Shown: positions 1 through 64,000 of the stretch, piece after piece
How positions within the stretch are numbered: position 1 is the first letter of the stretch
Layout: each line of letters opens with the position of its first letter
Source of the DNA: a virus
Taxonomy: Duplodnaviria; Heunggongvirae; Uroviricota; Caudoviricetes
Length of the DNA: 64,000 bases
Strand: one strand, 5' to 3'
Virus record (IMG/VR): IMGVR_UViG_3300033119_001367
The notes under the pieces: generated by a model
Seen by the model: the letters and a program-made list of their open reading frames with translations, nothing else
What the model was told of the DNA's origin: nothing
The model's database searches: none
Program-made: the position numbers and the translations under genes

Positions 1-510
1 TTTACCATTCTTCTCTGCATAATCTTTAACATACTTATATATGCCTGTTGGATTTTGAGAACCTTCAACTATCTCACAAACTTCACATAACTCATTTATA
101 TAATCTTTTTGCATAGTAAACAAATCATGTTCATCAGAACTTAATTTTGTTTCCCACCAACCTAAAAGCTTAGGAATTGGTATTAATATATTATTTTCAA
201 GAAATATTCTTCTACTTACCCATTTAGCTATAGTATACATTTTACTTCTTTCCATAGAAAAAAGTATTATTTTTAGTTTAATAGGTGTTTTATTTTTATT
301 CAATAACCACCAATCAAATGGATTAAGAATGTAAGCGGAATGACAAAATGCACTCTTTCCACTACCTGTTGCCCCAAATAACAATGTGTATATACGTTTT
401 CTTATTCCTATATATTTATTCAACCTATCAAACCCCATAGGAATACCACTATTTCTACCATCAATACCTGCCTGTACCTCCTTTTTTAATAACTCAAAAC
501 TATTATTCAT
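1..510 (-). CDS. DnaB-family replicative helicase, N-terminal part (gene continues beyond window start)
   Basis: Manual translation from ATG (complement 508-510): MNNSFELLKKEVQAGIDGRNSGIPMGFDRLNKYIGIRKRIYTLLFGATGSGKSAFCHSAYILN...KIILFSMERSKMYTIAKWVSR. This matches the DnaB H1/H1a pattern (GxPtGF..Ld, Walker A GATGSGKS, FSLEMs). Not in the ORF track because it is truncated by the window edge. Confidence 0.6.
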   Translation of the reverse strand, partial: MNNSFELLKKEVQAGIDGRNSGIPMGFDRLNKYIGIRKRIYTLLFGATGSGKSAFCHSAYILNPFDWWLLNKNKTPIKLKIILFSMERSKMYTIAKWVSRRIFLENNILIPIPKLLGWWETKLSSDEHDLFTMQKDYINELCEVCEIVEGSQNPTGIYKYVKDYAEKNGK

Positions 511-738
511 AATTTAATATATTTCATATAATTCAATTTCTAAAATATCAATAACTACCATCCCCTCTCACCTTCTCCTTTTTTGAACCCAACTTAAATT
601 TGCCTATTTTATATGCAAGTTACAAAACTTTCAATACTTTTTGAAACTTTATTTTCCTTCCTGTTACTTGTTTACTTTGTTTTGGGTGTTGTAAATTATT
701 GTGTGTAGTTTATCTTATTCTGTTATCGGTGGGGATTA

Positions 739-1449
739 TTATTTATGGCTATCTGAATCACATTGATTGCCACCGCACTTTTTACATGTGCCATCTTCAT
801 TATATGGCTTTCTACCATCTGCCTTTACCGTTGGGGCGGTGGAAAGTGTTTCAAGCCATTCAAGTTGTAAGCTAAAGCACTCTGAATAAGCTACAAGGTT
901 AGTTCCTTTTACAAACCATACTTTATTTTTATAGTACAATTCCTGATAGATGTCAAAATATTTCACTAAAACAACCTTACCTATACCAGGCAACCTTTCA
1001 CTTGCCTTAATCCATCTGCACAATCCCTGCTCCGCACTCATTGAAGTAGTAGTTTGGGTTATTGGCGATGGAGAGGGATTTGCATTTTCCGAAATAAACT
1101 CATGTTCTGTTATTTCACAGTCGAAATGTAATACATCGTGTAAATATTCCTGTCCTTTAATAAACAGCTCCGCTTCTTGTCTGCTATTGAATTGAAGTGC
1201 ATCGTTCGCATTGTTTGTCCAATCATTTTTTTTATCGGGGATTTCCCCAAATGTTTCTCCTTCGTAAGTAGTACCATAATACCCAGTAATATTTATACAA
1301 TACCATTCATTTGTATCCTTCCTTTCAATTAAGTATTTATATTTATTTCGTTCCACACTCATTGATGGATGGGAGTCTTTTTCTCCATTGGATAATTGTT
1401 CATAAAGTTCGTCTGCTTTCTCATCTCTGAGAGTGTTTAACTTATTCAT
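739..1449 (-). CDS. hypothetical protein (236 aa), C-terminal CxxC...C cluster
   Basis: Long ORF in the dominant strand of this arm; its stop overlaps the downstream gene start. Confidence 0.6.
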   Translation of the reverse strand: MNKLNTLRDEKADELYEQLSNGEKDSHPSMSVERNKYKYLIERKDTNEWYCINITGYYGTTYEGETFGEIPDKKNDWTNNANDALQFNSRQEAELFIKGQEYLHDVLHFDCEITEHEFISENANPSPSPITQTTTSMSAEQGLCRWIKASERLPGIGKVVLVKYFDIYQELYYKNKVWFVKGTNLVAYSECFSLQLEWLETLSTAPTVKADGRKPYNEDGTCKKCGGNQCDSDSHK

Positions 1450-1711
1450 TATTGTATATTTCTAATATTTCCTTAAATGCATCAACTAAAAACTTATGAC
1501 CATGTGGACCAGTGGCATTAGCAGCCTTTCCACTATATACCTTAATAAGAGTACCCAAATCTTCTTTTGTATCACAATAAGAAGCAAGTTCAGCTCCTAT
1601 AGCCATGCTAGATAATCCATTCATTATTTTTCCTGGATTACTTACACACCATGCTGTATAGTCATTTTCATACTCTGCTTTCTTCTGTAAAGCTATTTCT
1701 TTTATGTTCAT
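1442..1711 (-). CDS. hypothetical protein (89 aa)
   Basis: ORF track; co-oriented, tightly packed. Confidence 0.5.
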   Translation of the reverse strand: MNIKEIALQKKAEYENDYTAWCVSNPGKIMNGLSSMAIGAELASYCDTKEDLGTLIKVYSGKAANATGPHGHKFLVDAFKEILEIYNNE

Positions 1712-1721
1712 TTCTTTTATT

Positions 1722-1865
1722 TTACATATGCTGTCCTAATTCTTGATACGCTTCACTTAGTTTATCCATAGCTTTCTCAATCTTTTTCTTTACTAATTTC
1801 TTAACTTCTTTATTATTAATTACATAATCATTTAGATTTGCATTAATAATTGAAATTCTATCCAT
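1722..1865 (-). CDS. small hypothetical protein (~47 aa, MDRISIINANLNDYV...)
   Basis: Manually found sub-threshold ORF filling the 1712-1905 gap; coordinates approximate. Confidence 0.25.
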   Translation of the reverse strand: MDRISIINANLNDYVINNKEVKKLVKKKIEKAMDKLSEAYQELGQHM

Positions 1866-1905
1866 TGCTTCATGTAAAAGACCTTTGTTTATTTTTCTTT
1901 TTTTT

Positions 1906-2250
1906 TCATTTCTTTTGTTTTAAGTATTGAGAGAACTGAAATAGTGCTTTAAATATTGCTTCTTTCTTGTTTTTTCCTTCACAACCTATAATTTCATTAT
2001 AGGGTTGATAGTTAGTATCAATCTGACAATATTCTTGACATACAGTTACTGGATAACCTTGTTTTTCCACCCAATCAATCGCTTCAAACTGCCAGTTAGC
2101 ATCTGTATCGAATTTTAATCCAAAAGGTGGTATAATATTAACCATTCCTTCTTTATCAGCTTTAGTATCAGATTTTACAAATTCTCCTAACATGCCCTTT
2201 TTCCATCCAATCATTTCAGCTATCTCAATATTTTTTTCAATTATTGTCAT
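1906..2250 (-). CDS. hypothetical protein (114 aa)
   Basis: ORF track. Confidence 0.55.
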   Translation of the reverse strand: MTIIEKNIEIAEMIGWKKGMLGEFVKSDTKADKEGMVNIIPPFGLKFDTDANWQFEAIDWVEKQGYPVTVCQEYCQIDTNYQPYNEIIGCEGKNKKEAIFKALFQFSQYLKQKK

Positions 2251-2256
2251 ATTAAA

Positions 2257-2967
2257 TTAGTTTAATTGCTTCCAAATATATTTACCTTGAATAATATTGT
2301 TAAGTATTTTTGGTCTAAATAATTTTGGATTTGGATTAACTTCATAATTAGGAAATTTTCCAATAACAGGTTCATAACCATATTCCTCCATCTCCACTTC
2401 AAACTCTATTGGAAATGGTTTTAGTGATTGTATAATTTCATTACACATATCAGGGATAAAATCTGTTTTACTTGTAACAGCCATTACAATAGCTTTCCTC
2501 ATATCTTCCTCAGTATAACTACCTGAAGATTTGTAAAAATCAAAACAAGCATCATATAATTTGCCACCTATATCTAAAAAAGCCTCATAGTCTGTTTTTC
2601 TCAATCTTTCAATTATAGGAGATATTTTAGGGAACATAAATTTCCTATCAAACTCGTAATCAAGAGATTCAAACTCAGGTAACGACCAAACTCCTTCTAA
2701 TCCTTTATTACCATTAAGAGGAGTATGTGCTATTACTTTCCAGCAATCTTTTCTATCTAATGGTTTTGATTTATAATTATCGTTTCCTATCTTATTATCT
2801 ATAATAAAGGTATTCATTATCCCTTCTCTTATTGGAGATATGTGAATATCTTCATCACGTAAGATAGCTTCTTTATCTACACCCAATATATAATCGGGTG
2901 TTTGTATTATTGTTAATTTCATATTAAAGAATTTTAAAAGTTGGGACAAAATAGGCACTTGAGCCAT
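2257..2967 (-). CDS. hypothetical protein (236 aa)
   Basis: ORF track. Confidence 0.6.
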   Translation of the reverse strand: MAQVPILSQLLKFFNMKLTIIQTPDYILGVDKEAILRDEDIHISPIREGIMNTFIIDNKIGNDNYKSKPLDRKDCWKVIAHTPLNGNKGLEGVWSLPEFESLDYEFDRKFMFPKISPIIERLRKTDYEAFLDIGGKLYDACFDFYKSSGSYTEEDMRKAIVMAVTSKTDFIPDMCNEIIQSLKPFPIEFEVEMEEYGYEPVIGKFPNYEVNPNPKLFRPKILNNIIQGKYIWKQLN

Positions 2968-3142
2968 GAATCTGACTTATATCAAGAACAGCTTCCTTTT
3001 TAAACCAGGATTTTTCCATTAAATCCTGACTTTCAGGCCACTGAACAATTGTATAACTATCTTCTATTACTCTCTGTAACATATCTTTAGCCTCATCTTC
3101 TGATAAATTTAGGATTTTATTCTTTATTTGACTCTTTTTCAT
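2924..3142 (-). CDS. hypothetical protein (72 aa)
   Basis: ORF track; start may be at an internal Met. Confidence 0.45.
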   Translation of the reverse strand: MKKSQIKNKILNLSEDEAKDMLQRVIEDSYTIVQWPESQDLMEKSWFKKEAVLDISQIHGSSAYFVPTFKIL

Positions 3143-3280
3143 ATTTTTTAATTAATTCTTCATGAGTAAATACAGGAGCTGGTTTATCATATAAACCTCT
3201 GTTTTTAGTAGAATACCATCTTTTTCCTTCTTTAGTGTCTTTAAGATAGTATTTTTCTTCTTCTATGTATTGTAGAATGT

Positions 3281-3703
3281 TCATTCTTGAATTTTTATAT
3301 TGTTTTCTTTACGATATTTAAGTTCTTTTCTATACATTTTACTTGCAAAGGATTTATTTAACCCTCTTTCTTTATTATATACAATACAAGCTTTTACCCA
3401 TTCATCAGACATCTGATCTAAAGGAATCCAAGTTAAAGGTTGTCTACCATCTTTTCCTCTTCCTCCTCTATGAAATACTTTCCTTATTTCTTCAAAAAGA
3501 GCTGTATCATATACTGATAATTCAGTATGAGGAGCTTCATAATGAACATTTCTTCTTAAATAATCTTGTCCCCCATCTACCATATACTCTAATCCATTCT
3601 TATCTGTATAAGTCTGATAATCATGTCTATGGTGAGATATTAATATTGTACCATCTGGAGTTTGTATTCTATTACAAATTATCCTAGGTTCTAATTTTTT
3701 CAT
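3281..3703 (-). CDS. hypothetical protein (140 aa)
   Basis: ORF track. Confidence 0.55.
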   Translation of the reverse strand: MKKLEPRIICNRIQTPDGTILISHHRHDYQTYTDKNGLEYMVDGGQDYLRRNVHYEAPHTELSVYDTALFEEIRKVFHRGGRGKDGRQPLTWIPLDQMSDEWVKACIVYNKERGLNKSFASKMYRKELKYRKENNIKIQE

Positions 3704-3903
3704 TTTTCTGTAAGTTTTTCAAGAGTATAGATTTGATTATTAACTCTTATAATGTTACTAATAAGCTCTTCTGTATAAGCTTTAAATTCTTTATCCATTA
3801 CTAGATGTACATCACAAGTAGTAGTTAATCTGGACATCCACATTTTTTTATCTTCTTTTAGCTTTTTAAGTAAAAGATCATATTTCTTTTTCATATAATT
3901 CAT
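3700..3903 (-). CDS. hypothetical protein (67 aa)
   Basis: ORF track; ATGA-type overlap with its neighbour. Confidence 0.45.
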   Translation of the reverse strand: MNYMKKKYDLLLKKLKEDKKMWMSRLTTTCDVHLVMDKEFKAYTEELISNIIRVNNQIYTLEKLTEK

Positions 3904-4081
3904 TTAAAGCTTTAACAATCATATCAGCATGTTCTTCTTCAAAACACTCACATACTGTTGTTTTCCAGTAATTATCTTCTGGTTTTCCAAAATCTTCAAG
4001 ACCATCTTTGGTATCTACTATTGAATATGCAAAACAACAATGAGCAGAAATACTCTTATCTATTCTTTTAAATCTTTCCAT
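3878..4081 (-). CDS. small protein, YEIY-tail family variant (ends ...LYEKEI)
   Basis: ORF track; C-terminus is a variant of the family motif. Confidence 0.45.
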   Translation of the reverse strand: MERFKRIDKSISAHCCFAYSIVDTKDGLEDFGKPEDNYWKTTVCECFEEEHADMIVKALNELYEKEI

Positions 4082-4083
4082 AA

Positions 4084-4311
4084 TTAATAAATTTCGTAAG
4101 GTTCTTCAAATAATTTAAAACAATGAGCAGGGTAATAACCGTCTTTATCTGTGTGTAAACTACTAAATTGGTTATTTATTGCTATATGTTTGAGTGTAAC
4201 AGGCTCTCCTACTTTACATCTTACTTTTATTTTACTAATCATTCCCCAGTCTTTGTCTTCTATTTTTCTAAACATAACTATTTTCTTACCTATATCTTTT
4301 TTTGTTAACAT
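4084..4311 (-). CDS. small protein of the YEIY-tail family (ends PYEIY)
   Basis: ORF track; its C-terminus is encoded by the 17-mer ATTAATAAATTTCGTAA, which is shared with 11861..12124. Confidence 0.55.
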   Translation of the reverse strand: MLTKKDIGKKIVMFRKIEDKDWGMISKIKVRCKVGEPVTLKHIAINNQFSSLHTDKDGYYPAHCFKLFEEPYEIY

Positions 4312-4312
4312 A

Positions 4313-4546
4313 TTAGTATATTTCAGGTTCTAAAAATTTTTGTCCTTTTACCCATTCCCCATCAACTTGTATAACTTCAATCCAGTTATTACTATTTAAT
4401 TCTCGTAATATACTTTCTACAGAATGTCCACTTACTCTTGACAAGCTTCTGGTATCTTTATAATTAGGATCTATTATGTATATGGCAGTACCTCGCTCTC
4501 CTACTCTAAAAGTAACTCCGTTTATATTATCTTTAGTATATCTCAT
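4313..4546 (-). CDS. small protein of the YEIY-tail family (ends EPEIY)
   Basis: ORF track gives 4313..4555 using TTG as start. An ATG start at MRYTKDN (about 4546) is more likely and overlaps the YEIY stop of the upstream gene. Confidence 0.5.
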   Translation of the reverse strand: MRYTKDNINGVTFRVGERGTAIYIIDPNYKDTRSLSRVSGHSVESILRELNSNNWIEVIQVDGEWVKGQKFLEPEIY

Positions 4547-4826
4547 AATTTTCAAAAATTTGATTATCTAAAAAAAGTGTTTCTGCTGATATAATATCAA
4601 ACCCATCAAAATTAGAACCATAGCAATCATCTCCTATTGGATGAGGAATTGGTCCACCAGTCCTAAAAGTGTAACTAACCTTAGTTCTTTCTTTGTAAGA
4701 TTCCCAATAATCTGTTCTACCAGCAAAAGATAATTCTAATAATTTAGTAACTTTTAAAAATTGTTCCTCAGTTACACAACTAACAGCTACTGGGTGTCTT
4801 TTTAGATATTCTATTGTATATTTCAT
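4533..4826 (-). CDS. small protein of the YEIY-tail family (ends ENYEIY; starts MKYTIEY)
   Basis: ORF track; junction TATGAGATATACTAA is shared with the downstream gene. Confidence 0.55.
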   Translation of the reverse strand: MKYTIEYLKRHPVAVSCVTEEQFLKVTKLLELSFAGRTDYWESYKERTKVSYTFRTGGPIPHPIGDDCYGSNFDGFDIISAETLFLDNQIFENYEIY

Positions 4827-5431
4827 ATATCTACAGCATTTCCAACCTGTTCAGGTTGTTTGTTAATATTTTGTTTGTAAATCTCAATAAAAGGTTGAAA
4901 CATCTTCTCATTTAAATATCTATAGGAATTACCTATAAAACTTATCTGATTTTCTCCTTTTTTAAAAGATAAATCCTTTGCCATTTGAATATGATATTCA
5001 GTAGCATTTATTATATCATCAGCAGTAAAACCTTCATTAATGTACTTGTTAAACAATTGTTTACAATCCAGCTTCTTAACTCTTTTACTTTGAGTACCTT
5101 TAAAGGTCTTATTCTTATAAACAAACATGTTTGTTGCAGGATAAGTAACCCACCACTTCTCAAAATCATTGGTTTTCAACCTCTTAACTAACTCTTTAGG
5201 GTTTCCATCGTCTTCCATATAAGACAATAACTCTTCTCCAGACATAGTAACCTGATTGTCTTCAGTTATTAATTGTTTTCTTAATAACATCTGGTTAATA
5301 GCTCCTATTTTAGGAAGAAGGATAGCATCTGTTATATCTACTTTATCTTTAATAAGTTTTAACAAATACAGTATATCCAGTGAAAATCCTGCATTAAGTA
5401 CTTTTATGTATTTTTCTAATGTTATATTCAT
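4823..5431 (-). CDS. hypothetical protein (202 aa)
   Basis: ORF track. Confidence 0.6.
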   Translation of the reverse strand: MNITLEKYIKVLNAGFSLDILYLLKLIKDKVDITDAILLPKIGAINQMLLRKQLITEDNQVTMSGEELLSYMEDDGNPKELVKRLKTNDFEKWWVTYPATNMFVYKNKTFKGTQSKRVKKLDCKQLFNKYINEGFTADDIINATEYHIQMAKDLSFKKGENQISFIGNSYRYLNEKMFQPFIEIYKQNINKQPEQVGNAVDI

Positions 5432-5661
5432 ATTCCCCCCTTTAATTTTTTTAGTAAATCTTTATCCTCTATTAATACTCCCCATGAAGAACCTATTGGA
5501 AAAGTTTCAAAACCACATTGTTTTAATTGATCAGTAATCCATTCAGCTACTTCTGGTATAGATTTATTTTTCCATATTTCGGGATACTTCTTCATATCTA
5601 TAAGTTGAGATATACATAATGAAAAACATATATCTATTAACTTCTGTTCTTTACTCTTCAT
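5428..5661 (-). CDS. hypothetical protein (77 aa)
   Basis: ORF track. Confidence 0.5.
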   Translation of the reverse strand: MKSKEQKLIDICFSLCISQLIDMKKYPEIWKNKSIPEVAEWITDQLKQCGFETFPIGSSWGVLIEDKDLLKKLKGGI

Positions 5662-5969
5662 TTACAGGTTTTTAGTATTTTTTTCATTTTATCAACTCTA
5701 AATTGTAAGCAATCAATAATTTCAGCTTTACTAGTTACCTCATTGGGATAAGTATGCCAATAGAAATTATCTGTTTTTTCTCTATTTACCCATGCTTTAT
5801 TATATATGCTTACATTAAAATTGGCATCAGTCACAGTACATATTCCCATTCCACAATTATGATTATCAACAATTCTAAGTATCTCTCTATAGTCTTTAAC
5901 AGGTTTTATTTCACGTAAAACTAAGTTATATTTTCTAATTAGTTTTGTTAAGATTTCTTTCTTTGTCAT
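5658..5969 (-). CDS. hypothetical protein (103 aa); paralog of 16266..16643
   Basis: C-terminus IIDCLQFRVDKMKKILKT aligns with AIEALQYRVDRMKELLQK of 16266..16643. Confidence 0.55.
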   Translation of the reverse strand: MTKKEILTKLIRKYNLVLREIKPVKDYREILRIVDNHNCGMGICTVTDANFNVSIYNKAWVNREKTDNFYWHTYPNEVTSKAEIIDCLQFRVDKMKKILKTCK

Positions 5970-6116
5970 AAATTAAACAATTTTATAAATTTCCTTTTAT
6001 AACCACTATTATTGAACCATAAGAGTACTTCTTTTTCAGTAGTAATGTCTATATTTGGTTCAAATACAATAATGGTAGCAACTATAATAGCTATTAATAT
6101 AATTAAAACTAACATG
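5967..6116 (-). CDS. small single-pass membrane protein (~49 aa, MLVLIILIAIIVATIIVF...)
   Basis: Manually found sub-threshold ORF; its TGA stop overlaps the ATG of 5658..5969 (ATGA coupling); hydrophobic N-terminal helix. Confidence 0.4.
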
Positions 6117-6117
6117 G

Positions 6118-6366
6118 TTAAATATTTTTATTCCATAAAATACCAGAAAAGGTTTTTACAGTATGTTTTTGAATAAAGTTAAAATAAGCTCTGGATGGTG
6201 TATAATTATACCCACCATGTAAATTCTTTCTAATACGTTTTTTAGCATCTTGTAATTCACAATTATTACGATTATTAGCAAGTTTTCTAAAAAACCCAGG
6301 TTCGCCTACTTTTGGTTTAGGAAAATCTTTGTAGTTAGAAGATTGATAAACAAGTTGATATTTCAT
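6118..6366 (-). CDS. small protein (82 aa, starts MKYQLVY)
   Basis: ORF track; MKY start typical of the local family. Confidence 0.5.
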   Translation of the reverse strand: MKYQLVYQSSNYKDFPKPKVGEPGFFRKLANNRNNCELQDAKKRIRKNLHGGYNYTPSRAYFNFIQKHTVKTFSGILWNKNI

Positions 6367-6385
6367 GATATTAAGTTTTAATTAT

Positions 6386-6691
6386 TTAATAAATTTCGTA
6401 TGCCCTTATTTGATTCGCTTTTACTGGTCTACCAGCTCTTATATAGTCCTCAATTTCATATAGTGCAGCAGCCCTAACTGTCATTTTACCATGTGATATT
6501 TTATTCTCTTTTGAATTACTTATAGACCAACCATCAAAATTTCCATTCATATTCTTTTCTATACATAAAGCAAACCAATCAAAGTTTCTAGTAAGTTTGT
6601 AAACATACCCTATTGGTATACTTCGCCAAATATCTTCTACTCCAACACAAGTAGTTAATAAGACTATATAATCTCCTTTAATATATTTCAT
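6386..6691 (-). CDS. small protein of the YEIY-tail family (MKYIKGDY...RAYEIY)
   Basis: ORF track; both termini carry the family motifs. Confidence 0.55.
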   Translation of the reverse strand: MKYIKGDYIVLLTTCVGVEDIWRSIPIGYVYKLTRNFDWFALCIEKNMNGNFDGWSISNSKENKISHGKMTVRAAALYEIEDYIRAGRPVKANQIRAYEIY

Positions 6692-6923
6692 ATTCTATGA
6701 TTTCTTTTTGATTATAAACTCTTTTAAAATCTTCAAAGGATATTTCTTTATAACCTTTTTGTTTTCCTAGGAATATACATTTGTTATTACATAAAGGATA
6801 ATGATAATAATAATACTCATCTTCAAAAGAAGAATTAATAGAAAAGTACTTTCTATCATTTAATTTTGTAAAAAATTCATTCATTTCTGAAATATTTCCT
6901 ACTCTTTTAATACAGTATTTCAT
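6678..6923 (-). CDS. small protein of the YEIY-tail family (MKYCIKR...EYEIY)
   Basis: ORF track gives 6678..6986. The likely true start is the internal MKY (about 6923), which overlaps the YEILY stop of 6907..7179. Confidence 0.5.
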   Translation of the reverse strand: MKYCIKRVGNISEMNEFFTKLNDRKYFSINSSFEDEYYYYHYPLCNNKCIFLGKQKGYKEISFEDFKRVYNQKEIIEYEIY

Positions 6924-7179
6924 ATTCATCATTTTTATAATTAAACCCCTCAAAAGATGTTTCATTCCCTGCTTGTATATGTTCAAAATAAGCTATTTCT
7001 TTAGGAGTTGCCAATTTAGCTTCTACAAAAGAAATCAATTCCTGAATTGGACCAGTAGATCCGTCAAAATTTACAATTTTTGCCCATATCTTTTTGTCAT
7101 TATCCTCTAGACAAAAAGCTAAAAATGGATCTACATACTTATAAATAATATGGTAATAAGTACCTTTAATATATTTCAT
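6907..7179 (-). CDS. small protein of the YEIY-tail family (MKYIKGTYY...EYEILY)
   Basis: ORF track; junction TATGAAATATATTAAAG is identical to the one at 6678/6691. Confidence 0.55.
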   Translation of the reverse strand: MKYIKGTYYHIIYKYVDPFLAFCLEDNDKKIWAKIVNFDGSTGPIQELISFVEAKLATPKEIAYFEHIQAGNETSFEGFNYKNDEYEILY

Positions 7180-7420
7180 ATGCTTTATTTATATTTTGAT
7201 GTTGATAAAATTCTTCTTTTGATATAATAATATAATCATGCTCCCTATACCATTCCTCATTACAGTGTAGCCCAATCCCTAGATTAATACACATGCCAGC
7301 ATATAAATTTGATAAAGATTTTATACCTAATAACTCACAAGCCAATTGTCTTAATTCCTCATCAAGACCAATCTGTAAAACTATTTTATTTTTTCCATAA
7401 TACTCTTTAGTATATTTCAT
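7166..7420 (-). CDS. small protein of the YEIY-tail family (MKYTKEYY...KAYEIY)
   Basis: ORF track. Confidence 0.55.
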   Translation of the reverse strand: MKYTKEYYGKNKIVLQIGLDEELRQLACELLGIKSLSNLYAGMCINLGIGLHCNEEWYREHDYIIISKEEFYQHQNINKAYEIY

Positions 7421-7440
7421 AATTATTCAAATTCAATGAT

Positions 7441-7487
7441 AAAAAATTTAAAATAATAGCCCCCACAATTAAGTGAGGGCTATTATT
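7441..7487 (-). terminator. rho-independent terminator after gene 7500..7970
   Basis: Perfect 11-bp stem AATAATAGCCC/GGGCTATTATT (7452-7487), followed on the minus strand by TTTTAAATTTTTT. Confidence 0.6.
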
Positions 7488-7499
7488 AAAAATGGAAGA

Positions 7500-7970
7500 T
7501 TATGCAAACAAATCTTTAATGTTTTGCATAGAAGCAACAAACTTTTGCTCCCTGCTTAGGTTCTCTTCCAAAATCCTCTTAGCTTCGGTCAACTTAGCCA
7601 GTTTAGATTCAAAAGTAGTTTCCCTGTACTGAGCCATGATTTCATCCTGCCATTGCTTTAAAGAATGACCACCTTCAGTAAAAGCTTTAATAGGAGTTAA
7701 GCTATCTACTTCCTGAAATACAGGGGTAAATTCTGCATAAGCAGCCGCTTTCCTTGTTATGAATGCATAAGCATCCATTAAACGAGCAGGATCCTTAATA
7801 TCGGAAATTATCCCGAATGCTCCCAAAGGGGTGGTTATCTTAGCAGCCCTCTCTTTATCTCCTTTAAGTTTTTTAATTTGATCATTTACCTGCTGAAGTA
7901 AATTTGGAACTTCTTCCAATGTAAATTGTGTTGCAGTTGCTACTTCCATGTTTTTTGCTTTTGTTGCCAT
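7500..7970 (-). CDS. hypothetical protein (156 aa), GC-richer and flanked by its own terminator
   Basis: ORF track; base composition differs from its neighbours and a terminator lies immediately downstream. Confidence 0.6.
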   Translation of the reverse strand: MATKAKNMEVATATQFTLEEVPNLLQQVNDQIKKLKGDKERAAKITTPLGAFGIISDIKDPARLMDAYAFITRKAAAYAEFTPVFQEVDSLTPIKAFTEGGHSLKQWQDEIMAQYRETTFESKLAKLTEAKRILEENLSREQKFVASMQNIKDLFA

Positions 7971-7988
7971 TTTGTTTGTTTTTAATTA

Positions 7989-8240
7989 TTAATAATAAAA
8001 TTCTTGATTTAAATTTTCACCTAATATAATTAGGTCTTCTCCTATTTTGTAATTAGAATTCAGTCCCCAATTATCCCACTCAACTTCATATGTATCATCA
8101 TTATTATTATAACCATCTATAGTCCCTTTTATATTTAAAGGATTTTTACTGGTTGGTTTTAATGATCCACTATTTACCCATCTAGATGTAGGGTTTAACA
8201 TTACTCTTGTACCAATTGGGATTTCATTTTCTTTTTTCAT
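7989..8240 (-). CDS. small protein (83 aa, ends QEFYY)
   Basis: ORF track; variant of the aromatic tail. Confidence 0.5.
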   Translation of the reverse strand: MKKENEIPIGTRVMLNPTSRWVNSGSLKPTSKNPLNIKGTIDGYNNNDDTYEVEWDNWGLNSNYKIGEDLIILGENLNQEFYY

Positions 8241-8255
8241 ATATGGTTTGTTTGT

Positions 8256-8444
8256 TTAATATATTTCTTCGTAAGGAATTTCTTTAACTTCTTCATAGTA
8301 ATCCTCAAAACTTCCATAACTACCAAAATTCCTTTCGGGAAAAGTATCTTCTGTTATATAACTTCCTTTTATATAGCTGAAAAGAATTTCTTCAGAATCT
8401 TCCGAATAGTAATCCCAGCTTTTTAATACTTTATAATATTTCAT
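8256..8444 (-). CDS. small protein of the YEIY-tail family (MKYYKV...YEEIY)
   Basis: ORF track. Confidence 0.5.
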   Translation of the reverse strand: MKYYKVLKSWDYYSEDSEEILFSYIKGSYITEDTFPERNFGSYGSFEDYYEEVKEIPYEEIY

Positions 8445-8617
8445 TTTAGTCTTTTTGTTTTAAAACCATATAGAATCTTACCTGATTTAGGTGGACTATT
8501 ACTATAATATGGGACTACATAGTTTCTTCCCATTATAGGGTTTAATATTAATAGCCTTACATCTTTATCCAATCTTACTTCTTCTGAACAAAGATAGTGA
8601 AATTTAGTAGATTTCAT
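8441..8617 (-). CDS. small protein (~58 aa, MKSTKFHYLC...) of the same junction type
   Basis: Manually found sub-threshold ORF. Its start overlaps the NTYEIY stop of 8604..8876 (TATGAAATCTACTAA) and its TGA overlaps the ATG of 8256..8444. Confidence 0.45.
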   Translation of the reverse strand: MKSTKFHYLCSEEVRLDKDVRLLILNPIMGRNYVVPYYSNSPPKSGKILYGFKTKRLK

Positions 8618-8876
8618 ATGTATTTGAATTTATTGTGTAATCTTTTATATGATCCATAGAAAAACCATAACCACTGATTAACCCATTTAGTCCTATTTCA
8701 GTTGTTTTTAATCCTTCTATGATGCCTTTCCAAGGATATATTATACCTTTTTTTGGATTTTTATCGGATAATTCAGAAGACCACATACTTGGTTCTTTAT
8801 GTATAGTTATAGTATCACCTATTTTAAATTGATTTTCTTTCATATAATCTGTTTGTAAAGTTATACCTTTTTTCAT
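8604..8876 (-). CDS. small protein of the YEIY-tail family (ends NTYEIY)
   Basis: ORF track. Confidence 0.55.
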   Translation of the reverse strand: MKKGITLQTDYMKENQFKIGDTITIHKEPSMWSSELSDKNPKKGIIYPWKGIIEGLKTTEIGLNGLISGYGFSMDHIKDYTINSNTYEIY

Positions 8877-9000
8877 CCTCTATAAGAGGTGGATGTTTTC
8901 TTAATAACCTGTTTAATTCTGCTATTTTCTCTTTATCAGCAGGAAATTTAGCTTGTTCCGCATAGATTAGCTTCTTTATATTCTGTCTCTCTCCCATAAG

Positions 9001-9186
9001 TTAATATATTTCTTCTTCTAATAATACTATTTCAAAAGCATTTTTATTTACAGGATATTGTTTTTCTAAAAGCTTAGCCCATGTATAACAAGAAAACCCA
9101 CTATTCGTATTTAAATCCTCAACTTCATATATTTTCCCTATTATTGCTCGATTATTCCAAGCATAATTACATTTTATATAATACAT
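9001..9186 (-). CDS. small protein of the YEIY-tail family (ends EEEIY)
   Basis: ORF track. Confidence 0.5.
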   Translation of the reverse strand: MYYIKCNYAWNNRAIIGKIYEVEDLNTNSGFSCYTWAKLLEKQYPVNKNAFEIVLLEEEIY

Positions 9187-9188
9187 AA

Positions 9189-9503
9189 TTAATAAATTTC
9201 TTCTTCAAAAATGGGTTTCTCAATATATTTACCTGCTTTCTTACACAATTCAAACCAAACTATCTCCTGATAAGTAGCAAGTCTGTATTTAGTGACTTTT
9301 GAAAAATTTGCAGAAGAGCCTAATAATTTATCTCTAACACCTAAATGCATACAATGTTCTAAATTATCAGCTTTAAATATATAAGGGTAATGTGTCCAAT
9401 GCTCTGTATAATAATATTGGTCTGGTATTAAATCAGTATAGTTCATAAATAGGCTCTTTAAATTCAATATATTTGTTTTTTTTTCTGGCACATTTGTAAC
9501 CAT
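9189..9503 (-). CDS. small protein of the YEIY-tail family (ends FEEEIY); tandem paralog of 9464..9706
   Basis: Both share MxYTDLIPxxYYYT near the N-terminus; the true start is probably the internal MNYTDLIP. Confidence 0.5.
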   Translation of the reverse strand: MVTNVPEKKTNILNLKSLFMNYTDLIPDQYYYTEHWTHYPYIFKADNLEHCMHLGVRDKLLGSSANFSKVTKYRLATYQEIVWFELCKKAGKYIEKPIFEEEIY

Positions 9504-9706
9504 TGTATTTCAAAAGGTGTAGCAATTCTAAATACTACATCAGTTCTTTCAAAACAACCACTTGCCTTATAAAATTTGTTATGTGTTAAATCTATATTAT
9601 CAGACTTATTTGGAGTATATTGTAATATATATTTATAACCTTCACCATCTACCCAATCAGTATAATAATACTTTCCAGGAATTAAATCAGTATATTTCAT
9701 ATGCAT
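9464..9706 (-). CDS. small protein (80 aa, MKYTDLIPGKYYYTD...KQIY)
   Basis: ORF track; paralog of 9189..9503. Confidence 0.5.
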   Translation of the reverse strand: MHMKYTDLIPGKYYYTDWVDGEGYKYILQYTPNKSDNIDLTHNKFYKASGCFERTDVVFRIATPFEIQWLQMCQKKKQIY

Positions 9707-9935
9707 ACTCTCTAAAAGGTAACAAATCTTGTTTTCTTACCATGTAATAATTCTCACCAGGATAATCTGGTTCTTCTATACAGTAATACTCTTCATCACC
9801 ATATGTTGCTTCACCATATATCTTATATTTTTCTTTACGCCAATGCCTGTAAGCATTATCTGTTCTAATATCCCAGGTAACACATCTATAAGGTAAAAAT
9901 GTATCTATTGGTATATTAATAATATTCTGGCTCAT
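9687..9935 (-). CDS. small protein of the YEIY-tail family (ends YAYEIY)
   Basis: ORF track. Confidence 0.5.
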   Translation of the reverse strand: MSQNIINIPIDTFLPYRCVTWDIRTDNAYRHWRKEKYKIYGEATYGDEEYYCIEEPDYPGENYYMVRKQDLLPFREYAYEIY

Positions 9936-10200
9936 ATTTTATATTTTTTATGTATGTAATACCTTTTTTAAAACCTTGTATCTCATAAGCTGTAGCAGGT
10001 CTTACAGCTTGTCCCCATATACCTCTTCCACAATCTGTCCAAATAATAGGAGAAGTTTCGTTTATTATTATTTCCTCAACTGTTCTTATTTTAACAATAA
10101 GACCTTCTTTATAACCTGTACCTCCTTTTAAAAGCTTTCCTTTATCTGTATCTGAGTTATTAAACCCAGGTAAACATACAACTATATCATTTATTTGCAT
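9916..10200 (-). CDS. small protein (94 aa, ends EPEYY)
   Basis: ORF track. Confidence 0.5.
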   Translation of the reverse strand: MQINDIVVCLPGFNNSDTDKGKLLKGGTGYKEGLIVKIRTVEEIIINETSPIIWTDCGRGIWGQAVRPATAYEIQGFKKGITYIKNIKYEPEYY

Positions 10201-10250
10201 AATTTTAAAATTTAAAAACCCTCCCCTTCCTAATTAAAAGAAGGAGAGGG
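10201..10250 (-). terminator. rho-independent terminator after 10262..10588
   Basis: Stem CCCTCCCCTTC/GAAGGAGAGGG (one mismatch), followed on the minus strand by TTTTTAAATTTTAAAATT. Confidence 0.5.
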
Positions 10251-10261
10251 TACACTGAAAA

Positions 10262-10588
10262 CTAACAAACCTTATCCAAAACCGAATCTACAACCAAAAA
10301 TTCACCTTGTATATGAAACAAGATAGCACCTCTTTTAGTAATTATCATTCCATTAGTAGGTGTGGCAAAAGAAACAGTACATGTTTCCAAACCTAATGCT
10401 GCTAAAGGATATATAAATACAGGTAATCCCCTATCAAAACCGTAATGAGGTTTAATACTCTCACAAATTTTCTCAATTTTTAGTTTGAGATATAATTTGG
10501 GATTAATAGGGTTAATAAAGAACTTCTTAATCCCTTCTAAAGGATTTACTTCTTTACCTTCTGTAAAGTTGAAAAACATTGTTTTCAT
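10262..10588 (-). CDS. hypothetical protein (108 aa)
   Basis: ORF track. Confidence 0.55.
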   Translation of the reverse strand: MKTMFFNFTEGKEVNPLEGIKKFFINPINPKLYLKLKIEKICESIKPHYGFDRGLPVFIYPLAALGLETCTVSFATPTNGMIITKRGAILFHIQGEFLVVDSVLDKVC

Positions 10589-10841
10589 TTTTATGTTAAT
10601 TTATTGGTGAAATGATAAAAATCCCCTCACCAAATGATGAGGGGTTTAATCCCAGTTTCGTAGGAATTACTTCGCAAATTAGGCAGCTATTCTCATAGCT
10701 GACCTTTTGAAGGAGATTACTCTGCCTTTTAGGTTTACTGATAATCTCTCCTAGTCGTAATATTAGAATCAAGTGCCAAATGTCCCCCAATTAATTTGCC
10801 TATATCTTACTCAAGGATATAGGACTTGGCAATACTAGCCA

Positions 10842-10890
10842 TAGCTATTGTGGAGGACAGGGGAGTCGAACCCCTTTCTTCTAATCACCT
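10842..10890 (-). other. tRNA 3'-half-like fragment (T-arm + acceptor 3' strand); possible attP-type core or tRNA pseudogene
   Basis: The minus-strand sense reads ...AGAAGAAAGGGGTTCGACTCCCCTGTCCTCCA: a canonical T-stem/loop (AGGGG-TTCGACT-CCCCT) plus a 7-nt acceptor 3' strand. No complementary 5' acceptor strand (GGAGGAC) exists within 90 nt upstream. Confidence 0.35.
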
Positions 10891-11098
10891 CTCTAGAAGT
10901 GTCTGCGATTACCATTTATTTTAAGCTTCCTGCATAGCAGGTTCAGCTATTACTTTATAATTTACAGAAGATACTCTTAATTCTCTACGCAATTCTTCCC
11001 CTTGTTCAAGAGCTATTGCTTCAGTATGATAAGGAGTTCTTGAATCATAAATACTTTCCCCATCTCTTTTATCTACTATTTTGAAAAAATGTTCCATA

Positions 11099-11293
11099 TC
11101 AAATAGATTTAGTTATTAATAATTGTTGAACTCTGTACACTCTATTTTGTTTATCTACCCATAAAGATCTGCAATTCAAATGATTTATACCATTTCCATA
11201 TATATTACGAAAATGTTTTAAATGTAATTGATTAGCTTTCTTGATGTTAATAATTTTAAAATGTCTGATGTACCAAAGTTGTAAGTTTCTCAT
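11099..11293 (-). CDS. hypothetical protein (64 aa)
   Basis: ORF track; weak support. Confidence 0.35.
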   Translation of the reverse strand: MRNLQLWYIRHFKIINIKKANQLHLKHFRNIYGNGINHLNCRSLWVDKQNRVYRVQQLLITKSI

Positions 11294-11370
11294 AATTTAT
11301 ATTTTAAAAAGGAGAGAGAATTTCTTCCCTCCCCTACCACCTGAACCTATATTATTTTATATATATTTGT

Positions 11371-11577
11371 TTATTGAGGATCTAAGTGATTAAAATTATA
11401 TACAATCTCCTGTCCAGTGTTATCGAAATATCTGGCATGAGACATACTTTTATCTGGTCTACGGGCTATGATTTTATCAGCCCCTGCTTCAGATGTACAT
11501 CTCATGGATTCATTGTAAATTTTGTGTTTTGAGGGAGTAGTATCCCAAAAGCTGATTATCAAACGATTTTTTGGCAT
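11371..11577 (-). CDS. hypothetical protein (68 aa)
   Basis: ORF track. Confidence 0.45.
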   Translation of the reverse strand: MPKNRLIISFWDTTPSKHKIYNESMRCTSEAGADKIIARRPDKSMSHARYFDNTGQEIVYNFNHLDPQ

Positions 11578-11587
11578 GGTAAATGTT

Positions 11588-11761
11588 TTAGATTCGTGAT
11601 TGTAAAGTTGTTATTTCTTTTTTAATCCTTTCTGTATCTTTATCAGTTAAAGGAACTGGACCTTCTTTAGAAGGTTTTTGACCTGTTTTTAACTGGTTTT
11701 GCAGATAATGTAGAGCTGTTTTTCTTCTTGAAAAAACTCCACCTGATGTTCTTAATGACAT
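11588..11761 (-). CDS. small basic protein (~57 aa, MSLRTSGGVFSRRKTALHYLQNQLKTGQKP...)
   Basis: Manually found sub-threshold ORF in an otherwise empty 280-bp gap; coordinates approximate. Confidence 0.3.
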   Translation of the reverse strand: MSLRTSGGVFSRRKTALHYLQNQLKTGQKPSKEGPVPLTDKDTERIKKEITTLQSRI

Positions 11762-11860
11762 AGCTTCCTAGTTTTTAGTTAATTAAAATTGGTTTATGTA
11801 TATGTGACTCTACTTCCCAAACATCACATTCAGGACAGTAAATAAGATCTGTTATCATAA

Positions 11861-12124
11861 TTAATAAATTTCGTAATCAGAATTTAACAATTGAATATTA
11901 GTTACACTATTGGTTTCTATAGCATATGGAGTCCCATCACTAACAACCCAACTGTATTTGTATCCAAGTTTCTCATTACAATCAGAACCATTTTTAAGGT
12001 TTTGTACTATATAGTAATTATCTTCTTCAAATACTATCCTGGCATCACTTATTACTGTATTTTCTATTTTACAAGTTATGTGTTTGCCATCCATTTCTGT
12101 TGTTAAACTTTTAATATAGCTCAT
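11861..12124 (-). CDS. small protein of the YEIY-tail family (ends SDYEIY); tandem paralog of 12111..12380
   Basis: Alignable along its whole length with 12111..12380 (..ARIVFEEDNYYIVQNL.. versus ..AVIVYEDLRYYILQDV..; NIQLLN versus NIQIIN). Confidence 0.55.
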   Translation of the reverse strand: MSYIKSLTTEMDGKHITCKIENTVISDARIVFEEDNYYIVQNLKNGSDCNEKLGYKYSWVVSDGTPYAIETNSVTNIQLLNSDYEIY

Positions 12125-12380
12125 ATTCTTGATTTATAATTTGAATGTTACTTGTTTGATTTCTGAATAAATCCCCTTTATTACCTCTTCCTACACACCA
12201 AGATAGTTTTTTACCAAATTTACTTGCTTTTATAGTAGGGGGGAAAGAACCACTATGAACATCTTGTAAGATATAATATCTTAAATCCTCATATACAATC
12301 ACTGCGTTATTTATAGGTTCACCTCCTATAATACAGTTTATACTCTTACCATTTATATCTGGGGTTAATTGTGTTATCAT
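12111..12380 (-). CDS. small protein of the YEIY-tail family (ends QEYELY)
   Basis: ORF track; paralog of 11861..12124. Confidence 0.55.
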   Translation of the reverse strand: MITQLTPDINGKSINCIIGGEPINNAVIVYEDLRYYILQDVHSGSFPPTIKASKFGKKLSWCVGRGNKGDLFRNQTSNIQIINQEYELY

Positions 12381-12604
12381 AACTCTATTTTATAAGTTGA
12401 ATTTTTTGTTTTAAATACAAATCCCTTATCATCTTTAGATATTATTTCAGTTACAGGAGATGAACCAAATGAGCCAATAAAATAACTTTCACCTATAATA
12501 GGCTCAGGATCATATATTTTCGACTCTCTTTTATATCCTATATTAATACCATTAGGATGATTTTCACCATATCGGTGAGCTTCTATTTTAGTTAGTATTG
12601 CCAT
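12377..12604 (-). CDS. hypothetical protein (75 aa)
   Basis: ORF track. Confidence 0.5.
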   Translation of the reverse strand: MAILTKIEAHRYGENHPNGINIGYKRESKIYDPEPIIGESYFIGSFGSSPVTEIISKDDKGFVFKTKNSTYKIEL

Positions 12605-12609
12605 AGTAT

Positions 12610-12873
12610 TTAATATTGAGGTTCTTGTAATAATAATTTACTCCATAAACTTATCATATATTGAGCAAGTTCATGTTTTTCAATAGGTGTAAAATCCGTA
12701 TTATCATGATCAACCTCTATTGTACCATCTTCATCTTCTAATTTAGGTTCCATCATATTATCATACCCTTCATGTAAATCACCATTTTCATCAATACCAA
12801 TAACATCACAATTGGGTGTTATGAATCTACCAGTTGAAAACTGATATGTTTCATCATCAAATTTTTTTAACAT
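12610..12873 (-). CDS. small acidic protein (87 aa, ends LLQEPQY)
   Basis: ORF track. Confidence 0.5.
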   Translation of the reverse strand: MLKKFDDETYQFSTGRFITPNCDVIGIDENGDLHEGYDNMMEPKLEDEDGTIEVDHDNTDFTPIEKHELAQYMISLWSKLLLQEPQY

Positions 12874-12890
12874 AATAGTTTGTTTTTGTT

Positions 12891-13205
12891 TTAATAAATT
12901 TCAGGTGATAAAATTTCTATTGGTATATACTGTGGACCAGATTCTCCTGTTTTAGCAGCCCAATACCCTTGTTTATAAACAAGTCCTATTCCTCTTCCCC
13001 ATACACAAAGAGTATCTTCTTTCTCATCATATTGAAAAAGACTTCCATTCTCATTGTTACTAGGAATACACATTTTAAAATGAGGATCACTACGATCTCT
13101 TCCTTTATCAAAACTTGCAAACCCTCCTTCTAAACAATTAACTTTTTCTTCTTCTATGTATCTTTCTCTTAAAATCTTAAGTAATTTATCAATTTTCTGT
13201 TGCAT
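12891..13205 (-). CDS. small protein of the YEIY-tail family (ends LSPEIY)
   Basis: ORF track. Confidence 0.55.
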   Translation of the reverse strand: MQQKIDKLLKILRERYIEEEKVNCLEGGFASFDKGRDRSDPHFKMCIPSNNENGSLFQYDEKEDTLCVWGRGIGLVYKQGYWAAKTGESGPQYIPIEILSPEIY

Positions 13206-13221
13206 AATTTTATATTTTTAG

Positions 13222-13292
13222 AGGCTAATACTGGGATTGAACCAGTGAACACAGTTTTGCAGACTGTTATCTTACCACTTGATTAATTAGCC
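13222..13292 (-). tRNA. tRNA-Cys (anticodon GCA)
   Basis: Folded by hand: acceptor GGCTAAT/ATTAGCC (7 bp), 3-bp D-stem with GG in the loop, anticodon stem ACAGT/ACTGT with loop CTGCAAA (GCA), 4-nt variable loop, T-arm ACTGG-TTCAATC-CCAGT. The discriminator is U, which is the Cys identity element. CCA is not encoded. Confidence 0.75.
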
Positions 13293-13345
13293 CGGTTAAG
13301 TAAAGTGACTCCCACCCCTTTGACAGGATGAGAGTCCACCATACA

Positions 13346-13678
13346 CTAAAATTTTCTTACCGTAACTACGGCATAGTTACGATATTTTTGTAAAAAATCA
13401 ATTTTACCATTCTTACCATAGTTTTCCATCAATACACCCTGATAATTTGGTTCAACTCTTGTTCCACAAGATATGGCAACTAACGATAGTATCGCAACTA
13501 TCAAAATCATGTTTGTTTTTTTCATTGTTTTTTTGATTTGATTGATTAAGTAATTGATAAAAATTAATGCAGTGACTACCATTAAGCCAACTCCAACCCA
13601 CGCATGAATGTGGTTAAATGACCATTGGCAAATAAAAATTGCTACTAAAAATCCAAGTAAATGGAATAAATATTTCAT
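13346..13678 (-). CDS. membrane protein (110 aa; TM helices, internal lipobox-like LVAISC)
   Basis: ORF track; a hairpin CGTAACTA/TAGTTACG overlaps its 3' end. Confidence 0.45.
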   Translation of the reverse strand: MKYLFHLLGFLVAIFICQWSFNHIHAWVGVGLMVVTALIFINYLINQIKKTMKKTNMILIVAILSLVAISCGTRVEPNYQGVLMENYGKNGKIDFLQKYRNYAVVTVRKF

Positions 13679-13851
13679 ATTATAATTTAGTTTTAATTGA
13701 TTAAGAAAGAAAATAAAGACTATTAGTGAATTATATATGAAACATGAGTTTGTGCGACACGCATCAACGAATTCTATATAATCCTACTTATATTTTCTGA
13801 AGAGTAATTAATTCCATGATAGGAGCTTTTTACTAATAGTCTTTAAGAAGT

Positions 13852-14547
13852 TTATTTCAAAGAAATTTTATACTTTTCACGAATCATGGCTTCTTTTGTA
13901 CCTTCAGAAACATCTCTGTTCCAAAGCACTCTAAAAGCATCATCCCATAATTCTGAATGAGATTTACTTATAGGCTTACAAGTGATGGTATTATCTGGAG
14001 CTATTTTTAAAGACATTTTATAAGGCATATTATACTCTTGATATTTTGTGTATTCAATTAACACTTTATTAATACCACCCAGTTCACAGAATTTCTTGAG
14101 AAACTCATTAGAAGGTCTTGGTAATTGACATTTAGGAAATTTACAATTATTATTGTAAGTACAGCTTTCTCCTTCTCTTTTAACACCATTACAAGTTAGT
14201 AGTTTATCTGTAGTAGCTATTATCTTTTTACAGTTATATTTTACACAGATTACTTGTTCAGAAGGATATTGTATAAATAATGTTTTATCTTTTACTTCTA
14301 ATACTTCACCTATTTCTTTAGATGGTAAATGATATACTTTATCACCTTTTTTAATCTCTTCATCAGAGATAAAGTAGAGATGCTGATTTTCCCAATCTTT
14401 TTCTTTCATTTTCATCATAGCAGGACTATAATCTAATATACCTGTTGATATTTGTTTTTTTACAACACTATCTGTATTAGTAGATAGCATAATAATATCA
14501 CATTCTTGATAGAATTTACCCTCTATCTGGGTATAACTTTGCTTCAT
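13852..14547 (-). CDS. hypothetical protein (231 aa), Cys-rich C-terminal half
   Basis: ORF track. Confidence 0.6.
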   Translation of the reverse strand: MKQSYTQIEGKFYQECDIIMLSTNTDSVVKKQISTGILDYSPAMMKMKEKDWENQHLYFISDEEIKKGDKVYHLPSKEIGEVLEVKDKTLFIQYPSEQVICVKYNCKKIIATTDKLLTCNGVKREGESCTYNNNCKFPKCQLPRPSNEFLKKFCELGGINKVLIEYTKYQEYNMPYKMSLKIAPDNTITCKPISKSHSELWDDAFRVLWNRDVSEGTKEAMIREKYKISLK

Positions 14548-14569
14548 AAGCTTGAATTTTAATTGTTAT

Positions 14570-14815
14570 TTAAGCCTGATATTCAGGTTGTGGATTAAGA
14601 ATTTGTTTTTTATTTACACCAAATACCTTAAGATAATCTTCTTTATTATTGATAATACCAGTAGATAGAGAAGGTCTTGGAGCTACATGTCCTGGTAATG
14701 GTCCATATGTACATGGAACCCAGCGATCCCCAAGATTATGCTTTTGACAATGATCTGTACTGAAAAAGAACTCTCCAGTATCTACATTTTCGTGGGTTAT
14801 TATAAAATTTCTCAT
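14570..14815 (-). CDS. hypothetical protein (81 aa)
   Basis: ORF track. Confidence 0.5.
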   Translation of the reverse strand: MRNFIITHENVDTGEFFFSTDHCQKHNLGDRWVPCTYGPLPGHVAPRPSLSTGIINNKEDYLKVFGVNKKQILNPQPEYQA

Positions 14816-14988
14816 ATATTGTTATTTAATATTGTGTAGAATTAAACCACCTATAGATACTAATATTAATTGTATCCACCAGTGTTTATCAAATAAATAA
14901 ATCTTACTTGTTCCACTACGTTTTAGATTTATTGCACACCAAATAAGAAAATATGCAAAAATCATTATTATTAACTTTATCATTGTTT

Positions 14989-15354
14989 TTATGGTTTAAT
15001 TATACAATATTGATGAAATAAACTGTCAATTTCATCATCAGTTTCTACTAATGATGAGTTTGTCTGTTCCAAATAAGCCAAAGCTTTATTAAGACCTATA
15101 TGATCTCTTACAATCATAGTGTCAGAACATACATAATCAGGATATATAATATATCCTTTTTTGAAATATTCGACATAAATAGTCTCATTATTTAATTTTG
15201 GTTTATTGCAGCTTTGTAATAATAGCAAAGCCATAGCTATTCCTATTAAGAGCATTCTGAGATTAAATTCATTCTCTTTGGTAAGTTTTACCTTTTTCAT
15301 ATGTTTAGTTTTTATTTGTGTCGCACTAATACTTTGATTATCAAGCTGCTTCAT
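14989..15354 (-). CDS. putative lipoprotein (121 aa; MLLIGIAMALLLLQSC)
   Basis: Signal-peptide-like hydrophobic segment followed by Cys. Confidence 0.5.
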   Translation of the reverse strand: MKQLDNQSISATQIKTKHMKKVKLTKENEFNLRMLLIGIAMALLLLQSCNKPKLNNETIYVEYFKKGYIIYPDYVCSDTMIVRDHIGLNKALAYLEQTNSSLVETDDEIDSLFHQYCIIKP

Positions 15355-15584
15355 TGCCTAGGTTTCCATTATATCTAAAGCTGGAATTAACAGTGAATGA
15401 CTCATTTAAAGTTAGTCTCGTAAGCTAACTCACTAATAATCAAAGATATAAGCCCCAAGAAAAAGGTAAACTGTTTATAGTCACTTATACTACCAGCTTA
15501 GTATGTTGGGTTAATACCAACTATGCCCAGTTAATTTTGTACCCTTTCTCTTTGTTACTGATTTACACAGTAATACAATAATAG

Positions 15585-15622
15585 ATGGAAAAAGAGCGTT
15601 GATTATTCTACCAACGCTCTTT
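15585..15622 (-). terminator. rho-independent terminator after 15642..15932
   Basis: Stem AAAGAGCGTTG/CAACGCTCTTT with a 10-nt loop, followed on the minus strand by TTTTTCC. Confidence 0.55.
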
Positions 15623-15641
15623 AATTGTCAATTTGTTTCGA

Positions 15642-15932
15642 CTAATTCCATCGCCTTCTATCATCCGTAGCAACAAGACGACGAAGATTATTTACAGATA
15701 TGGTATGGATTCCATCTTTATACTGTACATAGGCGATTTTGCCATGTACACTGTCAATTACTCCGTATGTACCATCTGTAATATCTAATACTAAAATCCC
15801 TTTGTAAAATTGTTTTTTTGGGCATTGTTTATACAACACCATGTCTATGCTCATGAGAGCGTTGATGTCTACCATATGAATAAGTATTAAAATGTTAATG
15901 AGAATTGATAGGGAAGGCTTGGAGCTTTCCAC
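15642..15932 (-). CDS. hypothetical protein (96 aa)
   Basis: ORF track. Confidence 0.5.
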   Translation of the reverse strand: MESSKPSLSILINILILIHMVDINALMSIDMVLYKQCPKKQFYKGILVLDITDGTYGVIDSVHGKIAYVQYKDGIHTISVNNLRRLVATDDRRRWN

Positions 15933-16265
15933 AACATTTTAATATTTTCTCGTAACTCCAAGTCCTAGTGTCAAAAAAAGGCTCATTAATGAAAAGAATT
16001 CCTTTTTGTCTGGTTAGCTATTCCAGAGTCTAGCTGGTCTGTACATATTACTATGTCCCTTCACCCTAATGATGTTTCCATCTACATGTTAGCTGATTCA
16101 GTTTATTTCTATTTATTCTCCTTGTTAGTGATTCTCACACTAAGCACGTCTTAGGCATCTCGAGCTGATTGTCCCCTAAGACTAATAACTAAGAAGTTTC
16201 TGGTTCTCTAATATAGAGTCTTTAACTGTAGTTTTTCCCTCACTCTGACAACTTTGGGAATATAT

Positions 16266-16643
16266 TTAGTATTTTTGAAGTAATTCTTTCATCCTATCTA
16301 CCCTGTATTGTAAAGCCTCAATAGCTTCATCTCTTGAATAACAATAATAAGGTATTATGTACCAAAATTTTCTATAACTACATGGAACTCTTTTAACCCA
16401 TTTTCTTAATTTTTTGGGTATATTTTTAAACCATAAATAATTACAGAGACCTTCATTCACACAATTTACTGTCATTAGGTATTCCCAATTATCAGACACT
16501 TCAGCTATTTGGATTACAGCTTCATAGTGTTTAATACATCCTTTGATTATTTCTTTTTCTTTTCTGGATAATTTATATATAAATAAATAATAACATAAAG
16601 AACCAGAAAGAATTAAAGCTAGAATTATAATTATTGTTGTCAT
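16266..16643 (-). CDS. membrane-anchored protein (125 aa); paralog of 5658..5969
   Basis: N-terminal TM helix; C-terminal motif AIEALQYRVDRMKELL. Confidence 0.55.
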   Translation of the reverse strand: MTTIIIILALILSGSLCYYLFIYKLSRKEKEIIKGCIKHYEAVIQIAEVSDNWEYLMTVNCVNEGLCNYLWFKNIPKKLRKWVKRVPCSYRKFWYIIPYYCYSRDEAIEALQYRVDRMKELLQKY

Positions 16644-16669
16644 TTTTTAGTTTTTAGTGTTAATGCTAT

Positions 16670-17131
16670 TTAAATGTCCGATAATTTGATGCCAATGTTG
16701 TTCTCCATTATTCTCACCCAACTCCTGTCAAAGCTTGAATTCCAATTATCTGTATCCTCCAAAGCTTTTAATACAAATTTAGGATCAGAAATATTGTGAT
16801 TAAATGGATAATGTCTTACATCTATATTTGTTTTACAGTCAATATGTTTCTTTTTAATTTTCAGAAAAGCATGACTGCAAGAGTTTGTAATACTATGCAC
16901 ACCCTTAAAATATGCATCATTGTCATGATAAGAAGGTGTATCATAACAATATCCAAATACAATTTCTACTTCCAACTTTGGTTTATGTATCTTTAACCAT
17001 TGATACATAAATAAGGCGGCATATCCACAACCCCCATAGTTTATGGCTGGTATACCAGCCAAGTATTTTCTTAACTCTTTAAAATTTTTCATATTATAAG
17101 AACATGGATGATATATCCTTTTTGTTAACAA
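16670..17131 (-). CDS. hypothetical protein (153 aa)
   Basis: ORF track. Confidence 0.55.
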   Translation of the reverse strand: MLTKRIYHPCSYNMKNFKELRKYLAGIPAINYGGCGYAALFMYQWLKIHKPKLEVEIVFGYCYDTPSYHDNDAYFKGVHSITNSCSHAFLKIKKKHIDCKTNIDVRHYPFNHNISDPKFVLKALEDTDNWNSSFDRSWVRIMENNIGIKLSDI

Positions 17132-17534
17132 TAGATTCTTTTATAAAAACAATTTGATATGATGATTCATAATAATCTGTTACGTCTAACATAAATACTT
17201 TAAAACCAAGGGCTTCTATACATTCCTTCAATTCTTCTCTGGTTAAAGCCGTTTCAAGTTGAGCAAGATCTTTAAATGCAAAATTGTATTCTTGAACATC
17301 TTCCCAACTTATTTGTCTTTGTAATTCTATATCAAAAGCAAAAGCAGGAAATCTTGTTTGATCCATATGTCTTTTAGATATTTCTAGATAACAGGAATGG
17401 TCTTCTATTGTATTATATTGTTTCTCATCATAACCCGATCTCCATAAACCTATACCATCAGAAGGGTGTTCAATTCTTATTATGTTTGTTCTCATAGTTA
17501 TACTTTTTAATGTATTTAGAGAATGAATCCCCAC
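17094..17534 (-). CDS. hypothetical protein (146 aa)
   Basis: ORF track. Confidence 0.55.
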   Translation of the reverse strand: MGIHSLNTLKSITMRTNIIRIEHPSDGIGLWRSGYDEKQYNTIEDHSCYLEISKRHMDQTRFPAFAFDIELQRQISWEDVQEYNFAFKDLAQLETALTREELKECIEALGFKVFMLDVTDYYESSYQIVFIKESIVNKKDISSMFL

Positions 17535-17699
17535 TCATATAAGCAGGGACTCATAGATTATTAACGCCTTGCACTTAACACATACTGTTGCAAGCCAGTA
17601 TAAAATAGAACTCCCTACTAATAGGTTTCAAGGGTTCCGCCCTATGAGTTCTAACCGGAAATCTATTGCTCTCCAAAGTATCTGTCTTGATAGACAGCC

Positions 17700-17903
17700 T
17701 CAAACAATAGAAGAAGTTTTCAATTCAACCATATAATCAGCTTCAGAGAGAATATCTCCTTCTGCCCAATCAATATAACTGACATACCTTTCAATTTTCT
17801 CTACAGCCCCCCTATGTGAAGAAGCCAGACATGTAGCGATTATACGCCCATCACATACTAATAACCATTTTTCTTGCATGGTCTTTAATTTAAAAGTTAT
17901 CAA
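17700..17903 (-). CDS. hypothetical protein (67 aa)
   Basis: ORF track. Confidence 0.45.
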   Translation of the reverse strand: MITFKLKTMQEKWLLVCDGRIIATCLASSHRGAVEKIERYVSYIDWAEGDILSEADYMVELKTSSIV

Positions 17904-17921
17904 ATAAGGTTGTTTTTGTAA

Positions 17922-18134
17922 TCATATAATAGTTTTAAAGCTTAAGTCTATATATATATATATCATCTGCTCATCTTCGGAAAGATTATCCTGATGACGC
18001 ATAAATTCTCTCTCACCAACCATATCATCAACTGATTCTTCATCACAATAAGCATAATGACACTCACCTGATTCATCAACTGTATTATTACCACAGTTAG
18101 GACATTTAGTATGATGTATTGTACCTGTTTCCAT
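17922..18134 (-). CDS. small zinc-ribbon-like protein (70 aa; CPNCGNN...CHYAYCDEE)
   Basis: Two CxxC-like pairs; contains a (TA)7 tract that encodes IYIYID. Confidence 0.45.
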   Translation of the reverse strand: METGTIHHTKCPNCGNNTVDESGECHYAYCDEESVDDMVGEREFMRHQDNLSEDEQMIYIYIDLSFKTII

Positions 18135-18873
18135 AATATTATGATTTTAAAGGTTTTTCAATAAGAAATCTATTAGTATTAACAACTACAACACCATAAC
18201 TAAAACCACTCTTAATATCATGAGCTTTAGTCTTAAAAGATATAAAGTCTTTATCTTGTTTAAGATCAGAGATAAACTGTTGATAAGCTAGCTTTTTCAT
18301 TGTAATGCTATTTAAGGTTTGATTTATTAGTTTTTAGGTGTTTTTATTAATGCCTTATAAGCTGAAGAGGTGTTGAACTCATTGATAATCAACTAGTTAT
18401 AAAAATAATATAACTAGGTACACATCTACAATAAACCTAGTTATATTATTAACATATTCCAGGTAACACCAGTCTATATGTCAGAACCTTAGGATAGTCT
18501 TGATTTGTTAAGCACTATCTGCTTCAGGAAAGTTATGACCTAGTTATTCCACTAAATTTTGTCATCATAACCTATATCCTTAGTATCTAGGACAGAATGA
18601 GTATTCGCAGGTATATTCCCTGTAATATATCCATTACTGCTATAACATACTAATTAGAACTATATGTTATAATACACTCTTTACAATGATAAGTTAATAA
18701 TCCATGACAGATTACCAGAGCTTATTTATTAGAGCTTATACTACTTATTCATGACTAAGTAATACAGATACAACCCACACTTGTTTTTAATGCTATTTAA
18801 GGACTAAAGTTGATTGATTTACATTATTTGATTTAATTGTTATTAAGCAGTAGATGTGTTTACTCCACTATTT

Positions 18874-18930
18874 TCATTGATAATCAACGAATTATAATTG
18901 ATAATCACTAAATATTTATTGATTATCAAT
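18874..18930. repeat. cluster of palindromic 11-mers TTGAT(A/T)ATCAA (3 copies in 55 bp; a 4th copy at 18382)
   Basis: TTGATAATCAA at 18877, TTGATAATCA at 18898, TTGATTATCAA at 18919. The 15-mer TCATTGATAATCAAC is duplicated exactly at 18379 and 18874. Confidence 0.55.
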
Positions 18931-19100
18931 AAATAAATACCTAGTACTATGTAATACAAGGCTATTTATAGTGATTATTTATAATATATTGTAACTAATT
19001 GATTAATAATGACTTACAAAATCAATAGTGTGTTTTATAAGCCGTGAGATACCAACAATTTTATATAGCCCACCCTAAGATATATAATATCCCACCCATA

Positions 19101-19137
19101 TATATAAAAGAAAGAGAGTGATAGAGTCACTCTCTCT
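19101..19137 (-). terminator. rho-independent terminator after 19145..19606
   Basis: Stem AGAGAGTGA/TCACTCTCT, followed on the minus strand by TTCTTTTATATATA. Confidence 0.55.
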
Positions 19138-19144
19138 CAATTAA

Positions 19145-19606
19145 TTACACTACAACAGCCTCATACTGAAGCTCTGCAACAGGAGTATTTGTTCCTGGGG
19201 CATTAGGGCTGATTCTCAACCAGTATCCTTTCTCAGACTCTCCACCATACAGGAAGTTCTCTTCACTGTCGAAAGTTTCTGTTATGAAGCCTGTAACAAG
19301 CCCTTCAAGCTTGGCAATAGTAGCCAAAGCCTTCTTGTTCTTATGGTCAACCTTCAGAACACCAGCAGCAGCATTGATTTCATCAGCAGCGTCCTGCACA
19401 TTCTTTTCTGGCTTACACTCATCCATGATGCCTATCTGGATAGTATCAGTACCATTGGACAGCCTCATGTACCATAATCCAGCTTTGGCACTGTAGAACA
19501 AGCTCACTGTGCTTGGGTTGAGGTCTTCCAACAATTCATCCTTCTCATAGAATGAAACATTACCAGCTTTACGGTTAGCCAGTTTAAACCTTTCAAAATT
19601 TCCCAT
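19145..19606 (-). CDS. hypothetical protein (153 aa), GC-richer, first gene of the leftward arm
   Basis: ORF track; distinct base composition and its own terminator. Confidence 0.6.
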   Translation of the reverse strand: MGNFERFKLANRKAGNVSFYEKDELLEDLNPSTVSLFYSAKAGLWYMRLSNGTDTIQIGIMDECKPEKNVQDAADEINAAAGVLKVDHKNKKALATIAKLEGLVTGFITETFDSEENFLYGGESEKGYWLRISPNAPGTNTPVAELQYEAVVV

Positions 19607-19818
19607 TTTGATTAAATTTAGTTAATTAAATAATAAGTTAATGACGGGGGAATACACCCATCCACAAACTATAGAGGGGGTGGTGAGGGAGGATTCACCC
19701 TCTTTCCGATGTATATCTTTGGTTTTCAATATTTTAAAAAAAAAATTCCCATAGATATTTTTCAAAAAAAATTTTAAAAAAAATTTTCTAAACCATTTTA
19801 AAGTAGTATCTTTGTTAT

Positions 19819-20193
19819 ATGGAAATTAAACATGCAACTTTAGAGAATGTTCTTAATAGGATTAAAACAAAATCTCACTGGGAACAATTATCTGATGGTT
19901 CCAGATTATACTGGAAAGAAGAGGGAGATGATCTATTAGGAGATAAGTGTGGTTTTACCTTTATACAGGTTAATAGGGTATCTTACCCGATGAATTCAGA
20001 CTTCCTTGACGAGAATACAGAGTATGAGGTACTCTTACATGGAACAGCTTATTTTGATGGTATAAGGCATTTACACTTTGGAGATGAGGCTTCTGATAAT
20101 CTCGGTTACTTCTATTATCCTGAGATGGATGATATTATAGAAGTTCTTAATGTATTAAAAACCTTAGAAGATAAATATTGTAATAAGGATTAA
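19819..20193 (+). CDS. hypothetical protein (124 aa), first gene of the rightward arm
   Basis: ORF track; preceded by A-tract-rich divergent region containing TATCTTTG. Confidence 0.55.
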   Translation: MEIKHATLENVLNRIKTKSHWEQLSDGSRLYWKEEGDDLLGDKCGFTFIQVNRVSYPMNSDFLDENTEYEVLLHGTAYFDGIRHLHFGDEASDNLGYFYYPEMDDIIEVLNVLKTLEDKYCNKD

Positions 20194-20260
20194 CAATTCA
20201 TTAACAAATGGTTTGGCAAAAAAGTCCTAACTTTGTGTATAATTTAAACTGGAAACTTAT

Positions 20261-20611
20261 ATGAGTGAATTAATTGTAGAACCTCTTCAGGAAAATGAAA
20301 ATTTAAAAAGAGAGATTAGAAAATTAGAAGGATTAATCCTTTCCTTCAGGATGAAGATTAAAGAGGAATGGATGGAAATGCCTTACAAATACAATGAAGA
20401 GTTCTTAAAGGAGTATGATGAGTTCTTTGGTATAGTAAAAGAGAGACATGGTTATAAAACCGAAGTATTATACCCCTTAACTCCAAAGCAATGTATGGAA
20501 AGATATAATGCAGAACATACTGATTCTCAGATATTTACAAGAGAATTGAGTAAAGAAGAACAAATTATGTATGATATAATAGTGAAAAAAATTGAGGAAT
20601 ATGGAAAATAA
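20261..20611 (+). CDS. hypothetical protein (116 aa)
   Basis: ORF track. Confidence 0.55.
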   Translation: MSELIVEPLQENENLKREIRKLEGLILSFRMKIKEEWMEMPYKYNEEFLKEYDEFFGIVKERHGYKTEVLYPLTPKQCMERYNAEHTDSQIFTRELSKEEQIMYDIIVKKIEEYGK

Positions 20612-21131
20612 ATACTTTACATCATCTATAGAAGATGAAATATGGAAAGATATTCCTGGTTATGAAGAATATTATGAAGTATCTAATACTGGACTTATAA
20701 GAAGAAAAGCTTACATAATGAAATGTAGATTAACTAATGATGGTTATCCAGCAATTACTTTATGCGGAGGAGGAAAGCAATTATCTAAGACTATACATAG
20801 AATAGTTGCAGAAGTATTTTTAGAGAATCCTGAGAATAAAGCACAGGTAAATCATAAAGATGGAATAAAAGCAAATGCTATGGTTTCAAATTTAGAATGG
20901 GTAACACCTTCTGAGAATATAAATCATGCATTGAATTTGGGATTAAAAGACAAAACTTGGCAGGATGGGGAGAAAAATATAAACTCTAAATTAACAAAAG
21001 AACAAGTTTTAGATATAAGAGAAAAGTGTAAAACTATGAAAATTTCTGAAGTTCATAAAAACTTTTATCCAAATATGAATTACAATACTATTTATGGAAT
21101 TAAAACAAAAAGACTATGGAAGACAATTTAA
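20592..21131 (+). CDS. HNH homing endonuclease (NUMOD4 + HNH_3)
   Basis: WKDIPGYEEYYEVSNTGLIRR (NUMOD4) and HRIVAEVF..NHKDGIKANAMVSNLEWVTPSENINHA (HNH_3 signature). Confidence 0.7.
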   Translation: MRNMENKYFTSSIEDEIWKDIPGYEEYYEVSNTGLIRRKAYIMKCRLTNDGYPAITLCGGGKQLSKTIHRIVAEVFLENPENKAQVNHKDGIKANAMVSNLEWVTPSENINHALNLGLKDKTWQDGEKNINSKLTKEQVLDIREKCKTMKISEVHKNFYPNMNYNTIYGIKTKRLWKTI

Positions 21132-21592
21132 AATATTTTCAGCCTGAAATTTCAGATATAAGAGTTGGGTATGAATGTGAGATACAGGATATAATGCCTG
21201 TAGAGTGGAAAAAAGAAATCATCTGTAAATTTCACAGATTAGAAGATTTGTCTAAATGGGTAGATAGAAATGAAATAAGAGTTCCTTATCTAACTAAAGA
21301 ACAAATTGAAAGTTGTGGATTTATTTTAAAAGCTAAATCTATAGACCATTGGTTTGAGATAAATGAAGATAAAAGATTTGGTACAGGTTTACAGAATTTT
21401 GGAGGATATAAGTGTTATAATGTTTTTTTGAATTATGGTTTTCGCGACCATAAGTTAAAAATAAAGGGAGACTTTACTGGTGGAGAAAAATTTGACAAAG
21501 CTGAAACATTATTTGAAGGAGAATGTAAATGTATCAATGAACTAAGACAGATATTAAAACAAATACATATAACACCATTTTATGGAGAATAA
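21116..21592 (+). CDS. hypothetical protein (158 aa)
   Basis: ORF track. Confidence 0.55.
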   Translation: MEDNLKYFQPEISDIRVGYECEIQDIMPVEWKKEIICKFHRLEDLSKWVDRNEIRVPYLTKEQIESCGFILKAKSIDHWFEINEDKRFGTGLQNFGGYKCYNVFLNYGFRDHKLKIKGDFTGGEKFDKAETLFEGECKCINELRQILKQIHITPFYGE

Positions 21593-22019
21593 ACTTAGTA
21601 TGGAAGAAGTTATATCATCTACATTTTGGAAAGATATTAAAGGTTATGAGGGTTTCTATCAAATTTCAAATATTGGAAAAATAATCTCATTATCAAGAGT
21701 TATTAAATGTGGTAATAGATTTGGAACAAAATCAGAGAGAATTTCTAAAGCAAAGGAGAAATTACCATTTAAAAATAATACTGGCTATTTAATAGTGGAA
21801 TTAAAAAAGAATGGAAAATCTAAAAAGTTCTTAGTTCACAGATTGGTAGGAGAATATTTCCTATTAAACCCAGAAAATAAGATAGAAATAAATCATAAAG
21901 ATTGTGATAAAAATAACAATCATGTAGATAATTTAGAATGGGTTTCTAAACTAGAAAATGAGAATCATGCTAAAATAAATGGTAAAAAGAATTATAAAGG
22001 AAATCAATATGGAATGTAA
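21582..22019 (+). CDS. HNH homing endonuclease (NUMOD4 + HNH_3), paralog of 20592..21131
   Basis: FWKDIKGYEGFYQISNIGKI and HRLVGEYF..NHKDCDKNNNHVDNLEWVSKLENENHA. Confidence 0.7.
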   Translation: MENKLSMEEVISSTFWKDIKGYEGFYQISNIGKIISLSRVIKCGNRFGTKSERISKAKEKLPFKNNTGYLIVELKKNGKSKKFLVHRLVGEYFLLNPENKIEINHKDCDKNNNHVDNLEWVSKLENENHAKINGKKNYKGNQYGM

Positions 22020-22061
22020 AGACATAAACACATTTAGATATATAACAAAACTATTAGGTAT

Positions 22062-22847
22062 ATGAATGAAATATATACAGACTTAGAAAAGAAAATTATG
22101 AAAAAAACTTGGTTTACAAAAGAAAGATTTATTACATATACTATTATAGTAGGGTTGATAATAGGGTTAATTTCGCTGGACCAGTGTAGGAGGGGAGAAC
22201 TTAATGCTAAACAGATTAAGTTGGACTCTACTTCCTTGGCTCTACAGACTATGGTTATTGAGAAGAATAAATTAGGAGATGAGGTTGTGAGACAGAATGT
22301 GATTATAACTGATAATCAAGGAGATATAAAAGAATTAGCACTGGATAATATGAATCTAAAGAAATCCCTTGCTAACAGTATAAAGAAGGTAAAAGCCTAT
22401 GCTAAGATTCAAACTAATACTAGCGTAGTAAATGTAGATGTTCCATATGAGGAAGAAGAAACAGATTTCTATCTACCGCCTATCCAGTATGACAGTTGTG
22501 ATTCAAACGTAATTCGTGTCCCTAAAGTAGCTGTACTGGATACTACAGACCTATACTTTAAAGGCACAGTTACAAAGGAGAAGTTCAGGATAGATTCCCT
22601 AAGCCTTCCTGATACACAGAATATAGTATTTGCCACTACAGGTGGGTGGTTCAAGAAAGATATAAATGGTAAACGCAGGATATACAAGAAACCCAAGCTT
22701 GAGGTTATTATAACCCATACCAATGATTATATAAAGACAACTGGTTTATCCTCAAGCTTTTATGATCCACCACCTAAACCTAGATGGTTAGAAAGAGTAC
22801 TCATAGCTGCTGGAGCAGTAGCTGCAACAATATTATTATTAAAATAA
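22062..22847 (+). CDS. bitopic membrane protein (261 aa; N-terminal signal/anchor with Cys, C-terminal TM helix)
   Basis: TYTIIVGLIIGLISLDQC at the N-terminus; VLIAAGAVAATILLL at the C-terminus. Confidence 0.55.
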   Translation: MNEIYTDLEKKIMKKTWFTKERFITYTIIVGLIIGLISLDQCRRGELNAKQIKLDSTSLALQTMVIEKNKLGDEVVRQNVIITDNQGDIKELALDNMNLKKSLANSIKKVKAYAKIQTNTSVVNVDVPYEEEETDFYLPPIQYDSCDSNVIRVPKVAVLDTTDLYFKGTVTKEKFRIDSLSLPDTQNIVFATTGGWFKKDINGKRRIYKKPKLEVIITHTNDYIKTTGLSSSFYDPPPKPRWLERVLIAAGAVAATILLLK

Positions 22848-22859
22848 AAAACAAAATAT

Positions 22860-23201
22860 ATGCATAATGATGTAATTAGAACCGACTGTAAATTAGGAAG
22901 TCCTGGTCAATTACCTCCAGGTACTTCTGGAATAACTACTAAAGATCCACAGGAGGTAAAACTTTTATCAGTACTAGAAAGATTAAAAGAAGAGAATAAC
23001 TATACAGAAGATGTTATTGCTTCCATAAAGAGTAGGTTAAATACTATTTATGTATCACAGGAAGAAGTGGGAGATCCAGAAAAAATACCTGAGTTAGTAG
23101 TTAATTGTGCTGTTGATGAGTTTAATTGGCAGCTTTTTAGGTTGTATAAAAATAATAAGGCTTTGGCAGAGATTCACGCACACTTAAAGCAGATTATATA
23201 A
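22860..23201 (+). CDS. hypothetical protein (113 aa)
   Basis: ORF track. Confidence 0.5.
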   Translation: MHNDVIRTDCKLGSPGQLPPGTSGITTKDPQEVKLLSVLERLKEENNYTEDVIASIKSRLNTIYVSQEEVGDPEKIPELVVNCAVDEFNWQLFRLYKNNKALAEIHAHLKQII

Positions 23202-23734
23202 TGGCACACCCAGAACAAGCAGTTTTTTGTAATTCAGTTAAGAATAAATTTCCACAGAAATTTGTTAATGCAGATGTATTGGATATTGGCTCTTTGGATA
23301 TAAATGGTAATAATAGATACTTGTTCTCAAACTGTACTTATACAGGAGTTGATATAGGGGCAGGAAAGAATGTGGATGTGGTATCTAAGGGACATGAGTT
23401 TAAACCTGGTAAACAGTATGATATTGTAATCTCAACAGAGTGTTTTGAACATGATATGTACTGGAAAGAAACTATACAGAACTGTATAGATTTAACTAAG
23501 TCAGGGGGATTGTTTATGTTTACTTGTGCTACAACTGGTAGACAGGAACATGGTACAACCAGAACCACACCACAGGACTCCCCCTTTACTCATATCCAGT
23601 TCAGTGACTATTATATGAACCTGACTGAATATGATGTAAGGCAGATTCCAGGCTTTGACAACTCATTCACAGAATTTAAATTTTCAACAAACCAGAATAC
23701 AAAGGACTTGTATTTCTATGGTATAAAACAATAA
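23201..23734 (+). CDS. putative class I SAM-dependent methyltransferase
   Basis: Motif I-like VDIGAGKNVDVV, acidic post-I YDIVISTECFEH, and motif III-like GGLFMFTC. Confidence 0.45.
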   Translation: MAHPEQAVFCNSVKNKFPQKFVNADVLDIGSLDINGNNRYLFSNCTYTGVDIGAGKNVDVVSKGHEFKPGKQYDIVISTECFEHDMYWKETIQNCIDLTKSGGLFMFTCATTGRQEHGTTRTTPQDSPFTHIQFSDYYMNLTEYDVRQIPGFDNSFTEFKFSTNQNTKDLYFYGIKQ

Positions 23735-23735
23735 T

Positions 23736-24098
23736 ATGAAATATTCAGAAAGGTTTTTTAAATTTCCAGTAAGGGTTACAGATGCTTATCTTGCTGACCT
23801 AAAAGAAAAAGAAGCACAGTTATCAGATAGTAGGAGTTTGGATATTCCAACTATAGACAGTTGGATAAAGCTACCATATAGTGAAATAGAGGGGTGGCAG
23901 GAAATGTATCCGCCAGAGACTGCTTTTGAAGATGTATTCTCTAAAGGCTTTCAGTGTACTTTAGTCTTTACCAAGAGTCATGGAGATATACTATGTTCAT
24001 GGGACTTTAAGAAATTTGAGGAAAGATTGGATGCTTTTGAAGCCAAATTAGCTGAGTTTGTAAAAAATTCTAACTTAAATAGCATTAAATCAAATTAA
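23736..24098 (+). CDS. hypothetical protein (120 aa)
   Basis: ORF track. Confidence 0.5.
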   Translation: MKYSERFFKFPVRVTDAYLADLKEKEAQLSDSRSLDIPTIDSWIKLPYSEIEGWQEMYPPETAFEDVFSKGFQCTLVFTKSHGDILCSWDFKKFEERLDAFEAKLAEFVKNSNLNSIKSN

Positions 24099-24129
24099 TT
24101 TTAAAAAACCACTTTGTTATTAACTAAAT

Positions 24130-24477
24130 ATGACTAATTTTGTAGCTATAAAGATAAGGAAAAAGTTTAAAGATGAGTTTGAACTGGCTGTAAAGTTCTA
24201 TAGTATACTAGATGTACTGAACAACTTTAAGTTAAGTCCATTAGAGATAAGAATACTAGCCTATACAGCTATAAAAGGAAATATAGCTAGGGGAGACCAA
24301 AGGAATGATTTTATAGATGTATATAAAAGTACTTATAAGTCAGTGAGGAAAACCGTAACTAAGTTAGTTAAACAAGGTTATTTAACAAAGGACAACAGAA
24401 GAATAGTGGTCAGTCCACAGCTACTGTTTAATATTAAAGACGGTATATTGTTACAACTAAATATGGGACATGAATAA
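24130..24477 (+). CDS. hypothetical protein (115 aa)
   Basis: ORF track. Confidence 0.5.
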   Translation: MTNFVAIKIRKKFKDEFELAVKFYSILDVLNNFKLSPLEIRILAYTAIKGNIARGDQRNDFIDVYKSTYKSVRKTVTKLVKQGYLTKDNRRIVVSPQLLFNIKDGILLQLNMGHE

Positions 24478-24751
24478 GGAAGTACTTATTAAACAAGTAG
24501 CTACAGCTATGGAACTTTCTGAAGATACTGTTTTTAAAGTGGTAGCTTTTCAAGGAGAGGATGCTTTAAAAGCTGTCAAGATACATGATGAGTTGGAATT
24601 CTCTGGATTTGGAAAAATTTATCTTTCTCAAAATAAACTAAAGAAGTACATAAATGGTATTTCAAAAGGTATTGAAAGGGTTAAAGATAATCCAGAGAAA
24701 TTAGAAACATTAACTACTTTAGTTGATAATTTAAATAAAAGAGTAAAATGA
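24470..24751 (+). CDS. hypothetical protein (93 aa)
   Basis: ORF track. Confidence 0.5.
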   Translation: MNKEVLIKQVATAMELSEDTVFKVVAFQGEDALKAVKIHDELEFSGFGKIYLSQNKLKKYINGISKGIERVKDNPEKLETLTTLVDNLNKRVK

Positions 24752-25116
24752 GTTTACTATCTGAGTATTTTGAAATGGCTAAGAGGGGATTAAAAAATCC
24801 AAAGCAGGTAATGGAGGGTATCTGGAATGAACTAAATCATGAGAATCTTCCTGAAGATGAGAAAGAGATAATCATGCAGAGAAGAACTATTTGTGCTGGT
24901 TGCCCGTTTATGTCTAAGAATGCAGAATTGTTGTCTGGTAAAAAATTCTCCAGGATAGAGGAATTTTGTACACTTTGTTCCTGTCCCATAAAGACAAAGA
25001 CAGCTTCATTAAGTAGTTCCTGCGGAGCTGATATTTATAACAGATCACATCCTGATAATAAACAGGAGATAAAATGGACATCCTATGTTAAAGAAAGTAA
25101 ACCTGATGGAACTTAA
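24748..25116 (+). CDS. Cys-cluster protein (122 aa; CAGCPFMS...CTLCSCP), putative zinc-binding
   Basis: ORF track; Cys pattern. Confidence 0.5.
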   Translation: MSLLSEYFEMAKRGLKNPKQVMEGIWNELNHENLPEDEKEIIMQRRTICAGCPFMSKNAELLSGKKFSRIEEFCTLCSCPIKTKTASLSSSCGADIYNRSHPDNKQEIKWTSYVKESKPDGT

Positions 25117-25258
25117 GAAAGCACTTGATAAAGTAAAAACTAAGTTTGTAAATATAGAGATTAATGAGAAAGAGAATAAGATAAGGTTTAATCCTATTGA
25201 AGAAGAAGAAAAAATAGATTTTGATAATGAATTTAATATAAACGAAATAGTAGTATAA
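25106..25258 (+). CDS. small acidic protein (~50 aa, MELKKALDKVKTKFVNIEINEKENKIRFNPIEEEEK...)
   Basis: Manually found sub-threshold ORF bridging 25116-25258; its TAA overlaps the next ATG (TAATG). End coordinate uncertain by 1 nt. Confidence 0.35.
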   Translation: MELKKALDKVKTKFVNIEINEKENKIRFNPIEEEEKIDFDNEFNINEIVV

Positions 25259-25443
25259 TGGGACAAATAGAAGCAATAGTAGATTTTGAAGTTGCAGAAA
25301 TGATAAGATTTTATGGGACTATAGTTGGTACAGAAGGTGTGTCTGAAGAGATAAAAACTTTATGTAATACCAACATAATGAAATTACTGAATAAAATCCA
25401 ACCAAAAGTCGTTGAGTTGACTGGGAAGATTATAACTAAATAG
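25258..25443 (+). CDS. hypothetical protein (61 aa)
   Basis: ORF track. Confidence 0.5.
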   Translation: MGQIEAIVDFEVAEMIRFYGTIVGTEGVSEEIKTLCNTNIMKLLNKIQPKVVELTGKIITK

Positions 25444-25444
25444 G

Positions 25445-25720
25445 ATGAGAACAGATTTTAAAAAAGTTCTAACTCTTTTAGAACAACTACATAAGGAGTA
25501 TCCTGGCTATTCTATTGCTAAACATATAGCAACAGCTACTATGGATTATGGTGATATATGGACTTTATCAGATAAAGAACTTTTTATCTTGTTAAAATCT
25601 TATAAGTCTATATTACCACCTGAGCCTAAAGAAGCTTTTGATAAATTTGTCAATGAGATAGAGGAAGATGGTAAACATGTATTTGAAGATGGGTATTTAA
25701 ATGAAGAGGAGGAAGATTAA
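25445..25720 (+). CDS. hypothetical protein (91 aa)
   Basis: ORF track. Confidence 0.5.
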   Translation: MRTDFKKVLTLLEQLHKEYPGYSIAKHIATATMDYGDIWTLSDKELFILLKSYKSILPPEPKEAFDKFVNEIEEDGKHVFEDGYLNEEEED

Positions 25721-26040
25721 TGGCTACTAAAAAGAGTGTATTTACAGAGGCAGAATTAGAATGGGCTGAAGGTCAATTACTTAGTTGGAAAGCTTATGTA
25801 GATAATAACCCATTACACGAGTTAAAAGATAGAATAGAATGGAAACCCACTTCTAAAGGGGGTATGTTACCAATGGTAATAGCTTCAATAGAAGCTCAGG
25901 GTAAGTTTATCCAGGAAACCATGAAGAACTATCTTGCCCTGTTGAAAGAGGTTGAGATAATGAGGGAGAAAGAAGAGGCTAAAAAAATTGCATCAAGGGG
26001 AGATAAAGATGTATCCCCATTTGAAGAGGGACTTATATAA
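25720..26040 (+). CDS. hypothetical protein (106 aa); positional candidate for terminase small subunit
   Basis: Immediately upstream of terL and abutting it (TAA directly followed by the terL ATG); no recognisable motif. Confidence 0.45.
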   Translation: MATKKSVFTEAELEWAEGQLLSWKAYVDNNPLHELKDRIEWKPTSKGGMLPMVIASIEAQGKFIQETMKNYLALLKEVEIMREKEEAKKIASRGDKDVSPFEEGLI

Positions 26041-29000
26041 ATGCAAACAACTACAAATATCTGGTTTAAAGACCAGGTAGAACCTATACTAACTGATAAT
26101 CCAGCAGATAAGGAGACTTATATAGAATACTGGAAAAAAGAGAAAGACAGGTGTATGAATGGGTTTTACTTGGCTGATGGGGCAGTTCATGTTCCCGGCA
26201 GACTGTATTTTCATACGGTCTATTGGAAGATTGCAATGTATGTAGAATTACCTAATAAGAAAAAGGTAAGGAAAATTGAAACACCTTTATTAAGGGATAT
26301 AGATTGGGACATATTTAATGACCTGGAAAGATGTAATGAAGAAGGTAAATTCTATCCATTAGTAGGTAGCAGGGACTTTGGTAAAGCACTTATAAATACA
26401 GCCACTCTATATACAAATAATGGAGAAATATTAATTGGTAATGCTAAAATAGGTGATAAGATATTTGGGGATGATGGTAAATTAACAACTATTACTGGGG
26501 TTTACCCACAAGGATTAATAGACTTATATAAAATTACCCTAAGAGATGGAAGGGTTTTATATTCTTGTGATAATCATATATGGAGAGTTTGGAATAGTTC
26601 ATCCCGTAAATATGAGGATAAAAATCTTTCTTCTATAAAAACTGACTACCTGATAAATAGGAAAAAATCTTATAAAAATAGTAAAGGTTTGGCATATAGG
26701 TATTTTATACCAAATAATAAACCTGTTGAATATTCTGAGAATTATTTACCAATAAATCCTTATTTTTTAGGATTATGGTTAGGAGATGGTAATAAAAGAA
26801 CTTTAGGAATAACTACAATAGATAAAGAAATTTCAGATTTTGTATATACATATGCAGAAGAAAATAATTTACAAGTAAGGAAACATGGTATTTCTTATAA
26901 TATAAGTAATGGAATGAAAGGTGGACTAAGAAATTCTCTCTTATCTAAATTTCAAGAGCTAGATTTAATAAATAATAAACATATACCTAATTGTTATTTT
27001 TATTCCTCTGTAGAGCAAAGAATGGAATTATTAAGAGGAATAATGGATACAGATGGTTGTTGTGGGAAAAATGGAGTAATAGAATTTTGTACAACAGATG
27101 TAAATATTGCAAATGGTTTTTATAGATTAGTAAGAAGTTTAGGTATTCAGGTAACTATCAAAAAGACAAAAAATAGTTATAAAAATAAAGGTGTAGTAAC
27201 TTTAGCTAAAGATAAATATAGGTTTAATCTTATGACAGATAAGCCAATATTCAAACTGCCAAGAAAGTTAAATAATATAGGTAAGTATAGAGGGGATAAG
27301 ACATCTATAGTAAATATAGAGTATTTTGGTAAAGAACAGGCAACTTGTATTACAGTAGATAATAAGTCAAAATGTTTTTTAACTGATGGATATACAGTAA
27401 CACATAATTCAGTTATTGCAGGATCTTGTGCTGGACATCAATATACATTTTATAGTAATAGTGAGTGTGTAATATCTGGTGGAGCAGCTAATTATATCAA
27501 ACTAGCTACGGATAAGATAGAAGATGGGTTGCTTAATATTCACCCAATATTTAAAAAGCAAAGACTTGTATCGGACTGGAAGAAAGAGATTAAAGCTGGT
27601 TGGAAAGATAAATCATCTAACTTACCAAATCCAAAATCTTCCAATTCAAAAATACTTGTCAGGAACTATCAGGCTGGTACTGATACTATGGCTGCTAATG
27701 GTACTAGACCTTCTTTTCACCTTATTGATGAGATTGGTACTCTACCTAATCTTATTGGTTGTATAAAAGATAGTGATGGTTGCTGGTGGTCTGGTGGAGG
27801 TAATAAACCATCTTGTTTGGTTATGTTATGTGGAACTGGTGGTGATATGGAAGTTGGTGCTGAAGCAGCGGAAGTTTTCTACCATCCGTATTCCTATAAC
27901 ATGCTTGAGTTTGAGAATGAATGGGAAGGTGGTGGAAAGATAGGAAGATTTATAGCTGCTACCAGAGCTAAAATGGCTTATAAGGAACCAAAGACTCTGG
28001 CTGAATATCTTGGTATAGACCATCCAGATTTACAAAATATAACTATACTGGTTTCTAATGAAGAAAGAGCCTTAAGAGAGTGGTGGGAACCAGAGTATGA
28101 TAAAGCTGTTAAATCAGGTAACTCAAAAACAATTCTGAAGTTTAAAGCCTACTGGCCCCTGAAACCTTCAGATAGCTTCTTGGTTTTAACACATAATGAT
28201 TTTAATGTAGAGGCTGCTAAAGCTCAACAAACAAGGTTAAGAGATTTAGGTGTAACAGGGACACCTGTTAAGATATTCCATAACGGAGAAAAAATAGTAC
28301 ATGAATTCTCTGATAAACCATTTATAACTGAGTTTCCTGTTAAGACTCAAGATACTGATGCTCCTATTCAGATATGGGAGTTTCCCGTGGAACACCCTCC
28401 TTTTGGATTGTATGTAGCTGGGGTTGACCCTTACAGACAGGGTGAAGCAGAATACTCAGATTCACTTGGAGTAGTTTATATTTATAAAAGAATGCATGGT
28501 ATTTCTTCAGAGAAATATCAGAATATGTTTGTAGCTTGCTATGCTGCAAGACCACAGAGTAAAGAGAAATGGAATGAGAATGCCAGGAATCTGATTAAGT
28601 ATTATAATGCCAGAACCCTGTGTGAGAATGATGAGATGTCTTTTATTGACTTTATGATTGCCAGAAATGATGGGCATTATTTAGAAGACCAGCCAGAATG
28701 GTTAAAAGAATATGTACCAAATACTACTGTAAAGAGAAAGAAAGGAATACATAGGTCTGCTACCGCAATTAGAAATTTTCTGGATGGTACATTCAAATCC
28801 TACCTGGATGAAATAATAGATATAGAGAAAGATGAAAATGGAAGTATTATAAAAGAAACTACAGGTGTATCAAGAATACCTGACCCAATGCTTCTGGAAG
28901 AAATTACTAAATTCTCTAAAGACCCTAAGCATAAAGTAAATACAGATAGGGTAATTGCTGCTGAATTAGCAGTTGCTTTGGCTTATAAATTAGACCCTGT

Positions 29001-29139
29001 TATAGGTGCAGTAGGGAGTGACAAAACTGACCCAAGAATGCAATCTTATTATGCTAAAAACCCAATTAAAGGAAATTCAAAAATCTTTACTGGATCAACA
29101 AATTTTACAGGAAAGAAACAATTAAAAATATTCGGATGA
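26041..29139 (+). CDS. terL: terminase large subunit interrupted by an intein (1032 aa precursor; about 691 aa of exteins)
   Basis: Split Walker A GSRDFGK|...|SVIAG; Walker B SFHLIDE; nuclease-domain motif LYVAGVDPYRQG...SLGVVYIY. An intein-like insert lies between K115 and S457. Confidence 0.8.
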   Translation: MQTTTNIWFKDQVEPILTDNPADKETYIEYWKKEKDRCMNGFYLADGAVHVPGRLYFHTVYWKIAMYVELPNKKKVRKIETPLLRDIDWDIFNDLERCNEEGKFYPLVGSRDFGKALINTATLYTNNGEILIGNAKIGDKIFGDDGKLTTITGVYPQGLIDLYKITLRDGRVLYSCDNHIWRVWNSSSRKYEDKNLSSIKTDYLINRKKSYKNSKGLAYRYFIPNNKPVEYSENYLPINPYFLGLWLGDGNKRTLGITTIDKEISDFVYTYAEENNLQVRKHGISYNISNGMKGGLRNSLLSKFQELDLINNKHIPNCYFYSSVEQRMELLRGIMDTDGCCGKNGVIEFCTTDVNIANGFYRLVRSLGIQVTIKKTKNSYKNKGVVTLAKDKYRFNLMTDKPIFKLPRKLNNIGKYRGDKTSIVNIEYFGKEQATCITVDNKSKCFLTDGYTVTHNSVIAGSCAGHQYTFYSNSECVISGGAANYIKLATDKIEDGLLNIHPIFKKQRLVSDWKKEIKAGWKDKSSNLPNPKSSNSKILVRNYQAGTDTMAANGTRPSFHLIDEIGTLPNLIGCIKDSDGCWWSGGGNKPSCLVMLCGTGGDMEVGAEAAEVFYHPYSYNMLEFENEWEGGGKIGRFIAATRAKMAYKEPKTLAEYLGIDHPDLQNITILVSNEERALREWWEPEYDKAVKSGNSKTILKFKAYWPLKPSDSFLVLTHNDFNVEAAKAQQTRLRDLGVTGTPVKIFHNGEKIVHEFSDKPFITEFPVKTQDTDAPIQIWEFPVEHPPFGLYVAGVDPYRQGEAEYSDSLGVVYIYKRMHGISSEKYQNMFVACYAARPQSKEKWNENARNLIKYYNARTLCENDEMSFIDFMIARNDGHYLEDQPEWLKEYVPNTTVKRKKGIHRSATAIRNFLDGTFKSYLDEIIDIEKDENGSIIKETTGVSRIPDPMLLEEITKFSKDPKHKVNTDRVIAAELAVALAYKLDPVIGAVGSDKTDPRMQSYYAKNPIKGNSKIFTGSTNFTGKKQLKIFG
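26386..27408 (+). mobile_element. class 3 intein (341 aa) with LAGLIDADG homing-endonuclease domain, inserted in the terL P-loop
   Basis: Starts ALINTATLYT (Ala1). Block B GRVLYSCDNHIW places Trp at B:12. LAGLIDADG motifs LGLWLGDGN and LRGIMDTDGCC. Block F ATCITVD places Cys at F:4. Block G TVTHN|S places Thr at G:5 and ends in HN with +1 Ser. Splicing restores the Walker A GSRDFGKS. Confidence 0.7.
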
Positions 29140-31736
29140 TTATTACCCGTGTAACCAAAGAAGAAAATGTAAGGTTCGCCTATTTAAATATATTCCCTGA
29201 CCAGTTTAAAACTGATAAGGAGAAAGAAGATCCATCTTGGATAAAGAACACAATGGATTACTTTGCTAATGTAGCCTATGCCCAATATAAAAAGCATAGG
29301 AGGACATTTGTGAAGAACTATGACCTGATGAAAGGTATAATTGATTATACAGACTTTTATCAGCAACAGCCTGAAGTACAATCTTTTACAGAAGTACTAA
29401 TGGCTAATACAGAGCTTCCACAATATGTAAAGCATTATCCAATACTGAATCCTCCTGTTAATACAATGATAGGGGAATTATCTAAAAGACCTGACTTGCA
29501 TAAAGTAAGAGCTTTTGATGATGATTCTAAGGATGAAGAGCTACAATTCAAGACTGGTATTATGCAACAGCTTATTATCCAGGAGGGTAAGAAACTGTTA
29601 ATGAATGAGTTAGCGATGAGAGGGGAAGATGTTAGTAGTATTCCCCAAGAAGAGTTTGTACAGCTTTCTATTGAGAAGGTACAGGAATATATGAATACCT
29701 TTACTACTGAAGGGGAGAAATGGGGTAACCATGTCTTAACTGCTTTAAAGGTACAGTTTAATTGTAAAGAAAAATCAGAAGATGCTTTCAGGGATTTACT
29801 CATATCTTCCAGAGAGTACTTTCATATATTTGAGGATAACTCAAAAACTGGATTTAATATAGAGGTAGTTAATCCTAAGAATTATTGGCAATTAGGAACA
29901 CCTGATGCTAAATATACTTCAGGAGTATCTGGTGAGCAGAATGTTCCATATGCTAATGGAACTGTTCAGGTAATGGAAATTTCTGAGATTATAGAAAAAT
30001 TCCCTGAATTATCCTTAGAAGAAATAGAGCATCTTAGAAAAGCCCATCAGGATTATGGTCTTATAAATGTTAGGGAATCAAATCTTTACTCTGGTAAAGT
30101 TGGTCCAGATAGTATCATATATGATACATATAACAGACTTGTTCTTCAGGAAAGAATGATGATTGAGTCTGAGATGAAAGAGAATAATGATGAATTAAGG
30201 GACTGGTTAGGTTTAACAAATACTACCGCTTCCTTTGGTTATAAATATACTGTAGTACAGTCTTATCATTTATCTAAAAAGAAAACAGGTTTACTTACCT
30301 ATATTGATGAAGAAGGAGAACCTCAACAAATGCTTGTTGATGAGAACTATAAAGAGGGTAGCCCTAATGAAATAGATATTCAATGGGGATGGATAAATCA
30401 ATGGTATAAGGGTACAAAGATTGGTCCAGATATATTCTTTATGAAACCTTTTAAACTGTTGGATTACTCCCCAATTATAGGGGTAACTCATGAACTAAAG
30501 AATACAACTGCTAAATCCCTGGTTGACTTAATGAAACCATTCCAGGTATTGTACAATGTTTGTATGAACCAACTCTATGAATTACTAGAGAAAGAAAAAG
30601 GTGTTGTACAAGCTATGTCTATCAGACATATTCCAACTCCTAAAGATGGGGATGGTCAAGATGCCTTGGAAATATGGGAAGAAGCTGCGAGAAAAAGAGG
30701 GGTTATCTTTGTAGATGATTCTCCTGAGAATACTAAAGGTGGAACATCTTTTGGTAGTCAATATGGTAGACTGGATTTAACAAGGACTTCAGAGATAGAA
30801 TCAAGATATAGATTGGCTGCTCAACTAAAAAGTGAGTGCTGGGAACTTATTGGTATGAACAGACAAAGACTTGGTGGAGCTTTAGCTACAGAAACAGCTA
30901 CAGCTAACCAGAATGCTCTTGTTCAATCCTTTGCCCAAACAGAACCATATTTTGCAGCACATAATTATGTAGTAGACCAGTTATATCAGGCTGTACTTGA
31001 TGCTGCTCAATATATAGAAAGTAATAAAGAAGAAAGTACTATATCTTACATCACCAATCTTGGTGAGCAAGCCTTTATTAAAGTTTTAGGTAAAGACTTG
31101 AAACTCAAGGACTTAAAGATATTTGCTACTTCCAGATCTGAAGACCAACAATTACTGAATGAGTTCAGGCAGTTATCTCAGGCTATGATGCAGAATGGTG
31201 CTTCTATCTATGATGTAAGTGTACTATACAGTACTAACTCACTTAGGCAGATGCAGAAGATATTCAAAGACCTCAGAGATAAGCAAGAGGAAATGAAGAA
31301 GCAGGAAATGCAGCTTGAACAATCTAAGATAGAGTCTGAGAATAATAGAGTTGCAGTTACTCTGGAGCAAGAAGAAGCCCATTTCCAACAAGATATGGAA
31401 ATGAAGAAATATGTAGCAGACCTTAATGCTAATACGAAGATAACAGAGGCACAGATAAAAACTTATTTCCAAGCTCCTTCTACTGATACAGATGGTGATG
31501 GTTCTCCAGATATTATGGAGATTGCTAATTTAGCTGCAAAGAATCAGGAGATACTTACAAAGAGGGATATTGAAAATAAGAAGGTTTCTCTGGAGATGCA
31601 GAAGATGATGAATGACAATAAGCAAAAAGCTGAAGATAGAAAAGTGGAGAGGGAGAATATGAAAAATGACCTTGCTATTTCAAACAATCAACTAAAAGCT
31701 GCTAAAGCCAAGAAACCTGCTGCTAAAAAGAAATAA
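29136..31736 (+). CDS. putative portal protein (866 aa; K/E-rich coiled-coil C-terminal tail)
   Basis: Positional (directly after terL, overlapping ATGA) and by size; no motif confirmation. Confidence 0.45.
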   Translation: MIITRVTKEENVRFAYLNIFPDQFKTDKEKEDPSWIKNTMDYFANVAYAQYKKHRRTFVKNYDLMKGIIDYTDFYQQQPEVQSFTEVLMANTELPQYVKHYPILNPPVNTMIGELSKRPDLHKVRAFDDDSKDEELQFKTGIMQQLIIQEGKKLLMNELAMRGEDVSSIPQEEFVQLSIEKVQEYMNTFTTEGEKWGNHVLTALKVQFNCKEKSEDAFRDLLISSREYFHIFEDNSKTGFNIEVVNPKNYWQLGTPDAKYTSGVSGEQNVPYANGTVQVMEISEIIEKFPELSLEEIEHLRKAHQDYGLINVRESNLYSGKVGPDSIIYDTYNRLVLQERMMIESEMKENNDELRDWLGLTNTTASFGYKYTVVQSYHLSKKKTGLLTYIDEEGEPQQMLVDENYKEGSPNEIDIQWGWINQWYKGTKIGPDIFFMKPFKLLDYSPIIGVTHELKNTTAKSLVDLMKPFQVLYNVCMNQLYELLEKEKGVVQAMSIRHIPTPKDGDGQDALEIWEEAARKRGVIFVDDSPENTKGGTSFGSQYGRLDLTRTSEIESRYRLAAQLKSECWELIGMNRQRLGGALATETATANQNALVQSFAQTEPYFAAHNYVVDQLYQAVLDAAQYIESNKEESTISYITNLGEQAFIKVLGKDLKLKDLKIFATSRSEDQQLLNEFRQLSQAMMQNGASIYDVSVLYSTNSLRQMQKIFKDLRDKQEEMKKQEMQLEQSKIESENNRVAVTLEQEEAHFQQDMEMKKYVADLNANTKITEAQIKTYFQAPSTDTDGDGSPDIMEIANLAAKNQEILTKRDIENKKVSLEMQKMMNDNKQKAEDRKVERENMKNDLAISNNQLKAAKAKKPAAKKK

Positions 31737-31738
31737 TT

Positions 31739-32278
31739 ATGGGAATCTCTGAATTTGGACAATGGCTTGCCAGTACAATAGATAGATTTGCAGACTACAT
31801 AAAACCTTGGGTTGTAGTTAATGGTTATGAGGAAGCTATAATACTAAGATGGGGAAAATACCATAGAACATTGAAACCTGGTACATATTGGAAATGGATG
31901 GTAGCAGATTATGCCATGACAGACCATGTTAAACCAGATACTATGGAAATACCACCTATTACAATTACTACAGCAGATGGTAAACCAGTATCAATAGGAA
32001 TGATAATCCATTATGAGATTGAGGATATTAGAAAATTCCTTGTGGAAAATAATGATAGCAGGTCTAATATGTTACAACTCGGTGCAGCAGAATTATCAGA
32101 CCATCTTGAAGATATTATATGGACAGATATAAAAAAGAAGACTACTAAGAATGCTGTACAGAGAAAAATAGCCCCTTACTTTGAAGATATGGGTGTCAGG
32201 ATTTTAGACCTTAAATTTAAAGATAAAGTAGAGGTTAGACCTTATAAATTGTTCACAGAGAGGGAGAAAATATTTTAA
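31739..32278 (+). CDS. hypothetical head-module protein (179 aa)
   Basis: ORF track. Confidence 0.5.
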   Translation: MGISEFGQWLASTIDRFADYIKPWVVVNGYEEAIILRWGKYHRTLKPGTYWKWMVADYAMTDHVKPDTMEIPPITITTADGKPVSIGMIIHYEIEDIRKFLVENNDSRSNMLQLGAAELSDHLEDIIWTDIKKKTTKNAVQRKIAPYFEDMGVRILDLKFKDKVEVRPYKLFTEREKIF

Positions 32279-32376
32279 TGCTATATAAGTCGAAAAACTT
32301 TTGAAATATATAAAAGTCTCTTGGTTTTTCCAAATATACGTTTTACTTTTACATCAGATTTAACAAAAAACTACAT

Positions 32377-33564
32377 ATGGCTGACGAAACTATACCAGTT
32401 CCATCCTTTGATTTAGGGATTGAATCTTCAGGTAACTATGGTAATCTGGATGCTGCTGAAGCATTTTTATCAGGTGACCCTAAAGAAATAGAAAAAATTG
32501 AAGAAGAAGAGGAAGGGGTAATTACAGCTCCTAAAAAAGAAGTAAAGAAGGAAGTTCCTAAAAAGAAGGAAGAAGAGAAAGAAGTTGATAAGGAAGAACT
32601 TATTAATACTTTACTATCTGAAGAAAAAGAAGAAGAAGAGGAAGAAGAAAAGATAATTAAAGAAGACGGGGAAGAACCAAAAGGAGAATTAAATCACTTT
32701 GAGGTATTCTCTGAAGAACTTTACAAACTTGGTTCATTCACTACTGATGATGGAGAAGAACCTGTTATAGCAAAAACACCTGAAGAGTTTCTTGAGTTAT
32801 TCAATGCTCAGAAACAAAAGGGAGCAACAGAGTGGTTAGAGAATTTCTTATCTAAACATGGCGATGATAGGAGAGAATTATTTGATGCTATCTTTATCAA
32901 TGGTGCAAACCCACAAGAATATCTACCTGTATATAATGAGGTAGAGAATTTTCAAAATCTTGATTTAGATACAGAAGACAATCAGGAGTCAGTCGTAAGA
33001 TCCTATTATACAAAAATGGGATGGGAGAAAGATGAAGTAGATTCTAAAGTTGAAAAACTAAAACAATATGCTGATTTAGAAGATGAAGCAAAAAGAGTTC
33101 ATCCTAAATTAGTTTTACAAGAGCAGAAAAAGCTTGAGGAACTTAATGAAACTGCTAAGAACAAGCAGCTTGCTGTAGCTCAAGCTGATCAGGAATACAA
33201 ACAGCATCTAACAACTCTTTTACAAGATAAGTTAAAAACTAAAGATTTTGATGGTATTCCATTAGATAATAAAAAAGCCACTCAAGCTTTTGATTATCTT
33301 TATACTAAAAAATGGAAATTACCTTCTGGTGAGCTTTTAACAGATTGGGATAAATTTGTTCTGGAAACTAAGAATCCTGAGAATCTTTCCAAAAGAGTTA
33401 AAATGGCACTACTTGCCTTAAATGATTTTGATTTTAGTTCTATAAAGAAAACAGCCATAACAGGAAAATCTTCAGAGTTATTTTCAAAGCTGGCAATTAA
33501 AGACGCAAAACAATCCAATACTAAAAAACAAGTAGATAATTCTGCTTGGGCTAATATAAAATAA
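32377..33564 (+). CDS. putative scaffolding protein (395 aa, very acidic E/K-rich, coiled-coil)
   Basis: Composition (EEEEEEK runs) and its position between the portal and capsid candidates. Confidence 0.45.
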   Translation: MADETIPVPSFDLGIESSGNYGNLDAAEAFLSGDPKEIEKIEEEEEGVITAPKKEVKKEVPKKKEEEKEVDKEELINTLLSEEKEEEEEEEKIIKEDGEEPKGELNHFEVFSEELYKLGSFTTDDGEEPVIAKTPEEFLELFNAQKQKGATEWLENFLSKHGDDRRELFDAIFINGANPQEYLPVYNEVENFQNLDLDTEDNQESVVRSYYTKMGWEKDEVDSKVEKLKQYADLEDEAKRVHPKLVLQEQKKLEELNETAKNKQLAVAQADQEYKQHLTTLLQDKLKTKDFDGIPLDNKKATQAFDYLYTKKWKLPSGELLTDWDKFVLETKNPENLSKRVKMALLALNDFDFSSIKKTAITGKSSELFSKLAIKDAKQSNTKKQVDNSAWANIK

Positions 33565-33577
33565 AAAATAAAATAAA

Positions 33578-35128
33578 ATGGGATTACAAACAATACCTGG
33601 ATTTACCGGACTTAACTATGCAAGGGTATCATCTATGGATGGTAGGGCTATTGGTAAATTAACTGATTCAAACCACTTAGAATCTTTCCATGATTTGGCT
33701 CCGTCAGATTATGATAAGAAAATTATATCTATCTATACACAGTCTACTTTGTATAGTAATGATTTTCTGGATATGATTAACAAGAGTACCCCTTACTACC
33801 TTGATGGTTTAAGTGATACCTGGAAGTGGAATGTGGAAATGCCTTTCCGATTCCCTAAAATCATTGATGTACCACAAAGTACCTTGGATCAAGCTACTAT
33901 TGGTATTGATGGTAAAACCTTTGAAATAGTTCTTGATACTATTGTATCCAAGAATATGATTATATCAGTAGGTCATAAGATGTATGGTCAAAACTTTTAC
34001 ATCACTTCTGACCCTACTCAGTATGGAAGGGGCTGGTTACATCAATGTACTCTGGTAACTGGTAATCCACAAGTAGATTACGTTAATCGTACCTTGTTAC
34101 AACCTGGTATTGATGTAGATCCAATTGACGTATCTATTGGTGAATTTGACCAAGACTTAGGTGGTCTTCAAAAATTGGCTGATAAAATCACCATGTTTGA
34201 GACACTGGGTGCTGGTTATGGTTTTGAGCACAAAATCACTGCTTGGGCAGATGATAAAATGTTAAAAGACGAAAATGGTAAACCAAAAGATATTATGGTT
34301 TACATGCAAAATAGAAGGGGAGAAAATGCTGTTACTCGTAATGACATTAAATGGGAACCATTTATTGAGTTCATGATGAGGAAGCAAATGCTGGAAACTA
34401 AAGTTAAGCGTATGATCTGGTCTAAACCAGGTATTGTTAGGACCAATGGTGCTAAACAAGAGCTTAAGAAAGTATCTGCTGGCGTTTACTACAGGATGCG
34501 TAACTCTGGTAACTATGTTCCTTACAACAGGGGTGAGTTCTCAGCTAATTTGATTCGTAATGTATTTGGTGACTTATTTTACCGTAGGGTGGATGTTAAA
34601 GACCGTAGGGTTAAAATGTACACCAATGAAGCAGGTTTTGACGTATTCCAGCAAGCAATTAAAGAAGATGCATTCAATAGTGGATTGACCTTTAATGTTG
34701 GTGATAACGATAAGTTTGTTAATGGTAATGGTCAGCACTTACAGCTTAACTTCGCATTTGATTCTTTTGTAACAAGGGAAACTGGTAAAGTAGAACTTGT
34801 TCACCTTAAAGAATTGGATTTACCACAAACAAATCTGGAATTTGGTCAGAACAAAAAATCAACTCCTATCTTTATGGTGTTTGATGTTTCTCCAACTTCA
34901 GATGGTTCACTGGTAAACAATATCAGGGAAGTTCGTAGAGCTGGTACTCCTAACATGCAATGGGGTTACATTGATGGTCGTAGGAGTCACTTAGGAGCTT
35001 TTAAATCACAAGGTTTTAATGCCGCTAATAAATTCCCTGGATATGAGATTTGGATGGAAGACCGTTCAGATGTATTCATTGAAGATCTTAGTCGCTGCGT
35101 ACTTATAGAGGAGATTCCACAATTCTAG
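33578..35128 (+). CDS. putative major capsid protein (516 aa)
   Basis: Position after the scaffold candidate, its size, and a strong hairpin immediately downstream; not motif-confirmed. Confidence 0.45.
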   Translation: MGLQTIPGFTGLNYARVSSMDGRAIGKLTDSNHLESFHDLAPSDYDKKIISIYTQSTLYSNDFLDMINKSTPYYLDGLSDTWKWNVEMPFRFPKIIDVPQSTLDQATIGIDGKTFEIVLDTIVSKNMIISVGHKMYGQNFYITSDPTQYGRGWLHQCTLVTGNPQVDYVNRTLLQPGIDVDPIDVSIGEFDQDLGGLQKLADKITMFETLGAGYGFEHKITAWADDKMLKDENGKPKDIMVYMQNRRGENAVTRNDIKWEPFIEFMMRKQMLETKVKRMIWSKPGIVRTNGAKQELKKVSAGVYYRMRNSGNYVPYNRGEFSANLIRNVFGDLFYRRVDVKDRRVKMYTNEAGFDVFQQAIKEDAFNSGLTFNVGDNDKFVNGNGQHLQLNFAFDSFVTRETGKVELVHLKELDLPQTNLEFGQNKKSTPIFMVFDVSPTSDGSLVNNIREVRRAGTPNMQWGYIDGRRSHLGAFKSQGFNAANKFPGYEIWMEDRSDVFIEDLSRCVLIEEIPQF

Positions 35129-35146
35129 TGGTTAAATAACCAACCG

Positions 35147-35207
35147 AAGAGAGTTTGCTTTATATCCTTCCTTTGCAAACTCTCTTCAAATTCTTTAAGG
35201 AAGGATA
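35147..35207 (+). terminator. nested inverted repeats after the capsid candidate (13-bp stem GAAGAGAGTTTGC/GCAAACTCTCTTC overlapping a 9-bp stem TATCCTTCC/GGAAGGATA)
   Basis: Both stems are perfect; the two hairpins are mutually exclusive. Confidence 0.5.
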
Positions 35208-35222
35208 AAAAATAACTACATC

Positions 35223-36203
35223 ATGGGCAGAGCAGGTAAAATAGCACCTATTAAAAAGTCATATAGTGGAACATTAAACACTATAGATCAACAATTGGAC
35301 AAACACGGATTTACAAGGTTTCCTGGAACAAGTGAAATGTTTTTACCATTTAAAGAAATATCTGGTAAATACAGAACAGGACTTGATATTAAAGCTCCTT
35401 ATCTAGATAGGCTATCAGCCGAAGATAAGAAAGCAGAGATAGAAAGGATTAAAGAAACTAAGGACAGATTAGAAAATGCACTTGGAGTTCCTGGTATCTT
35501 AGAACCTACTTCATTGTTTTGGAATTTTGCTGCTGCTAAAGAGCAGCTTGTTGCAAAGTTTGGAGCAGAATTAAGAGTTTCTCCAGTTAAAATAGGTAAT
35601 GACGAAGAGTATTTTGATACTACAGATCCAATGAAAGAAATTGCATGGAACTGGATTAAAGTACATCCTAGGATTGCTCCTTCATTAGATTCTTGGAGGA
35701 GAGGCGAAGTACCTGCTGAGGTTAAGTATTATATAGTAGATGATGAAGCAGAGCAACGTGATACTTATAGTAGAAAGAAAGAGATTAACAAAGCTATTGT
35801 AGCTTTTGAATCTTTATCTCCTACAAAAAAGAAACAAATAGCTCGTTTAATGGGATTACCTGTTACAGAAAGTACTAAAGAAGAAATGGTGTACAATTTA
35901 ATTGATACACAACTTAAAGAAACAGAATTCCGTGAAGGTAAGAATAAAGGTTTAGCACCTGTAAAACTATTCAATGAGTTGATAAACACAACTGATGATA
36001 GGATTAAAGTGAAAGATCTTGTAGAACAAGCCTTTACACACTCTATATACAGACCTGGACAAGGTGGTAAAGTACTGGAAGGTGGTATAACTATAGCTAC
36101 TTCAAAAGAAGAACTAGTAGAAATATTACTGGATGAGAAAAACCAAGTTGATCTGATTGCCCTTGAGAAAAAATTAACAAGTAAGAAACTAGAGAAACAG
36201 TGA
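35223..36203 (+). CDS. hypothetical structural protein (326 aa)
   Basis: ORF track. Confidence 0.55.
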   Translation: MGRAGKIAPIKKSYSGTLNTIDQQLDKHGFTRFPGTSEMFLPFKEISGKYRTGLDIKAPYLDRLSAEDKKAEIERIKETKDRLENALGVPGILEPTSLFWNFAAAKEQLVAKFGAELRVSPVKIGNDEEYFDTTDPMKEIAWNWIKVHPRIAPSLDSWRRGEVPAEVKYYIVDDEAEQRDTYSRKKEINKAIVAFESLSPTKKKQIARLMGLPVTESTKEEMVYNLIDTQLKETEFREGKNKGLAPVKLFNELINTTDDRIKVKDLVEQAFTHSIYRPGQGGKVLEGGITIATSKEELVEILLDEKNQVDLIALEKKLTSKKLEKQ

Positions 36204-36934
36204 TAAGTGTAGATAGTTTACTTTATGGGATAGACCAAAGGCTTAATAAGCTATCTACTAATGCTCACCAGGAAATCCCAGTGGAAGATAAACTACTGGC
36301 TTTAAATGAGGGACAACTAAAACTGATAAAAATAAAGGTAAGCCCTAACAATGTGTATAAACTTGGTTTAGATGCATTTAAGAAAAGGTATCAAGATCTA
36401 CAATTTCTTGTAGAGAATTTTGAAGACCATCCTTTAGACTTAACACTAGGAGACCCATATCTGAATAAATACATAGTTAAAGTAGATGAAGTAAGTTTAA
36501 CTCCTCACTTTATGTTTTACTTGGATAGTTACTTACTAGCAGATAAAGATGAATGCTTAAACAGAGTAATAAGTTGTAATCCTGATTTGATTAAACATGC
36601 TGATATTCAGCTTATTCTAAAGAATAACAACTTTAAACCTTCTTTTGAGTTTCAAGAAACAATAGTAGATATATCATCTGATGAATTACATGTTTACACA
36701 GATGGAACATTTACTCCTAAAAAACTTTATCTATCCTATATTAGGTATCCAAAACAAATTGACAAAGCTGGTTATATAAAGTTTGATGGTTCAAATAGTA
36801 TAGACCAAGATTGTGAACTTGAAGATTACCTTAAAGATGAGCTTTTAGACATAACAGTTGAAAAACTGGCAATGTATACAGAAAATATTTCCGCAGCCCA
36901 GTCTGCACAGAACAGAATTCAAACAACAGAATAA
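36200..36934 (+). CDS. hypothetical structural protein (244 aa)
   Basis: ORF track; ATGA overlap with the upstream gene. Confidence 0.55.
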   Translation: MISVDSLLYGIDQRLNKLSTNAHQEIPVEDKLLALNEGQLKLIKIKVSPNNVYKLGLDAFKKRYQDLQFLVENFEDHPLDLTLGDPYLNKYIVKVDEVSLTPHFMFYLDSYLLADKDECLNRVISCNPDLIKHADIQLILKNNNFKPSFEFQETIVDISSDELHVYTDGTFTPKKLYLSYIRYPKQIDKAGYIKFDGSNSIDQDCELEDYLKDELLDITVEKLAMYTENISAAQSAQNRIQTTE

Positions 36935-36949
36935 ATAAAATAAATAAAA

Positions 36950-38089
36950 ATGAGTGAATATTCTTTAACAACCGTATTTGTAGTCCCAGTTGGAAACACA
37001 TTACCATCTTCTGGTGGTACAGAGGCTCAAGCCGATGGAGTTTTCAGTGTAAGGAAAAACGAAGCTAGGACTATAGCAACCAACGGTAATATAGCTACAG
37101 CAGAGTTTATACAGTTCTTCCAGGGAAGGGCTTCTAATCTTAATCTTGGTTCCAAACCATCAGATAGGATTAAAGCCTCTAAAGTGAAGAGGTGGTATAA
37201 AGTAACTGGTTCAGCTACTGCTGTAAATGAAATCTGGCAGGTTTCTGATTTCCGAGCAAAGTGTGGTGAGGATGTAACTTTTACTCTTCGTGGACACTCT
37301 GCTTATATGGATACCATTTCATATAATGGCTTAACACGGTCAGTAACTGTAAAAGCCCCTTGTTGTGAGTGTGGAGAAGACCCATGTACAGATGTAGATA
37401 ACGAAGCTTTGATTGATTTGATCATAGCAAAAATCTCAACAACTGCTGCTGTACAGAATGGAACTGCCTCTCTGACTTTGAGTTCTTTCTTTAACTTCTC
37501 AAAATCAGGAACAGGTGCTGATGCAGTATTACTGGTAGAGTCTAAACCACTTACAGTATATGGTCAACCATGTGATGTGGCTGCTGATCCATATATCTTT
37601 GACCGTGTTTGGTTCAGGGTATGGGTAAGTAATGGTCCAGCAACAACTGTTGATTTTGAAGTGTATGATGGTTGTGATATTACAGCTACAACTACTCTGC
37701 TTCAGCGTAGTTCTTTCCCTCAGTTGACTTCTAAGGAGGTTGCCCAGATGGAAATTGATTACTACTCTTATCAATCTCCTTACAAACATCTCTACAGGAT
37801 GAATGGTTACAATCCATACTTCCAGAGTTATGTAACTGATGGTGAGATTTATGACCAATATGTTATTCAATTTGGTGAGTATAACCAAAATGATGCCTTT
37901 ACGGCTAACTTGGCAGAAGATGAGAAAGTGATCTTGTACATCCCTCAAGGAGAAACATCTACCATAGAAACTATGTTAGTAACCTACCTTGGAGCTATTA
38001 CAGATGCTTCTATGACTGGTCCAACTACTACTACAACTACTAGTACAACCAGTACATCAACTACTACAACTACTACTCTTATTCCTTAA
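36950..38089 (+). CDS. structural protein with C-terminal poly-Thr/Ser tail ending TLIP (379 aa)
   Basis: ORF track; C-terminus ...TTTTTTSTTSTSTTTTTTLIP. Confidence 0.6.
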   Translation: MSEYSLTTVFVVPVGNTLPSSGGTEAQADGVFSVRKNEARTIATNGNIATAEFIQFFQGRASNLNLGSKPSDRIKASKVKRWYKVTGSATAVNEIWQVSDFRAKCGEDVTFTLRGHSAYMDTISYNGLTRSVTVKAPCCECGEDPCTDVDNEALIDLIIAKISTTAAVQNGTASLTLSSFFNFSKSGTGADAVLLVESKPLTVYGQPCDVAADPYIFDRVWFRVWVSNGPATTVDFEVYDGCDITATTTLLQRSSFPQLTSKEVAQMEIDYYSYQSPYKHLYRMNGYNPYFQSYVTDGEIYDQYVIQFGEYNQNDAFTANLAEDEKVILYIPQGETSTIETMLVTYLGAITDASMTGPTTTTTTSTTSTSTTTTTTLIP

Positions 38090-38116
38090 GGGATAGAAGT
38101 AAATTATAAAAACCAC

Positions 38117-38161
38117 AAGGGGAGCAAAAGAGCAGTCCAAAGCTCTCTTGTTCCCCTTTTT
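38117..38161 (+). terminator. rho-independent terminator
   Basis: Stem GGGGAGCAAAAGAGC/GCTCTCTTGTTCCCC followed by TTTTT. Confidence 0.55.
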
Positions 38162-38172
38162 AGTTCAAATAT

Positions 38173-38715
38173 ATGCCAACTTTAAAATTAGACTTAGTTT
38201 ATATGGATACACACAGAGCAGATAGCTTTGCTATAGGTGATGTATCTACATATCCTACTGGTTTTATAAAAGTGAATCCTACACTGGAAATAACAGTTCC
38301 TGGATTTGCACCTAAAAGTATTGCTTTTACACCTTCTTCTATACAAGTGTATAATAGTAATATATTAGGAATTACCTGTGATGATTGTGAAAATAGTAAT
38401 TTACCAGATGGTATATATAAAGTAAAATACACACTTAATCCTGCTTATCAGTATCATGTTGAAAGAAGTTTTATAAGAACTAACATGATCTATTCTAAAT
38501 TAGATAGTTACTTTCTGAAACTTGATTTTATGCAATGTGATTTAGTTATAAAAGAATCTCAAAAGAAAGTACTAGATACTATAGAGTTCTTTATAGAAGG
38601 GGCTATAGCTGCTGCTGATAAATGTATGGATGCTAAAGCAATGGAATTGTATAACACAGCTAATAGTATGCTGGATAAATTGAATAAAAATGGGATGCCA
38701 GGTTGCAAAATGTAG
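38173..38715 (+). CDS. hypothetical structural protein (180 aa; contains CDDC)
   Basis: ORF track. Confidence 0.55.
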   Translation: MPTLKLDLVYMDTHRADSFAIGDVSTYPTGFIKVNPTLEITVPGFAPKSIAFTPSSIQVYNSNILGITCDDCENSNLPDGIYKVKYTLNPAYQYHVERSFIRTNMIYSKLDSYFLKLDFMQCDLVIKESQKKVLDTIEFFIEGAIAAADKCMDAKAMELYNTANSMLDKLNKNGMPGCKM

Positions 38716-38790
38716 AGAATGTCCTGTAAAAATGAAGGCTTGTAGATTAATAGATGGGTTATGCCCTTCTTGTAATGCAAAGAAAAAGAA

Positions 38791-39378
38791 ATGAGATTAA
38801 CAAATTGTACTACTTGTGGGACATTAGAAGAGTTACTGTCAGATATTGACTGTACTATTATATATAATGCCACAAAGAAATATAATTCAATAGCTTATAA
38901 TCTTGGAGTATGTCTAAATAGTAGATTACTAAGAGATCTTTTAAGGTATAAAAGAATATTAAATAATAGATTATATGATGCTACATACCCATGTTCATCT
39001 ATATCTGTAGATAAAATTATTACCCAAGCTTCCTTTATAGTAAGGGAGGAAGATTGCAGCCGTTGTAAAGATTGTGACATTGAAGTAATATCAAGTACTA
39101 CATCAACTACGACTACTACTACAACATCAACAACTACTAGTACCACTACAACATCTTATCCGGTGTATTGTTCAAGATATAGAGTAACAGGAAATCCTGA
39201 AGCTCCTTTTGATGCGGATTATAATCTAACTTATCTACCTTGTGGTGGAGATAGACCTAATCCAGTTACTATAGTAATAAATAGTCAGGAGACTATAGAC
39301 CTGTGTTGTGTACCAGATACTATCAGTGTGGATAATTACTTCACTGTAACATTATTAAATGAAATTTGTATTCCTTAA
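38791..39378 (+). CDS. Cys-rich fibre-like protein (195 aa; N-terminal CTTCG, internal poly-Thr, ends ICIP)
   Basis: ORF track. Confidence 0.55.
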   Translation: MRLTNCTTCGTLEELLSDIDCTIIYNATKKYNSIAYNLGVCLNSRLLRDLLRYKRILNNRLYDATYPCSSISVDKIITQASFIVREEDCSRCKDCDIEVISSTTSTTTTTTTSTTTSTTTTSYPVYCSRYRVTGNPEAPFDADYNLTYLPCGGDRPNPVTIVINSQETIDLCCVPDTISVDNYFTVTLLNEICIP

Positions 39379-39389
39379 AATATTAATAT

Positions 39390-40445
39390 ATGGCTTGCGT
39401 TGATTGCTTAAAAAGTTGTAATGGTATAATCACTCCAGATAGGTGTATTTCTTATACTGGAGATGCTTATGTATTACTTGGAATATGTGGGGATGAATCT
39501 CAATTTGAGATAAATGAGATAATTTTAGATAAATTACTCACCTTGATGGATGGTACATCCATTACAATAACAGGTTTAAATACTACTTGTACTTTAATAT
39601 CTAATATATTAAGTACCCAAGCCACTACTGTACCAAATTTATTCCAGACTCTTATAACTGCTTCTTGTAGTTTACAGAATCAGATTACAAACTTAACAGC
39701 TATAGTAACTGCTGGGTATTCTTTTAATACTAATTGTCTATCAGGAATTACATCTACATCAAGTAGAGACCAGATTACTCAGGCTCTTATAAATAAAGCC
39801 TGTGACAATGCTACAAGGATAACTGCCATAGAGGGGGATTATGTTAAAGCTTCTGAATTATGTGATTTAGTAGATGCCTGTATTAATCCTGGAGGTGGGG
39901 GAGGTGGTTCTACAACTACCCAATATAATACTAGAATGGTTCCATATGCTCCTATACCTTATATAGGCTCTTTATCAAACTTTGATAATACAGGAAAAGG
40001 CTTAACTGCTGCTGGATTTGAGAAAGTATACCTAATGAATGGTCTTAATGGAACTCAAGACTGGAGAGGTAGAAGTCCTATAGGAGCTATACAAAATGTT
40101 CCTGGTGGAGTATTAGACAGTGCTGTTGATCCTTCATTACCACAAAATTCAGGAACTAATTATGTATTAAACCAAAAAGTAGGTGTTTCCTCTGTGGCAT
40201 TACTTATTAATCAAATGCCACCACATACTCATGCTATTTCAGATCCTGGGCATGACCATACTATTAATGGTTATGTAGGTGGTGGAACAGAAAGTTTCGC
40301 AGCAGCAATTGGTAATTATTGGTATAAGAATCCAAAGACCAGTAAATCAACTACTGGTATTAGTATAGGTTATTCAGGTTCTGGATTAGCTCATACTAAT
40401 TTACAACCATCCGCAGCTTGTTACTATATTGTTTACATTCCGTAA
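39390..40445 (+). CDS. tail fibre protein with C-terminal phage tail-collar (MdpB-like) domain (351 aa; ends YIP)
   Basis: GTQDWRGRSPIG and VSSVALLINQMPPHTHAISDPGHDHT match the tail-collar domain pattern (..DLRGR.P.G.. and ..TLT..QMP.H.H). Confidence 0.6.
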   Translation: MACVDCLKSCNGIITPDRCISYTGDAYVLLGICGDESQFEINEIILDKLLTLMDGTSITITGLNTTCTLISNILSTQATTVPNLFQTLITASCSLQNQITNLTAIVTAGYSFNTNCLSGITSTSSRDQITQALINKACDNATRITAIEGDYVKASELCDLVDACINPGGGGGGSTTTQYNTRMVPYAPIPYIGSLSNFDNTGKGLTAAGFEKVYLMNGLNGTQDWRGRSPIGAIQNVPGGVLDSAVDPSLPQNSGTNYVLNQKVGVSSVALLINQMPPHTHAISDPGHDHTINGYVGGGTESFAAAIGNYWYKNPKTSKSTTGISIGYSGSGLAHTNLQPSAACYYIVYIP

Positions 40446-40461
40446 AAAATAATTTTAAAAT

Positions 40462-42018
40462 ATGCCTTGTCCAGATTGCTCTTCTACACTCCCTATAACA
40501 TTTGATATACAAGCATTTGTGAATAACCAATGCCTGGATTGTCAACAACAAAACTGCTTACCTGTAAAATATCTATGTTATACAGGACCAGCTCTTCCAT
40601 GCTCTGGAATAGAAACTGGAGATACATTAGAAGTTGCTTTACAGAAAATAGATGAACAGATATGTTCTGCTACAGGTGATTATTCTACTTATCAATTCAA
40701 TTGTTTACCAACTTGGTTTGGTCAAGCTATAACAACTGAGGCTGAATTTGTAGATGCTATTACAGGGTATGCCTGTGAAATAGCAGATGATTTAGATACC
40801 TTTATAACAGTTACTTTTCCTGCTTACCAGTCAGATGTCCAAGATGCCCTGGATGCTATTACAAATCCAGGTATAACTTGTGTAAGTGCTGGTGTAACTA
40901 ATGTAGATAATTTAGTAACTGTCCTTACAAAATATTGTGCTAAATTTGGAGATATTGACGATGCTATAGATATTTCTTCTGTAACTTGGAATAGCTGCTT
41001 TACAGTAGTTAGTCCTCCAACAACTATAGCAGAAGGTTTTGAAGAGCTTATCACACAAATATGTGCTGTTAAAGTAATAGCTAGTGCTGCTGCTGTATTA
41101 CCAACTTTTAATAACAGTCTAAACTGTTTAGCAGGAGGTGTGGCAGATACACTAGTTGAAACGATAGGTTTACTAACTGACAAAGTTTGTGAACCATTTC
41201 CTTTTGACCCAACCCTTATTACCTGGGATTGCTTAGATGAATCAGCTACTGATTTACAAGAAGCTGTAGAAGTGATTGTTACAGAGATAAATGTAATTAA
41301 AAAAGACCTTATTACAGCAGTTTCTGCGGATTTTGTTTTGACAGCCACAGATCCAATGGATACTTGCGGGGGTTTAACATTAGAGTTAGCTGTACCATTA
41401 GTAAATAATGATAGGTTAGTGGCTAGTAATGGCTCTGATTTATCCCCAGGTACTCTGATTGATAAGCTTACAGCAGGTACTAATATAACTCTGGATGATA
41501 CTACAACTCCTGGACAAGTTATTATAAATGCTACTGAAGACTATTTATTAATAGCTGGACCAGGTGATGTTAATCCAGATTCTTTGATAGAGAAGTTAAA
41601 TGGAGATTCTGAATCAGGAATATCTTTAACTCCTACTTATAACGCTTTTACTGAACAGGTAGATTTAGATTTAGCTATTGATTTCACAACATTACTATCT
41701 ACTGCTATGAGTTATATAGCTGGTAGTCCAGTACTACTTGCCCAATTCTGTGCTTTAGTAGGTTCTTGTGGGGCAACTTGTGCCACATTTATATATGATA
41801 TATTTAATGACTCAGGGGCTGATCAAGTAGTTACTTGGCTACAATGTGGTAATTCAACTACTATTGCTGTGATACTACCCGCAGGAGATACAATCAATGT
41901 ATGTGCTGTACAGGATAGTGTAGAAGCACCTGTGGGTGTAAATGTTACAGAAAGTGGAGATTGTATATCTGGAGAAATGACTACTTCTACTACAACTACT
42001 ACAACTTTAGCACCTTAA
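40462..42018 (+). CDS. Cys-rich fibre-like protein (518 aa; N-terminal CPDC, ends TTSTTTTTTLAP)
   Basis: ORF track. Confidence 0.55.
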   Translation: MPCPDCSSTLPITFDIQAFVNNQCLDCQQQNCLPVKYLCYTGPALPCSGIETGDTLEVALQKIDEQICSATGDYSTYQFNCLPTWFGQAITTEAEFVDAITGYACEIADDLDTFITVTFPAYQSDVQDALDAITNPGITCVSAGVTNVDNLVTVLTKYCAKFGDIDDAIDISSVTWNSCFTVVSPPTTIAEGFEELITQICAVKVIASAAAVLPTFNNSLNCLAGGVADTLVETIGLLTDKVCEPFPFDPTLITWDCLDESATDLQEAVEVIVTEINVIKKDLITAVSADFVLTATDPMDTCGGLTLELAVPLVNNDRLVASNGSDLSPGTLIDKLTAGTNITLDDTTTPGQVIINATEDYLLIAGPGDVNPDSLIEKLNGDSESGISLTPTYNAFTEQVDLDLAIDFTTLLSTAMSYIAGSPVLLAQFCALVGSCGATCATFIYDIFNDSGADQVVTWLQCGNSTTIAVILPAGDTINVCAVQDSVEAPVGVNVTESGDCISGEMTTSTTTTTTLAP

Positions 42019-42033
42019 ATAATCAAATTAGAC

Positions 42034-42072
42034 AAAAACCTCCTCTCCATTGGATTGGAGGTTTTTTGTTTT
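42034..42072 (+). terminator. rho-independent terminator after the fibre cluster
   Basis: AAAAACCTCC...GGAGGTTTTTTGTTTTT hairpin followed by a T-run. Confidence 0.6.
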
Positions 42073-42124
42073 TAAACTATAATAGTTACATTATTTTGTT
42101 AATAAACAAAAAAAGTATACTTTT

Positions 42125-42160
42125 TATTTGGTTATGTCAAAAAAGAGTTTTACCTTTGTG
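42125..42160 (+). promoter_or_regulatory. Bacteroidota-type sigma-A promoter (-33 TTTG / -7 TACCTTTG)
   Basis: TACCTTTG at 42151-42158 matches TAnnTTTG, with TTTG about 22 nt upstream; about 30 nt before the ATG at 42188. Confidence 0.45.
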
Positions 42161-42187
42161 TGAATATTTTTCATCTAAAAAACTTAT

Positions 42188-43372
42188 ATGTTAGAAGAGT
42201 TAAAAGGGTTATTAAAGCATAAAAAGTCAAATTCTTATTATGCTGAAAAATTAGGAGTTACTGAGGAAGAGATTAAAAAACTTAAGAAACAGATTAAGAA
42301 AGTGGTTGATAAACAAGAAGTTATAGAGGATTTTGTGAGAAAAGTTAATGTTGAAAAAGGTACTTTAGAGTCCTCTGTTGAGACAACATTTGAACCAAAA
42401 GATGATGTTGAACTAGCTAAATTACATAAGATAGACCTAGGTAAGTATAAGATTTCAACTTACTGGTCTAAATTAAAACCAAATGGTCATTTTACATCCT
42501 CTGTATTAGCCTCTTTAAAGAAACCAGAAGATTACTCAGCTAAAGACTTTGCTAAGTTTTTAGAGACATATGAGCCAAAGAATGAATTATACAAATATCG
42601 AGTAGGGGATAATGATGGACAAGAAGTAGATATAGAACTGAATATAGCAGATTTCCATCTGGCTAAGAAGAATTTAGAAGGAGAAACTTTAGAACATAAA
42701 AAGGGACATTATGTAGATATTGTTACAGAATTAACAAGTAATCTTACAAACTATAATGTTAGAAAGATAGTATTCCCTATATCTAATGATTTCTTTCATA
42801 CAGATAATATACAAAATTCCACAACTGCTGGTACACCACAAGATGTACTTGTAGAATACCACACAGAATATGAAGAAGGGTTTGATTTACTAGTACATAC
42901 TATAGGATTCCTAAGAACTCTATGTAAAGAAGTAGAAGTTGTACTTGTTCAAGGTAACCATGACAGAACTAAATCTTTTTATCTTGCACATGCTTTAGAT
43001 GTGTTCTACAGTAATGATCCTTATATAACTTTCCAAAGGGAACATTCTACTACTAAATCAGTAGTACTTGGTTGTACATTTATAGGGTATCATCATGGAA
43101 ACTGCAAATTGGATGATTTACCATTACTCTTTGCGACTGGTAAAGACTCTGTAGATTTTGGTAATGCGGTTTATAGGGAGGTTCACACGGGAGACAAACA
43201 TGTGTATATGGCTAAAGAGTATAAAGGAGTTAGAATTTGTCAAGTACCCTCACTATCTGGTACAGATAGATGGCATCAGGATAATAATTTTGTACATGGT
43301 GTAAGAGCTGGATTACTATTTGTTTACCACCCTACAAAGGGTAAAATAGGCGAATTTGAAGCAAGAATATAA
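42188..43372 (+). CDS. putative calcineurin-like metallophosphoesterase (394 aa)
   Basis: IADFHL (DxH), VLVQGNHDR (GNHD) and IGYHHGN / HTGDKH fit the metallophosphatase motif series. Confidence 0.45.
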   Translation: MLEELKGLLKHKKSNSYYAEKLGVTEEEIKKLKKQIKKVVDKQEVIEDFVRKVNVEKGTLESSVETTFEPKDDVELAKLHKIDLGKYKISTYWSKLKPNGHFTSSVLASLKKPEDYSAKDFAKFLETYEPKNELYKYRVGDNDGQEVDIELNIADFHLAKKNLEGETLEHKKGHYVDIVTELTSNLTNYNVRKIVFPISNDFFHTDNIQNSTTAGTPQDVLVEYHTEYEEGFDLLVHTIGFLRTLCKEVEVVLVQGNHDRTKSFYLAHALDVFYSNDPYITFQREHSTTKSVVLGCTFIGYHHGNCKLDDLPLLFATGKDSVDFGNAVYREVHTGDKHVYMAKEYKGVRICQVPSLSGTDRWHQDNNFVHGVRAGLLFVYHPTKGKIGEFEARI

Positions 43373-43568
43373 CGCAGTTTGGATGTCTTTAGAAATGCAA
43401 ACAGCTTTTACCTTTATTAAAGATATAGCCGATAAAAACTTTGAATATAGTATATTGTATGGAATAGATTTTAGTAAAGATAATAGATATACTATAGCAA
43501 AAGAGATATATGAAAAATCTTATAAAGATATATTACCAATATCATATTTAGAATATTATAAACCATGA
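43356..43568 (+). CDS. hypothetical protein (70 aa)
   Basis: ORF track; overlaps both neighbours by a few nt. Confidence 0.35.
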   Translation: MKQEYNAVWMSLEMQTAFTFIKDIADKNFEYSILYGIDFSKDNRYTIAKEIYEKSYKDILPISYLEYYKP

Positions 43569-44269
43569 GTTATACCAATAGAGATGTTGTCAGCCAAATC
43601 AGGAGTATGAGTAAGCTACTTAGTAGTGATAATTTTATTACAGATAGGGCAATCCTTAGAGAGGCTAAGGATGCTTGTAATTTATTAATAAAACAAAGTC
43701 AAGATAAAAGGAAATTATGGCAATCACCTAACGTGTTTGCCTTTTTTCCATGCCTTGAAATGGAGAAAGTCCCTATCTCTGAATGTTGTGAATATATCTC
43801 AGAGACTATGGTTGCTAAATCCAAAAAGAAACTTCCAAAGATTGGAGAAGGAACTTGGGGGTTAGCTATACAAGGTGTATATGGTCTGGATATGACTAAG
43901 AAATTAAAAGAAGTTAACCCAAACAGGTATGCAAATATCTTAAAACTTAAACTAAATGTTAATGACGTATATTACTGGATCTTAAATGATCACCTTTATA
44001 TATCTAATCCAGATACAAAAGCTGCTAATGTATTCCTATATCCTGCTGAGATAGTTAGTAATGACTTACTATTTCCAGGAAAGGATTGTGATTGCATGGT
44101 TAAGCCACATATAAGTGATTTATGTGCTAATCCTTTGGATCAGCCATTCTATGCTCCAGCAGATAGAATTACAGATATAAAAAACATAGTTTATTCCACA
44201 TTAATGAAGACTTATTTCAATTTAGCAGTTGATAAGACTTCAGATAATAAAGATGATACAAGTAAATGA
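43565..44269 (+). CDS. hypothetical protein (234 aa)
   Basis: ORF track. Confidence 0.55.
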   Translation: MSYTNRDVVSQIRSMSKLLSSDNFITDRAILREAKDACNLLIKQSQDKRKLWQSPNVFAFFPCLEMEKVPISECCEYISETMVAKSKKKLPKIGEGTWGLAIQGVYGLDMTKKLKEVNPNRYANILKLKLNVNDVYYWILNDHLYISNPDTKAANVFLYPAEIVSNDLLFPGKDCDCMVKPHISDLCANPLDQPFYAPADRITDIKNIVYSTLMKTYFNLAVDKTSDNKDDTSK

Positions 44270-44739
44270 GAGTAGCCGTAGAATATAGAACTACAGAGAA
44301 GGATGTTTTTAAAAGGTTTAAACAGAAACATCCAGAATTAAAAATAGACTATAATACCTGGTGTAATATAGTCTATAATTTCAATTATGCCTTCAGGGAT
44401 TATATACTGGAAACAGGGAGAAAAATCAAGTTTCCATATGGTTTTGGAGACTTTACAATAACAAAATATAAACCCAAAAAAGAAAAAGAACTTCCTGATG
44501 GTACAAAAATAATAGGCTTACCAGTTAACTGGGCTAAAACTAAAGAGCATGGTAAATTAATTTACCATATGAATTTTAATACCGAGGGATTTAAATTTAA
44601 ATGGCAGTGGGATAAGAAAAATGCTAGATTTCAATACTCTGCTTTATGGTGTTTTAAACCATCCAGGGTTACTTCTAGATTATTAAATCATTATCTTTCT
44701 CAACCAGAACAACATTATAAATACCAAGAGTGGAGTTAA
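44266..44739 (+). CDS. hypothetical protein (157 aa)
   Basis: ORF track. Confidence 0.55.
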   Translation: MRVAVEYRTTEKDVFKRFKQKHPELKIDYNTWCNIVYNFNYAFRDYILETGRKIKFPYGFGDFTITKYKPKKEKELPDGTKIIGLPVNWAKTKEHGKLIYHMNFNTEGFKFKWQWDKKNARFQYSALWCFKPSRVTSRLLNHYLSQPEQHYKYQEWS

Positions 44740-44740
44740 T

Positions 44741-45598
44741 ATGAATTACTACAAATATACCTTTGAAAGCCCAGAAAGATTAATAGCTATTGTTAAAGAA
44801 GAGTTTAAATCATTTTTTGATACAGGGGCTATTGATGACACTATGTTTCCCATTTATCTGTCTAAATGTTTAGATAGGTTAGGAAGAGGTTCATATAGAA
44901 TAAATTCAGCTATTCTTACAATGAGTGATTTTCAAGGAAGACTCCCTGATGATTTTTATGCTGTAAGAGAAGCTTGGTTATGCACTGATGTATCATCTGC
45001 TTATGTATTACCTGGGGCTGATTATCAACAAGTTGAATCCACTTCTACAAGATTAGATACCCCAGATGTATATTGTGATAAATGTAATGAGTGTGGTATG
45101 CCTGATATTATTAAAGCGGTATATAAAACTACTCATACAGCCTTTGCACACTATAAGAAGCAATACCTGCTAAAACCTGGTACTATATGGAGTAAAGGTG
45201 AGTGTGCTGAAGACTGTGCAAATTTCCATTCTAATGGTCCAGATTCTTTTGATATACATGATAATAAATTTACTGTAACCTTTAGAGAAGGAAAAGTATA
45301 CTTAGTGTATTATTCAAAAAGCTTTGATTGTAATGGGTATGAAATGATTCCTGATAATTACAGATTAAAAGAATTCATTGAAGCCTTCTTAAAAATGAAG
45401 GTTTGGGAACAGGTTGTGAATAATAATACTGATGAAGGATTAACAAAATATTATCTTAATCAGTTAGATAGGTATACAAGAATGGCTGATGAAGCTTATA
45501 TTATCGCAGATATAGAGAAGAAAAAAGAAACTGTATATGATATAAACAGGAAGATAATAAAGGATATGAACCGTTTTCAAAAATATGAGATAAGATAA
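44741..45598 (+). CDS. hypothetical protein (285 aa; CDKCNECG)
   Basis: ORF track. Confidence 0.55.
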   Translation: MNYYKYTFESPERLIAIVKEEFKSFFDTGAIDDTMFPIYLSKCLDRLGRGSYRINSAILTMSDFQGRLPDDFYAVREAWLCTDVSSAYVLPGADYQQVESTSTRLDTPDVYCDKCNECGMPDIIKAVYKTTHTAFAHYKKQYLLKPGTIWSKGECAEDCANFHSNGPDSFDIHDNKFTVTFREGKVYLVYYSKSFDCNGYEMIPDNYRLKEFIEAFLKMKVWEQVVNNNTDEGLTKYYLNQLDRYTRMADEAYIIADIEKKKETVYDINRKIIKDMNRFQKYEIR

Positions 45599-45599
45599 T

Positions 45600-48500
45600 A
45601 TGGCTGAAGAAATTTCACTGAATCCTAAACAACTTTATTTTGGTTTAAATCCTGACTCTATAACTTCACAGTTAAAGCCAGGGCAATATCCTTATGCACT
45701 GAATGCCGTAGTAGAGGGATGGGATGGTAACATATTAACTATTCAGAATGAACAAGGCAATCTTTTTTGTTTTGATTTTCCTGTAGGATATAAAGTTATA
45801 GGAGCTAAAAATATCTCTCAATTAGGTAAGATATTTTTTATACTTACAAATCCAGAAACTGGAGATAGTGAAGTAGGGCTTGGGACTAATGATACTTGTG
45901 AATATAAAACCCTTATATCTGATGTAGGAAATGGTTGTAAATTTGGGTTTAATATCAATTTTCCCATTCACAAAATGGTTGTAAAAACAACCAATTGTTC
46001 TACACAGGTTTACTTTACTGATGGTCAACCGGGTCACAGGATGTATATTGATTTGGATGATTTACCCTGGGTTGAGGAAATTGATCCAAATAATTCCTTC
46101 AAAAGAATAAAGAAAGTAGGGGAACTGGATTGTAATAAGTTAAGGGTTCAACCTGATTTTAGTATACCTGAAATAAAGGGAACCGAAGTTACCATTGGTG
46201 GAAACTTATTAACTGGTGTTTATCAGGGGGTTGTACAATATGCAAATTCTTTAGGAGAAGGTCTTACAGGGATGTATAATGCTACAAATCCTATTGGTAT
46301 TTTTGAACAGAAAGAATCACCAGATTTTAACCTTCCGACTGCTAAAGCAATTACATTTGAGATAACAAACCTGGATCAGAGTGGACTATATGAGTATTTC
46401 AATCTAATAGTAATAAAAACAATTAATAATATAGTATCTGTAGAACAAGTAGGTACTTTCCCCACTGCGAATCCTACTTATACATATACATACACTGGTG
46501 TTAATAAAACAGATAAGGCTCTTAATATAGAAGATGTATTTCAGAAGTACCCATATTATGATGTGGCAGAAGATTTATTTGTGGTGGATAATGTACTTGG
46601 TTGGGATATACTTAAAGAGACTGAAGAAAAGAATTATCAACCATTCTGGAGTAAAGTAAGTTTACTTTGGGAATCATATAAAATACCTTATAATCAATTT
46701 CAGGGTTATAATAATGGTATTAATGTAGAGAAGTTTAAGGGGTATATGAGGGATGAAGTATATCCTTATGAAGGTTGTTTTATATTCAAGAATGGTAAAC
46801 AATCCAGGTCTTACCATATCCCTGGTAGACAAGCTAATATGCAGGATGTACAGATTGTTCAGCCAGATAATCCAGATAATGGGTTTTCCACTGTTGATCC
46901 CTGTAACCCTCCTAAGCCAAAATTCTATTGGCAAGTTTATAATACAGGTAGTGTAACTGCTACACCATATCCTACTACTCCTGGAGATTGTTATATCGGA
47001 CCATATCAATATGGAGAAATGGCTTACTGGGAAAGTGAAGAAAGGTATCCTAATAATACAGAGATATGGGGAACATTAGCCAATCAAAGAATCAGACATC
47101 ATAAAATGCCTGATGTATTGGTTAGTCCTATACATGATAATAATGACTTAAATGACCCTTCCTTTGAACATTCTATATTTCCATTAGGGGTTAAGATAAA
47201 TCCTATATCTTTTATACAGGCTCTTAAGGAAACACTTACTGCTGAAGAAATTTCACAAATAGCAGGATTTAAGATAACAAGAGGAAACAGGGTAAATAAT
47301 AAGAGTATCATAGCTAAAGGACTTATACACAATGTAGGTGTTACAAGATATGATGATAAGAATTATTTTTATCCTAATTATCCATTTAATGATTTAAGGG
47401 AAGATCCTTATTTCGTAAATACAAAATTGGATAGTCATGCTGGATTTATAACTAATGATGCTTTAAAAGGATTTGACAATCTGGATTCTAAAAGTCATTT
47501 TACTTTCCATTCTCCTGATACTCATTTTTATCAACCTTCTTTAGGTAATACAGGACAGTTTCTTAAGATGGAAACTATTGAGTATGGACAATCTGTTGGG
47601 CATTTTGTTAAAGTAACTGATAATGCAGAATATAAATTTCTTACACCAAGAGCTATTCAGGCTGCTGCTGGACTAGGTATTTCTGGTGGTGTAGTTATTG
47701 GAGCTGGTATGATGGGGTGGCCTGAGTATACAATGGCTAATGTAGTTCCTACTTATGTAGCTGCTGTAGAACTATTTGAAAGGTTAGCACCATTTACAAA
47801 CTTTGGTTATACTTTTAACTCTGTTGGAAACTATAACAGGTCATTTGGAATACCTAATGATGGGTTTAAACAAAGGGGAATAAACTTTAATAAATATATT
47901 ATAGACGGACTAAACTCTGTTGAAAATGGAAAGGTTATAAATAATTTCCGTAGAGAAAGTTCTGTATATATAGCAACTGGTGGAGATTTTCAATTTCCAC
48001 ATGAATATTCTAATAGTATCCCTACAGATACTTCTAGATACAATATAGCATCTCTAAATGGTGATTTTCTATCCCCAGAAACAAATAGACTAGCTGACAT
48101 AAGTTCTTATTATGGTTCTATAAAAAGAGACTTACCTAATCAATGGGGATATATGTACTCTTATGAAACCATTGATACAGGATATTACCAGAGTCTTAGG
48201 GATTCACTGGGTAACTTTGTATCAGAATATCCTACTATATTCGGTGGAGATGTGTTTATAAACAGGTTTGCTTATAAATCAAAGCTTCCATTCTTTAGGG
48301 ATAATACAGTTGGGAATCCTAATGCTACTGATATAGCATATGAGGATATAGGAAACTTAAATTACCCTATGTTCTGGATGTCTACCAAAGCCCAGAGTTA
48401 TGATGTTGATTTAGATGCTGAGATTGAAGATGTTAGACAGGAATTTCTTGCTCCTTCATTTTTTGATATTATAGCTAATATAGTTGGTGGTGGTGCTAGA

Positions 48501-50231
48501 GGTTCTCAAAAAGCTATGGCTTTAGTTGCTAAATTATTTGAAGAAATAGGAGATAAGATAGGTGTAAAGAATCTTAATCTTGACAGAGCTGTTTCATCCA
48601 GGTTATTTGAACAAGGTCTATTCTATTTATTTGCTTATGGCATTCCTTATTTCTTTTGTGAATCAGAGGTTAATGTGGATTATAGGCAAGCTACTAATAC
48701 CAGAGAAGGTAATTTCTACCCTAATGTAGGAGGAGATATACCTGATGATTGGTTACAAGAAGTATCTGTTCCCATTATCCAGGATAATATGTACACTTAT
48801 AATAAGACGTATTCTAAACAGAATAAAGAAAATTATTTTGCACACCTCAGAGAAGATTATGACCCTAACAAACTATGTAATTCTGAATTTCAGAATAGAG
48901 CAATTTGGTCAGAAAAGTCTTCTCTTGAGGAAACAAAGAATAACTGGTTAGTATATAAACCTATTAGCAGGATAGATTTTCCTAAGAACTATGGATTACT
49001 AGTATCTGTTGATGGTATTGAGAATACCCAAGTACTGGTAAGATTTGAAAATAAAACACAGTTATATAACACATTATTAACAGCTCCTACAAGTGTAGCA
49101 GATGTATATCTTGGTAAGAGTCTATTTACAACTACTGTACCACCTTGGGATTATGCAGATACAGATTTAGGTTATATAGGTACACAGAACAAGTTCCTGT
49201 TAAAAACAGAGCATGGAGATATTACTATAGATGCTTTAAGAGGTCAGATATTCTTAATTAAAGGACAACAAAGTAAAGAACTAAGTGCTGAAGGTGCTAG
49301 TAAATTCTTTACAGAGTATCTTCCATTTACAATAAAGAAAGCTTTCCCAGAGTATTCTATTGATAACCATTTCAATGGTGCTGGATTACATGGAGTTTAT
49401 GACCCTAAATATGACAGGTTTATAATAACTAAATTAGACTATAAACCATTACTCAGCACTATTACTTATGATGGAGAAGTGTTTAAGGATGGTGGTACAG
49501 TAGTAGAATTAACCGATTCTAAGTATTTCTGTAATACATCCTTTACTATATCTTATTCATTCACTACTAATTCATGGACTTCATACCATTCTTATTTACC
49601 TAACTACTATGTGGGAAATAACAATTTTTTCTACTCAGGTAAACAAAATGGTATCTGGAAACATGATACAGCATTAACTCTTTATAATAACTTCTATGGA
49701 GAAATTGCTCCATATATTATAGAGTATCCTTATTCATATAAATACTTAGATGAGATATTACAAAATGTACAGGACTATTCAAAAATACTACAGTACGATA
49801 ATTGGCAGTCCTTCGTTGAGACGGATGATTTTTATTTTAACAAATGTATAGTTTATTCCAATCAACAATGTTCTGGTATACTAGAGTTAGATAAGAAACC
49901 AAAGAATAACTTGTTTACACAGAAAGAGTATCCCAAGTATAACCCTGAATCCAAGACTATTCTATATACAAAATCAGGTAGTTTTTATCAGTTTAATACA
50001 TTCTGGGACTTGGTGAAGAATAATAAACAACCTATTTGGTTACCTTCTTGTGAGTCTGTTTCTATATTCAAAGAGCTTAATCAGAGTAATATGTCTTATA
50101 ATAAGAGATCTTTTAACAAAGCTCCTATTAGGTCTAAAGATTTAAAGATTAGACTGATTAACGACAAATATGATAATCTTAAATTTGTGAGTTCCTTTTT
50201 TGTTACCCAAACACAAAAATCTTATAAATAA
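45600..50231 (+). CDS. giant virion/tail protein (1543 aa)
   Basis: Uninterrupted 4.6-kb ORF; ATAATATGG junction with the upstream gene. Confidence 0.65.
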   Translation: MAEEISLNPKQLYFGLNPDSITSQLKPGQYPYALNAVVEGWDGNILTIQNEQGNLFCFDFPVGYKVIGAKNISQLGKIFFILTNPETGDSEVGLGTNDTCEYKTLISDVGNGCKFGFNINFPIHKMVVKTTNCSTQVYFTDGQPGHRMYIDLDDLPWVEEIDPNNSFKRIKKVGELDCNKLRVQPDFSIPEIKGTEVTIGGNLLTGVYQGVVQYANSLGEGLTGMYNATNPIGIFEQKESPDFNLPTAKAITFEITNLDQSGLYEYFNLIVIKTINNIVSVEQVGTFPTANPTYTYTYTGVNKTDKALNIEDVFQKYPYYDVAEDLFVVDNVLGWDILKETEEKNYQPFWSKVSLLWESYKIPYNQFQGYNNGINVEKFKGYMRDEVYPYEGCFIFKNGKQSRSYHIPGRQANMQDVQIVQPDNPDNGFSTVDPCNPPKPKFYWQVYNTGSVTATPYPTTPGDCYIGPYQYGEMAYWESEERYPNNTEIWGTLANQRIRHHKMPDVLVSPIHDNNDLNDPSFEHSIFPLGVKINPISFIQALKETLTAEEISQIAGFKITRGNRVNNKSIIAKGLIHNVGVTRYDDKNYFYPNYPFNDLREDPYFVNTKLDSHAGFITNDALKGFDNLDSKSHFTFHSPDTHFYQPSLGNTGQFLKMETIEYGQSVGHFVKVTDNAEYKFLTPRAIQAAAGLGISGGVVIGAGMMGWPEYTMANVVPTYVAAVELFERLAPFTNFGYTFNSVGNYNRSFGIPNDGFKQRGINFNKYIIDGLNSVENGKVINNFRRESSVYIATGGDFQFPHEYSNSIPTDTSRYNIASLNGDFLSPETNRLADISSYYGSIKRDLPNQWGYMYSYETIDTGYYQSLRDSLGNFVSEYPTIFGGDVFINRFAYKSKLPFFRDNTVGNPNATDIAYEDIGNLNYPMFWMSTKAQSYDVDLDAEIEDVRQEFLAPSFFDIIANIVGGGARGSQKAMALVAKLFEEIGDKIGVKNLNLDRAVSSRLFEQGLFYLFAYGIPYFFCESEVNVDYRQATNTREGNFYPNVGGDIPDDWLQEVSVPIIQDNMYTYNKTYSKQNKENYFAHLREDYDPNKLCNSEFQNRAIWSEKSSLEETKNNWLVYKPISRIDFPKNYGLLVSVDGIENTQVLVRFENKTQLYNTLLTAPTSVADVYLGKSLFTTTVPPWDYADTDLGYIGTQNKFLLKTEHGDITIDALRGQIFLIKGQQSKELSAEGASKFFTEYLPFTIKKAFPEYSIDNHFNGAGLHGVYDPKYDRFIITKLDYKPLLSTITYDGEVFKDGGTVVELTDSKYFCNTSFTISYSFTTNSWTSYHSYLPNYYVGNNNFFYSGKQNGIWKHDTALTLYNNFYGEIAPYIIEYPYSYKYLDEILQNVQDYSKILQYDNWQSFVETDDFYFNKCIVYSNQQCSGILELDKKPKNNLFTQKEYPKYNPESKTILYTKSGSFYQFNTFWDLVKNNKQPIWLPSCESVSIFKELNQSNMSYNKRSFNKAPIRSKDLKIRLINDKYDNLKFVSSFFVTQTQKSYK

Positions 50232-50237
50232 AATACT

Positions 50238-50756
50238 ATGGAATTATTCAAAACAACCCAGCCAAAAAACCCATTTGCTTCTGAATCTGTAATTAAGATA
50301 CTGAATTATAGGATAGAACAAGAAGAACAATCTTCCAGATTATACCAAGCCATGTCTTTATGGTTAAATGATCATGGGTTTATGGGTGCAGCTAAAGCTT
50401 GGAAAAAGGATTCAGAAGATGAAATGACTCACGCTAATTGGGCTAAAGAATATCTATTGGATATGGGTGTACAACCTACATTACCTGCTTTACCAAAGCC
50501 ACAACAAGAATTCCCTGGATTGTGTGAGATAATAAAGATGTCCTTTGAGCATGAAATATTGGTTACAAAACAATGTAATGATCTAGCTAATAATGCTTTA
50601 AAGACAGGTGATAATCTCCTGTATCAGTTAGCTAATAAATTCCTGCAAGAGCAACAAGAAGAAATTGGTAAGTTACAAACTTTACTTGATAAGCTTGAAG
50701 CTTTTGGTGAAGATAAAATTGCACTTAGATTACTTGACAATGAATTAGGAAGCTAA
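50238..50756 (+). CDS. ferritin (FtnA-like, 172 aa)
   Basis: LYQAMSLWLNDHGFMGAAKAWKKDSEDEMTHANWAKEYLLDMG is collinear with the E. coli FtnA segment [43 protein letters not shown]. The ferroxidase ligands (E, ExxH, E in FEHE, E in EQQEE) are conserved. Confidence 0.75.
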   Translation: MELFKTTQPKNPFASESVIKILNYRIEQEEQSSRLYQAMSLWLNDHGFMGAAKAWKKDSEDEMTHANWAKEYLLDMGVQPTLPALPKPQQEFPGLCEIIKMSFEHEILVTKQCNDLANNALKTGDNLLYQLANKFLQEQQEEIGKLQTLLDKLEAFGEDKIALRLLDNELGS

Positions 50757-53665
50757 TGGGATGGTTAAAAAAATATCAAGAAGGAGGCACTATAAAAGCT
50801 CAGGGTGGAAAAAGCTTTGAAGATATTACTAGGATAAAAACTGTTACTTCTTTAAATAATTATTCTAGTGATGCTACACTAATGAAGCAAATAAAAAAAG
50901 AAAATTCTAATAATCCGTTATATCGTTATTATGATGATAAAACTATTCAATGGATGTTGAATAATTTTGTAAAAAATGATTCAAAGAATTTACTACCAAC
51001 TGCTCAAAAAGGTGGACGTACACCAATATATGTAACTGATCCTAAAGATCCACTAAAAATGGCTTATGATGATAGTTTGAAATTACATAATTATGGACTT
51101 CAAGCAGAGAAATACTTTAAAACAAATATAGAACCAATTTTAAGACATGGTAAACAAAACCCCTCAAGAGAACTAGAATTAGTTGATGATGCTATTAGAC
51201 TATGGAATGGAAAAAATAGAGGTGGGATTTTACCAAAAGCTCAATCAGGAATTACTACTGCTGAAAATTTTAATGCACAATGGATAGATTCTCCAAAGTA
51301 TAAAGAAATGTTAGAAAAAAGTGCAGGTATGAATAGTTCTGTTTATGATGCTGCAAGAAAAATAGCTTTAAAGAATACAACTGTTAAGAGAAGTGAAAAT
51401 TCAACACTAGTGCCTGGTGAAAAAGTTTCAGGGTTGTCAGTAATAGGTTCTAATAAGTTTCCTGTTATTACTACAGCAAGAGTTGATAGTAAGTATAATT
51501 CATCTGGTATATTAGTACCAGGAGAAAAAGATATTGATACAGCAATTCATGAATTATCACATGCTTCAGATTATAATGGTACACTTATTCCTTCAATAGA
51601 TCAAAATAAAATTAATTCCTATGCTGCTAAAGATATATATACATCTCCAGCAATCTTAGATAATTTTAAAAATAAAAATATTAATGAATTACAACAAAAA
51701 CAAATTGTAAATGATGTATGGGATTCTACAACAAGAGATACTGTTAATAAACAAATGAAATATGTTGGTGATCCATCTGAAACAAGAGCTAGATTAAATA
51801 GTATTAGAGCTCATTCTAAACGTAATAATATTTATAATCCTTTTACGCAATTTATTAATCCTGAACAATTAAATAAAATAAATATCGATTCTTTAAGTGA
51901 TTTAAGAATGATTTATACAGATGCTGAAATAGTTGATTTATTAAATAGTGTATCAAAAACAGATAATAATCAACAACTTCCTATTGCTCAAAGTGGTGGA
52001 AGTTTTGAAGCAATAACAGGAATAAAACCTATTAAATCTTTAACTAATGTTGCCAGTACAACAGCTCTACCAATAAACAAACAAAAAACATTAGCTCAAC
52101 AACAATTAGAAAGAATACAAGCTGAAGCAGCATATTTAAATCAAGGAAGAGTTCCAACAGCAGCTGAAAGAGCAGCAACTATTATAAAGAATAGAAACTA
52201 TGCAGCTAGCAATCCTTATTCAAAAGTAAATGAACAAGGAGACTTAGTCCCAAAACAATATAATAGAAGTGTAGCAGGTACACCAGATTATGGTTCAAGA
52301 GCTAAAGCTAATGATAAATTTATGGATCATGCTGCTAATGCTTTAGAAGCTGCAAGTTATGTAACAGGAGCTGGAGAATTATATGGAACGTATAAAAATA
52401 TTATGAAAGGTGCTGTAAAAGGTGCAAAATCTTTATCATCAACAGGTATTGATGAATTAGGTGTATATACACAACAAGGGGATAAAAAATTATATCAGTT
52501 AGGAGAAGGTTTTGGTGATATCCAACCTTTACCAAAAACAACACGTAGTTATCCATCTTCACAAGAATTAGGTATACAAAAAGCTATTGCAAAAGGACAA
52601 TTTAGTAAACAAGAATTATTAGGTGCAAGAAACTTTATGACTCCAAGAGAGAAAGAAATTTTTGATTTGTATACTAAAACTTCAAGCAAGTTTAATTGGA
52701 AACCAGGTGCAGATAATACAGAATATTTTAATGAGCTATCTAAATTAGCTAAAGATAATGGAATATCCATGGACGAATTATTACAAAGTAGTTTAACTAT
52801 CCTTAGGAAAATTCATGGTAATAAAGCAAAAAAATTGGGTGATTTTTATAATCTTCATATTATAGATCCAAAATTTCCAGAAAGTGGAGCTAGAAAAATA
52901 GTTGGAGAATCAGAAAATTTATTATCATCAGTAGATAGATCAACTAAAAGTATTGTTCCATTAGGTGATAATCAAATATGGAGTGAAGCTCAAAGAAAAA
53001 GAATGAATATCATAGATAATATGATAGATAATTTACCACCAGAACAACGTGCTAAATTTATTAAAATATCTCAAATTGATAATAAAAGAATGTATAATAG
53101 TGTAGTTGGAGAACCATACACAGGAGCAGAAGCTTTTAAAACAATTACACCAACATCAAGTGGAAGAATACCAAAAAATATAAAGAGTGGACTCACAAAT
53201 ACATCAACAGGTAATTCTAACGGTGTATTTAATACAGGACAACCCAATAGCACTATCAGCAATGTATCTGGCACTACATCTAATACAGGAATAAACATTC
53301 CTAATTCTTTAAAGAACATTGAGCAAGGTATTATAAATAAATCAAAGAGTGTGTCTTCTATAGATAATGTTGAGAATTCATATCCTTCATATAATACTGA
53401 TATTGATTATTCTGAAGTATTAAAACCTAAAAAATCCTTAATTAGTAAATTAGTGGGGACAGCTATGTCACCGGCTGTATTAGCAAATAATGAATTTACT
53501 AGGCAGTTAATGGATGCTATAAGAAAAGCCGAGCCAGAAGATGTTAATACTAAAAATATAAGGGATAATTTATTAAAAATTTTTCCAGGGTTTAAAGAAA
53601 AAACATTAATTTCTCCTAAAGAACAAGGTGGTACAATAAAAAATAATTGGCTTAATAAATATTAA
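50756..53665 (+). CDS. giant virion protein (969 aa) with HExxH motif and repeated PxAQxG motifs
   Basis: AIHELSHAS; four copies of [LI]P.AQ[SKG]G; an internal duplication, AQGGKSFEDITRIKTVTSLNN versus AQSGGSFEAITGIKPIKSLTN. Confidence 0.65.
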   Translation: MGWLKKYQEGGTIKAQGGKSFEDITRIKTVTSLNNYSSDATLMKQIKKENSNNPLYRYYDDKTIQWMLNNFVKNDSKNLLPTAQKGGRTPIYVTDPKDPLKMAYDDSLKLHNYGLQAEKYFKTNIEPILRHGKQNPSRELELVDDAIRLWNGKNRGGILPKAQSGITTAENFNAQWIDSPKYKEMLEKSAGMNSSVYDAARKIALKNTTVKRSENSTLVPGEKVSGLSVIGSNKFPVITTARVDSKYNSSGILVPGEKDIDTAIHELSHASDYNGTLIPSIDQNKINSYAAKDIYTSPAILDNFKNKNINELQQKQIVNDVWDSTTRDTVNKQMKYVGDPSETRARLNSIRAHSKRNNIYNPFTQFINPEQLNKINIDSLSDLRMIYTDAEIVDLLNSVSKTDNNQQLPIAQSGGSFEAITGIKPIKSLTNVASTTALPINKQKTLAQQQLERIQAEAAYLNQGRVPTAAERAATIIKNRNYAASNPYSKVNEQGDLVPKQYNRSVAGTPDYGSRAKANDKFMDHAANALEAASYVTGAGELYGTYKNIMKGAVKGAKSLSSTGIDELGVYTQQGDKKLYQLGEGFGDIQPLPKTTRSYPSSQELGIQKAIAKGQFSKQELLGARNFMTPREKEIFDLYTKTSSKFNWKPGADNTEYFNELSKLAKDNGISMDELLQSSLTILRKIHGNKAKKLGDFYNLHIIDPKFPESGARKIVGESENLLSSVDRSTKSIVPLGDNQIWSEAQRKRMNIIDNMIDNLPPEQRAKFIKISQIDNKRMYNSVVGEPYTGAEAFKTITPTSSGRIPKNIKSGLTNTSTGNSNGVFNTGQPNSTISNVSGTTSNTGINIPNSLKNIEQGIINKSKSVSSIDNVENSYPSYNTDIDYSEVLKPKKSLISKLVGTAMSPAVLANNEFTRQLMDAIRKAEPEDVNTKNIRDNLLKIFPGFKEKTLISPKEQGGTIKNNWLNKY

Positions 53666-53667
53666 AT

Positions 53668-56600
53668 ATGAAACACAAATTTCTAAAATTAGCAGGGGTA
53701 AAAACAGAGAAAGAATTTTATGAGAAGTATCCTGATGAAGCATCTTTCTTCAAGGCTTTCCCAAAAGCCAAAAAAGGTTTAGCAGTTACTCCTGAACAGC
53801 AGTTTGTGGGATTAAACAACCCTATGTATACGGAAATGGAATTTCCTATGCAGGGTAATAATATATTTCGTGGTTTAGATAATGGACAACCTGTATTACT
53901 GAAAGATGCTACTGGTAAACAAAAAATACTTACTGGACCACAAGATACTACTATTATGAAAGGAACTGTTAAAGAAAAAAGAATTAAAGCCCAGAAGGGG
54001 ACATCTATAGACCTTAAGAAAAAAGCTATACACACTGTAGAAGGTAGATATAGTGGTTTACAAGGTAATGATTCTCCAACCCTACTGGAGAGTATTAAAG
54101 GTAATATAGACTATTTTAACAACAACACTCCTGATAGTAATGTGTATAGACCAGAGTTTATGCATCATAGTATAAATGAGATGCCTATTGCACCCGTAGC
54201 TAAACATGGTAAGTCCATGAAGGGTAAAATACCTAAAGCACAGGGAGGGTTCTTTACTGGAAAGAAAAAGGGGTTAATTACTCAAGAGCAAAAGGATGAA
54301 ATGTTATGGGGAGATCAGTATGATAATACTATACCAGTAAATCCAGATGCTCAACCTGTTCAAGCTAATCCAAATTATGATCCAAATCAACAACCACAAT
54401 TTGTAGACCAGGGTTTTGGTACACCGATTCCTACATCCAGTGTTAAAACTAAGTTTCAAAAAACAAATGGAAAAGCAACTGTTGACCATCAACAGAGTAA
54501 AAATAACCACCCTTCATTTGGTGTTGGAGAGGCTATAACCTCTGGTATAGGAATGGCTCAGATGTTAATGGGTCCAGAAGGAGAAAGAAGAAAGATAGAT
54601 AATACCTTAGCTTATAATCCATATGCTTATGGTACTGGTTCACAAGCTATTGCAAAGAAAGGAAAATCTATTAAAGCTTCTCATCAAGGACAAGGGCTTA
54701 TGACCTATGAAGGAGGTAATGCTCCTAAAGTATCTGAGAATATGTTTGATGGTGGTACACACTTATTTACTGGGGACTCTCATGAAAAGGGTGGAATTAC
54801 TTCTTCTTTTAATGGTCAACCATTTGAAGCTGAGGGTGGAGAACCTTTTGCTAAAATAGAAGGTAAAGGTGTTGTTTTTGGAGACCTGATAAATCCAGTA
54901 ACTGGAAGAACTTATAAGAAAGACGCTAAAGAAATAATGAAAAAAGAACAAAAATTAACCAAGTATCTGGATAAAGGTACTAAGTTAGTTAATGAAAAAG
55001 ACCCTACAGATAAGTTTGAAAGATTAGCTTTCAATTCTGGTAGAGCTATGATGGAAGGAGCTGCCACTAAGCTAAAGCAAATAGCCGATTCTAAAGCTCA
55101 CCTTGCTGAATTACAGGAGGCACAACTTGAAATAGAAGGAGAACAAGCTTTTGCCAAACATGGTAAGATAATCAAAGCTCAAAGTGGTGTGACTGCTGCC
55201 CCAGCTCATGATCCTATAGAACTTCCAGATTTATATAGTAATCCTTATGAAGGACTTGTAAGGGAAGCTGCTAGACAAAATTTAGATTATGATCCTGAAA
55301 TATTTCATAGACTGGTAACTCAAGAAAGTGGTTATGACCCTACTCGGGAATCAAGAAAAAATCCTCGTACTGGTGTAAATGCTAAAGGGATAGTTATGCT
55401 TACTCCTAAAGTAGCTAAAAAGTATGGAATATCTCAAAAACAATTAACATCTACTGATGTCAATGATGTTAGAGCTGTTTTAGCTGCTGGTGCTACTGAA
55501 TTAGAAAATTTATTATATAAGTACAATGGTGATATAAAACTAGCTCTTGCTGCCTATAACGGTGGGGAAGGAACTATTAACCACGCTAAAAAGAAACTTG
55601 GAAAAGATAATATTACAGGGGATGAATGGTTAGCTTTTCAAGAAGAGGATTTTAAAAAAAGACCTTCAAAAGACCCTTCTTTATGGAGAACTCAGACAAG
55701 GGAGTATGTTAAAAATATAACTGCAACTGATAATAAGGAGTTCCCAACAAAGGCTAAGGCTTTTAACACTGACTTTTATAGTATTCCTGATTTTAGTTTA
55801 CCTACTCCACAGCTAAAGGGTTTAACACCTGAAGAAATAGCTGCTATGGATGGTAAGAAACCTAATACACCTAATCAACCAGCTAAAGGTTCGGACCCTT
55901 TTCAATGGCAGAAAGTAGAACCTTGGAAGATAAATCCTACAAAAGATAAACTTGAACTTTCTCAAGTGATGGGAGAAACTGCTGCATTATTTGATAGACC
56001 AGATTTTGTAGAAGGACAAAGGTATAATCCAGACCTATATACACCTTATCAGGTATCTTTCCAGGACAGGATTAATCAGAACTCTAAGACATTCAATGCT
56101 TTACAGAGTACTATGGCTGGTAATCCAGAAGCTCTAGCTACTATGGCTGGACAACAGTATTCTGCTAATGATGCTGTATTAGCTGAAGAGTTCAGGACTA
56201 ATCAGGCTATATCTAATGATATAACTAATAAGAATGTGGCATTATTAAATGATGCAAAACTAAAGAATATATCCCTAATTGATCAACAGTATGTTAGACA
56301 AAACCAAGCTAAGAGTATAACTAAACAGAATAGGACAAATGCTCTTAACTCTATATCTTCCAAGATATTGCAGAAGAAAGCCTCTAATAATTTGTTAAAC
56401 ACATATAAGAACCTGTTCCCTCACTATGACTTTGATAATAACTATCAAGTAGTTAAACAAGGTCCAGGTGGTGAACAATATGTTACTTTTCCTACTCAAA
56501 TAGGTACTAATCCTTTCGCTGCTACTGATAAGAAGACTCAAACTACTTATGAGAATGGTGTTGAAAAATCAAAGAAAGAAACTATTGAACCCACTTATGT

Positions 56601-56691
56601 AAGGGATAAAAAATACCTGGAATTGCAGAAGCAACTTGGTGATTTGAAATTCAATGGAAGTATTATTAAAAAATATAAAGGTTCAAATTAA
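53668..56691 (+). CDS. giant virion protein (1007 aa) with lytic transglycosylase (SLT) domain
   Basis: TQESGYDP...GIVMLTP...LALAAYNGGEG matches the family-1 LT signature (catalytic ES, AYNxG); also 3 copies of KAQ[KGS]G. Confidence 0.7.
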   Translation: MKHKFLKLAGVKTEKEFYEKYPDEASFFKAFPKAKKGLAVTPEQQFVGLNNPMYTEMEFPMQGNNIFRGLDNGQPVLLKDATGKQKILTGPQDTTIMKGTVKEKRIKAQKGTSIDLKKKAIHTVEGRYSGLQGNDSPTLLESIKGNIDYFNNNTPDSNVYRPEFMHHSINEMPIAPVAKHGKSMKGKIPKAQGGFFTGKKKGLITQEQKDEMLWGDQYDNTIPVNPDAQPVQANPNYDPNQQPQFVDQGFGTPIPTSSVKTKFQKTNGKATVDHQQSKNNHPSFGVGEAITSGIGMAQMLMGPEGERRKIDNTLAYNPYAYGTGSQAIAKKGKSIKASHQGQGLMTYEGGNAPKVSENMFDGGTHLFTGDSHEKGGITSSFNGQPFEAEGGEPFAKIEGKGVVFGDLINPVTGRTYKKDAKEIMKKEQKLTKYLDKGTKLVNEKDPTDKFERLAFNSGRAMMEGAATKLKQIADSKAHLAELQEAQLEIEGEQAFAKHGKIIKAQSGVTAAPAHDPIELPDLYSNPYEGLVREAARQNLDYDPEIFHRLVTQESGYDPTRESRKNPRTGVNAKGIVMLTPKVAKKYGISQKQLTSTDVNDVRAVLAAGATELENLLYKYNGDIKLALAAYNGGEGTINHAKKKLGKDNITGDEWLAFQEEDFKKRPSKDPSLWRTQTREYVKNITATDNKEFPTKAKAFNTDFYSIPDFSLPTPQLKGLTPEEIAAMDGKKPNTPNQPAKGSDPFQWQKVEPWKINPTKDKLELSQVMGETAALFDRPDFVEGQRYNPDLYTPYQVSFQDRINQNSKTFNALQSTMAGNPEALATMAGQQYSANDAVLAEEFRTNQAISNDITNKNVALLNDAKLKNISLIDQQYVRQNQAKSITKQNRTNALNSISSKILQKKASNNLLNTYKNLFPHYDFDNNYQVVKQGPGGEQYVTFPTQIGTNPFAATDKKTQTTYENGVEKSKKETIEPTYVRDKKYLELQKQLGDLKFNGSIIKKYKGSN

Positions 56692-56777
56692 ACTATAAAA
56701 GTTACACTTTTTTCACTAATTAGGTAGAAAAATTTGGAAATGTCATATTTCCTTTCTATCTTTGTCAATTATTACTA

Positions 56778-59330
56778 ATGTCGAATTTTACCGATCAACC
56801 AATTCAGTTCAATCCTTACATCGAGACTACCCCTGTTCAAGCAATGGTAGCTGTAGGTATGCAGAAGGAACAAGACTTTAAGCAAGGAATTGCTAAGGTA
56901 CAAGCCTATGTGGATACTATAGCTGGGTTGGATATAGCTAAGGAAGAGCATAAACAATATGTATCTACTAAACTCAATGAGGTTAAGCAGGGTATTGCCA
57001 AGAATCTGTCTGGGGATTTCTCTGATAGTAGAATAACCAACCAGATTGGTGGAGCTGCTGTACATATTTATAAAGACCCTATAGTACAAAATGCTGTAAT
57101 ATCAACTGGTAATTACAGGAAAGGTATAGCTGATATAGAAGCAGCCAGAAAAGCTGGTAAATCAAATATAGCTAATGAGACAGTATTTACTGATTCAGCA
57201 AATGAATGGTTAAGTGACAAGAATGTTTCCACTTCTTTTAAAGATAGCTTTACTCCTTATACAGATAAAATTGACATATTTTTAAAATATTGGAAAGAGA
57301 CAAACCCAACAGAGAATCCAGATGAAGATATGACAAGGATTAACTCTAAAGGAGAAAGGGAAATTAACCCAGTTATATTTAAAGGAAAGACTGCTGAACA
57401 AGTACAAGCTGTTTGGAATCTGGTGAAAGGTGATGCCAATGTTCAACAACAATTACAAATAGATGGTAAATTTATGTTCAGAGGAAAAAAGCCCTCTGAA
57501 ATATATCAGGGAATAGAGGAAAGGGCTAACCAGATAATAAAGAAAAATGAAGAGCTTATATTAAGCTTATCTGCTAAAGCTGCTGTTGGAGACAAAGATG
57601 CCCAAGCAAGTATACAAAGTTTAAAAGAATTAAACAAAGGGCAGATAGAGTCTCTATCTACTTACAAAGAAGGATTAACAATTAATCCAGATGCTGTAAA
57701 AGCTAATATAGTTTCTCAACAAACTCTATCAAGTTTAATAGGTGCATACACTTCAAAAGTAATGGAGAAAAATCCTTTATGGGAGACCTCTTTTGAAATG
57801 AGTAAATGGAATATTCAGATGCAGCAGTGGTCTATGCAGCATAAACTTGCAACGGATAAATTTGCTTGGGATAAAGAAATGGATGTAGCTAATTACAATT
57901 TAGCAGCTACTAAAGAAGCAAGGGAGGCAAAGAAGGCTAAGGAAGAAGCTGAAGGTGTAAAAAGTCCTACAGCCTTAAATCCTACTGAAGTAATAAAAAA
58001 TGAAAATACAGCAAGAGAGGATATTAGTAAAAATCAATATGTATATACTCAAAGTATGAGAGAGTTGGCATATAACCTTGCTGTTAAACAGGGAGTTCCA
58101 GTACCTTATTATAAAGATGATGCTACTGGTACATGGGTTCCAAATGTTGGTACAGGAAAGGATTATAAAACAGAAAATGATGCAAATGCTGTAGCTAAGA
58201 AATTTTTTGATGAAGCAGCTTCATCTAATGGTGTTGGTACTCTTATACAGAATGATAAGAAATTATATGATTTATATACAAAATCACAAGATAACTATGC
58301 TAACTTAGAGTTATCTAAAAAGATAGTTAACGATGTAGAAACAGCTTTTGCTCCACAAATGGATGCTTTAGTAAATACCATAAGCCAAGAAGTTAAAGTG
58401 TCTAAAGAAGCTGCTTCCGATTTTACAAAAGCTTATATAGTAAAAAATAAGTTAAGTGGTTGGCAATCAACTGAACTTGGGTTGAAACAAAAATATGGTA
58501 ATGATTGGGAAGTTGGTATGAATATCGGAACTAATAATGTTGGATATGGAGAATATGTACAGGCAGTTCCACAAGCTTTAAAAGAAGCTTTTGATAAAGC
58601 TTCTAAAGTACTTGCTAAAAATCCCACATTATTAAATGTGGTAAAAGAAAAAGAGAATGCCTATATGGAAAGGCAAAAGTCCCCTGTTGGATATACAGTT
58701 ACTGTTCCATCTAATTTAAATGATATTACAAGAACTAATTATGCATCAGCAGTTACACAAGTAACTGACCTAAATCCTGGTTCTGATAAAGGGGATTATA
58801 AAAAGTTCGAGTCTCTTCTTTTTGGTAAACCCGATGTGCTTAAACAAAATATTTATAGCAGATACTTAAATCCTACTACACAAGAAGGATTCCTTTCAGT
58901 ACAAAATGGAGAGGAGAAAGCAACTATTAAAATACCTGGTTCAGAATATCTAAGGATGTTCCCAGAAGAAAATCAATATTCAGCCTTTAGACAAAAGTTC
59001 CAAACTAAGCTAAATTTGAACAGAGGTATGTATACTGGTAATAGTTTTACAGATGCTTACCAAGCATATCAGGGACCAGGATCTCCATATATTGTAAAAT
59101 ATAATGTTATATCTAATGGAGAAGGTGCTCATAAATTAAGATGGTGGGTAGCAAAACAAGATAGAACAGCTACTAAAACAGATATGATTATTGATGGTGA
59201 GATTATTGGGGAACATAATGGTTTAAACCAAGACATGTCAGAAGAGGCTATTATGGCTGCTGTTAATAAGTTACAGGATAAGAATTGGGTAGAGTTAAAT
59301 ATTGCACAAAAAATTAAATCAGGAAGATAA
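56778..59330 (+). CDS. giant virion protein (850 aa)
   Basis: ORF track. Confidence 0.6.
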   Translation: MSNFTDQPIQFNPYIETTPVQAMVAVGMQKEQDFKQGIAKVQAYVDTIAGLDIAKEEHKQYVSTKLNEVKQGIAKNLSGDFSDSRITNQIGGAAVHIYKDPIVQNAVISTGNYRKGIADIEAARKAGKSNIANETVFTDSANEWLSDKNVSTSFKDSFTPYTDKIDIFLKYWKETNPTENPDEDMTRINSKGEREINPVIFKGKTAEQVQAVWNLVKGDANVQQQLQIDGKFMFRGKKPSEIYQGIEERANQIIKKNEELILSLSAKAAVGDKDAQASIQSLKELNKGQIESLSTYKEGLTINPDAVKANIVSQQTLSSLIGAYTSKVMEKNPLWETSFEMSKWNIQMQQWSMQHKLATDKFAWDKEMDVANYNLAATKEAREAKKAKEEAEGVKSPTALNPTEVIKNENTAREDISKNQYVYTQSMRELAYNLAVKQGVPVPYYKDDATGTWVPNVGTGKDYKTENDANAVAKKFFDEAASSNGVGTLIQNDKKLYDLYTKSQDNYANLELSKKIVNDVETAFAPQMDALVNTISQEVKVSKEAASDFTKAYIVKNKLSGWQSTELGLKQKYGNDWEVGMNIGTNNVGYGEYVQAVPQALKEAFDKASKVLAKNPTLLNVVKEKENAYMERQKSPVGYTVTVPSNLNDITRTNYASAVTQVTDLNPGSDKGDYKKFESLLFGKPDVLKQNIYSRYLNPTTQEGFLSVQNGEEKATIKIPGSEYLRMFPEENQYSAFRQKFQTKLNLNRGMYTGNSFTDAYQAYQGPGSPYIVKYNVISNGEGAHKLRWWVAKQDRTATKTDMIIDGEIIGEHNGLNQDMSEEAIMAAVNKLQDKNWVELNIAQKIKSGR

Positions 59331-62300
59331 TGCCTAATACAGAGTTCGAGAATAAATTAAATGAGTCTAATTTTGGGAAAATGGGAAGTCTTCCTTCCTT
59401 TGGTCCTGGTCCCTCTGTGCCTATTGCTGATATGTCTTTAGATCAGATAAATAGTTCCCTGCAAAATCAGGGAAATTTAATATTGAATTCTTTTCAAAAT
59501 CCTTTTAAACCACAATTAATATCTCCAAAGCTTGTAGACCAAACAGGTAGATATGATAAACAATTAGTTGGGTGGGATAATGAGGATTTATATGGTCAGA
59601 TGCAAAGTAACTGGGACAAAGCAGCTAATGGTGTTTTAAAAGGTTTGACATTAGCTGGTACAACTTTTCTTCAGGGCACAGTAGGTTTAGTAAATGGCTT
59701 GGCAAATGTAGTTGGTGGAAATGGTTTAAACAGTTTCTACAATAATGATTTTTCTAATTATTTAGAGAAAATTAATAAGGAAGCTGAAAATGTTTTACCT
59801 AATTATTATACAGCACAAGAAACAAATGCAGCTTGGTATTCTCCAGATAATTTTTTTACTGCTAATTTTTTATGGGATAAAGTAATAAAGAATATAGGCT
59901 TTTCAATAGGTGCTATATACTCAGGTGGAGTAGTATCCAAGGCTTTATCTACAGCTATGAAAGGTGTTGGATTACTATCTGATGCCAGACAATTAGCAGC
60001 TTTAACAGAAACTTTGGAACAAGTACTGCCACAAACCCCAGTTGCTGCAAGAGTAACTAAATTTGTAGAAACTTTGACAAAAGCTCTCCCTAAATTATCT
60101 GCTACACAGGTAGATAGGGCAGTAACTTCTTTTTTTGGGGCTGCTACAGAAGGTGGAATAGAGGCTTTACAAGGTCTAAACGAATTTAGAGAAAGTAAAG
60201 TAGAAGAGTTTAGAGCTAAGAATTTTCGGATGCCAAATGCTGATGAGATGGCTAAGATTAATGAAGAAAGTACTTCATTAGGAAATGCTAGATTTATTAT
60301 GAATTTGGGATTATTATCTGCTACTAACTATATTCAATTACCAAAGATATTAGGTAGTAGATATTCTACTTCCAAAGCACTTGCTAATACAGAAGCTGCG
60401 GCTATGGGAGAGGTAGGTGCTACTAGAAGACTATTAGATGGTACTCTAGAAAGGGTTGCACCTAAAGGATTAGAAAAAGTAGCTAAAAATATTTATAAAG
60501 GCGGTGGATTATTCTTTTCTGGTAGTGAAGCCTTTGAAGAAGGTGCTCAATTTGTTTTTCAGGAAGGTACAAAGGATTATTATAATAAGAGATATGGTGG
60601 GGAAGGTGCATCTTTTATAGATTCTTTAGTGGAGGGGGTTAAAAAAGTACAGACTAAAGAGGGTATGGAAAGTATACTTCTGGGTGGTTTATCTGGAGGA
60701 ATGCAGCAAATCAGGGGTAATATAAAACAAAGAGGATTTTTAGGAGAAGGCGGATTACAGGGTGCAGCAACTGATAAACAAGTACAGGAAATTAATAATA
60801 CATCTAGTTTAAAGTGGTTTTCAGATATGAAAGATGCTGCTGCTAGAGGGGTTAATTTAATGTATGAAGGAGAAAGTTTTATAAGACAAGGGGATATTTT
60901 ATCTACTAAAGATAATGAAGCAGATTTAATGAATAATTATCTTGCTGTTAGAATAAAGCATGGTAGATATGACCTTGTAAAAGAAGATATAGCCGGGTTA
61001 AGAAATCAAGGAGCTACTAAAGAAGGGCTTGATAGATTAAAAAAAGAAGGATATGCTAATGAAAATGACACTGTTCTATCTTTTGGGAAACGCCTTAGTA
61101 ACTTTGAAAAACATGCAGATTTAGCTAAGACAACTTATGAAGCTTTATATTTAAAATATGGGGGTCAGTATTTAGAATTACCTGATGGTTCTAAAAAGAA
61201 GCTATATAGTGAAAGTGTTATAGATAAAATGGCTTATGCTGTTTCTAAAATAGCAGACTATGATACCAGAATATCTGAGCTTTCTCAAATACCCTTGTCG
61301 AAAGGTATTCCTGTACAGTCTATGATTGACAGTATTGTTAAAAATGACAAAGAAGCTTTTGAAATATCAAAAAAGGATATTGAAACTTTTGTCAATAATA
61401 TAAATGGCACTGTAGATGAGATTTCTGATCTAAAAAGGGATTTGAATGATATTTATATAATGACTAATAAGAGGCAGTCATTTTTAAAAGAATATAATGA
61501 TATAGCTACATCACCTGAGAAATATGATGAACCTGATGAAAAAATACTTACGCCATCCGATACTACTATTGTGGATGAGAATGGAATAGTTAAACCCAAA
61601 ACTATTAAGATAACCACTAAAGATGGTGAAGAAGATATTGAGATAGGTACAGAGTACTATCTAGGTGACTATGTTAAGAAAGATGCTAAGGGAAGAGATG
61701 TATATTTATTTCCTAAATTTACTGTACTTGGAGAAAATCCAGATGGTACTATACAAGTAAAAGATAAGGATGGTATAAGAAATGTATCTAAAGAAGAGTT
61801 TATAAAGTATAAGCCAGGTAAGGTATCTGATACACTTAACAATAAAAAAGCAAAATATTATTTCGATAATATTAATAATATATTTGAATTTAATTTTGGT
61901 AAAGGTAAAAAAAGAAAAGGTAGATTAAGATATTCCCCTAAAGACAGGATACTGGAGTTTGTTTATGTAGATGGTAATAAAACAAAAACCATAGAGGTTA
62001 CTGGTGATCAGTTTGTTCCTAAAAATGGTTACAAACAAGCCCTTATTACTAAAGTAGGAACACTTACTGTTGCTGAAGAAAAAACTTTACAGGATTTTGC
62101 TAAGGAGAAAGATGATAGGATACAGGAGAAAAGAGCTGCAAGACTTCAAATCATTGAGTCTATTGTAGATGAAACAGGTGACAGAATTGAAAAGGTAAAG
62201 AAATCCTTAGAAGAAAAGTATAGGCAATTAGATAATACTGTAATTGAGTTAGATAAACTTGAAGGCAAAATAAAAGCTGGAGAGTTAACTAAGAGAAATA

Positions 62301-64000
62301 ATTTCAATGCTTTCACTCAAAGGGCTTTAAATGCTGCTAAGAAATTAGTAAGATTAAGAGATACTCTTACTCAAGAAATTGAAGCTTTAGAAGGTGAGAA
62401 GGAAGAGTTAGAGTTTAATTTGGAGTATTTCTATGACCTTGCTCAAAATATTGATGAGCTACCTACTGACTCTGCTGATTTTCAGGAGGAATTAAATGAA
62501 CAAGCTCTTGACCTAGGTATTCTTATAGATGAGACTGCTAAATCTATTACCCAGGCTACCAGGTTATTGGAAAAAACAGAGAAGGCTCTGGATACTGCTA
62601 TTGCATGGATACAGGAAAATATTGAAGCTTTCCAAAAAGGTTATCCTAATGTCCCTACTGATATATATAGTCAGGAATTTATAGACTTCTTAAAGGCTAA
62701 TCCTAATTTCTTAAAGTTAAGACCAGATTTTAAACAAGATTTGGCTGACCTTGAGGGTATGATTGGAGAGATGGAAGAGTTTGAGATAAAGCCTTTAGAA
62801 AAATTAATAGCTGAATTAAAAGCTAATATAAAGGATGTAATGGAAGAACTGCCATTACTGGAAAAACAATATGTAGCTAAAGAAGTTATTGTTAATAAGT
62901 TTAACGATATAGCTTTACAACATAAAAGAGCTGAAGCTGCTAAAAAACAAGCTGAAGCAGATGCTAAATTTTTACAGGGTATCTTTGGAACAAAGGTAAA
63001 CCAACCTTCCAGTGATAATACTGATACTAAAGGGGATATAGAGAATGAGAAAGATTCTCCTAAAAAGAGAATAACTTCTATTGCCTCTACAGTAGATGAG
63101 AGTAAATCAACTAACCAGACTGTTTTAGAAAATGTAAGGAGACACAATAGTTTCCTAAATAATGTATCAAGGATGCCTCCGGAAAAAGCCTCTGAAATAA
63201 GGGTAACTCTGGTGAATAATAGTAATGCTCCTGCTGGTATAATGGATAAAGCTCTTGCAGGATATGATGTTCCTGATGTAGATAATACAGTTGTAGCTAT
63301 ATACTCCAATACAGATGGTAAATTTGTAGATGTAAATGGTAAAGCTACTGAAAATCCTGATGAGTATGTTATATCTGTAATGGCTTCAGATAAACTAACT
63401 TCTTCAAGAGGAGACAGGTATTCTGTACCTAAAGATGTTAGTGAAGAGGATTGGCATAACTGGTATAAAGGCATGAGAGCCAAGTGGTTAGCTGCTACTG
63501 AACCAGAGATATATGAATTTACAGTTAGTGGCGGTATACCACAAAGGAACAAAACTAATATAGCTTATAATGTAACTGAGAATTTAATCAGTGAAGAACA
63601 GATAGGGCAGAAAGGACTTGTTCAGGTATCTATAGATGGTACAATAAATGTTAATGGTATATCTAAGAAATATACTCCTGGCAGAGTTGTACTTGTAAAT
63701 GGAAACTCTACAGCTTTCCTGAATAACAGAAACTTTACAGATCAGGAAGCAGAGATTATATATAAATCATTCCAAACTCTGGCTGCCACTAAGAAAGGAG
63801 AAAAATGGAATACTTCAGTAGTTAAATTCCTAAGAGATGTAATGTTATTTGGAGACCCTACTACAGGAGATAAACCAAAAGCTGCTGCCAGAAACCAGTT
63901 CTGGATTGATAATAAAGGTAATCTAAATATAGGACCAACTGGTTTTAAAGCATCATTTACATCAGAATTCCTTGCTTTACCAGAAGTAAAGGCAGGACTT
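59331..64000 (+). CDS. giant virion protein, 5' part (more than 1556 aa; runs off the window)
   Basis: Manual in-frame reading from the ATG at 59331 (TAATG overlap with the upstream stop) finds no stop up to position 64000; coiled-coil-rich. Absent from the ORF track because it has no stop within the window. Confidence 0.55.

Follow-up and report, generated by a model that had tools for sequence, protein, structure and literature searches.

Some 19 very different small proteins with a YEIY-type C-terminus are encoded side by side in the 64,000-nt stretch of viral DNA analysed here (the window; IMG/VR record IMGVR_UViG_3300033119_001367), and the genome is assigned to the crAss-like phages (Crassvirales) by its Crass-type major capsid protein (Pfam accession: PF23898, Crass_capsid; E = 2.7e-26, nearly full length). 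Window genes are named by their lower coordinate, w4533 being the gene at 4533 (Table 1).

Table 1. The array of tailed genes and its surroundings in the window; L081 and L082 are related loci.
Feature	Coordinates	Strand	Length (aa)	Remarks
Remnant tailed ORF, MVVIDILEIELYEIY then stop	514-561	-		exact junction 15-mer; outside the range of the initial annotation
Exact 21-mer repeat	4079-4099; 11856-11876
Tailed gene, ends PYEIY	4084-4311	-	75	Tyr = TAC
Tailed gene, ends EPEIY	4313-4546	-	77
Tailed gene, ends NYEIY	4533-4826	-	97	missing in L081; between ATGARATATAC direct repeats
Tailed gene, ends AYEIY	6386-6691	-	101	Tyr = TAC; RLAT..EI family
Tailed gene, ends EYEIY	6678-6923	-	81	tail overlaps 6386 start
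Tailed gene, ends EYEILY	6907-7179	-	90	RLAT..EI family
Tailed gene, ends AYEIY	7166-7420	-	84	tail overlaps 6907 start; other genes at this position in L081
Start-less open frame, ends NLNNYEIY	7407-7499	-		overlaps 7166 start; relic of lost tailed gene
Hairpin and T-run	7452-7487	-		behind 156-aa gene; terminator-like
Untailed conserved helical protein	7500-7970	-	156
Small gene, variant tail QEFYY	7989-8240	-	83	tail kept in L081 and L082
Tailed gene, ends YEEIY	8256-8444	-	62
Tailed gene, ends TYEIY	8604-8876	-	90	tail overlaps 8441 start (MKSTKF)
Tailed gene, ends EEEIY	9001-9186	-	61	missing in L081; between GAAGAAGAAATWTATTAA repeats
Tailed gene, ends EEEIY	9189-9446	-	85	RLAT..EI family; paralogue of 9464
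Disrupted RLAT..EI-family gene	9433-9700	-		+1 insertion in A9 run; read stops at 9464 (KKKQIY)
Tailed gene, ends AYEIY	9687-9935	-	82	tail overlaps 9464 start (MKYTDL)
Tailed gene, ends EPEYY	9916-10200	-	94	RLAT..EI family
Terminator-like hairpin	10218-10251
Tailed gene, ends DYEIY	11861-12124	-	87	Tyr = TAC, no overlapping start
Tailed gene, ends EYELY	12111-12380	-	89	tandem paralogue of 11861; tail overlaps 11861 start by 14 nt
Small gene, degenerate tail EPQY	12610-12873	-	87
Tailed gene, ends SPEIY	12891-13205	-	104	first gene after tRNA-Cys; L081 orthologue 68% identical, tail kept
Major capsid protein	33578-35128

Among window ORFs of at least 40 aa, 13 end in EIY, the number given in the initial annotation of this DNA; all are minus-strand genes within 4084-13205, and any other C-terminal tripeptide occurs at most twice. 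Six genes carry variant ends, ELY (w12111), EILY (w6907), EYY (w9916), FYY (w7989), QIY (w9464) and PQY (w12610), of which the first four had been described and are present, while the QIY end, also described, is not a real variant because a 1-nt insertion truncates the gene; the ancestral tail, IEFKEPIYELY followed by a stop, lies in the next frame, ends at 9433 and overlaps the start of w9189, as comparison with homologue P0034 indicates. The untailed 156-aa protein is found inside the array in 7/7 closely studied loci and in several independently found ones. The hairpin behind its gene is maintained through compensatory changes in L081, and the start-less frame at 7407-7499 shares its reading frame with the stop codon of that gene, an arrangement not conserved in L081.

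A purely compositional origin of the EIY ends, from AT-rich codons and an abundance of Tyr, Ile and Glu, could draw on the 28% G+C content of the array region and its richness in I, K, E, Y and N. The initial annotation had allowed that shuffled controls might also yield such ends, and they hardly ever do: 20,000 residue shuffles of the 38 genes averaged 0.027 EIY ends and never exceeded 2, and second-order Markov simulations averaged 0.022 and never exceeded 1. Internal EIY tripeptides number just four per 11,450 residues, and no tail was found in the plus-strand structural genes of the window. The shuffles already refute chance, which was rejected as vanishingly improbable; the enrichment is real and far beyond it. 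No earlier description of a shared YEIY tail on phage proteins was found in the literature.

Codons and residues were counted over 127 tails from seven related loci, with Tyr at position -3 in 102/127, Glu at -2, Ile or Leu at -1 and Tyr at 0, an aromatic final residue in 127/127, and Asn, Ser, Glu or Asp at -4. The core motif is Y-E-[I/L]-Y-COOH here and Y-x-[I/L]-[Y/F/W]-COOH across the wider family. It always coincides with the protein end, and the absence of any case with an extra residue (0/127) speaks for a free carboxylate being recognised and not for packing. The codons beneath it vary, with ATA 51, ATT 31 and ATC 15 for Ile; TTA 11, CTA 4, CTT 4, TTG 3 and CTC 2 for Leu; TAT 78 and TAC 49 for the final Tyr; and TAA 102, TGA 18 and TAG 7 as stop. 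Between 45 homologous pairs, the tail Glu has undergone no non-synonymous vs four synonymous changes and the final Tyr none vs 12, with 10 changes of stop codon and 14-22 non-synonymous changes at positions -4 to -8. By these counts the conserved unit is judged to be the peptide and not a fixed DNA cassette, with selection on neither DNA nor RNA; the ‘one conserved cassette’ proposed in the initial annotation dissolves at the DNA level, and the suggestion that the tail itself is functional becomes the best-supported part of that interpretation. The nucleic-acid level is not entirely neutral, since GAA (92% vs 79% background), TAA (80% vs 64%) and a final TAC are over-represented.

The Tyr-Glu codons TAT-GAA hold an ATG that offers the following gene a start overlapping its predecessor by 14 nt, and this ATG appears to be used: the start lies exactly 14 nt inside the tailed gene in 53 of 116 cases, which substantiates the overlapping YEIY/MKY junctions described before, and N-terminal MKY occurs mainly where a start overlaps a tail. 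The ATG is seemingly functional because TAT is avoided at -3 in non-overlapping tails (51% vs 81% background; p = 7e-6), TAC often taking its place, and the tail sequence apparently gives rise to the 14-nt overlap. Because the overlap is missing in the other 63/116, the peptide is the selected unit, with DNA repeat and MKY starts largely its consequences. Starts 2 nt past the tail stop follow 16/116 tailed genes and gaps of at least 30 nt follow 20, the spacing to the next gene ranging from -14 to more than +30. The exact 15-mer TATGAAATATATTAA, attributed earlier to five junctions, occurs in the window at 514, 6678 and 7166 only; the remaining overlapping junctions, three of those five (4533, 6907, 8604) as well as 9687 and 12111, depart from it by 1-3 changes or by an insertion of 3 nt. 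The stop context TTAATAWATTTC, put earlier at about 15 copies, was counted 10 times (0.25 expected), and the 17-mer noted at 4084 and 11871 is real and forms part of the exact 21-mer repeat. Among direct repeats of the array region, those of the junctions predominate; these coding repeats of 12-18 nt contain no hairpin or promoter, no inverted-repeat element was found at the junctions, promoter-like sites are not enriched (127 vs 114 expected), and terminator-like hairpins lie away from the junctions (Table 1).

The array had been described as about 20 paralogous genes, a view that holds for the tandem duplicates w11861/w12111 (BLASTP E = 4e-18) and w9189/w9464 (E = 4e-11), both correctly recognised in the initial annotation, and for five to seven window genes with a common profile-level domain, RLAT..EI; the others are unrelated at the sequence level, and BLASTP gave no further significant pairs among window proteins. 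With termini trimmed, the 116 tailed proteins fall into 63 phmmer clusters, and the proteins are considered not to form one simple paralogous family; more homologues may have gone undetected, in which case part of the tail conservation could be inherited family structure and not an independent tag. Searches of Pfam and PADLOC with 118 tailed proteins returned no meaningful match, nor did PHROGs for the 10 window members scanned, and no connection to a pathway emerged. RLAT..EI is a putative new domain, modelled as SH3-like: in the AlphaFold model of w6386, the one family modelled, an SH3-like barrel and helix (overall mean pLDDT 81.6) precede a tail predicted to be disordered (residues 97-101, pLDDT <50).

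Gene content changes quickly. Orthologues in L081 are 35-84% identical despite capsid proteins 97% identical, bearing out the rapid divergence claimed earlier, and the two phages differ in at least 11 gene-content features within 10 kb. Four whole-gene indels (w4533, w9001 and, in L081, 5813-6055 and 8643-8978) are each flanked exactly by direct junction repeats, so the gain and loss of genes at junctions, anticipated in the initial annotation, is real, and cassette turnover apparently proceeds through short-homology and not site-specific recombination.

These data bear on three further readings. All tailed proteins might be diverged paralogues of one inherited fold, the tail being a structural element such as a closing or oligomerisation strand or, in a variant, docking on a sister protein's SH3-like domain to form non-covalent chains resembling the fused multi-domain homologues. 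Iterative profiles do gather about 40 of the 116 (about a third) into the RLAT..EI family, whose 213 representatives include single-domain members that are nearly all tailed, whose N-terminus MK.IKG.YY also belongs to the domain, and of which covalently fused tandem versions exist; yet the fused homologues carry two to seven internal domain copies, all without a tail, from which the domain is taken to fold without it. The predicted disorder of the w6386 tail, the persistence of 63 clusters after trimming, the lack of similarity of the w4533/w7166 and w11861 families to the RLAT family, and the never-extended C-terminus also argue against a single fold, which is rather unlikely.

Were the 12-15-nt junction instead a selected site for gene shuffling, modelled on the PeSLs of T4-type phages or on integron attC sites, with the YEIY/MKY peptides as translation by-products, the four exact indels, two tandem duplications, differences in gene content and predominance of junction repeats would be expected, but not the free variation of synonymous sites and stop codon beside invariant amino acids, nor five different Leu codons. 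The ends of distant single-domain homologues are YEIY, YQIY, YSIY, YPIF, YEIF or IEIW, and distant relatives retain Y-x-I-aromatic on different DNA; the spacing to the next gene varies, the junction lacks hairpin and promoter, and no recombinase domain was found beside the array among the neighbouring proteins scanned (a subset of the ORFs); this reading is distinctly unlikely. An RNA-level signal, for termination-reinitiation or for choosing the downstream start where the host group rarely relies on Shine-Dalgarno pairing, would accord with the starts at 14 nt inside and 2 nt past the tail, the avoidance of TAT where the internal ATG is unused, and the mild enrichment of GAA and TAA, and is nevertheless very unlikely, as the tail-to-start distance is not fixed, with long gaps behind 20 tails, synonymous and stop-codon changes are tolerated, and the constraint tracks the amino acid, for example in I/L exchange via unrelated codons.

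C-terminal motifs read via a free carboxylate include PDZ ligands, ssrA-type degrons, SSB tips and clamp-binding QL[SD]LF tails, which the array motif resembles in its length of 4-5 residues, extreme C-terminal position, apparently flexible tail, acidic residue and terminal aromatic; the common form N-Y-E-I-Y parallels Q-L-D-L-F position by position, with Gln at -4 in just 6/127. It is no clear match to any of these consensus sequences, showing no DDDIPF and no LAA end (0/127, against the ...(Y)ALAA-COOH of ssrA-type ClpX degrons), and differs in that a single genome bears it on dozens of different proteins. E-[I/L]-Y-COOH formally fits the PDZ class III pattern [D/E]-x-hydrophobic-COOH; neither a PDZ nor any other reader domain for the tail was found among the phage proteins scanned. 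Integrons likewise line up small unrelated genes, mostly of unknown function, in one orientation, have a recurrent boundary element and gain and lose cassettes rapidly, whereas the array has no attC-like inverted repeat, no integrase nearby among scanned proteins, and a boundary element inside coding sequence.

T4 internal proteins, diverse small proteins of a variable locus, are thought to counter host defences and, like the array proteins, have only a short terminal peptide in common, the capsid targeting sequence (CTS), which serves them as an address (PMC3012670). The CTS is an N-terminal tag of ∼10 residues that the prohead protease removes at (L/I)xE and that is known to direct packaging, whereas the array tag is a tetrapeptide, the last four residues, with a free C-terminus apparently needed, and the array genes lie on the strand opposite the structural module. 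PeSLs of T4-type phages are short motifs bordering small non-essential genes that serve as sites of insertion, deletion and replacement (PMC2839356, PMC4122927), a likeness seen in the four repeat-bounded indels between close relatives; PeSLs are, however, non-coding and combine an early sigma-70-like promoter with a terminator stem-loop, while the array repeat encodes a gene end and often the next start, is under constraint as protein sequence and has neither promoter nor hairpin.

IMG/VR contains hundreds of relatives 90-120 kb in length. Tails number 12-25 in each related locus, and the paired-junction pattern recovered further arrays in IMG/VR and metagenomes, one with a mix of YEIY, YQIY, YPIY, YSIY and YKIY, and none in 185,579 bacterial genomes (596 Gb). 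On this sequence evidence the trait is regarded as clade-wide among environmental crAss-like phages and phage-specific. We hold with moderate confidence that the array comprises fast-turning-over small proteins sharing a C-terminal docking or address tag, from which the junction architecture follows. The proteins, mostly acidic and soluble, are probably early and host-directed, with an anti-defence role as a candidate function, and their free aromatic carboxy-terminus would be read by one shared partner, for which the packaging machinery, some phage protein and a hub or unfoldase of the host are candidates; any member deprived of its tail would then be inactive. With Tyr-Glu written as TAT-GAA, the next gene would begin M-K-Y-I/T 14 nt inside its predecessor, probably with translational coupling, and the resulting direct repeats of 12-18 nt, present at each boundary between genes, may act as microhomology at which whole genes could be duplicated, deleted or swapped, leaving their neighbours undamaged.

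Many unrelated small proteins encoded in the window share a peptide motif that is strictly C-terminal, Y-E-[I/L]-Y-COOH (the tail). EIY closes 13 ORFs, whereas every other C-terminal tripeptide occurs at most twice, and the recurrence of this ending that the initial annotation had described is borne out as far beyond chance: residue shuffles of 38 genes yield a mean of 0.027 EIY ends and Markov simulations of the region a mean of 0.022, which, together with the scarcity of internal EIY tripeptides (only four in all 11,450 residues of the window array and its closest relative), excludes chance. Related endings are found on six further window genes (ELY, EILY, EYY, FYY, PQY and QIY); the QIY ending, however, which had been counted as a tail variant, is a frameshift product: a single additional A in an A9 run cuts the product of gene 9464 nine codons early. 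The ancestral tail (...IEFKEPIYELY-stop) persists in the next frame, where it overlaps the start of gene 9189, and is intact in the database homologue P0034, which lacks the insertion. The added base may have arisen by recent mutation or through a sequencing error at the homopolymer; alternatively, the run may be slippery and yield both products. Some DNA-level counts in the annotation were too generous: the exact 15-mer TATGAAATATATTAA, described as shared by several junctions between array genes, is present at three places only, the remaining overlaps being variants, and the stop context TTAATAWATTTC, put at about 15 occurrences, was found 10 times. In full-text literature searches we could find no earlier account of the YEIY tail, nor a description of a C-terminal motif conserved among early phage proteins.

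Judged from its sequence, the source of the window is a crAss-like phage of about 30% G+C, with one protein matching the Pfam crassvirus major capsid family (E = 2.7e-26) and relatives encoded on hundreds of IMG/VR contigs of 90–120 kb. Minus-strand genes fill 1–20 kb, the tailed small-gene block beginning just after a tRNA-Cys gene, and from about 26 kb onward the plus strand holds the structural module. At the DNA level, megablast found no match to the array among 50,697 phage records, and protein searches of the same records returned remote capsid matches only. At the head of the structural module, a LAGLIDADG homing-endonuclease domain (residues 315–386) within a 1032-aa protein points to either an intein or an endonuclease insertion; an HNH/NUMOD4 homing endonuclease and a SAM-dependent methyltransferase are encoded just past the divergence of transcription directions.

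Comparison between loci identifies the C-terminal peptide tag as the conserved entity, the DNA repeat being maintained through selection on the peptide. A set of 127 tails was assembled from the window and six related loci: L081, the closest, from a phage whose capsid protein is 97% identical to that of the window, and L082–L086, reached via homologues of array proteins and the contigs encoding them (a 156-aa untailed array protein and a 231-aa protein, used as anchors, yielded none). The consensus is Y (102)/P (12)/E (9) – E (127) – I (97)/L (24) – Y (127) – stop, with codons varying at every degenerate site: Ile is encoded by ATA (51), ATT (31) or ATC (15), Leu by five different codons, and the final Tyr by TAT (78) or TAC (49), followed by TAA (102), TGA (18) or TAG (7). 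Across 45 homologous pairs between loci, Glu (position −2) has undergone four synonymous and no non-synonymous changes, the final Tyr (position 0) 12 and none, and the stop codon 10 changes, while positions −4 to −8 each show 14–22 non-synonymous and 3–10 synonymous substitutions; exclusively synonymous change at Glu and the final Tyr, with codons free to vary, indicates purifying selection on the amino acids. No conservation is seen beyond the stop codon, and 63 of the 116 tailed genes lack the 14-nt overlap onto the next gene, so that the tail is independent of gene overlap.

The codon pair TAT-GAA (Tyr-Glu) includes an ATG, and at 53 junctions the next gene begins at this embedded codon, as M-K-Y-I/T..., with a 14-nt overlap; MKY starts are thus mostly the tail in another reading frame. 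The N-terminal strand (MK.IKG.YY) of the RLAT..EI family, a domain common to about a third of tailed proteins, is also compatible with an MKY start. Among cases lacking a long downstream ORF from the embedded ATG, Tyr is encoded by TAT in only 22 of 43, against a background of 81% (p = 7e-6), and this avoidance of an unneeded ATG implies that ribosomes use it where it is present; the overlap probably mediates translational coupling. Production of a polyprotein by +1 frameshifting at the overlap was ruled out, as tRNA-Tyr re-pairing is impossible after a +1 slip on UAU-UAA.

Within about 10 kb, at least 11 gene gains, losses, duplications or replacements separate the window from L081, and the tailed genes common to both retain only 35–84% identity, in contrast to 97% for the capsid proteins. 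All four indels inspected at base level comprise whole genes between direct repeats of the junction and, as relics also persist, the junction supports recombination and duplication, as had been proposed; of the cassette system envisaged in the initial annotation, modular turnover at the junction holds, whereas the conserved unit is the peptide tag and not a DNA cassette. One such probable relic, a 30-codon frame without a start codon (...NLNNYEIY-stop) 5' of gene 7166, follows in frame right after the TAA stop of the 156-aa gene and passes through a hairpin; read-through of that stop was rejected, since the frame is shut after two codons in L081, and the frame is probably a relic rather than an extension. 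Another, a 15-codon tailed remnant ORF with the exact junction 15-mer, lies upstream of a gene that runs past the window start; past that point, seven tailed genes form a second run in L081. In L081, a frameshifted RLAT family member, probably pseudogenised, ends ...VYEIY-stop over the start of the next gene.

A block of three untailed genes in a row encodes proteins that are 100% identical in the two loci, while flanking genes are at 58–89%, a sign of recent recombination within the array. Terminator-like hairpins number 16 in the small-gene block versus 5.2 expected, splitting the array into runs, with some placed 17–31 nt ahead of the next start codon; a simple sigma-70 promoter scan was uninformative in this AT-rich sequence.

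Coordinates of features in the window and related loci (window genes are named by their lower coordinate)
Feature	Locus	Coordinates	Strand	Detail
EIY-ending ORFs	window	4084-13205	minus	all 13
Whole-gene indel w4533	window only			flanking repeat ATGARATATAC
Whole-gene indel w9001	window only			flanking repeat GAAGAAGAAATWTATTAA
Whole-gene indel	L081 only	5813-6055		flanking repeat TTATGAAATCTACTRA
Whole-gene indel	L081 only	8643-8978		flanking repeat TATGAAATWTAYTAA
Identical three-gene block	window	5658-6366
Identical three-gene block	L081	9296-10004
A9 insertion, gene 9464	window	9464-9500	minus
Probable relic frame	window	7407-7499	minus
Tailed remnant ORF	window	514-561	minus	MVVIDILEIELYEIY-stop
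RLAT relic, probable pseudogene	L081	7909-8173
Second run of tailed genes	L081	17974-19659
156-aa protein gene	window	7500-7970	minus
Hairpin and T-run after 156-aa gene	window	7452-7487	minus
Terminator-like hairpins	window	10218-10251, 10623-10644, 11313-11334, 19110-19138	minus
305-aa AAA-family ATPase	L084	15404-16321
305-aa AAA-family ATPase	L122	3134-3868
HNH/NUMOD4 endonuclease and methyltransferase	window	20592-21131 and 23201-23734	plus
1032-aa protein with LAGLIDADG domain	window	26041-29139	plus
Crassvirus major capsid family match	window	33578-35128

Only two pairs of window proteins reach BLASTP significance, and the 116 tailed proteins, trimmed of their first five and last six residues, fall into 63 phmmer clusters; the earlier description of the array proteins as paralogues applies only in part, to those pairs and, at the profile level, to the RLAT family. 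Iterative profiles unite about 40 of the tailed proteins, including 6386, 6907, 9189, 9464 and 9916 of the window, into this family, whose hallmark is an interior (R)LAT..E(I/F) helix-cap motif; other tailed families, those of w4533/w7166, w11861/w12111 and w12891 among them, have no similarity to the RLAT family. Exhaustive profile search extended it to 213 representatives, none of those compared with Pfam giving a match. Stand-alone members (84–120 aa) nearly all end in Y-x-I-aromatic (YEIY, YELY, YQIY, YSIY, YPIF, YEIF, IEIW), and the domain also occurs as 2–7 tandem copies, tail-less when internal, within proteins of 370–1180 aa (P0033, P0035, P0036, P0039, P0040 and P0052, without Pfam match); tandem small genes and fused proteins thus appear to be two alternative arrangements of a single uncharacterised domain. 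Searches of Pfam and PADLOC with 118 tailed proteins, and of PHROGs with 10 window members, gave no meaningful match. Tailed proteins are hydrophilic and mostly acidic (median pI 5.7 versus 8.9 for untailed small ORFs), with the tail disordered in the single modelled case.

A search pattern of two junctions spaced 199–229 nt matched 10 stretches in IMG/VR (contigs of 91, 98, 164, 175 and 180 kb among them) and 22 in metagenomes, most with runs of tails, and none in 185,579 bacterial and archaeal genomes. YEIY, YQIY, YPIY, YSIY and YKIY occur together in one locus, which indicates tolerance at position −2 and a core motif of Y-x-I-Y-COOH. The tail is a strongly non-random, clade-wide trait.

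The simplest account of uniform purifying selection would be that loss of the tail is loss of function and, as this selection extends across dozens of different proteins, a tag that the proteins require, for docking, targeting or packaging, is preferred over a pure degron. Such a docking or address tag would be read by one shared partner through its free aromatic carboxylate, and candidate readers might include the 156-aa array protein, the capsid interior (with co-injection), or a host or phage AAA+ machine or hub. The gene for the 156-aa protein lies inside the array in each of the seven loci studied closely, and near tails in several loci found through the tail pattern alone, and the protein's identity (54–93%) is far above that of its array neighbours; its model is a helical bundle without PDB fold or sequence match, its gene is followed by a hairpin and T-run kept in L081 by compensatory changes, and it is a candidate reader only. 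A phage AAA-family ATPase was rejected as reader, since it adjoins the tailed array, just downstream, in two fetched loci and in none of the other fetched flanks, and is thus no consistent partner. A broader and rather doubtful proposal is that Y-x-I-aromatic-COOH is an address label belonging to a hitherto undescribed phage tagging system, in which one dedicated reader would bind the free C-terminus of dozens of unrelated, fast-evolving effectors and give them a common fate, the gene architecture having evolved around the tag, with any new effector plugging in seamlessly at a junction.

As leads from known peptide ligands, the clamp-binding tail QL[SD]LF may be likened position by position to N-Y-E-I-Y, a common form of the tail, and E-x-aromatic-COOH would fit class III PDZ ligands. 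The closest parallel to the tag is found in the diverse internal proteins of phage T4, which have a common capsid targeting sequence (PMC3012670); this is, however, N-terminal and cleaved, and the tailed proteins do not belong to that class. Turnover is most closely paralleled by the PeSL cassettes of T4-type phages (PMC2839356), although these are non-coding promoter-hairpin repeats, unlike the junction described here, which falls outside them.

One four-residue C-terminal tag, under strong purifying selection, thus recurs on more than 100 small proteins from one phage clade, and the RLAT..EI domain constitutes a newly defined, uncharacterised family, predicted to be SH3-like, with single-domain tailed and large tandem-repeat forms. 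Uncharacterised host-takeover and anti-defence functions reside chiefly in small early phage proteins, which usually offer no handle for study; the tail flags candidate members of this protein set from sequence alone and provides an experimental entry, as a synthetic peptide could fish for the reader and the tag could be moved onto reporters. The arrays also provide an evolutionary example of protein-level constraint leading to a DNA repeat and thence to modular genes, in which a single codon pair, TAT-GAA, serves to close one protein and to open its successor.

Follow-up and report, generated by a model that had tools for sequence, protein, structure and literature searches.

How could a phage obtain a working terminase from a gene whose nucleotide-binding P-loop is split by 341 amino acids? 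The question is raised by terL in a 64,000-nucleotide stretch of viral DNA (IMG/VR record IMGVR_UViG_3300033119_001367), the whole of which we call the window. Our answer is that the insert is an intein, of class 3 by its sequence marks and its fold, and by homology it would splice as class 3 inteins do. The fuller proposal, that terL carries a mobile, bifunctional class 3 intein between Walker A residues Lys115 and Ser116 that both splices and homes by the steps set out below, we regard as highly probable. The phage itself appears to be a low-GC, environmental relative of the crAss-like phages. The kinship of its TerL to theirs would be a distant one (27-28% identity to crAss-like TerLs), and the capsid of a relative matches the Crass_capsid family.

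A terminase gene split at its Walker A motif

The terL precursor is 1032 aa long and is encoded by a single ORF (26041..29139, + strand) in which the insert lies in frame.

26041..26385, + strand: N-extein of terL, residues 1-115; ends with GSRDFGK (residues 109-115, 26365-26385), the first seven residues of Walker A
26386..27408, + strand: the complete class 3 intein, Ala1 to Asn341, 341 aa, delimited by the intein-less allele; fold from the AF2 model and the Foldseek match to PI-SceI
27409..29139, + strand: C-extein of terL, spliced residues 116-691; starts at Ser+1 (27409-27411, TCA) and holds Walker B FHLIDE and the nuclease domain

The host protein is a phage large terminase. It combines an ATPase with Walker A and Walker B motifs (the latter at spliced residues 218-223), an RNase H-like nuclease and an adjoining portal gene, the start of which is overlapped by the terL stop codon. 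The genes run in the order TerL, portal, major capsid protein, and the surrounding structural module is intact. The spliced protein matches phrog_6681 in PHROGs (E = 1.7e-71), and the best structural matches of its model are T4 gp17 (E = 6e-9) and other terminases, namely the TerLs of HK97, D6E and Sf6; the model is poorly predicted in the Walker B/C-motif region (pLDDT below 50, residues 202-265). Sequence searches were silent. Pfam and NCBIfam searches with the spliced TerL returned no match, and so no terminase model; PDB sequence searches with the metagenomic allele P0001 and with a profile of 33 TerL sequences found nothing meaningful; and aligning that profile to T4 gp17 with hhalign yielded no signal either (probability 1%). 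What identifies Walker A is therefore the motif itself and its invariance, together with the strand-loop-helix in the model and the fold match. The motif GxxxxGK[ST] is absent from the precursor and occurs exactly once in the spliced product, as GSRDFGKS at residues 109-116. G109, R111, G114, K115 and S116 are invariant in the alignment of 33 TerL homologues, and the model around the motif has a strand at 107-109, a loop, and then a helix from 115.

The insert occupies precursor residues 116-456, between the invariant Lys115 and Ser116. Its junctions read GSRDFGK/A...THN/SVIAG: it starts with GCA (Ala, 26386-26388) and ends with ACA-CAT-AAT (Thr-His-Asn), after which comes TCA (Ser). These boundaries are fixed by an intein-less allele. 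P0001, of 691 aa, is 99% identical to the spliced product, lacks exactly residues 116-456 and reads VGSRDFGKSVIAGS across the site; on its contig, L003, the DNA at the site is ...GGGATTTTGGTAAA/TCAGTTATTGCAGG..., a candidate substrate for the endonuclease described below. Among the best 120 of about 2,662 TerL homologues, 119 have a contiguous GK[ST] and no insert. An in-frame segment that is precisely absent from orthologues, and whose removal restores a motif of the host protein, has the properties of an intein.

Could the segment instead belong natively to this terminase lineage, as an accessory domain, or stem from a free-standing homing endonuclease gene that was fused in? What speaks for such an origin is that the insert matches PHROG families labelled 'terminase large subunit'. 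These matches, however, fall within the interior of long profiles (positions 93-426 of 890 in one case) and come from intein-bearing members of those families, and the insert also matches primase and helicase-loader PHROGs, which points to inteins embedded there as well. The endonuclease domain is flanked by HINT lobes, His-Asn stands at the end of the insert with Ser directly after it, and the intein-less homologues, one of them 99% identical, refute the idea of a native or fused domain. We give it next to no probability.

A sequence-only reading of this DNA had placed a 341-aa insert at 26386-27408 between GSRDFGK and SVIAG, had named the host a large terminase and had proposed that excision regenerates GSRDFGKS. 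The coordinates prove exact, the terminase identity is borne out by the PHROG match, the T4 gp17-like model and the gene order, and the uninterrupted homologues show the motif that excision would restore. The observations that could have undone this reading, a Walker A elsewhere in the N-extein or the same segment as native sequence in homologous TerLs, did not turn up.

Splicing and endonuclease domains

The intein can be divided into two splicing lobes and a LAGLIDADG homing endonuclease domain between them, with the following parts.

26386..26721, + strand: N-terminal splicing (HINT) lobe, about residues 1-112, from alignments to MP-Be, Msm DnaBi1 and MchDnaB-1
26386-26424, + strand: block A, ALINTATLYTNNG, in the N-terminal splicing lobe
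26548-26589, + strand: block B, GRVLYSCDNHIWRV, with Cys61 (B:7), His64 (B:10, 26575-26577) and Trp66 (B:12, 26581-26583)
26743..27279, + strand: LAGLIDADG homing endonuclease domain, about residues 120-298, from Pfam and the PI-SceI alignment
26758-26790, + strand: LAGLIDADG motif 1, PYFLGLWLGDG, with Asp134
26977-26979, + strand: conserved Lys198, from the PI-SceI alignment
27022-27057, + strand: LAGLIDADG motif 2, MELLRGIMDTDG, with Asp223
27286..27408, + strand: C-terminal splicing lobe, about residues 301-341, from alignments to MP-Be and class 3 crystal structures
27337-27384, + strand: block F, QATCITVDNKSKCFLT, with the proposed nucleophile Cys321 (F:4, 27346-27348)
27388-27408, + strand: block G, GYTVTHN, with Thr339 (G:5, 27400-27402), His340 and Asn341

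The AF2 model of the intein (pLDDT 95.4, pTM 0.92) has a HINT plus LAGLIDADG fold. Its best Foldseek match is PI-SceI (E = 1.5e-18, TMq 0.72); it also matches TliVMA, PI-PfuI and the class 3 Msm DnaBi1 structure 6BS8, and further matches include the Prp8, DnaB, DnaE and RecA inteins and a hedgehog HINT domain. Curated generic models see much less of this. On the splicing domain Pfam Hom_end_hint scores 14 bits (E = 0.05), below its cut-off of 32.1, and on the insert neither PF14890 nor the NCBIfam intein N- or C-terminal models gave a match. A family-specific profile and a structure model were needed for that reason. The profile of the splicing domain matches class 3 structures over its own full length, 6RIX (MchDnaB-1) at E = 8e-29 and 6BS8 at E = 5e-27, and with E-values of 1e-27 to 1e-29 against solved inteins the failure of the generic models reflects their limited sensitivity. 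The endonuclease domain, for its part, passes the Pfam cut-offs with Hom_end (E = 3.3e-9) and LAGLIDADG_3 (E = 8.1e-9).

What makes it class 3? BLASTP against the intein of mycobacteriophage Bethlehem, MP-Be, the prototype of the class, gives E = 4e-26, and the alignment pairs H64, W66, C321 and T339-H340-N341 with H65, W67, C320 and T339-H340-N341, and Cys61 with S62. In 6BS8 and 6RIX the counterpart of H64 and W66 is HQW and that of C321 lies in VRCVEVDN; T339 aligns with the PTHN of 6BS8. All of this is at 25-28% identity to characterised class 3 inteins. Taken with the Foldseek match to PI-SceI and the 99%-identical allele that lacks the insert, these matches go well beyond what chance would give. 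The full set of class 3 sequence features is present: a non-nucleophilic Ala1, Trp B:12 two residues after His B:10, Cys F:4, Thr G:5 and Ser+1, the last following the His340-Asn341 with which inteins end. H64, W66, C321, T339 and N341 do not vary among 62 family members, in which H340 reaches at least 90% conservation. Counts over the wider family agree: Trp at B:12 in 104 of 116, Cys at F:4 in 93 of 103, Thr at G:5 in 86 of 90, Ser or Thr at +1 in 78 of 80 and Lys at -1 in 81 of 104. Position 1 is mostly Ala, Gln, Met or Leu (36, 23, 11 and 8, plus others).

A genuine intein might still take another route, either the direct +1 attack on the N-terminal junction of class 2 (KlbA-like) inteins or cleavage side reactions only. 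Ala at position 1, as in KlbA inteins, is the point in favour. Class 2 inteins use direct attack by Cys+1. Here the +1 residue is Ser, the hydroxyl of which is a poor nucleophile for direct amide attack, and the nearest solved and characterised relatives of the intein are all class 3. Moreover, class 2 inteins lack the WCT triplet, while the full triplet together with Ser+1, as found here, is a covarying class 3 signature (PMC2807308). We judge such a route very improbable and retain the class 3 assignment.

The endonuclease domain carries both LAGLIDADG motifs, with a catalytic acidic residue at the end of each, and the conserved active-site Lys: D134, K198 and D223 align with D218, K301 and D326 of PI-SceI. 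Across the same 62 family members D134 and K198 never vary, and conservation at D223 is at least 90%. Judged from these residues, the domain is probably an active endonuclease that supports homing.

The two LAGLIDADG motifs, the HN end, the +1 Ser and the set Ala1, Trp B:12, Cys F:4 and Thr G:5 had been recognised in the sequence-only reading, and they stand where it put them, the class 3 residues aligning one by one with those of characterised inteins. Its suggestion that the insert would be found by intein/Hint and LAGLIDADG profile models held for LAGLIDADG and failed for the generic Hint and intein models. Its view that class 3 inteins are rare has to be given up: they make up 287 of 784 actinobacteriophage inteins, and 852 phage records hold homologues of this insert.

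Proposed splicing, homing and persistence

In the mechanism we propose, the 1032-aa precursor would be translated with its P-loop split, so it should neither bind nor hydrolyse ATP. The intein would then fold as a HINT domain (residues 1 to about 112 and about 301 to 341) holding the LAGLIDADG endonuclease domain. Because position 1 is Ala, the usual acyl shift cannot start splicing. Instead, the thiol of Cys321 (F:4), aided by His64 (B:10) and Trp66 (B:12), would attack the Lys115-Ala1 peptide bond to give a block-F branched thioester; the N-extein would be transferred to the hydroxyl of Ser+1, giving a block-G branched ester; cyclisation of Asn341, aided by His340, would release the intein; and an O-to-N shift would yield a 691-aa terminase with an intact GSRDFGKS. 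Ser+1 would thus serve twice, as splicing nucleophile and as the Walker A Ser. Splicing competence, the block-F thioester and the ATPase inactivity of the precursor we infer by homology (class 3 definition and mechanism: PMC2807308, PMC6195587). In a co-infected cell, the freed intein would be expected to cleave intein-less terL where the P-loop is encoded, and recombinational repair would copy the intein, with flanking sequence, into the cut gene.

Is the intein alive? A decayed, splicing-dead copy would leave terL non-functional, as would be the case if the phage were defective or the assembly came from a dead lineage, and in keeping with this no gene with the exact precursor as its product is on record in a large gene-position collection. 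Against it, the ORF is intact, all the splicing and endonuclease catalytic residues are kept, and so is the structural module around terL. Comparison with the copy in P0021/L004, which sits at the same site and is 75% identical, gives an omega of 0.13 for the whole intein and 0.11 for the endonuclease domain, rough values since dS between the two copies is saturated (pS about 0.66). Both domains appear, from these substitution patterns, to be under purifying selection, and in three lineages at 60-75% identity the intein has stayed at this site with no motif lost. A dead intein is therefore highly unlikely in our estimation, and we continue with the functional one.

Its distribution is sporadic, in that two divergent relatives carry an intein at the same site while among 18 close IMG/VR TerL relatives only one, L027, does (1 in 18). 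L027 came from the TerL scan; an IMG/VR scan for close relatives with the intein itself found only copies at 28% identity. The homologue search with the intein under-reports close relatives, the 75%-identical copy of P0021 being missing from its matches. All six reading frames of the 64-kb window were searched for further inteins and none was found. Separately, two 236-aa ORFs in the window (739-1449 and 2257-2967) were considered as paralogues and rejected (E = 0.52).

The traces of mobility can be read in more than one way. The intein has a GC content of 26.7% against 35-36% in the exteins, and L004 has the same dip. Intein and extein identities run in parallel, at 75.1 and 75.2%, 62.2 and 60.8%, and 64.5 and 58.3%, a pattern for which long residence is at least as good an explanation as recent transfer. 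Compared with intein-less L003, the DNA around the site, from at least -913 to about +260, is about 89-90% identical, rising to 98-100% farther downstream; the divergent flank runs to the upstream end of the L003 contig and so may be ordinary mosaicism, not a co-conversion tract. A second intein-less relative, L010, is uniformly 83-86% identical to the window and hence uninformative on co-conversion. The window and L003, one with the intein and one without, about 98% identical downstream and more divergent around the site, make a natural pair for work on homing and co-conversion.

Could splicing also be conditional, a post-translational switch for packaging? In an oxidising environment the precursor could be kept inactive by a disulfide joining Cys61 (B:7) to Cys321 (F:4), an idea we consider unlikely. 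The B:7 position is taken by Cys in this intein and in about 45% of its family; in the Msm DnaBi1 structure it adjoins the N-terminal scissile bond attacked by the F:4 Cys, which in that intein is paired with a different Cys in a regulatory disulfide (PMC6195587). The argument is purely positional, however, and its tie to phage biology hypothetical. Nor is a Cys at B:7 required, the residue being Ser in MP-Be and Asp in Msm DnaBi1. That such a disulfide would be reversible and block splicing, with maturation of the packaging ATPase following the redox state of the infected cell, seems to us unlikely. If it were so, a redox-gated intein would be a timing or quality switch for DNA packaging and not a purely selfish passenger.

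Relation to known inteins

Class 3 inteins in phage TerL P-loops were already described in 2010 and 2016, and the mechanism is not new. Among the closest known systems is MP-Be, the prototype, reported from Bethlehem 'DnaB' (Tori et al. 2010, PMC2807308). We located it in the Bethlehem TerL gene gp11 (AY500153), with residue numbering that agrees with PMC2807308; Kelley et al. 2016 name the host gene gp10 and the site TerL1-c (PMC5050341). Both inteins are 341 aa long, combine HINT and LAGLIDADG domains and interrupt the ATPase domain of a phage large terminase; neither starts with a nucleophilic residue, and they share His B:10, Trp B:12, Cys F:4, Thr-His-Asn and a hydroxyl residue at +1. The differences are as plain. 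Identity is 25%, MP-Be has Pro1, Ser at B:7 and Thr at +1, its site in terL is another one (SQDQ/.../TKNT, not after a GK), and the host terminases are unrelated, a Terminase_1 protein in Bethlehem and a crAss-like-related TerL with no Pfam match here. The insertion site, after the invariant Walker A Lys of a phage TerL and directly before the nucleophilic Ser or Thr, is shared with the 'classic' P-loop inteins of mycobacteriophages, TerL1-a (Kelley et al. 2016, PMC5050341); these differ in phage group, host phylum and TerL family, and are likened by insertion site alone.

Msm DnaBi1 (6BS8) and MchDnaB-1 (6RIX) share Ala1, HxW, the F:4 Cys and THN with our intein, and Msm DnaBi1 also shares Ser+1, the P-loop insertion and a +1 Ser that doubles as the Mg-coordinating Walker A residue (PMC6195587). 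Unlike ours, the two are mini-inteins without an endonuclease, with Asp at B:7, in the P-loop of bacterial DnaB, a replicative helicase. PI-SceI, the yeast VMA1 intein, has the same two-domain architecture throughout and aligned endonuclease catalytic residues, but it is a class 1 intein (Cys1, Cys+1), eukaryotic, larger, with an extra DNA-recognition region, and 16% identical. Inteins also occur in Delta and Zeta crAss-like phages, in which, as the passages on TerL in Yutin et al. 2021 (PMC7886860) have it, the TerL of Bacteroidota-associated phages is likewise interrupted; there they are termed 'Hint-Hop', and with the present phage group distant they are likened by host gene alone.

What the present intein adds is reach. 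Since neither Pfam nor NCBIfam has a model for the TerL family, automated pipelines would call the ORF hypothetical or a 'LAGLIDADG protein'; the proper annotation of its 1032 aa is a 691-aa TerL plus a 341-aa intein. With this intein the class 3 P-loop clade, known from actinobacteriophages and mycobacteria, reaches crAss-like-related, low-GC environmental phages, in agreement with the phage origin that has been proposed for class 3 inteins.

The terminase P-loop and its insert

The terL gene is interrupted within its Walker A motif, and codon reading places the 341-aa insert at 26386-27408, exactly where the sequence-only reading had put it.

26041..29139, + strand: terL precursor ORF, 1032 aa (ORF translation)
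26386-26388, + strand: Ala, insert residue 1 (precursor residue 116), codon GCA (translation)
26566..26568, + strand: Cys61, block B:7 (translation)
27346..27348, + strand: Cys321, block F:4, nucleophile by homology (translation)
27400-27408, + strand: Thr-His-Asn, end of insert, precursor residues 454-456 (translation)
27409-27411, + strand: Ser+1, codon TCA, followed by VIAG (translation)

GSRDFGK occupies precursor residues 109-115. A motif scan of the 1032 aa precursor finds no GxxxxGK[ST]; once the insert is removed there is one, GSRDFGKS at residues 109-116. The Walker A that removal had been said to restore is thus regenerated, with no other site present. A Walker B-like FHLIDE lies C-terminal to it, at spliced residues 218-223.

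The 341-aa segment is an insertion, not native terminase sequence. Among the homologues of the spliced sequence is P0001, a TerL of 691 aa that is 99% identical to the spliced protein and reads ...VGSRDFGKSVIAGS...; L003, its contig, shares 98.2% DNA identity with the window between the insertion point and the end of the portal gene. GK runs directly into Ser or Thr in 119 of the 120 best TerL homologues. The sole exception, P0021, has GK then Ala and carries the same intein, as does L027, alone among the 18 close IMG/VR relatives in which a P-loop could be recognised. The reading had itself raised the alternative that homologous terminases hold this segment natively; we checked, and they do not.

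The insert sits in a large terminase. Once spliced, the protein matches the terminase large subunit family phrog_6681 (E = 1.7e-71) and, by tblastn, shares 27-36% identity with annotated TerLs of crAss-like, Cellulophaga, Flavobacterium and Leptolyngbya phages. It had no Pfam, NCBIfam or PDB sequence match, and hhalign failed to match the TerL profile to T4 gp17. The AlphaFold model of the intein-less TerL is mediocre (pLDDT 73, residues 202-265 disordered); in it, residues 107-109 form a strand that leads through a loop into a helix from Lys115. Its top structural match is T4 gp17 (E = 6e-9), with T7, herpesvirus, HK97, D6E, Sf6 and P74-26 terminases also matched. G109, R111, G114, K115 and S116 are invariant across 33 TerL homologues. 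After terL come the portal gene (phrog_6547, E = 9e-96), which overlaps its stop codon, and then the major capsid gene.

Other features of the window are these.

13221..13292, - strand: single tRNA-Cys (GCA), in the leftward-transcribed part
31739..32278, + strand: SPFH/Band 7 domain protein (Pfam E = 2.6e-12), in the slot just downstream of portal
53668-56691: ORF with an SLT lytic transglycosylase domain
59318..64000, + strand: very long ORF, at least 1560 aa, running off the right window end, with no Pfam match

Pfam searches of the large downstream ORFs at 45600-50231, 50756-53665 and 56778-59330 gave no match. The SPFH gene is present in the relatives L010, L012 and L018; the same slot holds an unrelated ClpP-like protease in L003 (5243-5725), otherwise 97-98% identical, and in L004, the contig with P0021 (6312-6797). 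A search of the rest of the 64-kb window turned up no ClpP homologue. At this position, where one would expect a prohead protease, non-homologous cassettes seem to have been exchanged.

A two-domain intein with class 3 marks

The insert is a two-domain intein. Profile searches, suggested with the original reading, bore out its LAGLIDADG half, with Pfam Hom_end and LAGLIDADG_3 above cut-offs at residues 200-271; generic Hint models stayed below threshold. By phmmer, intein residues 124-260 align with the PI-SceI endonuclease domain, Asp134, Lys198 and Asp223 falling on PI-SceI residues 218, 301 and 326, which we take to be catalytic. Given a 62-sequence alignment, AlphaFold models the insert with high confidence (pLDDT 95.4, pTM 0.92). 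The model matches whole bifunctional inteins, PI-SceI (E = 1.5e-18, TMq 0.72), TliVMA and PI-PfuI among them, and many HINT domains, including that of class 3 Msm DnaBi1. The Pfam matches, the model and its PI-SceI-type fold together uphold the proposed HINT plus LAGLIDADG architecture.

The definition of class 3 dates from 2010 and was based on an intein of a phage terminase. Its marks are the lack of an N-terminal nucleophile, a Trp(B:12)-Cys(F:4)-Thr(G:5) triplet with an obligate block-F Cys, and Ser or Thr at +1; most members sit in ATPase P-loops, including those of terminases (Tori et al., PMC2807308). The prototype, the MP-Be 'DnaB' intein, proved to lie in gp11 of Bethlehem, the gene that directly precedes the portal gene; there P1, S62, H65, W67, C320, T339, H340, N341 and T+1 agree with the Tori numbering. 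Kelley et al. 2016 (PMC5050341) treat it as a TerL intein, TerL1-c, and number the gene gp10. The window intein matches this prototype by BLASTP at E = 4e-26; its H64, W66, C321 and T339-H340-N341 pair with H65, W67, C320 and T339-H340-N341. A splicing-lobe profile (16 sequences, endonuclease removed) aligns end to end with the class 3 mini-inteins MchDnaB-1 (6RIX, E = 8e-29) and Msm DnaBi1 (6BS8, E = 5e-27), which share Ala1, H-x-W, the block F Cys and T-H-N with it. Among ~120 intein homologues the triplet recurs (W 104/116, C 93/103, T 86/90), +1 is Ser or Thr in 78 of 80, the preceding residue is Lys in 81 of 104, and position 1 is mostly A, Q, M or L. Ala1, the WCT triad and Ser+1, as originally read, all align with characterised class 3 inteins; at the level of sequence, the intein bears every class 3 mark.

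Splicing and mobility

By homology to class 3 inteins (PMC2807308, PMC6195587), Cys321 would attack the Lys115-Ala1 bond to form a block-F thioester branch, the N-extein would move onto Ser+1, Asn341 would cyclise, and an O-to-N shift would regenerate GSRDFGKS. Ser+1 would then be both Walker A serine and splicing nucleophile, a dual role described for the +1 Ser of Msm DnaBi1, and the precursor would be dead as an ATPase, as the RadA P-loop intein cited there suggests by analogy (PMC6195587).

Block B:7 is Cys61 in the window intein, whereas MP-Be has Ser there and Msm DnaBi1 has Asp; ~45% of the window intein's relatives also have Cys. In class 1 inteins it is usually Thr. Cys61 should adjoin the predicted nucleophile Cys321, so a redox-sensitive, splicing-blocking Cys61-Cys321 disulfide is conceivable, if speculative, by analogy with C48-C118 of Msm DnaBi1 (PMC6195587).

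GC content is 26.7% in the intein against 35-36% in the host gene, a dip repeated in P0021 (31.0% versus 39.4%). Intein and extein diverge in parallel between intein-bearing alleles, with identities of 75.1/75.2%, 62.2/60.8% and 64.5/58.3%. Omega between the window and P0021 inteins is ~0.13 for the whole intein and 0.11 for its endonuclease domain, rough values with dS saturated. The pattern points to an intein that settled long ago and is still constrained, and that has either been lost many times or keeps cycling through homing. Searching for homologues with only the intein under-reports close relatives: that search missed the 75%-identical P0021 copy, and its best listed match was 49%.

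Against intein-less L003 there are 105 substitutions, 93 of them synonymous, concentrated from -345 to ~+260 nt around the site; the rate is ~10 per 100 nt near the site and 0-2 per 100 nt beyond ~+260. Identity is 89% over the upstream 920 nt, versus 98% downstream, and the ~10% divergence begins at least 913 nt ahead of the site. This divergent flank fits the pattern expected of homing co-conversion. As the block runs to the L003 contig end, it may also be the product of ordinary mosaic recombination (window 25473..27970 compared with L003:1-1470). A second small divergent patch lies at +1233 to +1395 (window 28641 to 28803). As for homing, L003 terL is a plausible target of the endonuclease because the 23 nt across the site, TTTGGTAAA before it and TCAGTTATTGCAGG after, are identical in both alleles.

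Inteins in large terminases

The intein was identified correctly, and the phage group and TerL family are without a specific earlier description of it. Calling class 3 inteins rare was mistaken where phages are concerned: they make up 287 of 784 actinobacteriophage inteins (2025 survey), and insert homologues occur in 852 phage-collection records, in TerL, helicases, primases and other proteins.

Two further sites in this TerL family hold unrelated Cys1 inteins. In homologues P0047 and P0101 the intein, with +1 Thr, lies in a GTGG segment after Walker B, probably the ATPase C-motif (equivalent to between G257 and T258 of the spliced window protein). In P0008 it lies in the nuclease domain, immediately ahead of the Asp that is conserved in AGVDPYR, its +1 Cys replacing Val (between G453 and V454). 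Counting the P-loop, inteins thus occupy three sites in the family, each at or beside a conserved motif.

Yutin et al. 2021 (PMC7886860) describe TerL of some crAss-like groups as typically intein-containing. In mycobacteriophage TerL the 'classic' P-loop site separates the invariant Lys from the nucleophilic Thr, and TerL inteins have been shown to splice and to cut intein-less alleles (Kelley et al. 2016, PMC5050341).

Follow-up and report, generated by a model that had tools for sequence, protein, structure and literature searches.

Viral proteins of the ferritin superfamily described earlier are mostly Dps-like or known from structure prediction, and none of them comes from Crassvirales. 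Those known from phages are mostly Dps-like or Mn-catalase-like, with Dps-like proteins and Mn-catalases present in Gratiaviridae and in Lactobacillus phages (PMC8008677). A ferritin-like protein, gp346, was detected in the particles of phage G (PMC12484599), and in the Vi01-like phage Sajous1 the tail operon encodes gp217, ferritin-like according to Phyre2 and detected by mass spectrometry (MS) (PMC10892097). The ferritins of giant viruses (NCLDV), for their part, have been read as regulating iron during virion production (PMC7136201). In the searchable literature we found no report that connects Crassvirales or crAss-like phages with a ferritin encoded by them.

For gene arrangement, the system used for comparison was PhiCrAss001, in which tail and cargo genes follow the order ring protein 2 (R2, gp40), an IHF-like protein (gp42), ring protein 1 (R1, gp43), muzzle (MUZ, gp44), cargo proteins C1 (gp45) and C2 (gp46), and gp47. 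The cargo proteins gp45, gp46, gp47, gp49, and gp50 have all been detected in virions, gp47 being a packaged RNA-polymerase-associated protein found there by MS (PMC10172136). Since the same block also holds the non-virion homing endonucleases gp37 and gp41, position alone is no proof of packaging.

A ferritin gene inside the virion block of a crAss-like phage

The window, i.e., the whole stretch of 64,000 nucleotides analyzed here (IMG/VR record IMGVR_UViG_3300033119_001367), is, judging from its genes, a genome fragment of a crAss-like phage. The major capsid protein (MCP, 33578-35128) matches Pfam Crass_capsid (E=2.7e-26), the terminase and portal were recognized through PHROGs, and the ring proteins match CrAss_Ring_1 and CrAss_Ring_2, which bears out the statement in the preliminary description that the ferritin gene is phage-encoded. 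In a megablast search with a 13-kb region, no deposited phage matched. The virion block runs in the order R2, a 157-aa protein, R1, MUZ (1543 aa), ferritin, a 969-aa protein, a 1007-aa protein (SLT), an 850-aa protein, and a gp47-like protein, with the following features:

43565..44269, + strand: tail ring protein 2 (R2) homologue; Pfam CrAss_Ring_2 PF25702, E=5.6e-16, 59.3 bits against a cut-off of 27
44266..44739, + strand: 157-aa protein between R2 and R1; 34-80% identity to the copies of relatives
44741..45598, + strand: tail ring protein 1 (R1) homologue; Pfam CrAss_Ring_1 PF24228, E=9.4e-07, 28.9 bits against a cut-off of 27
45600..50231, + strand: tail muzzle (MUZ) homologue, 1543 aa; PHROG phrog_37948 (E=1.7e-117) and phrog_15100, virion structural proteins
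50238..50756, + strand: ferritin, 172 aa, 19.7 kDa, pI 4.9; ATG-to-TAA open reading frame of 172 codons
50756..53665, + strand: 969-aa protein with no known domains; cargo-like by position only
53668..56691, + strand: 1007-aa protein with a lytic transglycosylase (SLT) domain; Pfam SLT PF01464, E=2.7e-15, residues 534-646
56778..59330, + strand: 850-aa protein; homologues at 25-48% identity in the same position of 12 related loci
59330..64000, + strand: giant gp47-like protein, N-terminal 1556 aa; phmmer against PhiCrAss001 gp47, E=2.6e-32

The R2 homologue is the first gene listed in this tail and cargo block, and the gp47-like frame, open from 59330, continues past the end of the window. The 157-aa protein, without matches in family searches, occupies the same place as the HU/IHF-like gp42 of PhiCrAss001. 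The MUZ homologue lies directly 3' of R1, the same as in PhiCrAss001, and is 35% identical to a 1620-aa protein of a related locus (L004) that is itself a match to Pfam crAss_MUZ PF25731. The 1007-aa SLT protein also matches a PHROG annotated as internal virion protein with endolysin domain and, on these matches, is a probable ejected or internal virion protein, while family searches with the 850-aa protein gave no match. The ferritin gene had been described as lying between two virion proteins. This stands for the upstream neighbor, the MUZ homologue, but the 969-aa protein downstream, without matches in Pfam or PHROG, can be called a virion or cargo protein only by its position; it shares 25% identity over 274 aa with the protein that follows MUZ in a ferritin-less relative (L052).

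Flanked by homologues of MUZ and gp47, the ferritin gene lies in the slot that in PhiCrAss001 holds C1 and C2, on the same strand and equally tightly packed. The upstream ORF ends at 50231, leaving a gap of 6 nt, and the downstream ORF starts at 50756, sharing 1 nt with the ferritin stop codon (TAATG); the close, co-directional packing reported at the outset is therefore confirmed. The likeness to PhiCrAss001 is one of position, since phmmer found no match of the ferritin to any protein from gp40 to gp50, including gp45 and gp46, and its 172 aa compare with 842 aa for C1 and 534 aa for C2. No transmembrane segment was predicted in the ferritin.

Intergenic distances in the block range from -4 to 86 nt, and no terminator-like hairpin was found in the + strand intergenic regions between 43672 and 59455. 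With such short gaps and no intergenic hairpin, the block fits, as far as its sequence goes, one long late transcript with translational coupling. A scan for sigma-70-like sites was uninformative, since these were rarer in the window (71) than in shuffled sequence (86.5 +/- 8.8); the hosts probably use other promoter types.

A complete non-heme ferritin with an intact di-iron center

The product matches the Pfam Ferritin family PF00210 with E=5.4e-25 and 88.4 bits (curated cut-off, 24.5 bits) through residues 19-154, covering profile positions 1-140 of 142, i.e., a significant full-length match. It also aligns without gaps to E. coli FtnA (EcFtnA, 1EUM; residues 18-171 against 6-159 of the chain, E=1.2e-22), and sequence matches to ferritins of the PDB went down to E=4e-25. 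The collinearity with FtnA proposed from the first reading thus holds, and its label of FtnA type needs to be narrowed. Against the FtnA equivalog profile (NCBIfam NF007638), the protein scored 91.7 bits, far under the cut-off of 178, and the nearest NCBIfam family is "non-heme ferritin." For this reason, we classify it by sequence as a prokaryotic non-heme (Ftn-class) ferritin and not as an FtnA orthologue.

An AlphaFold2 monomer model built with 53 relatives had a mean pLDDT of 92.9 and comprises helices A (16-45), B (49-75), C (95-123), D (126-156), and a short E (160-171), with a long BC loop. The top 50 Foldseek matches in the PDB were all 24-mer prokaryotic Ftn, with TM scores of 0.85 to 0.92 and rmsd values of 1.4 to 1.8 A over ca. 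158 residues. A better match to a four-helix bundle without ferroxidase activity was also sought, and neither Dps nor bacterioferritin nor rubrerythrin appeared as a competing fold match in the PDB. Dps, in particular, was absent from the best 60 PDB sequence matches and from the top 50 fold matches; in the model the BC loop is extended and an E helix is present, and the iron ligands are intrasubunit, a combination that sets the protein apart from Dps.

The ferroxidase residues of EcFtnA (1EUM) are E17, Y24, E50, H53, E94, Q127, and E130. With an offset of +12, these correspond to E29, Y36, E62, H65, E106, Q139, and E142 of the phage protein, where E29 lies in the motif EQEE, E62 and H65 in SEDEMTH, E106 in FEHE, and E142, together with E138 and E141, in EQQEE. 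Site C of EcFtnA, formed by E49, E126, E129, and E130, maps to D61, E138, and E141, in addition to E142. In an alignment of 130 members, E29, Y36, E62, H65, Q139, E142, E138, and E141 were invariant and E106 was replaced by D in one relative, while the position equivalent to E49, D61 in the window, is D, G, or E across the family. All the di-iron ligands named previously (E29, E62, H65, E106, and E142) are therefore kept, and the structural model as a whole superposes on solved 24-mer ferritins at the rmsd given above. Judged by its residues, the di-iron ferroxidase center is intact and strongly conserved. The BC loop, which in ferritins forms the two-fold (dimer) interface, and the E helix are strongly conserved in the family alignment as well, indirect support for assembly into a 24-mer cage; from sequence and model, we infer that the protein would form such a cage and have ferroxidase activity.

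Compared with bacterial and archaeal Ftn (EcFtnA 1EUM, Vibrio cholerae 3QZ3, Thermotoga maritima 1VLG, and Archaeoglobus fulgidus 1S3Q), the phage ferritin aligns collinearly along its full length and has in common with them the five-helix topology (A to E), the intrasubunit di-iron ligands, and three of the four site C carboxylates. Yet, despite the close structural superposition, identity to these proteins is only 28 to 35%, and to cellular ferritins in general it reaches at most ca. 35%. The phage protein departs from them in the residues R25, E30, R34, and W68, in an extra basic N-terminal tail, in an NPFA motif, and in being phage-borne, inside a virion operon.

A phage-specific ferritin clade

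A word-indexed search recovered at least 321 clusters (90% identity) at E<=1e-10, and the best 120 of these 321 were all at least 64% identical to the window ferritin and located on metagenomic contigs, the longest of 166 kb. An exhaustive search of 1.84 billion representatives gave 1787 matches at E<=1e-3, 414 at E<=1e-10, and 26 at E<=1e-30. Pairwise dN/dS values of the ferritin gene against its relatives were 0.08 to 0.23 (with dS saturated), which, at the codon level, shows purifying selection. The 414 cluster representatives, considering the size of the search, and these low ratios place the similarity far beyond chance.

When the best 150 matches were aligned, a sharp break appeared between a clade and the cellular pattern. 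On one side, ca. 43 full-length clusters (50% identity) have in common R25, E30, and R34 on helix A, within the signature "RIxQEExSSRLY," and most of them also W68 on helix B. Beyond the break, the matches follow the cellular pattern, with Q, a hydrophobic residue, a variable residue, and K at the positions of R25, E30, R34, and W68, respectively. These four substitutions sit beside the active site. Members of the clade also carry an N-terminal tail with a median of 12 residues and a net charge of ca. +2 (range, 1 to 4 positive) against ca. -10 for the body. In the window ferritin, residues 1-10 are basic and disordered (mean pLDDT, 55). Right after the tail comes the nearly invariant motif N11-P12-F13-A14, which is more likely structural, as it was modeled with high confidence just ahead of helix A.

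Members of ten clade clusters were found only on metagenome contigs of up to 133 kb, and a motif scan of 185,579 species (one genome each) detected a single locus, on a 105-kb contig of an "Omnitrophota MAG" where the ferritin is flanked by ORFs of 1975 and 1911 aa. A scan with P0289 found nothing. Among deposited phage genomes, 5 of 50,697 records matched, weakly and all at 31% identity or less. BFVD contained a handful of viral proteins with a ferritin fold, the best being an entry from an "uncultured marine phage" (A0A8D9C9X5, "putative bacterial non-heme ferritin"), which has the same fold (TM score, 0.86) at 25% identity. The restriction of the members to metagenome contigs and the single MAG locus among 185,579 species, along with further lines of evidence, suggest that the clade is viral. 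From its sequences, this is a distinct and large phage-specific ferritin clade that was previously undescribed. The earlier remark that ferritin genes are very uncommon in phages is accordingly true of deposited genomes and does not extend to uncultured crAss-like phages, with their 321 or more clusters.

The substitutions near the active site and the basic tail raise the question of whether the fold was co-opted, as a Dps-like protein that binds or condenses DNA, as an assembly chaperone or scaffold, or as a scavenger of peroxide or oxygen in which the di-iron site is catalytic. It could be added in its favor that, in other phages, the same small-gene slots hold small oligomer-forming SPFH/Band_7, ClpP-like, or DUF5856 proteins, and that the phage superfamily members known are mostly of the Dps-like or Mn-catalase-like kinds (PMC8008677). 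However, the ferroxidase ligands are invariant (except for the D at E106 in 1 of 130), as are E138 and E141 of site C, and for this reason a repurposed function unrelated to iron is unlikely. The E helix and BC loop typical of 24-mer ferritins are retained, the best matches in sequence and structure are Ftn and not Dps, rubrerythrin, or catalase, and the tail carries only 1 to 4 net positive charges. Altogether, we consider co-option quite improbable.

Genomic context in other phages

The neighborhood was compared in related phages, and in all loci with enough flanking sequence the ferritin gene adjoins virion genes or giant ORFs on the same strand. Across lineages of very divergent phages, it occupies four or more independent positions:

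Type A, 3' of MUZ, either adjacent to it or separated by one or two genes: the window, L001/L005, L003, L004, L006, L036, L038, L039, and L041
Type B, immediately 3' of the portal and 5' of the Crass_capsid MCP: 22 IMG/VR loci, L007-L028
Type C, 3' of the MCP, following the gene for a 232-aa virion protein: L031-L035
Type D, preceded by R1 and followed by MUZ: L040
More divergent members, between giant ORFs: L037, L042, and L043

The stop and start codons of type B loci usually overlap. The giant ORFs that flank the ferritin in the more divergent members are related to each other only; they matched no PHROG and no MUZ HMM built from eight homologues, and a DxDGD-type polymerase motif was absent from them. 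The DUF5856 protein encoded by a small gene after MUZ in L004 and L038 was considered as a second ferritin-like gene and discarded (hhalign probability, 0.2%).

The ferritin of type B loci, between the portal and MCP genes, recalls the pairing of an encapsulin shell with a ferritin-like cargo. As in encapsulin iron storage, a ferritin-superfamily gene lies beside HK97-type capsid genes, and the analogy is purely conceptual. The ferritins housed in encapsulins are either two-helix decamers or Flp proteins and bear targeting peptides. Unlike them, the phage protein is a complete five-helix Ftn with no recognized targeting peptide.

This recurrent placement brings up the possibility that the ferritin is a virion component, packaged in the capsid or in the tail cargo zone with the products of the muzzle-to-gp47 block. 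It could stay in the head, guarding DNA from iron-catalyzed oxidation, or its subunits could be ejected and reassemble to buffer the labile iron of the new host. The slot between MUZ and gp47 in PhiCrAss001 encodes only the MS-detected cargo proteins gp45 and gp46 (PMC10172136), and the clade gene always adjoins portal, MUZ, virion, or giant ORF genes on the same strand, in several positions, with neighboring cargo-like proteins that bear effector domains (SLT, ART-PolyVal, and NADAR). The disordered tail, with its ca. +2 charge on a body of ca. -10, loosely resembles the DNA-binding tail of Dps. There is also precedent in the ferritin-like proteins of phage G particles (PMC12484599) and of Sajous1 (gp217, PMC10892097) and, weakly, in the ferritin- or Dps-like domains that BFVD shows in proteins named prohead protease.

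On the other hand, no homology of the ferritin to gp45 or gp46 was detected, the PhiCrAss001 block accommodates the non-virion gp37 and gp41, and we found no motif that the ferritin shares with the neighboring cargo proteins. NPF, tried as a packaging motif, was not supported, as the 969-aa, the 1007-aa SLT, and the giant protein have one NPF each, in places that do not correspond and about as often as expected by chance. A 24-mer of 12 nm is too big for the constrictions of the tail, narrower than 50 A (PMC10172136), and ejection would thus need disassembly of the cage. The gene is also dispensable, missing from 13 of 14 muzzle-matched loci and from all 80 portal-matched loci within 10 kb (see below). 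On balance, packaging, the main rival of the explanation preferred below, is a tentative reading that we lean against. Of the preliminary description, the observation is confirmed and the interpretation supported in part. In its strongest version, the ferritin would be true cargo of the crAss-like virion, with subunits or cages co-assembled with the portal-muzzle-cargo complex, in the HK97-type head or in the tail barrel; this we regard as unlikely, and we are just as doubtful that such cargo would guard the packed genome from iron-driven oxidation or take up the labile iron of the next host within seconds of infection.

Patchy distribution and lateral exchange

Toward phages with only 21 to 28% identity to the window in TerL, portal, and MCP and 18 to 36% in the ring and muzzle proteins, the identity of the ferritin is 57 to 76%. 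In a neighbor-joining tree, the ferritins group by context type, so that few relocation events would be needed. To sample the relatives of the window, we searched around the portal and MUZ, within the fetched regions. Among IMG/VR loci matched by the C terminus of the window muzzle, 13 of 14 had no ferritin in the fetched region, although their muzzles are 42 to 52% identical at full length and their gene order is the same. The remaining one (L045) is on the same contig as L001 and carries the ferritin. Similarly, in 80 loci with portals at 55 to 58% identity, no ferritin was found up to 10 kb from the portal. Between the window and L001, identity is 88% for the ferritin, 92% for MUZ, and 94% for R1.

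The ferritin is thus, by gene content, accessory in the lineage of the window itself. Purely vertical inheritance, as a reason for the high identity of the ferritin next to that of the core genes, was set aside, as closer relatives lack the gene in the regions sampled and the ferritin shows no extra conservation compared to MUZ in L001. The same two observations make it more likely that the window lineage acquired the gene from a crAss-like lineage remote from it than that the gene descended purely vertically under extreme constraint, and lateral exchange between crAss-like phages appears likely from these comparisons. We also considered that the ferritin and its 969-aa neighbor could have been transferred together as a cassette and discarded it, since the 56 to 59% identity of the neighbor (L036 and L006) is confined to a motif of 29 to 32 residues.

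Absence from most close relatives indicates that the gene is not essential, and might be taken to mean that it plays no role in the phage and is a neutral hitchhiker, contamination from the host, or a chimeric assembly. However, the same arrangement was found in independent assemblies (JGI, ENA, Logan, and IMG/VR), and together with the purifying selection (dN/dS of 0.08 to 0.23, dS saturated) this makes an artifact or a passenger unlikely. The GC content of the gene (0.343) is near that of the window (0.320), the only match in 185,579 species genomes lies between giant ORFs on a 105-kb contig, and cellular ferritins are no more than ca. 35% identical. This explanation is largely refuted, and we give it hardly any credence.

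A proposed late, iron-sequestering ferritin

The explanation that we prefer, and consider moderately probable from sequence and model, is that the gene encodes a catalytically competent Ftn ferritin, an accessory of crAss-like phages that is produced late, co-translated with its neighbors, and sequesters iron. Its insertion falls precisely between the muzzle and cargo genes. As it appears to have no promoter or terminator of its own and its translation is probably coupled to that of its neighbors, the protein would be made late, together with the virion proteins. Its subunits would assemble into a 24-mer cage, where Fe2+ would be oxidized at the intrasubunit di-iron center (E29, E62, H65, E106, Q139, and E142, with Y36 nearby) and the iron kept as a ferric mineral. 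In this way, the infected cell would contain less labile iron during virion assembly, and the benefit for the phage might be less Fenton damage to its DNA and proteins or the control of a scarce nutrient.

Packaging in the virion is not required by this late-ferritin explanation, and a cytoplasmic role of the auxiliary metabolic gene type has a precedent in the giant-virus ferritins (PMC7136201). Several observations count against it. The helix A residues R25, E30, and R34, as well as W68, depart from cellular Ftn, and D or G stands in place of the site C residue E49. Within the window, we saw no gene for an iron-related partner. Moreover, a free-standing metabolic moron would not need to be placed in virion and cargo blocks, in four or more positions, a pattern that packaging fits equally well or better.

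Implications

The results define a phage clade of ca. 43 clusters (50% identity), whose members annotation pipelines label "ferritin" or leave unnamed. Patchily distributed and strongly conserved, the gene lends itself as a marker of exchange among crAss-like lineages. If the ferritin is a late accessory gene, iron sequestration joins the host processes manipulated by these abundant environmental phages. Iron storage is in itself ordinary; it is the systematic embedding of the gene in crAss-like virion and cargo modules that makes a packaged ferritin testable and potentially surprising. Were it packaged, this would be the first ferritin cage shown as virion cargo, and the virus particle would have a built-in iron-handling nanocage, a natural parallel to ferritin-loaded encapsulins. 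Such a particle would bear on how phages protect DNA at high packing density, on the part of viral particles in iron cycling (the "Ferrojan Horse" idea), and on how capsids and iron-storing encapsulins are linked in evolution.

Strand organization and homing-endonuclease insertions

The genes of the window lie on the minus strand from 1 to 19606, where small ORFs are numerous, and on the plus strand from 19819 to 64000, which holds the structural and cargo module. GC skew and gene strand both change sign at ca. 19.7 kb, which indicates a divergent transcription point. The features considered here are as follows:

13221-13292, minus strand, a single tRNA-Cys(GCA) amid the minus-strand genes
26041-29139, plus strand, large terminase (TerL), 1032 aa
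31739-32278, plus strand, SPFH/Band_7 (HflK/C-like) protein, 179 aa, immediately 3' of the portal gene
50756-53665, plus strand, 969-aa protein with 'Q-x-G-G' motif sites at residues 6-11, 83-87, 161-164, and 411-415

The TerL has 1032 aa versus ca. 697 aa in relatives, and its two terminase halves flank a homing-endonuclease domain of the LAGLIDADG type (residues 315-386); this insert looks like an intein. In the closest relative (locus L001), a gene with the homing-endonuclease-associated NUMOD1 domain (3073-3849), without counterpart in the window, was found between the Ring2 gene and a 158-aa gene. It has a parallel in the crAss-like phage PhiCrAss001, whose same block contains the homing endonucleases gp37 and gp41.

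Cargo-like proteins

Repeated short 'Q-x-G-G' motifs were common to the 969-aa protein and to cargo-like proteins of distant phages that are otherwise unrelated, in the ferritin-bearing loci L036 (11278-14439) and L006 (8514-9992) and the ferritin-less relative L052 (10647-12977). Among them is a block of ca. 30 residues, 'Q(K/R)GGR.PIY..DP.DP...AY.DSL.L', with 56 to 59% identity. Such motifs might serve for the cleavage or docking of ejected proteins. The giant cargo-slot proteins of three ferritin-bearing relatives, L041 (12014-18028), L004 (18085-20528), and L038 (13506-20519), carry toxin/effector domains (ART-PolyVal ADP-ribosyltransferase and NADAR), which points to injected enzymatic effectors in these phages.

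A phage-type ferritin flanked by ORFs of 1975 and 1911 aa also appeared in a contig labeled as a Candidatus Omnitrophota MAG (L037; JALNZI010000005.1). This contig, with 104,799 bp, has the size of a crAss-like genome and is probably a phage genome misplaced by binning into a bacterial MAG.

Apparent exchange of small accessory genes

The SPFH/Band_7 gene of the window occupies, after the portal gene, the position that ferritin has in the type B phages. Its homologues in other phages with ferritin, 23 to 40% identical, are located between the tail ring protein 1 (R1) and tail muzzle (MUZ) genes (L003, 4901-5413; L036, 4914-5438). The SPFH, ClpP-like, DUF5856, and ferritin proteins, all small oligomer-forming accessory proteins, seem to replace one another at a shared set of positions in the virion operon.
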